Shown here one piece after another: positions 1 to 32,000 of a DNA stretch of 32,000 bases. Made by a program: the position numbers and the translations under genes. Under the pieces are notes generated by a model. That model saw only the letters and a program-made list of their open reading frames with translations. It made no database searches and was not told where the DNA came from. Position 1 is the first letter of the stretch. Each line of letters begins with the position of its first letter. The DNA lies in NCBI RefSeq assembly GCF_001306055.1, contig NZ_LGHJ01000006.1, positions 90,001 through 122,000 of the forward strand, written 5' to 3'. The DNA comes from Bellilinea caldifistulae. Its GTDB lineage: Bacteria; Chloroflexota; Anaerolineae; Anaerolineales; Anaerolineaceae.

Positions 1-255
1 GGCTGAGGGGGAGGCTGCTTCGCCTTCCGGCGGGGTTGGAAGGGAGTCGGGGCTATTTTGCGGCTGGAAATCGGGGGAAGATTCGGCTGCACACATTGCT
101 ACTGGGATTATAGCATGAGGCGAACTAATCGCCTCTCATCCAGATGCGTTTGGGATAAAAGGTATCGGCTGGCGGGCGGAAAATTTCGCGGAAAGGTGTT
201 GATCTACCCCTTTCTACAACAGCATATTTGGTTTGTTCCTCTCCTTCCATAGTGC

Positions 256-261
256 TATAAT
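256..261 (+). promoter_or_regulatory. Candidate -10 box (TATAAT) 8 nt upstream of the ATG at 270; possible leaderless or very short-leader transcript
   Basis: Exact TATAAT at 256-261. No Shine-Dalgarno sequence lies between it and the start codon. Confidence 0.3.
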
Positions 262-269
262 CCAAAACG

Positions 270-1037
270 ATGAACCTCTTTTCGCTGATGGTCGGAATAG
301 GCGCATCGCTGGGTCTGCTGCAAGTCTGGCGGGACGCGCCGCCGCGCAGGGAGTTTGCCTGGCTGCTGAACGGCTGGCTGATTCTGCTGACGGCGCTGAT
401 CGGCGGGCGGGCCGGTTTCGTCTGGCTCAACCCGCACCTGTTTGCCGGGGACTGGCAGGCGGCGCTGCGTTTTTGGGAAGGCGGGCTGATTTTTCCCACT
501 GCCTTACTGGCGGTTCTACTGATGATTCCCCTTCTGACCATCCTCCGTCGTCTATCCATCCCGCAGGCGGCCGATCTCACCATTCTTCTGCTCATCCCCC
601 TGGCGGTGAGCCTGTGGCTGGGTTGCGGTGTAGCCGGATGCGCTTACGGCATGGCACTGACCGATCAGTATCCCTGGGCGCTGCCGGTGCTCGATTCGGA
701 CGGCACACTGACTTACCGTTTGCCGCTGCCCTATCTGGCGGCGTTCGTCCTTCTGCTGATTGCCCGCCCGGTGGAGAAGAAAGCTATCGAACTTCAAATA
801 CCGGGGGCACGCGCCAGTTTGCTCGGTTTTGTGCTGGGTGTGCACACCTTAATCTTTTCCTCGTGGCGTGCCGATGCCGTACCCACCTTTCAAAACATTC
901 GGCTGGATTTGGCTGTCGGTACGCTGTTAGCCGTGATTGGCCTGTTCGGCGCGCTGGTGATTGAGGTTATCCGTCTTTCCAAAGCCCTCAACCGCCGCCG
1001 TCTCTCTGCCAGACGCCCCCCTCATCCTTCTACTTAG
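270..1037 (+). CDS. Polytopic membrane protein, Lgt-like (prolipoprotein diacylglyceryl transferase family)
   Basis: 255-aa ORF with several hydrophobic helices. The motifs GGRAGFVWLN, FWEGGLIFPTALL and LGCGVAGCAYG resemble Lgt-family signatures recalled from memory. Confidence 0.6.
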   Translation: MNLFSLMVGIGASLGLLQVWRDAPPRREFAWLLNGWLILLTALIGGRAGFVWLNPHLFAGDWQAALRFWEGGLIFPTALLAVLLMIPLLTILRRLSIPQAADLTILLLIPLAVSLWLGCGVAGCAYGMALTDQYPWALPVLDSDGTLTYRLPLPYLAAFVLLLIARPVEKKAIELQIPGARASLLGFVLGVHTLIFSSWRADAVPTFQNIRLDLAVGTLLAVIGLFGALVIEVIRLSKALNRRRLSARRPPHPST

Positions 1038-1050
1038 GAAAAAGCAACCC

Positions 1051-1914
1051 ATGAGATTGACGCTCGGATTGGCTCAAATCAATACCGTGCTGGGCAAGCC
1101 GGAAGCAAACCTCGAAAAACACCTCGCCCTTGCCCGGCAAGCCGCTCAGGATGGAGCGGATTTGCTCATCTTCCCCGAACTTTCACTGACCGGTTATGTG
1201 CTGCAAGACCTGACCGCGGCGGTGGCTCACCGCCCGCAGGCCGATGACCCGCTCTTCCAACCGCTGCTGGAAGCCTCTCGCAAGATTGACTTACTGGTGG
1301 GCTTCGTGGAAGAAGACACCCGTAACCGTTTTTACATCGCTGCCGCCTATCTTTCCAAAGGGGAAGTATGCCACGTTCATCGCAAGGTGTATTTACCCAC
1401 CTACGGGCTGTTTGACGAGGGGCGTTTCTTCGCCTGGGGAGATGCGATTCAGGCGTTTGAAACCCGTTTTGGGCGGGCGGGGATACTGATCTGCGAGGAC
1501 TTCTGGCACGCTTCGCCGCCTTACCTGCTGTGGCTGGACGGCGCCGACCTGTTTCTGTTTACCTCCGCTTCGCCAGGGCGCGGCCTGAACAGTGCGCCAA
1601 TTCTCGAATCGGCACGCTGGGTGGAGCACATCAACCACGCCTACGCCAGTTTGTTTACCGCTTTTGTGGCACACACCAACCGGGTGGGTTACGAGGACGG
1701 CCTGAATTTTTGGGGCGGCTCAACCGTCTTTGACCCGAACGGGGAATTGATTGTGCAGGCCCCCTACTTTGAAGAGGGAGTCACGCTGGCAGAATTAGAC
1801 CTCAATCAACTGCACCGCACCCGCGCCCGTCTGCCGCTTTTGCGCGACGAACGCACCGCCCTCGTCCAGCGCGAACTGAACCGCATCCTCACCAGCCGCA
1901 CCTCCGGCAGATAA
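1051..1914 (+). CDS. Carbon-nitrogen hydrolase (nitrilase superfamily); probable glutaminase partner of the adjacent NadE
   Basis: A Glu-Lys-Cys triad context is visible: [26 protein letters not shown] chose the internal ATG at 1051 ([11 protein letters not shown]) because the longer ORF start at 961 overlaps the preceding gene. The stop lies 7 nt before nadE. Confidence 0.8.
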
Positions 1915-1921
1915 AAAGAGA

Positions 1922-2755
1922 ATGGCCATGAAACCGATTGACCTGACGATTAACACCGACCTTGCCCGGCGTATTTTAACCGGCTTCATCCGCAGTGAAA
2001 TTACCCGCATGGGCTTTTCGCGCGCTGTGATTGGCCTTTCCGGGGGGATTGATTCGGCGGTTTCCTGTTTTCTGGCAGCCGAGGCGCTTGGCGGGCAGAA
2101 TGTACTGGCCGTGCGTATGCCCTACCGCACTTCCTCGCCTGATTCGCTGGAAGACGCCCAAAAGGTGATTGATGCCACCGGCGTGCAATCGCTCACGGTG
2201 GAAATTACCCCAATGGTCGAACCGCTTTTCCAGCGCTTTCCCGATATGGATAATATGCGCCGCGGCAACATCATGGCGCGCCAGCGCATGATTATTCTCT
2301 ACGACCAATCGGCGGCTTTTGGCGGTCTGGTGGTGGGCACCGGCAACAAGACCGAGATTTTGCTGGGATACACCACCCTGTACGGCGACTCGGCCTGCGC
2401 CCTCAACCCGATTGGCGACCTGTATAAAACCCAGCTGCGCCAGTTAGCCGAGGCCCTGGGCGTGCCGGAGTCCATCCGCCGCAAAGCCCCCTCGGCAGAC
2501 CTGTGGGCGGGGCAGACGGACGAGGGCGAACTGGGCTACACCTACGCCGAAGTGGATCAGCTGCTCTACCTGCTGGTGGATCAACGCTATACGCCTCAGG
2601 AATGTATCGAAGCGGGTTTCGATGCTTCCTTTGTCCATAAGGTGGTGGATCGGATGCGCCGTAATCAATTCAAGCGCATTTTGCCGCCGATTGCCAAACT
2701 CAGCAACCGAACCATCGGATACGATTTTCTCTACCTGCGCGATTGGGGTACTTAA
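1922..2755 (+). CDS. nadE: NAD+ synthetase, synthetase (PP-loop ATP pyrophosphatase) subunit
   Basis: 277 aa with the PP-loop SGGIDS in [10 protein letters not shown], plus typical NadE blocks ([19 protein letters not shown]). Confidence 0.9.
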
Positions 2756-4656
2756 TAAACCGTCTGGTGAAGTTCTGTCCAGCGTTCCAGGCGCTCATCC
2801 AGTTTGCGCTGCACCTGCTGATATTCTTCCCCTAAACGGCTGACTTCCAGCGGATCAGCCGGCGGGTTTTCTAAACGGCGGCTGATGTCCTCCAGCCGTT
2901 TTTCCAACTCGCTGATTTCGGCTTCCAAAGCATCTATGACCGCCTGCCGGCGCTGCTGCTGATTGCGGGACGGCTCGTTGCGGGCGGTCTGCCGCTCGGC
3001 TGCAGTGGCCTTTTCCTGACTGCGCCGGGCGGCTTCGGCAGCCGCCTGCGCCGCCACCCATTCCTTGTACTGGCTGTAACTGCCCTCGAAGACGCGCAGG
3101 GCGCGTTCCTGGGGCAGCACTTCCCAGATTTGAGTGGCGAGGGCGTCTATCAGATAGCGGTCGTGAGAAACCAGCAGAATGGTGCCGTTGTAATCGGCCA
3201 GCAGGGATTGGAGGGCTTCCTGGGAAGGCAGATCAAGGTGATTGGTCGGCTCGTCCAGCAGGAGCAGGTTGGCGCCCTGCAGAGCCAGCCGCGCCAGCGC
3301 CAGACGGCCGCGCTCGCCGCCGGAGAGCATTGCCACTGTCTTAAAGACATCATCGCCGGTGAAGAGAAAGCGCGCCAGATAGTCGCGAATCTGAGCCGGC
3401 AGCCAGTCCGGGACGATTTCGGCAATCGAATCCATCAGGGTATGTTCGGGATTCAGGCCTTCGTGCGCCTGCGCAAAATAACCGATCTTCAAGCTGGCGC
3501 CCAGCAACACCTCACCGCTGAACGGCGGGACTTGTTCCAGCAGGGTTTTGAGGAAGGTGGTTTTTCCGGCCCCGTTCGGGCCGATGATGGCAGCGCACTC
3601 CCCCCGCCGCAAGATCAAATCGGGAGCGTAAAAGAGCGGTCGGCCCTCATCCTGATAACCGACTGCCAGCCCCCGCGTGCGGATGACCAGATCGCCCGAG
3701 CGGTTTGCGGCCTGCATCTGAAATTGCAGCCGGCGTGGCTGGCGGGGCGGGGCAAGCCGGGCTTCTTCCAGCAGCCTTTCCAGCCGTTTGCGCCGTCCCT
3801 GCGCCTGACGGGTGTTCTGACCGGCGATGTTGCGGCGGATGTAATCCAGTTCTTTCTCGATGAATTCCTGTTGTGCCTGATATTCCTCCAACCGGCGCTG
3901 ATAACGTTCCTCGCGCTGCACCAGATACGCCGAATAGTTGCCGGGGTAAATTTCCAGTGCGGGAGTCATCTCCCAAATGGTGTTGACCACCTGATCGAGA
4001 AAATAGCGGTCGTGCGAGACGATGACGACACCGCCTTCCCATTCACGCAGGTAGGTTTCCAGCCATTCGATGGCTTGAATATCCAGATGATTGGTCGGTT
4101 CGTCCAGCAGGAGCAGGTCGGGGTTTTCCAGCAGCAGTTTGGCCAGCACGGCGCGGGTGCGCTGTCCGCCGGAGAGGTGCGCCAGAGGACGGTTGAAATC
4201 ACTGCGCCGAAATCCCAAACCGCTCAGAACCTGGGCGGTGCGGGTTTCAAAGGTGTACCCGCCCAGCTGCTCAAACTCGGCTTGCAGTTTCCCGTAGGCT
4301 TCCATGGCCGATTCGGCCTGAGATGGGTCGGCCATGGCGGTTTCCAGTTCGGCCAGTTCTGCCTGCCGTTTCAGCAAGTCGTCAAACACCGTCAGGCATT
4401 CCTGCCAGAGGGTGCGCTGCGAATCGAGGCGGGCTTCCTGCGGCAGGTAGCCAATGCGCAGCCCGCGCGCCCGTTGGACACTGCCGGCGGAGGGTTCTTC
4501 CAATCCCAGCAGGATGCGCAGCAGGGTGGTCTTGCCGACGCCGTTGGCGCCGACCAGCCCGATGCGGGCGCGGGGTGGTATGGCAAATGACAGGTCGCTG
4601 AATAAATCCAGGGCGCCGTAGGATTTGCCTAAGCCAGAAACGGTAATCAGACTCAT
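2752..4656 (-). CDS. ABC-F family ATPase (Uup/YheS/EttA-like, no membrane domain)
   Basis: 634 aa with two Walker A motifs ([18 protein letters not shown]) and two signature motifs ([16 protein letters not shown]). There is an inter-domain linker and a charged coiled-coil C-terminal tail, and no TM helices. Confidence 0.9.
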
Positions 4657-4849
4657 GCCGAGAAACAGTATACCGCAGTTTGCCAGAGTGTACAGCGGTG
4701 GAGTTGTTTGGAATGATTGTTGATATTAGCAGTAAAGGTTGTTAAAATAAATTAGCGAAACATGTTTAGACAAGAATGCGAGCATTGCATCGGTAAGGTC
4801 CTCTGTTTGTTCTCCCCCCTCTCAATGCCGGAAAGTCTGGTCAAACCAA

Positions 4850-5659
4850 ATGAACATAACCCTGATTTACTTCTCTCAGACGGGTAACACCCGTCGGATT
4901 GCGAATGCCATGGCGGAGGTGTTTTGTGAATCGGGTTACCCCGCTCGCACCCTCTCCCTCAAAAGAGCATCCCCCAGGGACGCCGTCGAGACAGATGTGA
5001 TTGGGATTGGCAGCCCCTGTTTTTCCAGTCAGGCGCCGACGCCGATAAAAAATTTTTTACACAGCCTGCCGCCCATACCTGGAAAACCCGCCTTTGTTTT
5101 TGCAACCTCCGGTACGGCGCCGGGGCGGGTATTGTATGATCTGTCTTCAATCTTACGTGAAAAAGGTGCCAGCGTGCTGGGCGGTTTTCTAGCCCGCGGC
5201 ACGGTCCGTCACCCCGCACCCTGTCTTTATGGGAGACTACCCGACCGTCCGAATGCGGAAGACCTGGCTGAGGCGCGCCGGTTTGCCCGCGAGATTGCCG
5301 AGAGTCTTGCGAACGGCCGCACCGAGCCGGTTGCCACCAGCCGGCCGGACACCTTCCGCTTGCACGGGGGTTTCTATGATTTCGTGGCTCTTATCAGCAC
5401 AGATTCCGCCCTTCGGTTGCTGATGCCAAAACCAAAACTCAATCCAGCTCAATGCAACCGCTGCCGTTGGTGCGAATTTGAATGCCCGGTCCACAACATT
5501 GAACTTAAACCCTTTCCGGTGATTGCCGGTGAGTGTATTCGCTGCTACCGGTGTGTCAATGGCTGTCCGCAAAAGGCTTACACGGTGGATTGGCGCATCG
5601 GCAACCTGATTGTTTATGCTTTGTATAACAAAACCTTCACGCGCTGGTTTGGAACCTGA
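4850..5659 (+). CDS. Flavodoxin-like domain fused to a 2x[4Fe-4S] ferredoxin domain
   Basis: The N-terminus IYFSQTGNTRRIA is a flavodoxin FMN-loop motif. The C-terminus carries CNRCRWCEFECP and CIRCYRCVNGCP cluster motifs. Confidence 0.8.
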   Translation: MNITLIYFSQTGNTRRIANAMAEVFCESGYPARTLSLKRASPRDAVETDVIGIGSPCFSSQAPTPIKNFLHSLPPIPGKPAFVFATSGTAPGRVLYDLSSILREKGASVLGGFLARGTVRHPAPCLYGRLPDRPNAEDLAEARRFAREIAESLANGRTEPVATSRPDTFRLHGGFYDFVALISTDSALRLLMPKPKLNPAQCNRCRWCEFECPVHNIELKPFPVIAGECIRCYRCVNGCPQKAYTVDWRIGNLIVYALYNKTFTRWFGT

Positions 5660-5745
5660 ACGGTGCGCTGAAAAGTCAGCGTGACCGTTAGCCTCTGGCC
5701 ATTGGTTGGGTTGACCCTTTCAGTTGGGTGTCCTTCGGTGGGTTT

Positions 5746-5780
5746 AAAAAATCAGAGCGGTCATTCCGCCGCTCTGATTT
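5746..5780 (-). terminator. Rho-independent terminator downstream of the ferredoxin gene; possibly bidirectional
   Basis: Perfect 11-bp stem AATCAGAGCGG / CCGCTCTGATT with a 6-nt loop. It is followed by a T-run on the - strand (A-run on +) and by TTT on the + strand. Confidence 0.65.
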
Positions 5781-5806
5781 CTCAAGAAGGAGAGACCAGT
5801 AAAAGT

Positions 5807-6016
<210 letters not shown>

Positions 6017-6128
6017 TCAGCGGTAAGCATAACATATCCGCTCAGGTTTGTTAGCGGTCTTTTGTCATTTAATCGGCGTAAAAATGTCATATTTTAACCG
6101 CTGCAATCTTCCCGCAGCAGTTCTGCGC

Positions 6129-7817
6129 TCATTTCGAAATTGGAATGATCTGGACTTCAAATGACTGCCACTTTTCGCGCATCTGTTGAACCCAGTGGTT
6201 GATTTCGTCCTCTTCAATTTCAAAGATATCCACCGTTTCCGGCGGGATACCCAATTCATCCAGCCAACCGCGAATGCGCTCGCGGGCGCTGATGGCGTCC
6301 GGCTGGTTGGTTGAAGGTGTACCTTCGCTGGAAGGTTGGGTGTCTTCAGCCTTGTGTTTGGGCTTCAGCAGAACAAACTGCACCGACTCGCCTTTTTCCA
6401 ACAGTGCCTGAATCAATCCGCCGTTGGCGTACAGGCTGTTTTCATCCTCGATTTTTAAGATGATTAATCGGCGCAGGCTTTCCAGTGTGATGGGCGGCAG
6501 GCTTTCCGTCCCAACCTGAGCCGAAGCCGTCAGCGGTGCAGATACATACAACAGCGAGAACAGGACGAACACAATCCCGGCCAGCATCAGCAATGGGCGA
6601 AATGCCGGACGGTGGGGCCCTGGAACGGCGCCGGGTTGAACTGCGGTCTGCGGCCGAGTCTGCCGGTACAGGTTCTCGTAACGGGTAAGGGTGTTTTCCA
6701 GGCGGTGCTGCTCGGCCCGCCGCAGGCTGATCTGTCCCATCTCCGCCCAGCGGGGGCGGTTTTCCAGCAGCCATTTCAACCCTTCGGCGGCCGATTGCGG
6801 GTTTTTGGGCTGGAAAAGATAGCCATTTTGCAGGTGAGTGACCAGTTCCGGCAGCGCCGAAGCGTGGGCTGCCAGAACCGGTTTGCCGCACGCCATTGCC
6901 TCCAGCGTGGCAATGCTGAAGGATTCGGCATCACCGGGCATGAGGAAAATATCGCTGGCCGAAATCAGGGCGGGCAGGTGCTCGTGAGGAACGTTACCCA
7001 ACAAATGAACACGATGTTCCAAACCCCGCTTTTGGATCAGTCGCCTGATCTGCGGCAGGCTGGCCCCGCTTCCGGCAATTGCCAGATGAACCTGCTCATC
7101 CGGCAGGGTTGCCAGGGCTTCAATTAACACATCCACCCGTTTCTCCACATCCACCCGCCCCACATACAAGCCGATCACCCTGTCTGCCGGTAAACCAAAT
7201 CCCCTCAGGATTTGTTCTCGATCCACTTTCGAAGGCGGGGTAAATTCACTCAAGCGGATGCCGCAGGAAACCGGTTGAGCCGGGCGGCGGATGCCGTGGG
7301 CTGCCAGCATTTGGGCAGAACTGCGCGAGGGAACGCTGACCGCATCGGCGCGGTTGAGGTGCCGGGCGACAAAACGCCAGCCAATGGCTTCTACGCCGCG
7401 CTTGAAAGGCAGGGGAAGACGGGCGAAATAGGGTGCGCTGATCTCCGGGCCGGGGTGATGGGTGGCAATCGTCGGTATGCTGCGCTGCCTGGCCTCGCGC
7501 ACCGCGCTCTGGCAGAAGGGAGAGGGGTCCTGGACGTGCACCACATCCGGATGGATCTGCTCGAACAAACGCTGCAAAAGCCGCCGGTAGCTCACTGCCA
7601 GCCGCAGGTCTTTGTGAATAAAGCTCAATTGAACGGCTGGCAGACAGATGACTTTCACATTCCCGTCGGAAATTTGGGTAAAGCGCAAAGCCGTGCCGGG
7701 GCGCACCACCCAGACCTGATGCCCGCGGGCAGCCAGCCCGTGTGCCAGATTGGCGGTGAAAATCGCCTGCCCGTTCAACTCCGGTAGATAGGTTGTCGTA
7801 CACAACACAACGCGCAT
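6129..7817 (-). CDS. GT4-family (GT-B) glycosyltransferase with a C-terminal TM helix and an extra ~140-aa domain
   Basis: The N-terminus MRVVLCTTTYLPELNGQA and the later block FLMPGDAESFSIATLEAMACGKPVLA are typical GT4 motifs. The RBS GGGAGGG precedes the ATG. The TM segment is LLMLAGIVFVLFSLLYVSAPL. Confidence 0.85.
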   Translation of the reverse strand: MRVVLCTTTYLPELNGQAIFTANLAHGLAARGHQVWVVRPGTALRFTQISDGNVKVICLPAVQLSFIHKDLRLAVSYRRLLQRLFEQIHPDVVHVQDPSPFCQSAVREARQRSIPTIATHHPGPEISAPYFARLPLPFKRGVEAIGWRFVARHLNRADAVSVPSRSSAQMLAAHGIRRPAQPVSCGIRLSEFTPPSKVDREQILRGFGLPADRVIGLYVGRVDVEKRVDVLIEALATLPDEQVHLAIAGSGASLPQIRRLIQKRGLEHRVHLLGNVPHEHLPALISASDIFLMPGDAESFSIATLEAMACGKPVLAAHASALPELVTHLQNGYLFQPKNPQSAAEGLKWLLENRPRWAEMGQISLRRAEQHRLENTLTRYENLYRQTRPQTAVQPGAVPGPHRPAFRPLLMLAGIVFVLFSLLYVSAPLTASAQVGTESLPPITLESLRRLIILKIEDENSLYANGGLIQALLEKGESVQFVLLKPKHKAEDTQPSSEGTPSTNQPDAISARERIRGWLDELGIPPETVDIFEIEEDEINHWVQQMREKWQSFEVQIIPISK

Positions 7818-7829
7818 CTTGCCCTCCCT

Positions 7830-8474
7830 TCACTGCTCGGCTTTGTCGAGCAGGGTCACAACATCCTTACGGCTGAGCAGATGACGCACGTAAAAAGACG
7901 CTGCCAGTAAAAACAGGAGTGTCGCCGCAAAGGCTGCGTAACGCAGGCCTTGCTGGACGCGCAACAGGCTGGAAGCCATGTAATAACCCACGGCTACCAT
8001 GACGAGGCTGGTCAGCAGATTGGTCACAAGAATAATCGGGAACCATTTGCGCCACGGGACACGCGCCAGTCCAGTGGCAATCAGCACCGGTACGATTAAG
8101 CCGTTGGTCAGTTTGGCAAAAATCAGCAATTTGACGGCTTGCTGGTGAATGACCTGCCGGAACAGGTTGAGTTTTTCGGCATCCACCCCAAACCAGCCGC
8201 GCCGGCGCAGCAGCCAGTCAATTTTGCCGATGTAACCCAACCCATACCACAGGGCATCGGCAATCAAATTGCCAACCGTGGCGGCTATGAACACCGGCAG
8301 CGGATTGAGAAAACCGGCCGAGGACGCCCCGGCAGCCAGTAGAATGGAGATCGGCCCTTCGACCATGACCAGTAAGGTGATGACCACATACAACCACAGG
8401 TGAGCAGAACTGGCGCTGCCGCTGCTCAATGCCGCCCAGAAGTTTTGTCCAAAGCCAAGGATTTGCTCAATCAC
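7830..8474 (-). CDS. DedA/SNARE-associated family membrane protein
   Basis: The VMVEGPISILLAAG ... ATVGNLIADALWYGLGY pattern is DedA-like. The start is ambiguous between TTG at 8489 and GTG at 8474. GTG at 8474 has GAGGA 8 nt upstream. Confidence 0.7.
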   Translation of the reverse strand: MIEQILGFGQNFWAALSSGSASSAHLWLYVVITLLVMVEGPISILLAAGASSAGFLNPLPVFIAATVGNLIADALWYGLGYIGKIDWLLRRRGWFGVDAEKLNLFRQVIHQQAVKLLIFAKLTNGLIVPVLIATGLARVPWRKWFPIILVTNLLTSLVMVAVGYYMASSLLRVQQGLRYAAFAATLLFLLAASFYVRHLLSRKDVVTLLDKAEQ

Positions 8475-8670
8475 TCGTTCCGTCCTCAATGATGACGCGC
8501 TGTTAATCCATTTTGATTAAACCACATCCAGCCGTTCTGACAAGGGGTGAGAAATCGCTTCTTATGGCTTTCTAAAAAACGCCCGTTTGGGGATGAGATT
8601 CACTCCATCCCCGGTCATTCGACCTCGAACGAGGCGACTCTTTCCGGTGCGGGGGCTCTGCGGGGGATTG

Positions 8671-8692
8671 CCGCGCCGCCTGACGGCGGCTC
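8671..8692. repeat. Copy 1 of a GC-rich hairpin repeat CCGCGCCGCCTGACGGCGGCTC, preceded by GGGGGA
   Basis: Identical 22-mer to 30492-30513. The stem is GCCGCC/GGCGGC with loop TGAC. Both copies lie just downstream of a minus-strand gene. Confidence 0.6.
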
Positions 8693-8756
8693 GCAATGAA
8701 ATGTCCTTTTTTAAATTCACTCTGAACTTGTTTGAGAAGGCCGGCTCAAACCAGCC

Positions 8757-9248
8757 CTAGTAAATCACGCAATACAGGCGACGGGCAATCACCTTGCCGC
8801 TGTCCGCTTCGATCAGAAGGTCGGCCCGGTAGAGAAACGGCTCGGGGATACGTGGTGGAGCGGTGGGGGAGATCGTTTCAGCATCCACCGGCTCAGGTGT
8901 GGCAGGGACTGGCTGAAACTGAACGTACCAGTATGTACCTTGTGCGGCAATTTCTCGATTGGCGGGCAAGGCTGGCCCGGGCACGCAACCACCGGCAGCC
9001 GGCTCGGCGTTGAAATTTTCGGCAATCTCAGCACCACTCACCTGTTCGATCAGGCTGATTTGCCAGGCGGCGCGGTCACCGGAAGAGGTGTTCGGTCGCA
9101 AAGCCTGCCAGGCCAGGTCGCCGGCTTGATTTTCGTCCAATTCCAGGGGTTTGGGGGCACATGCGCCGAGCAGAGCCAGGATCAGCATCCAGAAAAAGCC
9201 ATTCACCCGCAAGCGGGCGCATTTGTTTAGAGAGGTCGTCTTGTCCAT
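8757..9248 (-). CDS. Hypothetical secreted lipoprotein
   Basis: 163-aa ORF with a signal peptide and lipobox (LILALLGAC). I recognise no other family. Confidence 0.55.
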   Translation of the reverse strand: MDKTTSLNKCARLRVNGFFWMLILALLGACAPKPLELDENQAGDLAWQALRPNTSSGDRAAWQISLIEQVSGAEIAENFNAEPAAGGCVPGPALPANREIAAQGTYWYVQFQPVPATPEPVDAETISPTAPPRIPEPFLYRADLLIEADSGKVIARRLYCVIY

Positions 9249-9353
9249 TTACCAGAATTATAATACCGGATTTGTCGGATGGGGGAAAGCGGTGGTTGGA
9301 TGCGTGAAACAGCCGGAACCGTAAGGGCGGTAGGTGTAATTATGTACAAGGGA

Positions 9354-9396
9354 TTGTATTTCGGATAATAAAGAGTATAATAGTGATAGTTATCAC
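9354..9396 (+). promoter_or_regulatory. Candidate ndh promoter (TTGTAT-N16-TATAAT) followed by a 14-bp perfect palindrome GTGATAGTTATCAC (putative operator)
   Basis: The -35 box is at 9354-9359 and the -10 box at 9376-9381. The palindrome at 9383-9396 overlaps the expected transcription start. The RBS AAGGAG and the ATG at 9433 follow. Confidence 0.45.
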
Positions 9397-9432
9397 TTTC
9401 ACAAATCAACGGACTCAAGAAAGGAGTTCCCG

Positions 9433-10734
9433 ATGAAAACCTTTCCATCTTCCTTTCCCCATGTGGTCGTGGTCGGGGCCGGCTTCGGCGGGTTGCGCGC
9501 CGCCCGGCGCCTGGCTGGTCTGCCGGTTCGAGTCACCGTGATTGACCGCAACAACTACCACCTTTTTCAGCCCCTGCTCTATCAGGTGGCCTCGGCCGGA
9601 CTCTCGGCGGGCGATATTGCCTTCCCGGTGCGTTCGGCTCTCCGCCGCCAGAGGAACGCTGGCTTTCTGCTGGCCGAGGTTCAGCAGGTTGATCTGACCA
9701 ACCGCCGCCTGTTGACCAGCGCAGGTGAGGTTGAGTACGATTTTCTCATCCTTGCGGTGGGCGGGCAGACCCATTTCTTCGGTCAGGAAAGCCTGGCCCG
9801 CCATGCTTTTGGGCTGAAAACCCTGGCGGATGCCGACGGCATCCGCAATCATGTGCTGAGCCTGTTTGAACGCGCCAGTCATGAAAGCGATCCTCAGCGC
9901 CGCGCGGCGATGCTCACCTTTGTGGTTGCGGGCGGCGGACCAAGCGGCGTGGAAACCGCCGGAGCCCTTGCCGAATTGATCCGCCTGGGGCTGAGCCGTG
10001 ACTTTCCCAATCTGGATGTGTCCGGGTCGCGGGTTGTGCTGCTGGAAGCCGCCGATCACCTGCTGCCGGCCATGCCGCCCGATTTACAGGCTGCCGCAGA
10101 AAAGGTTTTGCGTGCCAAGGGCGTGGAGGTTCGGCTGGGCGCGCGGGTGGATGCCTACGACGGCCAGGTGATTGAGCTGGCAAACGGTGAAAAACTGCCC
10201 GCCCGTACGCTGATCTGGGCTGCCGGCATCCGCGCGGTTGAGCTGGTGCAAAACCTGCCGGTCGAACATGGAACGGGCGGGCGGGTGCGGGTGCTGCCTA
10301 CCCTGCAATTACCCGGTTTCCCGGAGGTGTTTGTGATCGGTGATGCGGCTCTTCTGGAAGACGAACGGGGCAAACCGCTGCCGATGGTTGCGCCGGTAGC
10401 CATGCAGCAGGCCGATACCGCCGTGGAAAATTTGGGACGTCTGTTGCGCGGTCAGCCTCTCCAGCCGTTCCATTATCGCGATCCGGGCATGCTGGCGACG
10501 ATTGGGCGCAATCAGGCCGTGGCGCAAATTGGACGACTGCACCTGCGCGGTTTCATCGCCTGGCTGATGTGGGTGGTAGTGCATGTCTTTCAACTGATTG
10601 GCATCCGCAACCGGCTGGTGGTGATGATTAACTGGGTGTGGGACTACTTCCTCTATGAGCGCGCCCTGCGCCTGATTCAATCTCCGCCATCCACCAGCCG
10701 GCTCAGCGGGCAGGAAGCCCCTCAGGCGCGCTGA
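9433..10734 (+). CDS. ndh: Type II NADH dehydrogenase (NDH-2), FAD-dependent pyridine nucleotide-disulfide oxidoreductase
   Basis: 433 aa with two dinucleotide-binding motifs (VVVVGAGFGGL, FVVAGGGPSGVE). The hydrophobic C-terminus is typical of NDH-2. Confidence 0.9.
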   Translation: MKTFPSSFPHVVVVGAGFGGLRAARRLAGLPVRVTVIDRNNYHLFQPLLYQVASAGLSAGDIAFPVRSALRRQRNAGFLLAEVQQVDLTNRRLLTSAGEVEYDFLILAVGGQTHFFGQESLARHAFGLKTLADADGIRNHVLSLFERASHESDPQRRAAMLTFVVAGGGPSGVETAGALAELIRLGLSRDFPNLDVSGSRVVLLEAADHLLPAMPPDLQAAAEKVLRAKGVEVRLGARVDAYDGQVIELANGEKLPARTLIWAAGIRAVELVQNLPVEHGTGGRVRVLPTLQLPGFPEVFVIGDAALLEDERGKPLPMVAPVAMQQADTAVENLGRLLRGQPLQPFHYRDPGMLATIGRNQAVAQIGRLHLRGFIAWLMWVVVHVFQLIGIRNRLVVMINWVWDYFLYERALRLIQSPPSTSRLSGQEAPQAR

Positions 10735-10754
10735 TTTTTTGTCGAGCCACAGGT

Positions 10755-11660
10755 TCAGCCGCCCCGACCGATTAAGTTTTCCCGCAGGCGAATAAGCAGG
10801 CTGCGGAGCAAATCCACCTCATCCGTGCTCAAACACTGCCACGGCGCGTAGAAATACTGATCGGTGCGTTCTTCAGCCGCCTGACGGATTTGCCCGCCGA
10901 GAGGCGTGAGGAGGTAGCGCTCCTTTTCGGCTTGCAGCCACCCCCGCCGAATCAGATCATCGAGGGCCTGGCGGTACTCCTCGCGGCTGAAACCGCGCCG
11001 TTCCAGTTTGACGCACAATTCTTCCAGCGTGTCGGCTTCCGCGCGCCACACCAGGGTGAAGGCTTCCCAGGCCTGTCCGCTGCATTCGAGCGGCCGCCAG
11101 GCCGCCAGATGGGCATCATCGCGGTAAGCCGCCAGGTCGCTGAGGTACTGGTCAATGCGGATGAACGGGTGAGCATCTTCGCCGCCATCCAGCCGCCGCG
11201 AGAGTTGAATGCACCACTTCTCCGGGGGTGGCGGCGCCTTCAAACAGGCATCCACCAGCCGGTGTAACAAAGCGGCCAGCTGCTCCATTTCGGAGCGGGG
11301 CAGCGGCTGTAATCCGCTCATGCATTCATAGGCGGCTTGGATGATTTTTGCGGCTGCCTCACGGCCGGAGGGGGTCAAGCGGTATGCTCCTTCCGCGTTT
11401 TCTACCTCCTCCATCAGGCCGAGTCCGGCTGCTTCGCGCAAACGCTGCGAAAACAAGGAGACGGCGGTGTAAGCCCCTCTAAGGTGAATCTTTTCGGCCG
11501 TCACCGGTTCGGGATCGAACGAGAACGCCGGGAACAAAACGGCGGTGCAGCCTGCCGGCAAATTGAGTTGTGTAATGATTTGCCCCATCGCCGGTCTGTA
11601 GTGACCGGCGAGGGCTTGCAGGGCCCCCAGCGCAACCGGCCACATTTCGGTTTGGTTCAT
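10755..11660 (-). CDS. Hypothetical protein with two MarR-like winged-helix segments
   Basis: The ATG at 11660 (MNQTEMW) is preceded by GGGAGGGG. Two ...YRLTPSG / ...YLLTPLGG wing-like motifs are present. The longer ORF start at 11774 has no RBS support. Confidence 0.55.
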   Translation of the reverse strand: MNQTEMWPVALGALQALAGHYRPAMGQIITQLNLPAGCTAVLFPAFSFDPEPVTAEKIHLRGAYTAVSLFSQRLREAAGLGLMEEVENAEGAYRLTPSGREAAAKIIQAAYECMSGLQPLPRSEMEQLAALLHRLVDACLKAPPPPEKWCIQLSRRLDGGEDAHPFIRIDQYLSDLAAYRDDAHLAAWRPLECSGQAWEAFTLVWRAEADTLEELCVKLERRGFSREEYRQALDDLIRRGWLQAEKERYLLTPLGGQIRQAAEERTDQYFYAPWQCLSTDEVDLLRSLLIRLRENLIGRGG

Positions 11661-11858
11661 TTTTCCCCTCCCACTATTGTGCTTTCTTCCACCATTTGTA
11701 GTATAGAGAAGTTTGGAGCAGTCTGTCAATTCACCACCTTCTTCTCCGTTCAAAGTACAGCGGGCTTTTCTCACTCTGTTAAAAGCAGATGGATAGGGGG
11801 TTGCGCGGGGCGGATTTCCTCCTTGACCTCCCCGATTAAAGGTAGTATTTTATGAAGT

Positions 11859-13139
11859 ATGAGAAAAATCATCCAATTTGTCATCGGCTTGCTGGCGCTC
11901 GTGTCGTTTTCCGCCGGCGTGGTTGCACCGGCGCTCGCCGAGGGCGGTGGGACGACGCTCTACCTGCCGCTCATCTCCAAGGGACCGCCGCTGCCGCCGG
12001 CGGACGAAGCCGCCGCCCGCATTCAAGTCCCGCCGGGTTTTCACATCCGCATCTATGCCGAGAACCTCGCCAGCCGGCCGCGCTTTATGGCCATTGGCCC
12101 GGACGGCCACCTTTACCTGAGCCTGATGAACGCCGGGCAGGTGGTGCGCCTGCCCGACCGCAACCGCGACGGGCTGGCTGACGGCACGGAAGTCATTGCC
12201 AGCGGTCTGAATTTGCCGCACGGATTGGCGTTCTACAACGGTTATTTGTACGTTGCCGAAGGCGATAAAGTTGAACGGCTGGCCGGCCCCCAGCCGGACG
12301 GCTCGTTCGGCGCGCCTGAGCGGGTCACCGACAACATCCCCGGGCCGAGCGGCCACAGTAGCCGCACGGTCATTTTCGGCAGCGACGGCAAGATGTACGT
12401 CAGCGCCGGTTCATCCTGCAACGTGTGTGAAGAAAGCGACCCGCGCCGCGCGGCAGTCCTGCGCTTCAACCCGGATGGCAGCATCCCACCCGATAACCCG
12501 TTTGCCAATGACCCCGACACCCGCAGACGTCCGCTGTGGGCGTGGGGACTGCGCAACAGCGTTGGGCTGGTGGTTGCGCCGAACGGCGGGCTGTGGGCCA
12601 ATCACAACGGCAGCGACGGCTTGGGCGATGACCTGCCACCGGAAGAAATCGTCATCGAGGTGCAGGGCGGAAAGCACTACGGCTGGCCGTACTGCTACAC
12701 GCCCGGTGTGGGCGTGTAGCAGTACGGCACGCAGGAAGTGCGCGATACGCGAATTGACCTGCCCGCCGGTTTTAGCTGCGCGCAGGCTGTGCCGGCTCTT
12801 TTCACTGCCCCGGCACACTCCGCCCCGTTGGGCATGACGCTGGGCAGAACCGGCAACTTTCCGCCCGACTACGCGGATGACCTGTTCGTTGCCTACCACG
12901 GCTCGTGGAACACCACCGCCGCCAACATCCGCGATTGCAAGGTGGAGCGGGTGCTGCTGGAGAACGGCAAACCGGTCGGCAGCCAGACTTTTGCCACTGG
13001 CTGGCGCGCACCGGGCAAACCCTGCGGGGATGCTGCCACGTGGGGCCGCCCGGCGGATGTGGTCTTCAATACCTACGGCGAGATGTTCATCTCGGATGAT
13101 AAGGGCAACCGCGTCTACCGGGTAATTTACGCCCCGTAG
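11859..13139 (+). pseudogene. PQQ-dependent sugar (glucose/sorbosone) dehydrogenase-like beta-propeller, interrupted by one in-frame TAG at 12717-12719
   Basis: ORFs 11859-12719 and 12738-13139 are in the same frame. Family-typical blocks continue across the stop: GKHYGWPYCY ... TAG ... HSAPLGMTL ... AYHGSWN. An N-terminal signal peptide is present. Confidence 0.75.
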
Positions 13140-13150
13140 CCAGCCGGTTT

Positions 13151-14329
13151 TCAGCGTTCCTCGGCAAAGCGCACGTCCACGGTCATACCCCAGCGCAGGC
13201 GCGGGTCGCTTTCCAGCAGGCGCAGGCGGACGCGGTAGACCACATCCCCGCCACGGGTTTGCGGGTAATCGGCAATGCGCTCGATTTTGGCGCGCAGGTG
13301 CACCTCCGGCAGGGCATCCGGCGTGATTTCGGCTTCTTCATCGCTGCGGATGCGCACCACGTCCTTCTCGCTCAGGTCGGTGGTTTCGGCGTACCACTCC
13401 GAAAGATCAGCCAGCACCAGCACGGTTTGAGCAGGCGCAACGCTCTCGCCGGGCGAGTAACGCACCTCCACCACCGTTCCGTCGAAGGGGGCGCGCAGTT
13501 CCAGCCGGCGGAGGGCTTCCTCGGCAGCGGCAACGGCCGCCTGAGCCGCCTCTACCCTTGCCTGCGCCAGGGCCAGTTCATCCGGGTCGGGTTTCAACTC
13601 TTGACGGGCTTCGTAGGTTCGGCGGGCGTCCTCCAACCGCTGGTTGGCCAGATCCCAGCGGGCGCGCGCCAGTTCGACCTCATTCGTCAGCAAACCCAGT
13701 TCGCGGCTGGCGTCGTTGTAGCGCAGGCGGGCCTGCTCCACATCGTCCTCGGCGCGCTTGCGGGTGGGGTTGTCGGCGGCCAGGTTGGTGTAGCGGCCGA
13801 GGGTTTCCTCGCGGTCTTGCAGTTCCTGCTGAAGATCGGCAACTTGCTCACGCAGGTCGTCAATCCGGTCGCGGGTGGCGCGGGTATCCAGCCGGTCAAA
13901 AGCCTGCCAGGCCTGCACGGCTTCGCGTTCGGCTTCGAGCATGGCCACCCGCGCCTGTTCGGCGGTCAGGGCAGCTTTTTTGTTGAGGGTATCCAGCGCC
14001 TGCTGGGCGGCCAGCAGTTCGGCTTTAGCCTGAGCCAGAGTTGCCTGTGCCTGGGCGCTTTCCGAGAGGCGCGCCAGCACCTGCCCGGCCTGCACCTGCT
14101 CACCTTCGCTGACCAGCACCTCCGCCAGCGTTCCGCCGGTGTTGAAGAACAGCATCGCATCATCGCGCGGCACAATCCGCGCCTCGGCGATGATGCCGCC
14201 TCGGCTTTCTACCGAGGGGGGCGGCGCGGGGGTGGGGGTGGGCGAAAGCACCGATTGAACGGCGGTACAGCCGCCGGTCAGCACCAGCAGCACAATCATT
14301 CCAAAAATCAGGCCTGTTTTGGATTTCAT
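13151..14329 (-). CDS. HlyD/MacA-type periplasmic adaptor (membrane fusion) lipoprotein
   Basis: Lipoprotein signal MKSKTGLIFGMIVLLVLTGGC, a long alanine/glutamine-rich coiled-coil, and a C-terminal beta-barrel region. GGAGG lies 6 nt before the ATG at 14329. ATGs at 14335 and 14356 are also possible. Confidence 0.8.
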   Translation of the reverse strand: MKSKTGLIFGMIVLLVLTGGCTAVQSVLSPTPTPAPPPSVESRGGIIAEARIVPRDDAMLFFNTGGTLAEVLVSEGEQVQAGQVLARLSESAQAQATLAQAKAELLAAQQALDTLNKKAALTAEQARVAMLEAEREAVQAWQAFDRLDTRATRDRIDDLREQVADLQQELQDREETLGRYTNLAADNPTRKRAEDDVEQARLRYNDASRELGLLTNEVELARARWDLANQRLEDARRTYEARQELKPDPDELALAQARVEAAQAAVAAAEEALRRLELRAPFDGTVVEVRYSPGESVAPAQTVLVLADLSEWYAETTDLSEKDVVRIRSDEEAEITPDALPEVHLRAKIERIADYPQTRGGDVVYRVRLRLLESDPRLRWGMTVDVRFAEER

Positions 14330-14348
14330 GGTCATCCTCCCAGCAAGG

Positions 14349-16757
14349 TTATTCATAAGCCAGTACCTCTCGAATGGTCAGGCGGGCGGCGGTGCGGGCC
14401 GGCAGCACACTCGCCAGGGTCGAAAGCACCAGCACAATTCCCAACCAGACCAGCAAGCTCCACGGCGCAAAGTTAAGCGGGGCCTGTGCGCCGAACAGAG
14501 CGTAGTTAATTGTGTTCGCCAGCAGGCGGCTGATCGGCAGGGCGGCCAGCGCACTCAATACCCACGAAATCAGTCCAATCAGCATGCCTTCCACCAGCAC
14601 AATGTTCATGATCTGCCGGTCACCTGCACCGATGGCGCGCATGACGCCGATTTCGCGGGTGCGTTCCAGCACATTCATGCTCATGGTGCCCATCAGCCCA
14701 ATTGCGCCGACCGCGGCAATCAGGCCGGAGAGCAACAGCAGCACGGTGGTCAGCAGATCCAGGCCGTTGGCGGAGATTTCCTTCAGGCGCAGGCCGGCGG
14801 TGATTTCTTCGACCCGGTATCCCCGCCGTTCCAGTTCCTGCTCCACCAGCCGGCCGAATGCCTTTTGTTCCTCCAGGGTGAGGTTGTCCCGCTCGGCCAG
14901 CACGCGGAAGTTGGTGGTGCGGTTGCTCTGCCCCAGTTCGGCCTGAATCACCTCGCCGTTGGCGTAAGCCAGCAAACCGGCGCTGCGTCCCACCAGTTGA
15001 AAGATGCCGGTCACCACCCAGTCCCGCTCGCGCCCGTTAAGGCGCAGGCGAATGGTATCGCCCGGTTTCAAACCGGGGTACACATCCAGAAAACGCTCGC
15101 TGACGGCAAGGGCATGGTGATCGCCCGGTTCAATCCAGCGTCCGCTGATCAAAATCGGTTCAACCATCCGGCTACCAGCCGGCGGGGCGATGATCGAGAA
15201 GCTTTCGCCGCTGCCATCCGCCAGCACCAGCTCCCCGCGGGCTCCGCTCCAGCCCTCCACCAATCGAACGCCCGGCAGGCCCAGCAGGTCGGCTTCTACC
15301 TGACTGAGGCGGTAAGGCTGCTGAAAGGTAATGCTGATGTCGGCCAGAAAATAATACCGCAGGCGGTCAATGTAGGATTGCAGGGAAATGCGCGTGTTCA
15401 ACGTGCCGATGAAAATTGCCCCGCCAAGCGTCAGCGTGATCAATGTCAGAATCAACCGGCTGCGGCGGCGGAAGGTGTTACGCAGTGAAATGAGCAGCGG
15501 GCGCGAGAGGCCGCGCACCCGCCGCAGCGCCCGTAGAAGGCGTCCCTCGCGCAGGGCGGCTTGCAGCGGCGAGATGCCGCTGAGTGCCTGCTGAACCGGG
15601 ATGCGCACTGCCCGTTGAATGGGCAGCCAGCCCGCCCCGGCCGGCACAACCAGCGCCAGTGCCGCCATCAGCGCCACTGTTTCGGGCAGCAGGTGGGGTT
15701 GACTGGCGGGGATGTTGATGCCGGTCTGCATCATCCCCAGCAAGACGCCGGTCATCCAGCGTACCGGGTAAAGCGAAAGGAGCAGCGCAATCAGACCGTA
15801 CAGTTCGATCAGCACCAGATACAGGCGGGCAATCTGTCCGCCGGTTGCCCCCACCGACTTCATCACCCCAATCTGCTGCACCTGTTGGGCCAGCAGGGCT
15901 TGCAGGGTGTTGGTGATGAGGAAACCGCTCAGAAAAACCACCAGCAGTCCCAGCAGGACGAGAATGCTCGCCAGGGCATCCGTGTAGGTGCTGTTGGGGT
16001 GATCGTGCCGGCCGTTGACAGCGTAACTGTACACGATGTGGCCGTTCTTTTCGAGTATATCGGCGGCAGCCCGTCCCAGGGCGCGCAGGTGATCGTAGTC
16101 ATCGGCATTCTGACTGGCGGTCAGATACACCAGATTGATGGATTGAGGCTGTTCCAGCCATTCCAGCGAGTCCCAGGTGGTAAACGCCTGGGCCGGGGCG
16201 AGGAAGAAACCGCCGTCGGCCCGCGATGCGCCGATGGTCTGATCCTGCACCACGGCGCGCACTGGCACACGCTCCACCCGCCCGGAGGGCAACTGCACTT
16301 CGAGGGTGTGATCCGGGTAGAGGGTCAGTTCGGGCAGTTTGAACTGATCCACCGCAAAGGTGCGCTCGGCAGGTGGAAAATCACCCGCCAGCACCAACAC
16401 TTGATTGATCCGTTTTTCGGCGTAGTCCGGCGGGGCAATCACATTCAGGCGCACCCAGTCACCCTCGTTGTTGCGTACCCGCAGGTTGAAGGTGCGCACA
16501 CCCTCGGCTTCAGCGACGCCTTCCATGTGGCGCAGCGGGAAGAGATCCTCTTCCGTCAGCGGCGAAGTGATCAGCATGACGTTGGCGGGGTTGACCGAGG
16601 CATAGGTCTCGCGCATCAGATAGGCCGATTGCAGGCGGGTATTGGTGATGCTGCCCACCGCCAGCAGCCCGACCGCAATCGAAAGGATGACCAGCAGCGA
16701 GCGGGTGGGGTTGCCGAGAAAATCAGCAAGGATTTTTCTCCAGCGGGGCGGCATCAT
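14349..16757 (-). CDS. ABC transporter permease with duplicated FtsX/MacB-type domains
   Basis: 802 aa showing two repeats of a TM helix, a large extracytoplasmic domain and a 3-TM FtsX-like block. Its start overlaps the upstream ATPase stop (ATGA). Confidence 0.85.
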   Translation of the reverse strand: MMPPRWRKILADFLGNPTRSLLVILSIAVGLLAVGSITNTRLQSAYLMRETYASVNPANVMLITSPLTEEDLFPLRHMEGVAEAEGVRTFNLRVRNNEGDWVRLNVIAPPDYAEKRINQVLVLAGDFPPAERTFAVDQFKLPELTLYPDHTLEVQLPSGRVERVPVRAVVQDQTIGASRADGGFFLAPAQAFTTWDSLEWLEQPQSINLVYLTASQNADDYDHLRALGRAAADILEKNGHIVYSYAVNGRHDHPNSTYTDALASILVLLGLLVVFLSGFLITNTLQALLAQQVQQIGVMKSVGATGGQIARLYLVLIELYGLIALLLSLYPVRWMTGVLLGMMQTGINIPASQPHLLPETVALMAALALVVPAGAGWLPIQRAVRIPVQQALSGISPLQAALREGRLLRALRRVRGLSRPLLISLRNTFRRRSRLILTLITLTLGGAIFIGTLNTRISLQSYIDRLRYYFLADISITFQQPYRLSQVEADLLGLPGVRLVEGWSGARGELVLADGSGESFSIIAPPAGSRMVEPILISGRWIEPGDHHALAVSERFLDVYPGLKPGDTIRLRLNGRERDWVVTGIFQLVGRSAGLLAYANGEVIQAELGQSNRTTNFRVLAERDNLTLEEQKAFGRLVEQELERRGYRVEEITAGLRLKEISANGLDLLTTVLLLLSGLIAAVGAIGLMGTMSMNVLERTREIGVMRAIGAGDRQIMNIVLVEGMLIGLISWVLSALAALPISRLLANTINYALFGAQAPLNFAPWSLLVWLGIVLVLSTLASVLPARTAARLTIREVLAYE

Positions 16758-17815
16758 CGTTTGAATCCTCCACCGGGGTGGTGCTTTAGGAAGACCTGCT
16801 TCAACCCGCTGGATTGCAGCCAGTCCCGCCAGCCGGCCGGTTCGATCACCAGCGCTTCGCCGCCTTCGATGGCGCGCAGGCTGGCAGCCGGGGAGATTTC
16901 AGCCAGCGTTTCGGCGCTCCAAAACATACCGGGGTGGTATTCGGCGGCCGGCTTTTCGGCTTCCGCTTCGGTTGGAAAGAGACCCACCCGTCCGCTGACC
17001 AGCACCCACAGACCGACGGCTTCGCCCGGGCGGGCAAGGATTTGGCCGGCTTCAAATCGGCGCGGGCTGGCCAGGTGAGTCAGTTGCAGCAATTGGGGGT
17101 GGGTCAGCCAGTTCAGCGCGGCTGCCAGATGCGGATGGATGATTTCCCCATCCGAGAGCAGAATCGTGCGGTGGGTGCGCGCCATCAGGGCTGGGTCGTG
17201 GGTGACGATGATGACGGTCTTGCCCTGCGCCACCAGGCCGTCGAACAGGTTGAGTACATCTGCAGCGGTACGTTCGTCCAGATTGCCGGTCGGCTCATCG
17301 GCAACGATGAGCGGCGGATCGTTGGCAAGGGCGCGGGCAATGGCGGCGGCCTGCTGCTGCCCGCCCGAAACCGCCCCGGGCAATTTGTCCATCACATCCG
17401 CCAGGCCGACCTGTTCCAGCAGGCTGCGGGCGCGCACCTCGCGTTCGGCGGGGGTGTAGCAGTTGCACAAATCCATCGGTAAAAGGGTGTTTTCCAGCAG
17501 CGAGAGCATCGGCAGCAGCTGGAAGAACTGAAAGACAATCCCAATCGTCACCCCGCGCCAGGCAGCCAGTTGATTTTCGGTGAGGGTGTGGGGCTGAACA
17601 CCGGCGACTTCTACCAGCCCGCGGGTGGGGTGGTCAATCCCGGTGATCATGTTCAGCAGGGTGGATTTGCCGCTGCCGGACTTTCCGACAATGCTGACAT
17701 ATTCCCCCTGCTGAATGGAAAGGGAAATGCCCTTCAACACCTCAACCTGACCGCCGGGCGCAGGAAAGGCCTTGACCACGTCCTGAAGGCGCAGGTAGCC
17801 ATTTGTCCGGCTCAT
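16754..17815 (-). CDS. ABC ATPase (MacB/LolD-like) fused to a C-terminal cyclic-nucleotide-binding-like (CAP/cNMP fold) domain
   Basis: Walker A GKSGSGKST, signature VSGGQQQ, Walker B LIVADEPT. The C-terminal ~120 aa (RRFEAGQILARPGEAVGLWVLVSGRVGLF...) follows the cNMP-binding beta-roll pattern. The ATG at 17815 overlaps the upstream stop (ATGA). Confidence 0.75.
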   Translation of the reverse strand: MSRTNGYLRLQDVVKAFPAPGGQVEVLKGISLSIQQGEYVSIVGKSGSGKSTLLNMITGIDHPTRGLVEVAGVQPHTLTENQLAAWRGVTIGIVFQFFQLLPMLSLLENTLLPMDLCNCYTPAEREVRARSLLEQVGLADVMDKLPGAVSGGQQQAAAIARALANDPPLIVADEPTGNLDERTAADVLNLFDGLVAQGKTVIIVTHDPALMARTHRTILLSDGEIIHPHLAAALNWLTHPQLLQLTHLASPRRFEAGQILARPGEAVGLWVLVSGRVGLFPTEAEAEKPAAEYHPGMFWSAETLAEISPAASLRAIEGGEALVIEPAGWRDWLQSSGLKQVFLKHHPGGGFKR

Positions 17816-18525
17816 GCTGTAACCTCCGCCGGTAATTGGGCCTGACACTCGTGCAGGCGGCCATCCTCCAACCGCAGGCAGCGGGTTGCCCGCTCCATCA
17901 GGCTGGTATCGTGGGTGACCATCAGAACGGCTTTTCCCTCTTCGGCAAGGCGGATGAAAATCTGGATGATTGTTTCGGCGGTGACCGAATCCAGCCGGCC
18001 GGTTGGTTCGTCGGCCACAATCAGGGGCGGGTCGTTAGCCAGGGCGCGGGCAATTGCCACGCGCTGCTGCTGCCCGCCAGAGATGGCTGCCGGGCGTTTG
18101 TAAGCGTGATCCTTCAGCTCAACCGAGTCGAGCAATTGCAGGGCGCGCTGCGGACTGCGCAGAGGATGAAACTGCCTGCAAAAGTCCATCGGCAGCATGA
18201 CATTGTCCAGCAGACTCAGGTTGGGCAACAGGTAAAACGACTGGTAGATGATGCCAATCTTTTGACCGCGAAAGCGCGCCCGCCGGCTTTCGTTCAAGCG
18301 GTGCAGGCTGACGCCATCGCACAGCACCTCCCCGCCGCTCAGGGTGTCTATGCCGGCGATCATGTTGACCAGGGTGGTCTTGCCCGCCCCGGATTTACCG
18401 TAAATCAGCACGAACTCGCCGGGGAAGACCTGCAGGTTGATCCCTTTCAACACCGCCTGCCCGCCGCTTGGGGAGGGGTAGGTTTTCTGCACATCCACCA
18501 GTTTCAAAATGGGGCTGGCGCTCAT
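17812..18525 (-). CDS. ABC ATPase (MacB/LolD-like), first gene of the exporter operon
   Basis: Walker [10 protein letters not shown], signature ISGGQQQR, Walker [13 protein letters not shown]. The start is the ATG at 18525; a TTG at 18534 is also possible. Confidence 0.85.
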
Positions 18526-18607
18526 TCCAAACAACCTGTATAATAATAGACAGACTGTTTATGATTATAAATCAGCAAGGACGGCTGTCAAGAAGCAATT
18601 CTCGGAG

Positions 18608-18627
18608 GCTGTTCAGAATTGAACAGC
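18608..18627. promoter_or_regulatory. Perfect 20-bp palindrome GCTGTTCAGAATTGAACAGC in the divergent tetR/ABC intergenic region (putative TetR operator)
   Basis: 8-4-8 inverted repeat located 19 nt upstream of the tetR ATG, in the 120-bp divergent promoter region. Confidence 0.5.
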
Positions 18628-18645
18628 AATTCAGGTTAGGATAAC

Positions 18646-19263
18646 ATGAGCACACCTGCCCAACGACCTGACCGGCGGGTCAGCCGGACGCGGCGGCTGC
18701 TGCGCGAAGCGCTGACCAGCTTGATTCTCGAAAAAGGCTACGATGCGGTGACGATAGAGGACATCACCCGCCGTGCCGATCTCGGCCGAACCACCTTTTA
18801 CCTGCACTACCGCGACAAGGAACACCTCTTTCTGGAAAGCATCGAACAGAGCGCCGATGAACTGGCCCGTCAGATTGTGCAGATACCGGCGGAAACGTTG
18901 TTCAACGAAAACGGCGAAGGCGCCGGTCTGCCGATTGCGCTGGTCTTTGAACACGCTGCCCAAAATGCGGATCTGTACCGTGCCATGCTGCGCAGCGAGG
19001 GTTCGATTAAAGCCACCAGCCGCCTGCGGGAATTAACCATCCAGTACGCGCTGGAGTTCACCCGCCGCTGGTGGGAGCGGCGCGGGTTGACCAGCGAGCC
19101 GCACATACCGCTGGAAGTGATTGCCCAGTTTTTCGCCGCCAGCCTGCTGGGTACGCTGGTGTGGTGGTTGGAAGCGGGCATGCCCTACCCGCCCCGCCAG
19201 ATGGCGGCCTTCTTCCGCCGGCTGGTGCTGGATGGACTGCGCAGCGTCACCGAATCTCATTAA
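18646..19263 (+). CDS. TetR/AcrR family transcriptional regulator
   Basis: N-terminal HTH block RRLLREALTSLILEKGYDAVTIEDITRRADLGRTTFYLHYRDKEHL. The gene is 205 aa and divergent from the exporter operon. Confidence 0.9.
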   Translation: MSTPAQRPDRRVSRTRRLLREALTSLILEKGYDAVTIEDITRRADLGRTTFYLHYRDKEHLFLESIEQSADELARQIVQIPAETLFNENGEGAGLPIALVFEHAAQNADLYRAMLRSEGSIKATSRLRELTIQYALEFTRRWWERRGLTSEPHIPLEVIAQFFAASLLGTLVWWLEAGMPYPPRQMAAFFRRLVLDGLRSVTESH

Positions 19264-19285
19264 TAACAAGTTGCTTTGATCATAA

Positions 19286-19314
19286 TTGTCTTTCATGCCC
19301 GAATCTTCTACAAT
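19286..19314 (+). promoter_or_regulatory. Candidate promoter TTGTCT-N17-TACAAT upstream of the UPF0261 gene
   Basis: Hexamers at 19286-19291 and 19309-19314. The RBS AGGAGG precedes the ATG at 19368. Confidence 0.35.
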
Positions 19315-19367
19315 AGAAACGGTTCTTTCTTCTCCCCATTTCCCAAAATCTTCCAAAGGAGGTCAAT

Positions 19368-20582
19368 ATGCCAAAAACCGTTGTGCTGGTTGGGGCGCTG
19401 GATACGAAAGGCAAGGAATTTGCCTTCGTGCGCGATTTAATTGCCGCGCAGGGACTGCAAACGCTGGTGGTGGATTTTGGCGTGATCGGCGAACCGGCCT
19501 TTGCGCCGGATATTCCGCGCAGTGAAGTGGCGGCAGCCGGGGGCGGCGATCTGGCGGTGCTGGCGGACGGCAAGCACAAAGACGAGGCCATGCGCGTCAT
19601 GGCAGCCGGGCTGGCGAAGGTGGTGCGCAAACTCTACGACGAAGGCAAACTGGACGGCATTCTCGGCATGGGCGGTTCGGGCGGCACTTCGATTGCCACG
19701 GCAGCGATGCGCACGCTGCCGGTGGGTGTGCCAAAGGTGATGGTTTCAACCGTCGCCGGCGGGGATGTTTCGGCATATGCCGGCACGAAGGATATCACTT
19801 TCATGCCCTCGATTGTGGATGTAGCCGGCATCAACAGCATCAGCCGGGTGATTTACACCAACGCCGCCGGGGCAATCAGCGGCATGGTCAAGATGGAAGC
19901 CCCCGCCGCCAAAGCCGACAAACCCCTGATTGTGGCTTCCATGTTCGGCAATACCACCCAGGCGGTAGATCATGCCCGTTCGATACTGGAAAATGCCGGT
20001 TATGAGGTGCTGGTCTTTCACGCCACCGGCACCGGCGGACGGACGATGGAAAGCCTGATCAGCGATGGTTATATCACCGCGTGCCTCGACATCACCACCA
20101 CCGAGCTGGCCGATGAGGTGTGCGGCGGGGTGCTGAGCGCAGGCCCGGAACGCTGCCTGGCGGCAGCCCGCAAGGGCATTCCTACCGTGCTGGTGCCGGG
20201 GTGCGTGGACATGGCCAACTTCTGGGGCATCGAAACCGTGCCGGAAAAGTACAAAGGCCGCAAATTGTACCAGTGGAACCCGAATGTGACTCTGCTGCGC
20301 ACCAATGTGGAAGAAAACATCAAAATTGGCGAGATGCTGGCGCGGGCAGCCAACGAATCCACCGGGCCAGTGGCAGTTCTCATTCCCCTCAAGGGCGTTT
20401 CAATGCTCGACAGTCCCGGCGGGGATTTTTGGGACGAAGAAGCCGACCGGGCTTGCTTTGAAACCATTCGCAAAAATCTCAAACCGGGTATCCCGTATAT
20501 TGAGATAGACGCCAATATCAACGATCCGGAATTTTCCGGCAGGGTTGCCGAAACCCTGTTGGAGATGTTGAAAAAATCTTAA
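19368..20582 (+). CDS. UPF0261 family protein (Tm-1 N-terminal-like, nucleotide-binding)
   Basis: 404 aa. The N-terminus VVLVGALDTKGKEFAFVRDLI is characteristic of UPF0261. The RBS is strong. Confidence 0.8.
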   Translation: MPKTVVLVGALDTKGKEFAFVRDLIAAQGLQTLVVDFGVIGEPAFAPDIPRSEVAAAGGGDLAVLADGKHKDEAMRVMAAGLAKVVRKLYDEGKLDGILGMGGSGGTSIATAAMRTLPVGVPKVMVSTVAGGDVSAYAGTKDITFMPSIVDVAGINSISRVIYTNAAGAISGMVKMEAPAAKADKPLIVASMFGNTTQAVDHARSILENAGYEVLVFHATGTGGRTMESLISDGYITACLDITTTELADEVCGGVLSAGPERCLAAARKGIPTVLVPGCVDMANFWGIETVPEKYKGRKLYQWNPNVTLLRTNVEENIKIGEMLARAANESTGPVAVLIPLKGVSMLDSPGGDFWDEEADRACFETIRKNLKPGIPYIEIDANINDPEFSGRVAETLLEMLKKS

Positions 20583-20597
20583 GTCAAGGAGGGAAGC

Positions 20598-21428
20598 ATG
20601 GCATTCACCCGTCAGGAAATTTTAAACCGTTTGCAGGCGCAGGTTGCCGCCGGGCGCGCCATTGTCGGCGCGGGAGCCGGCACCGGGATTTCAGCCAAAT
20701 TTGCCGAAGCCGGTGGGGCCGACATCATCATCATTTACAATTCGGGACGCTACCGCATGGCCGGGCGTGGCTCGCTGGCTGGCCTGCTGCCCTACGGCGA
20801 CGCCAACCAGATTGTGGTGGAGATGGCCAGCGAAGTGCTGCCGGTGGTCAAGAATACACCGGTGCTGGCCGGGGTGTGCGGCACCGACCCGTTCCGGCTG
20901 ATGCCGGTCTTTCTCAAGCAGCTGCGCGAAATTGGCTTTTCGGGCGTGCAGAACTTTCCGACCGTCGGGTTGATTGACGGCAACTTCCGCGCTAACCTGG
21001 AAGCCACCGGCATGGGCTATGACAAAGAAGTCGAGATGATTCGGCTGGCGCACGAGATGGATTTGTTCACCTCGCCCTACGTGTTCGATGCCGATCAAGC
21101 GCGCGAGATGGCACGGGTCGGCGCGGATGTGCTGGTAGCGCATGTCGGGCTGACGACTTCCGGCAGTATTGGCGCCGGGGTGGCGATGACGCTTGACGAA
21201 GCGATAGACAAGGTGCTGGAGATTGCCGAAGCCGGCAAGCAGGTGCGCAAGGACATTCTGGTCATCTGCCACGGTGGGCCGTTTGACGAACCCGATCAGG
21301 TCGGCAAGGCACTGGCGCGCATGCCGGGCATTGTCGGCTTCTTTGGGGCGTCCAGCATCGAGCGTCTGCCCACCGAACGCGCCATTCGAGCGCAGGTGGA
21401 GGCGTTCAAGAATATCCGGCTGGCGTAG
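20598..21428 (+). CDS. PEP-hydrolase-like TIM-barrel protein (Tm-1 C-terminal-like), partner of UPF0261
   Basis: 276 aa with the RBS AAGGAGGG. Recalled family blocks: [33 protein letters not shown] and [10 protein letters not shown]. Confidence 0.75.
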
Positions 21429-21448
21429 ATCTCTATCCCGAAGATTAG

Positions 21449-21484
21449 ACTGGCGGGTATTGAGCCCGCCAGTTTTGTTTTTTG
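21449..21484 (+). terminator. Rho-independent terminator of the UPF0261/PEP-hydrolase-like operon
   Basis: Stem ACTGGCGGG / CCCGCCAGT with a 7-nt loop, followed by TTTTGTTTTTT. Confidence 0.8.
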
Positions 21485-21489
21485 ATTCC

Positions 21490-21783
21490 ATATCACCGCC
21501 CATTTGCTCGCCGCCTTTTAGGAGGCTTTTTCTCACCAGTCAGCCCCATACCTCACCAGGAAATTGGAGTTTCACTATACGCCTGAACACAACTGAAGTC
21601 GAAATCTCTGTTCTGACTGAACAATGCTTGGATCGCAGGTTGGGTAGCCAAGCAATGGTAGCAAGCCAAATCGGCGCTTGGGAAGCTGAACGGAACGCCG
21701 CCCGGCAACCAATGATTGACGTTTCACCATCCCGAATGCCAGGGATAAACTCAAAAAATTGTACCCGGTGAAAGAAGAACAAT
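21490..21783 (+). pseudogene. Degraded 3' fragment of an IS630-family transposase
   Basis: Translation across several frames gives (stop)EAF...KLEFHYTPEHN / EVEISVLTEQCLDRRLGSQ...AWEAERNAA / RFTIPNARDKLKKLYP. This matches the conserved C-terminal IS630 blocks (LEFHYTPKHGSWLNMAEIE...QCL.RR...W...RN...F....AR.KL..LY). It carries a stop, frameshifts and a deletion. Confidence 0.7.
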
Positions 21784-21796
21784 GATTGACCCGGCT

Positions 21797-21864
21797 CCCC
21801 GACGTTTGACTCACCTGCGCCGCGAAGCACAGCGAGGCGGTGTCAGGGGAAGCGCATGTTGGGC
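21797..21864 (-). repeat. attC site (terminal, most degenerate) of the ble-like/gyrI-like cassette
   Basis: On the - strand it reads GCCCAAC ... GTCGGGG. The internal sequence is homologous to the other attCs (cacctgcgcc...gcacagcgaggcgg...gtcagggg). Confidence 0.6.
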
Positions 21865-21880
21865 GGCGTTCTTTCAGGAA

Positions 21881-22225
21881 TTAATCATCTTCAAAGAAAA
21901 AGAGCCCGTTTCCATCCATATCAAGCGCGACAAACTCTTTCCTGCCCCAAGACTTTTCTTCTAAAGCCCCGTTTGGATGGATAACCTCTGCTTGCTGGTA
22001 CTCCTTATACAACACTTCAATATTGTCTACCGCTATCCTGCAAGCAGTGTTTTCGGCGATATTCTTATCCTGACATTCCCATAAATGAATTTCCACCGAG
22101 TCACGCTTCACGGCAGCATAATCGCCATAGTTGAAAAGCTCCACAAAGCCAAATTTGCTCTTATAAAATTCGACCGAAGCCTTTACATTAGCAGCAGGGA
22201 ATTTAGGGACAACATATTTAAACAT
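21881..22225 (-). CDS. Bleomycin-binding-protein-like glyoxalase/VOC superfamily protein
   Basis: 114 aa. The pattern FYKSKFGF..., GDYAAVKRDSVEIHLWE..., SWGRKEFVALDMDGNGLFFFEDD parallels Ble/BLMA proteins (recalled: ...PWGREFALRDPAGNCVHFV). The RBS AGGAG lies 5 nt before the ATG. Confidence 0.7.
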   Translation of the reverse strand: MFKYVVPKFPAANVKASVEFYKSKFGFVELFNYGDYAAVKRDSVEIHLWECQDKNIAENTACRIAVDNIEVLYKEYQQAEVIHPNGALEEKSWGRKEFVALDMDGNGLFFFEDD

Positions 22226-22248
22226 AGTCTGCTCCTATCTATGAACGC

Positions 22249-22719
22249 CTACAAAATCGGAACACAAAAGTCCATAGTATGCTCGTAGTAGACCTCATAA
22301 CTGGGACGTTGCGGGTCTACAATCAGTTGATGTTGTGGCACATACTCCGCAAAGAAACGCCCGATAGTCTCTCCTATCGTATTTGAGTCTTTCTCAAGTG
22401 ATAGGATTGCATAACGCCCACCTGGTAGTTCTTTTGTTTGGACACCTTCGGTGTCTCGGGAAATGGACTCAGGAAGTTCTAGTGCGCACTCATAACCAAC
22501 TAATTGAGCGCCGTTGGTGCGTGGGATGCCAATTACCTTTAGGGTTGAAGGGTCGAAGCCGCACCGTTGAGCCCAGTCTTTTATATGTTGAAAACCATCC
22601 CGAATTTGTTCGTTATAACTACCCGTCGCTTGTTGTAGTTGGCAAGACACATAGACGATAAAGGCAGGTGTCAAATCTTGTATAGTAACGTGTAATGGTT
22701 GTTCAGTAAAAGTGTTCAT
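22249..22719 (-). CDS. GyrI-like small-molecule-binding domain protein
   Basis: 156 aa starting at MNTFTEQPLHV, with the RBS GGGAGA. ELPGGRYAILSLEKDSNTIGETIGRFFAEYVP ... YEVYY is the typical GyrI-like (SbmC/AraC effector-domain) pattern. The longer ORF start at 23013 reads through the attC and is rejected. Confidence 0.7.
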   Translation of the reverse strand: MNTFTEQPLHVTIQDLTPAFIVYVSCQLQQATGSYNEQIRDGFQHIKDWAQRCGFDPSTLKVIGIPRTNGAQLVGYECALELPESISRDTEGVQTKELPGGRYAILSLEKDSNTIGETIGRFFAEYVPQHQLIVDPQRPSYEVYYEHTMDFCVPIL

Positions 22720-22784
22720 AAAAAGTCTCCCATGCTGAAATTGTGAACGACAAAGCGTGTTGGTGTGGTGGAACGGATTAAGCC

Positions 22785-22853
22785 GCCCAACGAGCGGCGC
22801 ATCACCTGTGGCGAGCCGCGCAGCGGAGCGTCCGCTGCAAACGGTTGTTAGGC
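22785..22853 (-). repeat. attC site of the DHFR-like cassette
   Basis: On the - strand it reads GCCTAAC ... GTTGGGC, with complementary ends. The central gcgcagcggagcg block is shared with the other attCs. It begins 6 nt after the cassette stop codon. Confidence 0.65.
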
Positions 22854-22858
22854 CGCCC

Positions 22859-23497
22859 TCACCGACGCACATAGCGCAAGTGTGTGGCGGCTGGACTATC
22901 AAGAACCCTGTCAATGCGAAACTGCGGCAACGGCTCGCGCAGGTTTTCGAAGAGACGCCGCCCGCCACCGAACAACACGGGGGCCAGGGCGATTTCCAGC
23001 TCGTCAACGACACCCAGGTTCAGGTACTGCTGGATCACATCCGCTCCACCCGCGATACGAATATCACGACTGCCTGCGGATTCCCGAGCCAACTCTAGGG
23101 CACGCTCTGGCCCGTCATTGATGAAATAAAAGGTCGTTCCACCAGGGCGTACCCAGGGATTCCGATTCTCGTGAGTAAGAACGTATACCGGCGTGTGAAA
23201 CGGAGCCTCCTCTGGCCAACCACGCTCGCCACCGTCGAACATTCGCTTGCCCATGATGTTGGCTCCGATACGCTCCGTGGTGGTGCGAAGCAATTCATTG
23301 ACTGGGCCGGTCTCTCCACCTGGTCCAAGCTTGAGATTCTCGCGGAAGTACTGTTGATTAAATATCCAGCCCATCAGCGCACCCCACTTGGCGCCCCAGT
23401 CCTTGTAGTCTGGGTTGTCCCAGTTCTCCATGGTCATTCCTTCCGGTGCGATGTAGCCATCGAGACTAAGGCTAATGTTGACGAATACTTTGCTCAT
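22859..23497 (-). CDS. Dihydrofolate reductase-like (RibD C-terminal domain family) protein
   Basis: 212 aa. VFVNISLSLDGYIA ... IMGKRMF ... PVYVLTH ... IRIAGGADVIQQYLNLGVVDELEIALAPVLFGGGRRLF is the RibD_C/YwjB-type pattern. The RBS is GGGAGA. Confidence 0.8.
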   Translation of the reverse strand: MSKVFVNISLSLDGYIAPEGMTMENWDNPDYKDWGAKWGALMGWIFNQQYFRENLKLGPGGETGPVNELLRTTTERIGANIMGKRMFDGGERGWPEEAPFHTPVYVLTHENRNPWVRPGGTTFYFINDGPERALELARESAGSRDIRIAGGADVIQQYLNLGVVDELEIALAPVLFGGGRRLFENLREPLPQFRIDRVLDSPAATHLRYVRR

Positions 23498-23525
23498 GAT
23501 TCTCCCTTCGCGTGTTCGGATGTCA

Positions 23526-23602
<77 letters not shown>

Positions 23603-23629
23603 AACCCGTGGTTCTTTGAAATAAGCCTT

Positions 23630-24193
23630 TCAAACAATCCTTTCCATTTCCATCTGATCTTGACGATCAGGACGAATCCAGAATAAAGCAATGTTGGCTT
23701 CTCTACATAATTCAGCCAATATATCTCGTCGAATTCTACCATTCCACTTGCCACTCAGATAGCCACTGCTTTGTGACGTAAATACGAAATCAGCAATAAC
23801 TTCGGCTCGCCCGTCCTGCAAAATGCCTGAAATTTGTTTCAATGATTCTATGTCTTCCGACAAAACGCTTTTAAAGCGACGCCTATGTTGTTGAGGTGAG
23901 TGCCCCCAGCGCTGGAAGGCTTTTATCTGAACAACAAGTACAGGCTGGACACACCCCGGGGTGGTATTGGCTTGGCCTATGACAAGATCAAACTTGCGCT
24001 CTCCCCGAGAAACTCCGCAGAGACGGGTTTCGCTGTAAATTTCTGAAAGCGGACATCCATTTTCGAGAAGCCGATAGTAAAGATAAGCCGCTACGTCTGC
24101 TTCCAGCAAAGGAAAGAACTTCTTCTGATTGAAAGCATCACACAAGTCTTGTAAAGACCTTTGGAGTAAATCAAAAGCACTCTTAGTATCCAA
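23630..24193 (-). CDS. Uncharacterised 187-aa cassette protein with a PD-(D/E)xK / Mrr-catalytic-like signature (E31 ... D69 ... Q89-I-K91)
   Basis: TTG start at 24193 with GGAGA 9 nt upstream; there is no upstream ATG or GTG in frame. LLEADVAAYLYYRLLENG ... RKFDLVIG ... VLVVQIKAFQRW parallels the neighbouring Mrr-like protein (FERLIQRFLRESGF ... GGIDGRG ... VIFQCKRWQ). Confidence 0.55.
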   Translation of the reverse strand: MDTKSAFDLLQRSLQDLCDAFNQKKFFPLLEADVAAYLYYRLLENGCPLSEIYSETRLCGVSRGERKFDLVIGQANTTPGCVQPVLVVQIKAFQRWGHSPQQHRRRFKSVLSEDIESLKQISGILQDGRAEVIADFVFTSQSSGYLSGKWNGRIRRDILAELCREANIALFWIRPDRQDQMEMERIV

Positions 24194-24225
24194 CTCTAAT
24201 GCTCTCCATTGTTCATGAAAGGGCT

Positions 24226-24297
24226 GGCTAACGGTTTGCGCTTCACCTGCGCCGTGAAGCGCAGCGGAGCGGCGTCAGGTGGAAGCGCGTGTTAGCC
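24226..24297 (-). repeat. attC site of the DpnI-like cassette (best preserved)
   Basis: On the - strand it reads GGCTAAC acgcgcttcCacctgAcgcc ... ggcgcaggtgaagcgc aaacc GTTAGCC. The R boxes are perfectly complementary and the arms pair with two extrahelical bases. It begins 3 nt after the stop codon. Confidence 0.8.
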
Positions 24298-24300
24298 CGC

Positions 24301-25083
24301 CTATTGCATAGATCGGTAAATTTTACGATATACACCTGGCTTGATAAACTGTATCAAGCCCAAGTCTCTGATAATTTGAAGTTGTTGCCTAATCTTGGCT
24401 CGTATGTTTTGGTTAGCGGGATAGGATTTAGCCAATTCTTTCTCATAAGCGTACACTTGTTGAAGTGTGAACTGTTGGGGTAGTGATTCTACTATCCGTA
24501 GGACGAGAGCAACCCATCCCCTTTGGTCCAAGGTTAGCGTTGACACAGAATGAGCAGTCTGCCATTGCAACCTGACTATTGTTGGTGGGCTTGCTGAACC
24601 ATTTTGCACCACATCTACAAATGCAGTACATGGTATAGATTCAAGTGCCAATAAGCACCCTTGCCAACCCGCGCGTCGCGCTTGTGGACCTAAAGGGCGA
24701 CGAGGAATGATGCTTTGTTCAGTTATCCACGACCGATGAAGTATTCTAACCTGTTGAACAGATAGGTTCTTGAGATCATATTGTAGGAGGATCAGGGAAG
24801 GATGCCTTCCATTCTTAATTGCTTGGATTGTGGTATTGTATTCTGCCCCTAGTATCTTCTTCCCAAAAGGTTTTGATTGGCTTTTAAGTTGATAGGTTTC
24901 CCCACAAGACTGACACTGAAAATCAGATGTGCGTGAGTTCGCCGGCAAAAGAGACAATGTCCCGCCACAAGAAGGACATTCAAGATTGTCGGATGCCCAC
25001 GCTTCCGTAAGAATACGCGCTTTCTGCGACGCACTCTTGTAACCTTGTATTTTACTAAGATATCTTGAAAAACCAATATCCAT
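24301..25083 (-). CDS. DpnI-family methyl-directed (G-m6A-TC type) restriction endonuclease homologue
   Basis: 260 aa. YKSASQKARILTEAW...CPSCGG...DFQCQSCGETYQLKS, IIPRRPLGPQARRAGWQGC and the C-terminal IRAKIRQQLQIIRDLGLIQF..GVYRKI closely parallel the DpnI sequence as I recall it (YKSNSQKARILTEDW, IIQRKPLAPTARRAGWIGC, IKEKIRQQLQILRDKEIIEF). Confidence 0.85.
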   Translation of the reverse strand: MDIGFSRYLSKIQGYKSASQKARILTEAWASDNLECPSCGGTLSLLPANSRTSDFQCQSCGETYQLKSQSKPFGKKILGAEYNTTIQAIKNGRHPSLILLQYDLKNLSVQQVRILHRSWITEQSIIPRRPLGPQARRAGWQGCLLALESIPCTAFVDVVQNGSASPPTIVRLQWQTAHSVSTLTLDQRGWVALVLRIVESLPQQFTLQQVYAYEKELAKSYPANQNIRAKIRQQLQIIRDLGLIQFIKPGVYRKIYRSMQ

Positions 25084-25101
25084 AATAACATCTCAAGAGC
25101 A

Positions 25102-25118
25102 GGCTAACGGTGTTAGCC
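25102..25118 (-). repeat. Collapsed attC remnant (R boxes only: GGCTAAC-ggt-GTTAGCC) between the Mrr-like and DpnI-like ORFs
   Basis: The ends and flank (GTTAGCCCGC) are the same as in attC 24226-24297, but the ~50-bp internal stem-loop is missing. Confidence 0.6.
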
Positions 25119-25125
25119 CGCTTTT

Positions 25126-25974
25126 TTATAGCGAAGCAAACCAATTTTTATCAACCGACACCTTTTCAACCTGGATTTTTTCGGTTTTTACGCCTAAAGC
25201 CAACTCTCGCAATTTTTCAACCAACTGATCGCCATCTATCAAATCAATTGCAGGTGCGCCATCACGGGTGGCTTCCCATACGGCATCTTTGGTAAATGTT
25301 CCCGTTGTAACCAGTAAACCTTTATCGGCTCGTCCAACCATTGCGCCACGAAAATCTCTTACTTGATTTGCCCTTACTGCGCCTTGCCAGCGTTTACACT
25401 GAAAAATTACATGAAAACTCAATAAACCACCCAAGCGCATAATACCACGACCATCTATACCCCCATCTCCACTGCGCCCTGTAACTTCAACTTGAATAAA
25501 ACCAGATTCTCGTAAAAATCGTTGTATCAGTCTTTCAAAGGCATCTGGCTCCATTTTCATCAGCGTTTCGAGCAACTCTTCTTGCCAAGTGAGCGTTTTG
25601 CTTTCTTCGTCAACTTCAGTGGCTTCTAAACGTTCTGCCCGTAATTGCCCTCGCACTACTCTGACAACTTCCTTTTCATTTACATCTGTCAGGTTTCTGC
25701 CTTCAGGAGTTAATGCCCAAACACCACGACTAGAATTTTCAAGAATCCCGTACCTTTTCAAATAACTGCGTGTCCATGCTAACCGATATTCAAATTCAGT
25801 TTGTCCACCACGTTTTGAATCGTGCAAAATATCCAACTGCTCATCTTGCAAGCCTAAAATTTCTGCAACCTTACTGTTGATTTCTTCAACTGTTCCCGAT
25901 CCACCCAATTTTTTCATCGCTCGGAGTAGGGGATTCATCATTTCGTCATAGGTAGGAATATTGTTCTTTGACAT
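25126..25974 (-). CDS. mrr: Mrr-like type IV (modification-dependent) restriction endonuclease
   Basis: 282 aa. The N-terminal Mrr_N-type winged helix is IPTYDEMMNPLLRAMKKLGGSGTVEEINSKVAE. The C-terminal Mrr catalytic block is FERLIQRFLRESGF...GDGGIDGRG...FQCKRW...VRDFRGAM. Confidence 0.85.
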   Translation of the reverse strand: MSKNNIPTYDEMMNPLLRAMKKLGGSGTVEEINSKVAEILGLQDEQLDILHDSKRGGQTEFEYRLAWTRSYLKRYGILENSSRGVWALTPEGRNLTDVNEKEVVRVVRGQLRAERLEATEVDEESKTLTWQEELLETLMKMEPDAFERLIQRFLRESGFIQVEVTGRSGDGGIDGRGIMRLGGLLSFHVIFQCKRWQGAVRANQVRDFRGAMVGRADKGLLVTTGTFTKDAVWEATRDGAPAIDLIDGDQLVEKLRELALGVKTEKIQVEKVSVDKNWFASL

Positions 25975-26006
25975 TGTTGACCTTTGAAACGATTACACAA
26001 TGGGCG

Positions 26007-26013
26007 GACTAAC
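26007..26013 (-). other. Probable attI/first-cassette recombination junction (GTTAGTC on the - strand)
   Basis: A GTTRRRY-type core lies 32 nt upstream of the first cassette ATG, at the edge of the AT-rich intI-proximal spacer. Confidence 0.4.
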
Positions 26014-26136
26014 GATTATATTATACAGACTTCTGATACACTGCATTTTTGCCGTATATCTAGACCAATGAAGTGGGTTATACCGCGATTATGCCTGGTT
26101 ATCTAAGACCCTCCGATTAGAATTATTACTAAATAG

Positions 26137-26164
26137 ATTATATTAAACTAGGGAAAAATTTCAA
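26137..26164 (-). promoter_or_regulatory. Near-consensus sigma70-type promoter TTGAAA-N16-TATAAT directed into the cassette array (candidate Pc)
   Basis: On the - strand the sequence reads cagTTGAAAtttttccctagtttaaTATAATc. It sits 9 nt upstream of, and divergent from, the intI remnant ATG at 26173. Confidence 0.55.
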
Positions 26165-26172
26165 CTGTTTTT

Positions 26173-26830
26173 ATGCCTGATCCATCCTCTCCAAGACCCA
26201 AAAAACTTCTCGATCTGCTTCGAGATGCCATCCGGCTGAAATGGGTATCGCTGAGATCGAAGCCTTCCTCACCCATCTGGCGAAAGACGAGCATGTTTCT
26301 GCCTCTACTCAAAACCAGGCCTTGAGCGCACTTATCTTTCTCTACCGTGATGTGCTTGACTTACCCCTCAATTTGACATTTCAGTCAGTTCAGGCGAGGA
26401 GGCCAAAACATCTGCCGACGCTAGTTTCGAAGACTGAGGTCGAGCGAGTGCTGCGCCAGATGAGCGGAGAAACCCTGCTGATGACCCAGCTTATGGCAGC
26501 GGCTGACGTTTGCGGGTGAAAGATGTGGACTTTGAACAACACCGGATTATGGTGCGTGACCCAAAAGGAAGGCATGATCGCACGACCAGGCTGCCAGTAA
26601 CCCTTGAGCTGTCCTTGCAAGCTTAACTCCAGGCGGTGAAACACCTTCATGAGCGCGACCTTGCTTCCGGGCACGGAGAAGTGCCCCTTCCCTCGGTTCT
26701 GGGCAGGTGTTCGTACTGTTCAGGAGCTATTAGGGCATAAGGATGTAAAGACGACCAGGATATATACCCACGCGCTTAATCGCGGAGCCAATGCTGTGCG
26801 CAGCCCGCTGGATGAGAGAGGCTGCTTGTT
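26173..26830 (+). pseudogene. intI: Integron integrase (IntI-type tyrosine recombinase) pseudogene
   Basis: Fragments lie in three frames: MPDPSSPRPKKLLDLLRDAIRLK, then EIEAFLTHLAKDEHVSASTQNQALSALIFLYRDVL...RRPKHLP, then [29 protein letters not shown]...(TAA at 26624)...[15 protein letters not shown], then [35 protein letters not shown]. These parallel IntI1 blocks as recalled ([60 protein letters not shown]). The region between GEVPLP and IRTVQ is deleted. Confidence 0.8.
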
Positions 26831-26940
26831 CAAGCTTGTCCCTGCTCTTGTCTGGAGTTTTAATCCTTGCATGGACTCGGTCGAGCTGTGCCAGATCTTG
26901 CTCAAATCGTGCTGCCTAACAAAACTTTTTTGATGAAGTA

Positions 26941-27939
26941 CTAGGCATTCAGGTAAGGCAAGTCCAGCATCAGGACATCCAGCAGCAGGCGGGTATTGAG
27001 GTTGGCGTCCAGTCCGGCCTGGGCCTGCTCAACGGCGTTCAGGCAGGCGTAGGCACGCCGCAGGTCAAGGCGGGCGGCAATGCTTTCGAGCCGCTCGCGC
27101 TGGTCAAGGTTGGTGAGCGCCCCGGCAGATGCGCCGCAAATCAACAGCACATCCCGCCACAGGCTGCTCCAGGTTTGCAGCACGGCGCGGATTTTCTCGC
27201 GGTCGTTGCCTTCAGCCAGCCCCTCGCTGATTTGAAAGCGGGTCAAGCGGTCGCCGCTCAGAGCGGTGAAGAACAGATCAATTCGGCGCTGGCGTTCGGT
27301 GAGCGCCTGCTCATCGTGAAGAAGGCGCAAGGCCATCCCCGGACGTCCCCCGCTCAAATGAGCGAAAAGGCGCGCCTGCTCTATTGGGACACCCGCGCTG
27401 CGCTGCAAGTGGTCGGCCAGTGCATCCAGCGCCATCGGGCGCAGGCGCAGCACCTCGCAGCGCGAGAGGATGGTGGGCAGTACGTCTTCGGGGGTGGGGG
27501 CAGTCAGCAATAAAATGACTTTGGGCGGGGCTTCTTCCAGCGTTTTGAGCAGGGCGTTCTGCGCACTGGGGGTGGCCTGTTCAAAATTGAGCAGCAGGGC
27601 AAGCCGGTAGGGGGCTTCGTAGGGGGAAAGGGAGAGGCTGCGCTGCAATTCGCGCACCTGTTCCACTTTGAGACTGCTGGCACCTTCGGCTGGCTGAATC
27701 ACGCTCAGGTCGGCGTGTTCCATGCGGGCAATCTGGCGGCAGGTGCGGCATTCGTCGCATGGTTCGCCGGGCTGAACCGGCTGGGGGCAATTCAAGGCGC
27801 GCGCGAAGGCCAGCGCCAGCGTGCGCCTTCCCACGCCGGGCGGACCGCTGAACAGGTAAGCATGGCGCACTTCCCCATTGCGGATGTGCTGCTGCAACAG
27901 GCGCACCGCCCAATCATGACCCCAGATTTCCCACGGCAT
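26941..27939 (-). CDS. holB: DNA polymerase III subunit delta prime
   Basis: 332 aa. HAYLFSGPPGVGRRTLALAFARALNC, the zinc module CDECRTCRQI, and SRC (TILSRCEVLRL) are HolB/clamp-loader motifs. Confidence 0.85.
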   Translation of the reverse strand: MPWEIWGHDWAVRLLQQHIRNGEVRHAYLFSGPPGVGRRTLALAFARALNCPQPVQPGEPCDECRTCRQIARMEHADLSVIQPAEGASSLKVEQVRELQRSLSLSPYEAPYRLALLLNFEQATPSAQNALLKTLEEAPPKVILLLTAPTPEDVLPTILSRCEVLRLRPMALDALADHLQRSAGVPIEQARLFAHLSGGRPGMALRLLHDEQALTERQRRIDLFFTALSGDRLTRFQISEGLAEGNDREKIRAVLQTWSSLWRDVLLICGASAGALTNLDQRERLESIAARLDLRRAYACLNAVEQAQAGLDANLNTRLLLDVLMLDLPYLNA

Positions 27940-27958
27940 AGGTTGATTTTAACCGAAT

Positions 27959-28597
27959 TCAAGCCATTTCGGGTTGGATCAGGAACACCCCCGCGCAAAA
28001 CGAAACCGGCTCGAACGCGGCTTGAAAGCCGGCGGCGCGCAGGGCCGGCAGGTCGTCCTCAACCAGCCAGTAGGGTTCTTCGTCCCATGCATCGGCGGCG
28101 GCTTGCTTTGCCTGTTGGCGTGCTTCCGCATTGGGGAAGGCAATATCACCGATCACGATCCAGCCGCCGGGTTCAAGGTGATTGCGCAGGTGTGTGAGCA
28201 GGGCAATTTTGCCAGCCTGATCGAAGTGATGAAAAACATAAGCAGAGACCATCCGCGCGTAATGCTGCGGCACATCGGCGGGCAGCGGATTGCCCAACTG
28301 GTGTTGAAAGAATCTGGCCCCCGGTACTTTGCGGCGGGCAATTTTCAGCATTTCGGCGGAAAAGTCGCTGCCCCACACGCGGCAGCCGGCCTGCACAAAG
28401 CGGGCGGTCAGGTTGCCGGTGCCACAGCCGAGATCCAGCACACTCAAACCGGGCCGAACCCCGGCGCGTTGAAAGACCCGCTCCAGCACCCCGGCGTAGC
28501 CCTCAAAGGGGAGGCCCTGACCGCGCTCGACTTCCGAGTCGTAGTTCTCTGCCCACCGGTCAAATTCCCCAGGCGTGAACAGGCCGTTTACTTCCAC
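27959..28597 (-). CDS. Class I SAM-dependent methyltransferase
   Basis: Motif I VLDLGCGTGNL. I prefer the GTG at 28597 (VEVNGLFTPGEFDRWAENYD), which overlaps the upstream stop by 10 nt. The longer ORF start at 28738 would overlap the upstream gene by about 150 nt. Confidence 0.7.
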   Translation of the reverse strand: MEVNGLFTPGEFDRWAENYDSEVERGQGLPFEGYAGVLERVFQRAGVRPGLSVLDLGCGTGNLTARFVQAGCRVWGSDFSAEMLKIARRKVPGARFFQHQLGNPLPADVPQHYARMVSAYVFHHFDQAGKIALLTHLRNHLEPGGWIVIGDIAFPNAEARQQAKQAAADAWDEEPYWLVEDDLPALRAAGFQAAFEPVSFCAGVFLIQPEMA

Positions 28598-29328
28598 TCG
28601 AACACCAGCGCCGGGAAGTCCGGCAGGTTGATGGTCATTTTGGACGGTTCGGGACTGCCGCACGTTCCCCCAATGCAGTTGCATTTTTCGTCCATCAGGT
28701 TGCTGGTGCAGGAGATGGCGGTGTACTCCACCACCCAATCCCCTCGTACCGTGGGCGGCATGAAGGCGTAAAAGACTCCTTCCGGGTCGGTCATCGCATC
28801 GGTGCGCTGCTGATTGGGTGCTTCGCCCTGGGTGATCATGAATTGAATGCCGCTGATCGGTTTACCGGTGCGGTCGGCCACCCGCCCCATGACGGTCACC
28901 ACGTTCTCCGGCTGAATGACCGGCACAGCCCGTAAATCCACCGGTGATTCAAGCAGTTGGGCAAAAATCCAACCGCTGATGCCCTTATCGTTCTCCACCC
29001 GAATCCACTCGCCGCCGGGGGATTTGCCGAGCACGGTAAAGACCGTCCCTTTGCGCACACTGGCCTGAACGGCAAACAGATAGCCGGGGTTTGCGCGTAC
29101 GTTGACCCAATCCACGGCGGTTTTCACCTCAAAGGGGGCAAACGGTGTGGCCGTCGGCGTGGGGGTGGCGGTGGGCAGGGGGGTGGGTGATGGGGTGAGG
29201 GTGGCGGTCGGCGGTGGTGGGCTGGGGGTGAGCGTGTTGGTCGGCGTGGGGGTGGGTTGCGCCAGCGCGTTGCAGCCGGTCAGCATCAAAATTATGATGA
29301 GAATACCAATCCCGAAAAGAGCGCGCAT
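28588..29328 (-). CDS. Lipoprotein with a PT-rich linker, a bacterial SH3 domain and a carboxypeptidase-regulatory-like domain
   Basis: Signal and lipobox MRALFGIGILIIILMLTGC after the RBS GAGGAGGG. The SH3_3-like segment is VNVRANPG...VLGKSPGGEWIRVENDKGISGWIF. The segment VMGRVADRTGKPISGIQF is CarboxypepD_reg-like. Confidence 0.7.
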   Translation of the reverse strand: MRALFGIGILIIILMLTGCNALAQPTPTPTNTLTPSPPPPTATLTPSPTPLPTATPTPTATPFAPFEVKTAVDWVNVRANPGYLFAVQASVRKGTVFTVLGKSPGGEWIRVENDKGISGWIFAQLLESPVDLRAVPVIQPENVVTVMGRVADRTGKPISGIQFMITQGEAPNQQRTDAMTDPEGVFYAFMPPTVRGDWVVEYTAISCTSNLMDEKCNCIGGTCGSPEPSKMTINLPDFPALVFEWK

Positions 29329-29514
29329 GATCTGGTCCCTCCTCTTCTCTAAACCGATCTCTCCTGCGCATGGGGGCTGGTTGTGTTCCTCCATATCTGA
29401 ATTATACAACTTTCGCTGACCAGACAATCGTTCCGAGAGCCGGCAATTGTAAAAGAAAACAACCTGCCGGGGGGGTGTCCTTTGGGCAGAGCGTTGGAAC
29501 GTCTTTTGATCAAC

Positions 29515-30390
29515 TCAGGCCGGCTGAATGAAGGTGCCGGCGCGCAGTTCCGCCAGCGTCTGCTGGATTTCTTCCATGGTATTCATCACAAATGGCCCAT
29601 AGGGGTAAATCGGTTCACCGAAGGGGGCGCCGGCCATCAGCATGAAACGCGCCGGTGCGCTGACCCCGCCGGGCTGAGCCAGACCGGTCTCGACCACCAG
29701 CCGTTCACCGGGGTGGAAAGTGATCATGCGCACAGCCGAAACAACCTGCTGTTCACCAAACATTGCCGATCCCTCGAACAGATACACCAGCAAGGTATGT
29801 TCGTGGGGCAGGTCGAGTTCAAAGCGGCTGCCGGGCAGTAACTGGACTTCCATGTAAATCGGTTGGGCGGCAATTTCGGTGACCGGTCCTCGAATGCCGG
29901 CGTACTCACCGGCTACCACGCGCACCGAAACACCGTCTTTTTCGTGCAGCGGAATGTGGGCGGATTGGATTTCCTGATAACGCGGCTGACTCATCTTGAG
30001 GGCTGCCGGCAGGTTGACCCACAGTTGAAAGCCATCTACCCGCCCGGCCTGACTGGGGCGCGGCATTTCTTCGTGCAAGATACCCCGTCCACTGGTCATC
30101 CACTGCACATCCCCGGCGGCGATCACCCCCATGTTGCCGAGGCTGTCGCGGTGGCGCACACTGCCTTCCAGCATGTAGGTGACCGTTTCGATGCCGCGAT
30201 GCGGATGGGTGGGAAAGCCCACCAGCGGCGTTTCGCGCGGGTCGTTGAAGGCAAAATGGTCAAACAGCAAAAACGGGTCGAATCGGTTTTCGCGGCTGGG
30301 CGCAAACGAGCGCAGCAGGCGCACGCCGGCGCCTTCGATGACCATTTTCGGCTCGATGATCTGGTGAATTGTACGAAGGGATGCGCTCAT
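29515..30390 (-). CDS. Pirin family protein
   Basis: Pirin cupin motif GFPTHPHRGIETVTYMLEG. The ATG at 30390 (MSASLRT) is preceded by GAGGAAA. The longer ORF start at 30606 overlaps the upstream gene and is rejected. Confidence 0.85.
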   Translation of the reverse strand: MSASLRTIHQIIEPKMVIEGAGVRLLRSFAPSRENRFDPFLLFDHFAFNDPRETPLVGFPTHPHRGIETVTYMLEGSVRHRDSLGNMGVIAAGDVQWMTSGRGILHEEMPRPSQAGRVDGFQLWVNLPAALKMSQPRYQEIQSAHIPLHEKDGVSVRVVAGEYAGIRGPVTEIAAQPIYMEVQLLPGSRFELDLPHEHTLLVYLFEGSAMFGEQQVVSAVRMITFHPGERLVVETGLAQPGGVSAPARFMLMAGAPFGEPIYPYGPFVMNTMEEIQQTLAELRAGTFIQPA

Positions 30391-30491
30391 CTCATTTCCT
30401 CTATTGCGACAATAATTATCCGAATTGTATTTCATTATAACCCAAATGGAGGGGTTGCGGCGGTTTCCTGTAACGGCTTTGGGGGAGACCG

Positions 30492-30513
30492 CCGCGCCGC
30501 CTGACGGCGGCTC
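30492..30513. repeat. Copy 2 of the GC-rich hairpin repeat CCGCGCCGCCTGACGGCGGCTC
   Basis: Identical 22-mer to 8671-8692, also preceded by GGGGGA. It lies between the CPBP gene stop and the pirin promoter region. Confidence 0.6.
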
Positions 30514-30547
30514 AAACAGGGTTTGAATTGACTGTTCCGGTCCGGGG

Positions 30548-31297
30548 TTAGAGCAGAAACAGCAGCCAGCCGGAAATGGCGCGGTAGAGGGCAGGTGCAG
30601 CCACATGACGCACCTTCATCATCGTCCAGCCGGCCAGGAGGCTGTGCAAAATGGTAACCCCCCAGCCCGTCCACTGACTTTCAGCCGGCAGCAAGAAAAT
30701 CCGGGGCGACTGATACAGCACAAACAAGCCGGCGCTCAGCAGCCAGCCGGGCAGGCTGCCGAGCCAGGCGGAAAACCGCGGCTGCAAGTAGCCGCGAAAC
30801 AGGGTTTCTTCCCCCACCGCAATGGCCAGTAAAAGCAGCAGGGCTTGAGCCTGCTCCGGGCTGACCCCGCCCAGCAGGCGGGTGAGCATGCCGCGCAGGA
30901 AGATGCTCAACAAGCCCACCGCAATGCCGATTTGAAGCGCCGGCCCGAATAAAGCCCGTCCCCAGCCGGCGCTGCGCGGCGGCTGACGGCGGTAAATCAG
31001 GGCTGCTCCGCTCAGCGCTCCGGCCAGTACTGCCAGGCTGAGCGCCGGATAGAGGGAGGCAATTCCGCCGCGTTGGATTTCCCGGGCAGTTGCCGGTTGA
31101 GCGGCCATCAGGAAAGCCAGCAGCACCATGCCCCCGCCCAGCGCCAGTGCAACCAACCCCTCGCGGCGCGGATATTGAAATTGCAGCGGAGGCACCCGAC
31201 GCAGCCGCGGGCTGATGCCCAGCAGCATGATGACCGCGATCACCCCCAGCGCTTCACTGACCAACCCCACCCATTGAGCCGTGGTCAATACCGGCAT
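30548..31297 (-). CDS. CPBP family intramembrane glutamic endopeptidase (CAAX protease-like)
   Basis: 249 aa and polytopic. The signature is GEETLFRGYLQ (EExxxR), with a later histidine-containing helix (ILHSLLAG). Confidence 0.8.
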   Translation of the reverse strand: MPVLTTAQWVGLVSEALGVIAVIMLLGISPRLRRVPPLQFQYPRREGLVALALGGGMVLLAFLMAAQPATAREIQRGGIASLYPALSLAVLAGALSGAALIYRRQPPRSAGWGRALFGPALQIGIAVGLLSIFLRGMLTRLLGGVSPEQAQALLLLLAIAVGEETLFRGYLQPRFSAWLGSLPGWLLSAGLFVLYQSPRIFLLPAESQWTGWGVTILHSLLAGWTMMKVRHVAAPALYRAISGWLLFLL

Positions 31298-31300
31298 GGG

Positions 31301-31738
31301 TTATTCCTGATCGCTCTGGGCTGGTGTGGAAAAATCCTCTTCACTTTGCGGCATTTCTACCACAATTTCCACCTGCTCTTCCATGCGTACCTGACCGCGC
31401 AGGAAAGCGCCTTCTTCGGTGGAGAACGAAACGACGGTCACATCGCCCCATACCCGACCGGTGGAGCGGATTTCCAGTTTTTCGGCAAGGATGTTGCCGC
31501 GCAATGCTCCGGCGACCACAACGGTGTTGGCACGCAACTCCGGGCAGGTGACCCGGCCGGTCTCACCGATCACCACCAAACCGCGCACGGCAATATCGCC
31601 TTCAAAAGTGCCTTCGATACGCACGCCGCCGCTGCCGTGCAGGCTGCCTTTCCAGTTGATGCCCGGCCCCAGCACCGATGTAACCCGCTCGGTGGGCGGT
31701 GGTGGCGGCGATCCTGCTGGTGGATTTTTGCGAAACAT
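31301..31738 (-). CDS. Bactofilin family cytoskeletal protein
   Basis: 145 aa. The repetitive beta-helix pattern G.L.G.G.VRIEGTFEGDI...GLVVIGETGRV...VVVAGALRGNI...LEIRSTGRVWGDV is present. The RBS is GAGGAGG. Confidence 0.85.
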   Translation of the reverse strand: MFRKNPPAGSPPPPPTERVTSVLGPGINWKGSLHGSGGVRIEGTFEGDIAVRGLVVIGETGRVTCPELRANTVVVAGALRGNILAEKLEIRSTGRVWGDVTVVSFSTEEGAFLRGQVRMEEQVEIVVEMPQSEEDFSTPAQSDQE

Positions 31739-31760
31739 AGGCTACCTCCTCAGTCTGGGT

Positions 31761-32000
31761 TCATCGCGGCGGATAAACGCTGCCGGCATAGACCACCGTG
31801 CCGGGCGGTACATCCGCCTTGACGGTGGCGCCGTTGCCAACCCGCGCCCCGCGTCCAATTGTCAAATTGAGATTGATGGTGGCGCCCATGCCAATCTGGG
31901 CGAAATCTTCCACCCTTACACCGCCGGCCAGCAGCGCACCCGGCGAGAGGTTGACACATTTGCCGATCACGCAATCGTGAGAGACGACCACCCCGGCGTT
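31761..32000 (-). CDS. Hexapeptide-repeat (left-handed beta-helix) acyl/acetyltransferase, NeuD/PglD-like C-terminal part; 5' end lies outside the window
   Basis: Hexapeptide repeats are visible (IGKCVNLSPGALLAGGVRVEDFAQIGMGATINLNLTIGRGARVGNGATV). The reading frame stays open to the window edge. Confidence 0.75.
   Translation of the reverse strand, partial: NAGVVVSHDCVIGKCVNLSPGALLAGGVRVEDFAQIGMGATINLNLTIGRGARVGNGATVKADVPPGTVVYAGSVYPPR

Follow-up and report, generated by a model that had tools for sequence, protein, structure and literature searches.

The locus between the UPF0261 operon and holB of Bellilinea caldifistulae GOMI-1, contained in the 32,000 nucleotides analysed here (the window), raises the question of whether its palindromes, open reading frames and recombinase-like fragment are the remains of an integron and, if so, whether that integron is an old resident of this chromosome or an acquisition. 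A first-pass annotation had read positions 21797-26830 as a decayed sedentary chromosomal integron. All the elements listed there were found again, with coordinates exact or off by a few bases, and the integron reading is supported by an attC model which finds the sites, by an integrase which is IntI and by repeats which are not REP elements. The best explanation, which we hold with high confidence, is that the island at 21486-26940 is a degenerate integron acquired by this strain. It is a genuine gene-capture device, now disabled, whose gene cassettes are intact.

The first evidence is the recombinase. The fragmented plus-strand frame at 26173-26830, previously taken for an integron integrase, gives IntI-like blocks in three translation frames, and its best model is indeed TIGR02249 (the integron-integrase model) with 212 bits, against 70 for XerA and 61 for XerC. 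This score is under the curated cut-off of the model (265 bits), as expected because only two thirds of the protein remain; the nearest homologs, which are intact and 72-89% identical in the common blocks, score 450-468 bits, and the top homologs carry the name integron integrase. The remnant is delimited as follows.

26191 to 26816, plus strand: intI pseudogene (tblastn with intact homologs; TIGR02249).

Compared to P0001, an intact IntI homolog which served as reference for the lesions, the pseudogene misses approximately aa 20-40, six residues (LMECLR) adjoining the first catalytic arginine, and aa 211-285. About 100 codons are lost, among them those of box II and of the IntI-specific insertion, and there are at least three frameshifts and two in-frame stops, which confirms the inactivation proposed earlier. 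Since the insertion which defines IntI is deleted in this copy, membership of the family rests on the remaining blocks and on the close intact homologs. On PRK15417, the IntI1-type model, an IntI of the window type scores below the cut-off of the model.

Between the pseudogene and the first cassette lies a spacer (25975-26190) with a GC content of 0.356, which carries two further parts of an integron platform.

26137 to 26164, minus strand: candidate cassette promoter (Pc), TTGAAA-16-TATAAT, oriented to the cassettes.
26007 to 26095, minus strand: attI region, homologous to sequence upstream of intact intI genes.

The near-consensus outward promoter predicted in the AT-rich spacer is thus present, reading from 26164 to 26137 and matching 11 of 12 consensus positions, a quality reached in 1.2% of spacer shuffles. 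The attI region aligns with sequence about 100 nt upstream of the intact intI genes of four other loci (L246, L004, L003 and L248). Its crossover triplet AAC is found at 26011-26013 on the plus strand (GTT on the cassette strand), and the four loci are conserved to the right of this AAC and diverge to its left. As identified by this homology, the putative attI is still intact.

The recombination sites of the cassettes were searched with a covariance model, R1, built here from the attC family and applied to all 32 kb without filters. It recovered all sites on one strand only, that is the four palindromes and one additional short site (25097-25124), all on the plus strand, and nothing further scored better than E = 0.17. 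The training set of R1 included sites B, C and D, which makes their scores circular in part; the scores of A and E are independent.

24221 to 24303, minus strand: attC D, best preserved, R'' GGCTAAC, R' GTTAGCC (top strand); R1 102.9 bits on the plus strand versus 30.3 on the minus strand.
23521 to 23608, minus strand: attC C, structurally intact, R'' GGATAAC, R' GTTAGAC (top strand); R1 68 bits.
22780 to 22859, minus strand: attC B, R boxes intact, GCCTAAC ... GTTGGGC (top strand); R1 49.8 bits.
21792 to 21870, minus strand: attC A, last site, decayed, R'' GCCCAAC; R1 41.9 bits.
25097 to 25124, minus strand: attC E, remnant with only the two R boxes kept (GGCTAACGG and TGTTAGCC); R1 19 bits, E = 0.007.

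The four palindromes had been placed at 24226-24297, 23526-23602, 22785-22853 and 21797-21864, and they do begin shortly past a stop codon (3, 27, 5 and 16 nt, respectively). The pattern RYYYAAC...GTTRRRY ascribed to them holds approximately, with one mismatch each in the R'' boxes of D and C and GAC in place of AAC in the R' box of A. Their conserved centre was also correctly recognised: the core motif occurs three times in the window, only at the palindromes, and in 0 of 100 shuffles. Folding of the two best copies with two bulged bases was reproduced for D (z = -4.0) and C (z = -2 to -2.9). Read from its R'' end, D shows a 7-bp R box, a short unpaired spacer, extrahelical G16, a 6-bp stem and extrahelical T23, with the extrahelical bases all on the arm opposite the AAC; two extrahelical bases, at 16 and 23, separated by a 6-bp stem, are the canonical attC geometry (PMC5027507). 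The plus strand of C (z = -2.9) folds with single-base T and A bulges in the 3' arm, the A being bottom-strand position 17, beside G16; its top strand has C at position 16 and A at position 23. In B many positions do not pair against R1 (fold z = -1.2 to -1.4), its 3' stem arm having been replaced, and the canonical hairpin is therefore lost. A carries a mutated AAC in its R' box and a 3-nt and a 1-nt deletion in its stem, and its fold equals shuffles (z about 0). E has lost its L boxes, extrahelical bases and loop; its hairpin has z = -4.3 and its flanks match family repeat D6. Together with a T-run, E scores as a terminator on the plus strand. Canonical folding is kept only in C and D, and A, B and E are structurally dead.

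Palindromes which are GC-rich, imperfect and intergenic, one of them with a terminator score, could also be generic REP-like or terminator hairpins lying by coincidence beside an unrelated dead tyrosine recombinase. We consider this extremely improbable. The remaining 26.5 kb of the window are without any copy, and so are about 100 kb of related Anaerolineae loci, apart from copies beside an intact intI. Elsewhere the family is present on at least 129 other contigs, where adjacent copies are co-oriented in 65 of 67 pairs, mostly 460-1600 bp apart, and 133 of 167 copies (80%) lie directly 3' of an expected-strand open frame with 60 aa or more, versus 51 of 156 (33%) in the mirror control. IntI is present on 13 of the 129 family loci versus none of 110 control loci (Fisher p = 3e-4). 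Among 63 distinct members 90.4% of cells pair and ten pairs show compensatory changes (69 cells), values reached by none of 500 shuffles, with 30-38% pairing in slid controls; conservation also extends to the bulged bases at the canonical attC positions, the bulged T being invariant (63/63 copies). Conservation of R'' together with a variable R' is what a crossover between G and TT predicts, and the neighbouring remnant is IntI, neither Xer nor phage integrase. Co-orientation, position 3' of open frames, IntI enrichment and compensatory stem changes argue that the palindromes are not REP elements, and that identity was rejected. The attC reading is illustrated by L051, a complete example with intI and two cassettes that both end in a family attC, and by L005, where two attC matches lie upstream of an intact Bellilinea IntI in the same layout.

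The cargo of the array consists of six intact ORFs, all on the minus strand as first described.

25126 to 25974, minus strand: cassette 1, Mrr-like type IV methyl-directed restriction endonuclease, 282 aa (Pfam Mrr_N E = 2e-23, Mrr_cat E = 1e-29; PADLOC mREase_IV E = 1e-32).
24301 to 25083, minus strand: cassette 2, DpnI-like methyl-directed type II restriction endonuclease, 260 aa (Pfam DpnI E = 2e-55, DpnI_C E = 3e-28; PADLOC mREase_II E = 2e-62).
23630 to 24193, minus strand: cassette 3, 187-aa protein of an unnamed small family (21 homologs, none named).
22859 to 23497, minus strand: cassette 4, RibD_C / dihydrofolate-reductase-like protein, 212 aa (Pfam RibD_C E = 1e-13).
22249 to 22719, minus strand: cassette 5, first ORF, GyrI-like / Cass2 effector-binding protein, 156 aa (Pfam GyrI-like E = 1e-16; Cass2 'Integron-associated effector binding protein' E = 3e-10).
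21881 to 22225, minus strand: cassette 5, second ORF, glyoxalase-fold, bleomycin-binding-like protein, 114 aa (NF033156 ble_BLMA_gen 60 bits, under the model cut-off; Pfam Glyoxalase weak).

The cassette 3 protein has no hit in Pfam, NCBIfam or PADLOC; its AF2 model is confident (pLDDT 93.8) and found no match in a PDB search, and there are weak matches to viral PD-(D/E)XK nucleases. No attC separates the GyrI-like and Ble-like ORFs, and this pair recurs on L160 (74-77% aa identity), with one attC after it. On L173 the DpnI cassette is found again (81-92% aa identity), likewise followed by an attC. Both recurrences suggest cassette mobility and were counted as support for an integron.

The limits of the element were defined by comparison with the closest relative, a sister Bellilinea genome (holB 88% identical in amino acids, flanks 82-88% in nucleotides). 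In blastn the collinear blocks stop at window position 21485 and resume at 26941, and are separated by 18 bp in the sister genome versus 5,455 bp in the window. The gene order of the relative (L250, L251) is holB, 81 bp, PEP_hydrolase, with no island, so that the proposed insertion between the UPF0261 operon and holB is seen directly as an empty site.

21486 to 26940 (5,455 bp), no strand: whole inserted island, bounded by the PEP-hydrolase terminator and the holB stop codon.
21538 to 21771, plus strand: remnant of an IS630-family transposase gene (C-terminal part), located at the distal array end.
26817 to 26940, plus strand: conserved non-coding tail of the integrase platform, 124 bp, ending exactly at the island boundary.

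The AT-richness of the region, judged by eye before, is confirmed by computed GC (island 0.478, flanks 0.598 and 0.614); the contrast with the whole genome is milder, because its average is 52.2% (PMC4574363). The transposase fragment was recognised by tblastn against plasmids (43-50% identity across 68-75% of the query, matched features annotated 'IS630 family transposase') and had no hit in a Pfam search. The tail is 79-93% identical in L003, L004, L245/L246 and L247 and absent behind the intI of L248. It ends in ...GATGARGTAC in the first three and in ...GATGAGACAC in L247, with unrelated sequence beyond this point in each case. The integrase platform showed neither a terminal inverted repeat nor a target duplication, and no transposition genes.

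These data bear on the label sedentary, for which we find no support. An ancient sedentary chromosomal integron, inherited vertically here as in Vibrio or Xanthomonas and decayed in place, would agree with the chromosomal location, with attC sites of one family (D and C about 80% alike) and with a cargo of non-resistance genes. In the definition of Cury et al. 2016 (PMC4889954), a sedentary integron has >19 attC sites or occurs throughout the pan-genome (100%), whereas the array is small, with only five attC-derived sites, and the island is lineage-specific, the closest relative lacking it. Moreover, the integron of that relative is intact and lies at another locus, its IntI being only about 50% identical, the unit of intI and tail ends at the identical nucleotide in at least four other, unrelated contexts, near-identical attC copies are found in MAGs of other classes, and an IS630 remnant marks the distal end. 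We therefore regard vertical inheritance as unlikely and prefer an acquired integron.

IntI is a tyrosine recombinase which recognises the folded bottom strand of attC and exchanges strands with attI at the R' box, between AA and C. Cassettes, which lack promoters, enter beside attI and are read from Pc, and recombination between two attC sites excises them. In the window IntI would have acted on the attC bottom strands, which are the plus strand, capturing cassettes next to attI. The platform would have come in as part of a larger mobile unit having the conserved 124-bp tail as its integrase-side end, and its far end would have been lost through a deletion associated with the IS630 fragment. 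The integrase gene is destroyed by loss of box II, the IntI-specific insertion, part of the N-terminus and the LMECLR segment, and by frameshifts and stops; attI, the Pc candidate, attC C and D and the six cargo ORFs have stayed intact.

We infer that, in cis, the element's own integrase has lost the ability to rearrange the array. Cassettes could still be excised or captured via attI and the two intact attC sites by a functional IntI supplied from another place in the genome or by an arriving mobile element, and related genomes do encode intact IntI using the same attC family; mobilisation of CALIN cassettes in trans has been discussed (Cury et al. 2016, PMC4889954). We consider such movement possible but doubtful, given that there is no second B. 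caldifistulae intI among the 120 best IntI homologs listed and that three of the five attC are dead, so that no cassette other than the one flanked by D and C (the 187-aa ORF) would be excisable. In the frozen array which we favour, the cargo persists as ordinary chromosomal genes, probably read from the candidate Pc: two methyl-directed restriction nucleases, an orphan protein, a RibD_C reductase-like protein and the pair of GyrI-like and bleomycin-binding-like proteins.

Among known systems, Xanthomonas chromosomal integrons adjoin ilvD, often have an inactivated intI and are ancestral to the genus, at a fixed site. The window integron is similar in lying beside a housekeeping gene, in its disabled integrase, in attC sites homogeneous within the array and in the retained cargo, and differs in that its closest relative has an empty site. 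In class 1 integrons on Tn402 the transposon end IRi lies a short distance past the 3' end of intI1, and here too a short conserved non-coding segment bounds the integrase side, with a fixed end nucleotide across contexts. The window platform differs from class 1/Tn402 in having no detected terminal inverted repeat, target duplication or transposition genes, in its distantly related IntI (PRK15417 below cut-off) and in a candidate Pc located between intI and attI and not inside intI. By analogy, the element may have been stranded through loss of its transposition functions.

In a preprint (bioRxiv 10.1101/2024.07.02.601686) sedentary chromosomal integrons are described as stores of anti-phage defence cassettes. 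The two attI-proximal cassettes of the window, encoding Mrr-like type IV and DpnI-like nucleases, resemble these; the very small array, the thermophilic Chloroflexota host and the inactive platform do not. Integrons in Chloroflexi were already reported by Cury et al. 2016 (PMC4889954), whose CALINs are likewise small, with non-resistance cassettes and often associated with IS elements; a recognisable pseudogene was nearby in only 15 of the 279 CALINs surveyed there. Unlike an orphan CALIN, the window keeps attI, the Pc candidate and the pseudogene in place. The element is of a known kind and not a new one, a CALIN with a neighbouring intI pseudogene, and represents a complete integron caught decaying.

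The element occupies an island between two blocks of core genome. In the Bellilinea sp. MAG GCA_026003575.1, whose holB is 88% identical to that of the window, and in one metagenome contig, 81 bp separate holB from the PEP-hydrolase / UPF0261 / TetR genes, which are convergent with it. Blastn of the window against this closest relative gave two collinear blocks, 13511-21485 (87.7% identity) and 26941-30442 (82.5%), separated by 18 bp in the relative and by 5,455 bp in the window; the island is therefore 21486-26940. The empty site in the sister genome sets the boundaries to the single base and bears out the first-pass annotation, which had placed an integron insertion between the UPF0261 operon and holB. 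The AT-richness which had been judged by eye holds as well: GC drops from ~0.60 to 0.42-0.54 across 21500-26500, and the exact value is 0.478 in the island versus 0.598 and 0.614 in the flanks. The genome of B. caldifistulae GOMI-1, a single scaffold of 3,698,317 bp, has a G+C content of 52.18% (PMC4574363). That the island is an integrative element targeted to a tRNA gene was considered and dropped, since an Rfam scan of 21000-27300 returned zero matches and no tRNA gene was found in the window. Outside the island, a ~55-bp segment of the window (8656-8711), probably a coding motif that is repeated, matches the syntenic stretch of the sister genome at three spaced places on the reverse complement of the comparison contig L250 (16232-16283, 16421-16470 and 16705-16761, ~90% identity).

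Features of the island and its flanks, in window coordinates, from holB leftwards
26941-27939, - strand: holB (DNA polymerase III, delta' subunit), right flank
26817-26940, + strand: 124-bp non-coding tail after intI
26007-26095, - strand: attI (by homology)
25126-25974, - strand: cassette 1 ORF, Mrr_N and Mrr_cat domains; type IV methyl-directed restriction enzyme (PADLOC)
25097-25124, - strand: site E, two R boxes only (GGCTAACGG and TGTTAGCC), a deletion of ~57 nt having taken the L boxes, the bulges and the loop
24301-25083, - strand: cassette 2 ORF, DpnI and DpnI_C domains; type II methyl-directed restriction enzyme (PADLOC)
24221-24303, - strand: site D, intact
23630-24193, - strand: cassette 3 ORF, 187-aa orphan
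23521-23608, - strand: site C, intact
22859-23497, - strand: cassette 4 ORF, RibD_C domain
22780-22859, - strand: site B, both R boxes present, one stem arm replaced
22249-22719, - strand: cassette 5, first ORF, GyrI-like / Cass2 ('Integron-associated effector binding protein')
21881-22225, - strand: cassette 5, second ORF, bleomycin-binding-like glyoxalase-fold protein
21792-21870, - strand: site A, AAC triplet changed to GAC, with small deletions
21538-21771, + strand: C-terminal fragment of an IS630-family transposase gene, between the last attC (site A) and the core genome
21447-21475: strong terminator hairpin after the TetR / UPF0261 / PEP-hydrolase block
Ending at 21428, + strand: TetR / UPF0261 / PEP-hydrolase block, left flank

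The fragmented reading frame at 26173-26830 had been taken for an integron integrase, and its sequence places it among the IntI tyrosine recombinases. When its readable blocks are concatenated, the remnant scores 212 bits with TIGR02249 (integron integrase) versus 70 with XerA, 61 with XerC and 52 with XerD. Its best database homologs are 65-80% identical, several being named integron integrase and many coming from Chloroflexota MAGs, and within shared blocks the nearest IntI homologs are 72-89% identical, with TIGR02249 scores of 450-468 bits. The intact close homologs align to TIGR02249 end to end; P0001, P0003 and P0024 score 450-486 bits (cut-off 265). The damage was mapped by tblastn with P0001 and P0003 over the span 26191-26816. 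The N-terminal LRDAIRLK block is followed by a loss of about 20 codons; a frameshift and stop at YGSG*RL go with the absence of six residues (LMECLR), and a second in-frame stop is present. A 75-codon deletion, corresponding to P0001 residues 211-285, takes the IntI-specific insertion near the C-terminus, the defining feature of the subfamily, and the HxxR box (box II), and another frameshift lies ahead of the C-terminal block with the catalytic tyrosine. The proposed inactivation of the integrase is thus borne out by frameshifts, stops and the large deletion: judged by its sequence, the window intI is a pseudogene and cannot encode an active enzyme.

A conserved block of ~100 nt is found 5' of the intI genes of the intact relatives, whose contigs diverge or stop at an AAC triplet (GTT on the cassette strand), with variable RYYY bases before it. 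Apart from an insertion of 16 nt, the attI of the window can be aligned with this block, and 37 nt separate its crossover AAC (26011-26013) from the Mrr start codon downstream; attI is thus found next to intI, with the first cassette joined at G/TT. Between attI and intI, on the cassette strand, is a sigma-70-like TTGAAA-16-TATAAT which matches the consensus at 11/12 positions and is placed and oriented as a Pc should be; it is the divergent near-consensus promoter noticed previously in the spacer. A match as good occurred in 1.2% of spacer shuffles. Promoter and terminator totals in the island were no different from shuffle expectation, the 11/12 site alone being notable; it is a candidate Pc which would read toward the cassettes.

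The four imperfect palindromes of 70-85 nt which the first-pass annotation gave at 21797-21864, 22785-22853, 23526-23602 and 24226-24297 are all present and form a single direct-repeat family; a fifth site, E, had been missed. The attC core motif occurs in the window only at the palindromes of the island, and in 0/100 shuffles. As the cassette ORFs are on the - strand, the recombinogenic bottom strand should therefore be the + strand of the window. R1, an in-house covariance model of the family from whose training set sites A and E were left out, was run on the whole window with filters off and recovered all five sites, each on the + strand; scores were 102.9 bits for D, 68 for C, 49.8 for B, 41.9 for A and 19 for E (E-value 0.007), and the rest of the window gave no match better than an E-value of 0.17. 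On the + strand, the fold of D and C has a 7-bp R box, in which RYYYAAC pairs with GTTAGCC or GTTATCC, then a short, asymmetric spacer of unpaired bases, and a stem from which two bases bulge singly, a G and a T in D and an A and a T in C. These lie on the 3' arm, opposite the AAC, at positions 16 and 23 numbered from the first R'' base and with a 6-bp stem between them; the bulged A of site C is at position 17, beside G16. In the canonical attC described by Nivina et al. (PMC5027507) the extrahelical bases of the bottom strand are likewise opposite the AAC triplet: G is at 16, the conserved T is at 23 or 24, and the stem is of 6 bp. D and C share this geometry and have the R''/R' inverse core sites. 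The canonical fold, with the two bulged bases claimed for the two best copies, is found in D and C and is lost in A, B and E.

REP elements or generic intergenic palindromes would be strewn over a genome in either orientation, with no tie to cassette-like ORFs or integrases. Copies of the family were sought in other genomes and metagenomes. An 18-base degenerate pattern of the attC core gave at least 119 matches in the genome collection, almost all by chance in GC-rich genomes; among the matches listed, nine MAG loci, with L023, L051 and L098 among them, carried genuine copies of the family. A specific 26-base pattern was found on at least 120 metagenome contigs, and a profile search located family copies on 129 fetched loci in total. 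Neighbouring copies have the same orientation in 65 of 67 pairs, mostly spaced 460-1600 bp apart, and R1 detected arrays of up to ten co-oriented sites on single 8-kb contigs. An ORF of at least 60 aa ends -15 to +60 nt from 133 of the 167 copies on the expected strand, versus 51/156 in a mirror-image control; for ORFs of at least 100 aa the numbers are 123 versus 16. IntI homologs are encoded on 13/129 family loci and on 0/110 control loci, which had been fetched through chance pattern matches (Fisher p = 3e-4). In the window the copies are confined to the island. With copies on the fetched loci co-oriented, at ORF ends and linked to IntI, the REP reading was rejected on the evidence of these loci and the window, and the repeats are to be regarded as attC sites.

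The secondary structure of the family is also conserved. In 63 distinct full-length copies, aligned by MAFFT blind to structure, 90.4% of cells pair and ten pairs (69 cells) show compensatory changes, for example ACCTG/CAGGT to GCCG./.CGGC; none of 500 shuffles was as high and slid registers pair at 30-38%. The bulged T is present in 63/63 copies and the adjacent G in 59/63. The R' box is variable (GCCTAAC, GCCCAAC, GGCTAAC, GCATAAC) and R'' is constant (GTTAGCC), as would be expected if crossover at G/TT joined every attC to the beginning of the cassette that follows. R1, for which this alignment was the source, gave strong matches at only two sites in ~100 kb of related Anaerolineae loci, both just upstream of the intact intI of Bellilinea sp. 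(L005), a layout as in the window. Beside the intact IntI genes of L003, L004 and L245-L249, the closest homologs, no attC array was found, a result of no weight either way, these contigs being short and breaking at attI. On Chloroflexota-type contigs the family is both common and very uniform (at least 129 loci); its bulge geometry, the same as in proteobacterial attC sites, extends the attC recognition rules to a distant phylum, and its model is a ready means of detecting such arrays.

Several observations were made on these loci in passing. Near-identical family copies (L015, L047, L097; also L051, L083, L111) occur in several Chloroflexota classes (Roseiflexus, Thermoflexales, Ardenticatenaceae, Anaerolineae) and also in MAGs labelled Syntrophaceae, Nitrospirae and Acidobacteria; either cassettes have moved between phyla or the binning is in error. 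In L129 (intI 5118 to 4189, attC 392-3385, + strand), L228 and L159 the array is 3' of intI and co-directional with it, an 'inverted integrase' layout which differs from the divergent layout of the window. In L003 the intact integrase P0002 has as neighbours, in the cassette position, another tyrosine-recombinase gene, which is split, and a Y2 transposase of IS91 type (1131-1989 and 439-1140, both - strand), and a truncated attC-like sequence is found beside attI. In L005 the first large ORF by the integron encodes 506 aa without a Pfam match, and within it (7851-8603) there are direct repeats of 267 nt and 124 nt at 94-97% identity.

The cargo makes up five cassettes, of which one has two genes. 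The six ORFs lie on the - strand, read away from the integrase, as had been described, and are all intact with near full-length domain matches. The 23 nt between the GyrI-like and Ble-like ORFs contain no attC; on L160 these two genes recur together (74-77% aa identity) with one attC after them, and they therefore form a two-gene cassette. The DpnI cassette recurs on L173 (81-92% aa identity), also followed by a family attC. Both attI-proximal cassettes encode methyl-directed restriction endonucleases, one Mrr-like (type IV) and one DpnI-like (type IIM), and the host should therefore be without Dam-type GATC methylation. An N6_N4_Mtase gene is present ~6 kb past holB on L001 (3939-4802). Defence genes as integron cassettes are the topic of recent work (bioRxiv 10.1101/2024.07.02.601686), and the two restriction enzymes accord with such reports of integrons storing defence genes. 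The 187-aa protein has no Pfam, NCBIfam or PADLOC family match, and a fold search of the PDB returned nothing at E < 0.04; its family comprises 21 homologs, all unnamed, and AF2 models it with very high confidence (pLDDT 93.8). It weakly matches models of viral PD-(D/E)XK nucleases and of restriction endonucleases, a hint that it might be a third nuclease after the two methyl-directed enzymes.

On the integrase side, the tail is 79-93% identical in L003 (3186-3308), L004 (1075-1187), L245/L246 and L247, following intI in L245 and L247; it is absent from L248, which carries the closest intI homolog. It stops at one nucleotide, ...GATGARGTAC (...GATGAGACAC in L247), and unrelated sequence follows. 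This fixed end is seen in five different genomic contexts, including the window, where the holB stop codon directly adjoins it; TAG comes after the tail in four of the five. A common neighbourhood of L003 and the window was considered, as Rce1-like, PNP_UDP_1 and aminotransferase genes are present in both, and was rejected, tblastx similarity being limited to intI and the tail. The tail may represent one end of a larger mobile element. On the opposite side, the IS630 fragment suggests that an IS-associated deletion cut off the distal end. GCA_026003575.1 carries its separate intact integron at another locus (L005), with an IntI ~50% identical to the window remnant. The empty site, this integron elsewhere, the fixed tail end and the IS630 fragment speak for the lineage-specific acquisition of a platform which would have, or have had, a mobility of its own. 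In a bolder scenario, which we consider improbable, intI and the tail would be one end of an undescribed mobile element moving integron platforms among thermophilic Chloroflexota, in a role like that of Tn402, the carrier of class 1 integrons, and the Bellilinea island would be stranded, its other end lost in the IS630-associated deletion. It is put forward tentatively because the window, L003 and L004 showed no inverted-repeat copy of the intI-side end, and no target duplication was found at the island.

The island thus combines an integrase of the IntI subfamily by sequence, attC sites (D and C), attI and co-oriented cassettes each with an attC. Recombination of attI x attC and attC x attC catalysed by IntI belongs to the definition of the class, and the window intI cannot supply the enzyme for it. 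The label 'sedentary' of the first-pass annotation is not supported: Cury et al. 2016 (PMC4889954) ask for more than 19 attC sites, or else for occurrence in 100% of the genomes of a species, and here there are five attC-derived sites and an empty site in the closest related genome, with one genome available for the species. Two attC sites (C and D), three degraded ones and a pseudogene in place of a functional intI make the element, in IntegronFinder terms, a CALIN (at least two attC, no functional intI nearby) with an adjoining intI pseudogene; viewed biologically, the element is an entire integron that is decaying. It illustrates the death of an integron, in which intI and three of the five attC sites have decayed and six cargo genes are intact, and it leaves the integron concept unchanged. 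The element is of a known sort, since its traits are covered by Cury et al. 2016 and by the work on defence cassettes: integrons in Chloroflexi, CALIN arrays and their IS association were reported in the former (PMC4889954), with intI pseudogenes beside 15 of 279 CALINs.

What the first reader, a model, noticed from the sequence alone, without database searches (positions are those of the whole stretch)
24301..25974. Two different modification-dependent restriction enzymes (Mrr-like and DpnI-like) carried as adjacent integron cassettes
The intI-proximal ORF (25126-25974) has Mrr_N-like and Mrr catalytic blocks. The next ORF (24301-25083) aligns along its whole length with the DpnI sequence as I recall it: a CxxC...CxxC catalytic domain plus a C-terminal winged helix ending in IRQQLQI.RD. 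Both families cleave only modified DNA (Mrr: m6A/m5C; DpnI: G-m6A-TC) and need no cognate methyltransferase. That makes them natural single-gene cassettes. Being closest to the candidate Pc promoter implies the highest expression. Inference: the array works as an anti-modified-DNA barrier against Dam-methylated phages or plasmids, and the host should lack GATC adenine methylation.
Basis: partly seen in the sequence, partly recalled or inferred. Interest (0 to 1): 0.7.

Follow-up and report, generated by a model that had tools for sequence, protein, structure and literature searches.

The report
Two methyl-DNA-cutting enzymes, one fused cassette
A decayed chromosomal integron in the bacterium Bellilinea caldifistulae carries two genuine modification-dependent restriction enzyme genes (Mrr-type and DpnI-type) that are separate mobile cassettes elsewhere but have been welded into one unit here by loss of the recombination site between them; it is a tidy but fairly ordinary example of defence genes in integrons.

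Summary
ORF 25126-25974(-) is a full Mrr_N+Mrr_cat protein. ORF 24301-25083(-) is a full-length DpnI-family protein: PF06044 2e-55, PF17726 3e-28, E=2.5e-48 to the R.DpnI structure. It keeps the Cys4 zinc site and every residue DpnI uses to read Gm6ATC. The catalytic E64 is Q, but Q is invariant in this clade and common family-wide.

- The locus is integron-derived, but intI is a pseudogene.
- The attC between the two genes is a 23-nt stub (17 bits, against 62-103 bits for the four full attCs).
- In other arrays the same Mrr cassette ends in a ~130-nt attC, and the same DpnI cassette has normal attCs on both sides with other neighbours.
- So these are two formerly independent cassettes, now fused into one two-gene unit. 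No Mrr/DpnI pairing was seen in 92+9 other loci, and the junction sequence was not found elsewhere.
- A strong sigma-70-like promoter (11/12) lies upstream. Both genes are under purifying selection.

Host Dam status and enzyme activity could not be tested. Defence and restriction cassettes in integrons are already known, so this is a new member of a known kind.

The parts
26173..26933 (+). intI pseudogene (integron integrase remnant)
   Evidence: The pieces lie in three reading frames with an internal stop. A frame-stitched translation best matches TIGR02249 integron integrase, at 205 bits against a cutoff of 265. It covers only profile positions 36-201 plus a short C-terminal piece carrying the LLGH...IYTH motif.
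26137..26164 (-). Pc-like promoter candidate pointing into the array
   Evidence: TTGAAA-16 nt-TATAAT, 11 of 12 matches. It lies between the intI start codon and the attI junction, 163 nt upstream of the Mrr-like ATG. This is a consensus match only.
26007..26013 (-). attI/first-cassette junction (G|TTAGTC)
   Evidence: From this point on, the sequence is homologous to the start of the Mrr cassette in L015: GTTAGTC|CGCCCATTGTGTAATCG..CAAAGGTCAACAATG versus GTTAGCC|TGCCGATTCGTAATCG..CAAAGGTCAACAATG.
25126..25974 (-). Mrr-family (Type IV) modification-dependent restriction endonuclease gene
   Evidence: Mrr_N E=2.3e-23 and Mrr_cat E=9.7e-30. mREase_IV E=1.4e-32. dN/dS is 0.05-0.07 against cassette copies in other arrays.
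25099..25121 (-). attC stub: remnant of the Mrr cassette's attC with the interior deleted
   Evidence: The sequence is GCGGGCTAACACCGTT|AGCCTGC. It is identical to the first 13 nt of the intact ~130-nt attC in L015 (GGCTAACACCGTT|TGCAGCGG...AACCAACCGTT|GGGC) and then joins directly to the DpnI cassette start. It scores 17.4 bits over 29 nt, against 62-103 bits for full attCs. The hairpin is worth only -7.5 kcal/mol, against -30.2 for the neighbouring attC.
24301..25083 (-). DpnI-family (Type IIM) m6A-dependent restriction endonuclease gene
   Evidence: PF06044 E=2.2e-55 and PF17726 E=3.1e-28. E=2.5e-48 to PDB 4ESJ. The catalytic, zinc and Gm6ATC-readout residues are conserved. dN/dS is 0.17-0.23.
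24220..24303 (-). attC of the DpnI cassette (intact)
   Evidence: Covariance model score 103 bits. Near-perfect hairpin, -30.2 kcal/mol, z=-5.4. Nearly identical attCs follow the DpnI homologs in L005, L006 and L024.
23630..24193 (-). next cassette: 187-aa ORF of unknown function
   Evidence: No Pfam, NCBIfam or PADLOC hit. Only 21 homologs were found. The predicted structure is confident (pLDDT 94) but has no PDB match. Matches to viral PD-(D/E)XK-like predicted structures are weak.
23520..23608 (-). attC of the ORF187 cassette
   Evidence: Covariance model score 76 bits.
22779..22859 (-). attC of the RibD_C cassette (gene at 22859-23497)
   Evidence: Covariance model score 65 bits. RibD_C E=1.1e-13.
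21788..21870 (-). terminal attC, decayed at its 3' end, closing the two-gene GyrI-like plus glyoxalase cassette (21881-22719)
   Evidence: Covariance model score 61.6 bits. Its R' end reads GTCGGGG, whereas the same cassette in L015 has GTTAGCC.

Best explanation
The region is the promoter-proximal end of a fossilising chromosomal integron in Bellilinea caldifistulae (Anaerolineae). The array consists of an intI pseudogene, an attI junction, four full attC sites and one attC stub.

The first two genes encode two unrelated modification-dependent restriction endonucleases.
- The first is an Mrr-family Type IV enzyme: an Mrr_N winged-helix sensor plus a D...QxK PD-(D/E)XK nuclease.
- The second is a DpnI-family Type IIM enzyme: a Zn-containing PD-(D/E)XK domain plus a C-terminal winged helix. 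It retains every residue R.DpnI uses to recognise fully methylated Gm6ATC.

Each gene is an independently mobile cassette in other Chloroflexota arrays. In this genome a deletion between two ACCGTT repeats removed the ~110-nt interior of the Mrr cassette's attC. One repeat sits just inside the 5' R'' box and the other forms the 3' R' box. Only a 23-nt hairpin remains. The two genes now sit 42 bp apart, with no sense-strand terminator, as one fused and probably co-transcribed unit. A strong sigma-70-like promoter lies in the intI-attI spacer upstream.

Inferred function: constitutive restriction of incoming DNA that carries adenine methylation (Dam-type GATC for the DpnI-like enzyme) or other modifications (Mrr). 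This requires that the host itself does not make those marks.

Shown here: gene identities, residue conservation, cassette boundaries, the attC deletion, intI decay and purifying selection. Inferred: expression, enzyme specificity, defence role and host methylation state.
For: - Families.
- DpnI functional residues. The residues E25/D53/K66, Cys4, L129/R135/W138/G140, N48/R126/Q18 and K229/R231 are defined in PMC3424567 and PMC4117772. They map to E27/D54/K67, C36/39/57/60, L131/R137/W140/G142, N49/R128/Q20 and K230/R232. Most of these are invariant in 119 homologs.
- Q at the E64 position occurs in 119 of 119 clade members. Among 72 motif-bearing distant genomic homologs it is E in 46 and Q in 26.
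- The DpnI cassette has the same 5' boundary (TTAGCCyGCTCTT) and the same attC in three other arrays, each with different neighbours: L005, L006 and L024.
- The Mrr cassette has the same 5' boundary and an intact long attC in L015/L016 and L022/L023.
- attC covariance model: four full sites score 62-103 bits and the stub scores 17 bits. Non-seed attCs were recovered in other arrays.
- DNA folds.
- intI pseudogene.
- Promoter-like site, and no sense-strand terminator at the stub.
- Purifying selection: dN/dS 0.05-0.23.
- The same structure occurs in an independent read set, DRR198553.
Against: - No expression or biochemical data exist.
- The promoter call is a consensus match in a phylum whose promoters are poorly characterised. 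The total count of promoter-like hits in the region is not above shuffled expectation.
- Mrr-family specificity cannot be predicted from sequence.
- Host Dam status is unknown. GATC observed/expected of 0.66 is uninformative, because other palindromes are equally or more depleted.
- A beta-class m6A-type methyltransferase lies nearby. If it methylated GATC, the DpnI-like enzyme would have to be silent or inactive.
- The deletion mechanism (replication slippage versus aberrant IntI recombination at a secondary GTT) is not resolved.
- dN/dS reflects the history of the cassette lineages, not necessarily selection inside Bellilinea.
Confidence: 0.8

Rival explanations
1. One reading: two separate, individually mobilisable cassettes, with the short palindrome between them acting as a minimal but functional attC.
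For: The stub keeps the conserved AAC/GTT triplets as a 7+3 bp hairpin (-7.5 kcal/mol, z=-3.3). The attC model aligns to it end-to-end at E about 1e-3.
Against: The stub lacks the unpaired central spacer, L boxes, extrahelical bases and the 20-100-nt variable terminal structure that define attC sites (PMC4889954). It scores 17 bits, against 62-103 for the four real sites. The same cassette elsewhere has a ~130-nt attC whose first 13 nt are identical to the stub. The resident integrase is also dead.
Confidence: 0.07
2. The Mrr+DpnI pair is a selected, co-adapted two-gene defence module. The attC was lost because co-expression or co-transfer of two complementary anti-methylated-DNA nucleases is advantageous, and the pair now spreads as one cassette.
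For: Two-gene cassettes do move as units. The GyrI-like plus glyoxalase pair occurs identically in this array and in L015. Removing the attC places the DpnI-like gene effectively in the first, best-expressed position. The predicted target ranges of the two enzymes are complementary.
Against: The fused junction was not found in any other genome or metagenome contig at exact-match level. None of 92 DpnI-family loci has an Mrr neighbour, and none of 9 Mrr loci has a DpnI neighbour. The array shows general decay, with a dead intI and a degenerate last attC, so neutral loss is sufficient.
Confidence: 0.1
3. The genes are silent or inactive relics in a dead array and provide no barrier. Alternatively, the DpnI-like protein acts only as a methyl-GATC binding protein because E64 is replaced by Q.
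For: intI is a pseudogene and the attC sites are decaying. The catalytic E64 of R.DpnI is Q here.
Against: Both ORFs are full length with all other catalytic residues intact. Q at that position is invariant in 119 close homologs and present in about a third of distant family members. D...QxK is also the normal motif of the Mrr/MspJI nucleases. dN/dS is 0.05-0.23. A near-consensus promoter is present.
Confidence: 0.1

Closest known systems
R.DpnI (Streptococcus pneumoniae), Type IIM restriction endonuclease; Pfam PF06044/PF17726 'Dam-replacing family'; PDB 4ESJ, 4KYW
   Same: The two-domain architecture is the same over the full length, at about 45% identity. The Cys4 zinc site is kept. So are the catalytic residues E, D and K, the methyl-binding cleft (L, R, W, G), the guanine-reading R and N residues, and the winged-helix K and R residues.
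   Different: The catalytic E64 is Q, a clade-wide natural variant. The gene is carried as an integron cassette with its own attC, not in the pneumococcal DpnI/DpnII cassette locus. Activity and specificity are untested.
EcoKMrr / Mrr family Type IV restriction endonucleases (Pfam PF14338 Mrr_N + PF04471 Mrr_cat)
   Same: It has the same two-domain architecture and a similar length. The GDGGID...QxK nuclease motif aligns with the related MspJI and AspBHI catalytic domains.
   Different: No close solved structure exists, and the NCBIfam search gave no hit. Target modification cannot be inferred. Here the gene is a widely disseminated cassette, with copies over 90% identical in many metagenomes.
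Defence and restriction gene cassettes in integrons (BRiCs in mobile integrons, bioRxiv 10.1101/2024.07.02.601719; restriction/R-M enrichment and XbaI R-M cassettes, PMC10661359)
   Same: Compact anti-phage or anti-foreign-DNA genes are carried as attC-bounded cassettes. Multi-gene cassettes also occur.
   Different: Those reports concern Proteobacteria or bulk metagenomes. They did not mention Mrr, DpnI or modification-dependent enzymes in the texts I searched. The host here is an Anaerolineae chromosome with a dead integrase.
CALIN elements with a neighbouring intI pseudogene (Cury et al. 2016, PMC4889954)
   Same: It is a cluster of attC sites next to a recognisable but disrupted integron integrase. 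Integrons are known in Chloroflexi.
   Different: This array additionally shows an internal attC deletion that fuses two cassettes.

Membership tests
DpnI family (Type IIM, PF06044 + PF17726) | N-terminal DpnI catalytic domain and C-terminal DpnI winged-helix domain, both above the curated thresholds | tested here: met
   PF06044 scores 187.6 bits against a cutoff of 26.7. PF17726 scores 98.2 bits against a cutoff of 23. The alignment to 4ESJ covers the full length.
DpnI family (Type IIM, PF06044 + PF17726) | PD-(D/E)XK catalytic residues E25, D53, E64, K66 (PMC3424567) | tested here: inconclusive
   E27, D54 and K67 are present, but E64 is replaced by Q65. Q is invariant in 119 close homologs and occurs in 26 of 72 distant homologs. 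It is therefore probably a functional variant, though it has not been assayed.
DpnI family (Type IIM, PF06044 + PF17726) | Cys4 zinc site from two CxxC motifs | tested here: met
   C36, C39, C57 and C60 are present. In 63 of 119 relatives the third Cys is Ser.
DpnI family (Type IIM, PF06044 + PF17726) | Gm6ATC readout residues: methyl cleft L129/R135/W138/G140; G:C readers N48/R126; Q18; winged-helix K229/R231 (PMC4117772) | tested here: met
   L131, R137, W140, G142, N49, R128, Q20, K230 and R232 are all present.
DpnI family (Type IIM, PF06044 + PF17726) | Cleavage only of Gm6ATC-methylated DNA | not testable with these tools
   This needs purified protein tested on Dam+ and Dam- substrates.
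Mrr family (Type IV) | Mrr_N sensor domain plus Mrr_cat nuclease domain | tested here: met
   PF14338 scores 82.6 bits against a cutoff of 29.5. PF04471 scores 103.5 bits against a cutoff of 21. PADLOC mREase_IV E=1.4e-32.
Mrr family (Type IV) | D...QxK catalytic motif | tested here: met
   GD170GGID174...Q192-C-K194 aligns with the GDGGVD...QAK block of MspJI (4F0P). The assignment of the MspJI catalytic residues is from my own recollection of the literature.
Mrr family (Type IV) | Modification-dependent cleavage with no cognate methyltransferase | not testable with these tools
   No methyltransferase gene lies in the cassette. Activity is untested.
Integron gene cassette | An ORF followed by its own attC (R''-L''...L'-R' hairpin) | tested here: met
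   This is met for the DpnI-like gene, whose attC at 24220-24303 scores 103 bits and folds at -30.2 kcal/mol. For the Mrr-like gene it is not met in the window, where only a 17-bit 23-nt stub remains. It is met for the same Mrr cassette in L015 and L022.
Integron gene cassette | The same cassette, with the same boundaries, found in different arrays with different neighbours | tested here: met
   The DpnI cassette occurs in L005, L006 and L024. The Mrr cassette occurs in L015/L016 and L022/L023.
Complete (functional) integron | Intact integron integrase gene next to attI | tested here: not met
   intI is split over three frames with an internal stop. It lacks profile positions 1-35 and roughly 202-270 of TIGR02249, and its score is below the cutoff.

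The most novel reading that the evidence does not exclude
The attC deletion was selected, not neutral. By removing the hairpin it created a bicistronic 'anti-methylated-DNA' operon in the best-expressed position of the array. With the adjacent 187-aa orphan protein (a possible PD-(D/E)XK-like fold), the array head would then be a three-gene defence block. That would make this a natural example of an integron hard-wiring a combination of modification-dependent nucleases as its integrase decays.
Probability: 0.1. Interest if true: 0.5.

Novelty: new member of a known kind. Interest (0 to 1): 0.3.

Why it matters
The locus adds modification-dependent (Type IV and Type IIM) restriction enzymes, in a Chloroflexota host, to the growing list of defence functions carried as integron cassettes. 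It also gives a clean, sequence-resolved example of two independent cassettes becoming fused through deletion of the intervening attC. The DpnI-like and Mrr-like cassettes are widespread in anaerobic-digester and wastewater Anaerolineae metagenomes. They may therefore shape which methylated phages and plasmids can enter these abundant but poorly studied bacteria. For enzymology, the Q-for-E64 clade of DpnI relatives is a ready source of candidate Gm6ATC-dependent enzymes. None of this overturns current understanding.

Tried and rejected
1. Rfam and tRNA scans of the window found nothing.

2. I suspected that E64 to Q meant an inactivated DpnI. I rejected this because Q is invariant in the clade and common across the family.

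3. I guessed that the third cassette (ORF187) was another nuclease, from its E...D...QxK-like pattern. The model is confident, but there is no PDB match and only weak matches to viral predicted structures. This remains unproven.

4. GATC frequency as a proxy for Dam status is not diagnostic.

5. The exact-match search for the fused junction found nothing in genome or metagenome collections. The source genome itself was also not recovered from genome contigs (one search likewise returned no Anaerolineae locus), so that collection does not expose this region. A zero there is weaker than it looks.

6. The attC model found no sites near 80 distant DpnI-family genes. The model is specific to this attC class, so other attC types could have been missed.

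7. I could not search the rest of the host genome for a dam-type methyltransferase with the tools available.

8. The nearby PF01555 methyltransferase could not be assigned a specificity. Its best PDB relative is M.RsrI, and the match to DpnA is only partial.
Full report
**Observation**

ORF 25126-25974 (282 aa) matches Pfam Mrr_N (E=2.3e-23) and Mrr_cat (E=9.7e-30) over essentially the whole of both profiles. It also matches the PADLOC Type IV methyl-directed restriction enzyme model (E=1.4e-32). Its GDGGID...FQCK block aligns with the nuclease domains of the modification-dependent enzymes MspJI and AspBHI.

ORF 24301-25083 (260 aa) matches Pfam DpnI (E=2.2e-55) and DpnI_C (E=3.1e-28). It matches the PADLOC Type II methyl-directed enzyme model end to end (E=1.8e-62). 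It aligns over residues 9-255 with the crystallised R.DpnI (4ESJ/4KYW, E=2.5e-48). Public sources already name the two proteins 'Dam-replacing family' and 'restriction endonuclease' of Bellilinea caldifistulae. The window comes from scaffold DF967971.1 of GCA_001050215.2, a genome announced in PMC4574363.

**Is the DpnI-like protein likely to be a real Gm6ATC enzyme?**

The DpnI structural papers define four groups of residues:
- the catalytic residues E25, D53, E64 and K66, plus a Cys4 zinc site (PMC3424567);
- the methyl-binding cleft L129, R135, W138 and G140;
- the base readers N48, R126 and Q18;
- the winged-helix residues K229 and R231 (PMC4117772).

Through the alignment these map to E27, D54, Q65 and K67; C36, C39, C57 and C60; L131, R137, W140 and G142; N49, R128 and Q20; and K230 and R232.

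In an alignment of 119 homologs, D54, Q65, K67, L131, R137, W140, G142 and R232 are invariant. The only departure from DpnI is Q in place of the catalytic E64. That Q is present in 119 of 119 clade members. Among more distant genomic family members the position is E in 46 and Q in 26. I therefore read it as a natural D...QxK variant, the same motif the Mrr/MspJI nucleases use, and not as a lesion. Activity remains untested.

**Integron context**

The region 21.5-26.5 kb has 42-50% G+C, against about 60% in the flanks.

On the plus strand at 26173-26933 lie the remains of an integron integrase. The pieces are in three frames with an internal stop. When stitched together they match TIGR02249 'integron integrase' at 205 bits, below the 265-bit cutoff. 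The match covers only profile positions 36-201 and a short C-terminal segment.

I built a covariance model from seven clear attC sites. It finds four full attC sites on the minus strand of the window:
- 24220-24303, 103 bits;
- 23520-23608, 76 bits;
- 22779-22859, 65 bits;
- 21788-21870, 61.6 bits.

The model also recovers attC sites that were not used to build it in other arrays (L015, L024, L006).

In the terms of Cury et al. 2016 (PMC4889954), this is a cluster of attC sites next to an intI pseudogene, in a phylum where integrons are known.

**The junction between the two genes**

Only 42 bp separate the Mrr stop codon from the DpnI start codon. They contain GCGGGCTAACACCGTTAGCCTGC, a 7+3-bp hairpin of -7.5 kcal/mol. 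The neighbouring attC folds at -30.2 kcal/mol. With filters off, the attC model matches the stub at only 17.4 bits across 29 nt, meaning the two ends are present with nothing in between.

Related loci explain this.
- A 94%-identical Mrr gene in L015/L016, and an 88%-identical one in L022/L023, start with the same cassette 5' sequence as in the window.
- Both end in a long attC. In L015 it reads GCAGGCTAACACCGTT-TGCAGCGG...(about 105 nt)...AACCAACCGTT-GGGC.
- The window is identical through GGCTAACACCGTT. It then continues directly with AGCCTGCTCTTGA, which is the conserved first sequence of the DpnI cassette (TTAGCCyGCTCTTGA in L005, L006 and L024).

So the interior of the Mrr cassette's attC was deleted between two ACCGTT repeats. 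This could have happened by replication slippage across the hairpin, or by aberrant integrase recombination at the inner GTT. I cannot tell which. An independent read set, DRR198553, carries the same stub.

**Are they cassettes, and is the pairing meaningful?**

The DpnI-like gene, with the same boundaries and nearly the same attC, occurs in three other arrays behind different genes:
- behind a RibD_C cassette in L006;
- behind an R-M cassette next to a split intI in L024;
- at a contig end in L005.

A 78% homolog sits in a PglZ/BREX-like island without attC sites.

The Mrr-like gene occurs in arrays with other downstream neighbours (L015, L022). It also occurs as a fixed single gene that has lost its attC, between ruvC and a SIS-domain gene in many Anaerolineaceae assemblies.

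Across 92 loci holding a DpnI-family gene and 9 holding this Mrr, none pairs the two. The fused junction sequence was not found by exact search in the genome or metagenome collections. The caveat is that the source region itself is not exposed in genome contigs.

Both genes are therefore real, independently mobile cassettes. Their adjacency and fusion are particular to this array and most simply incidental. The same array also shows a dead integrase and a decayed terminal attC.

**Expression and selection**

A TTGAAA-16-TATAAT site (11 of 12 matches) lies at 26164-26137 on the minus strand, between the intI start codon and the attI junction. It points into the array. The stub hairpin is followed by a T-run only on the antisense strand, so nothing obvious stops read-through from the Mrr gene into the DpnI gene.

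dN/dS against the copies in other arrays is 0.05-0.07 for the Mrr-like gene and 0.17-0.23 for the DpnI-like gene. This is consistent with working proteins in the cassette lineages.

**What could not be settled**

The inference that the host lacks GATC methylation is logically required if the DpnI-like enzyme is active and expressed. The window alone has 109 GATC sites, five of them inside the two genes. I could not scan the rest of the genome.

GATC is mildly under-represented (observed/expected 0.66), but AGCT, CTAG and GGCC are more so.

A 287-aa beta-class methyltransferase lies about 7 kb from the array, just beyond the window. It matches PF01555 at E=1e-49 and has a DPPF motif ahead of FxGxG. 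Its closest solved relative is M.RsrI, and its specificity is unknown.

**Comparison and novelty**

Defence systems and restriction/R-M genes as integron cassettes are established (bioRxiv 10.1101/2024.07.02.601719; PMC10661359). The papers I searched did not mention Mrr, DpnI or modification-dependent enzymes specifically. I therefore rate this a new member of a known kind.

The 'two adjacent cassettes' description needs correcting to 'two former cassettes fused by attC deletion in a decaying integron'. The functional inferences remain plausible but untested.

Noticed in passing
window 21881-22719 (-); L015:4048-4881: A GyrI-like/Cass2 gene (156 aa) and a glyoxalase-fold gene (114 aa) lie about 20 bp apart with no attC between them. 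The identical two-gene layout sits upstream of the Mrr cassette in L015/L016. This is a two-gene cassette that moves as a unit.
   Followed up: partly
window 23630-24193 (-): The third cassette encodes a 187-aa orphan protein with only 21 homologs and no Pfam, NCBIfam or PADLOC hit. The AlphaFold model is confident (pLDDT 94.4). It has no PDB match (best E=0.035) and only weak matches to viral predicted structures, several of them annotated as PD-(D/E)XK nucleases (E=3.6e-4 to 4e-3, TM 0.35-0.5). E31, D69 and K91 are invariant and Q89 nearly so.
   Followed up: partly
L001:1083-1946 (+), equivalent to about 1.1-2.0 kb beyond the window's 3' end: A stand-alone 287-aa beta-class DNA methyltransferase sits among housekeeping genes. 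It matches PF01555 at E=1e-49, has a DPPF motif, and its best PDB relative is M.RsrI. Its specificity is unknown. It matters because the host's own methylation must be compatible with the Mrr-like and DpnI-like enzymes.
   Followed up: partly
window 21788-21870 (-): The last attC of the array has a degenerate R' end (GTCGGGG). The same cassette's attC in L015 is intact (GTTAGCC). Together with the dead intI and the attC stub, this shows general decay of the recombination machinery.
   Followed up: yes
L017-L021, 5001-5849: A 92%-identical copy of the Mrr-like gene is fixed between ruvC and a SIS-domain gene in many Anaerolineaceae assemblies (seen on 149 contigs). Only a remnant of the R'' box is left (GCAGGCTAC) and there is no attC. 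It looks like a cassette-derived gene domesticated in the chromosome.
   Followed up: partly
L024:1166-5437: Another integron carries a split intI, an R-M cassette (a 410-aa N6/N4 methyltransferase plus fragmented RE_Bpu10I ORFs) and then the 95%-identical DpnI-like cassette. A classical R-M system and a modification-dependent enzyme sit side by side in one array.
   Followed up: no
alignment A1, column of window-protein residue C57: In 63 of 119 close DpnI-family homologs the third zinc-ligand cysteine is serine. The Cys4 site described for R.DpnI is therefore not universal in the family.
   Followed up: no
window 27959-28738 (-): A class I SAM methyltransferase (Methyltransf_25/23/11 families) lies next to holB. 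It is a small-molecule or protein type, not a DNA methyltransferase, so it is not relevant to Dam status.
   Followed up: yes
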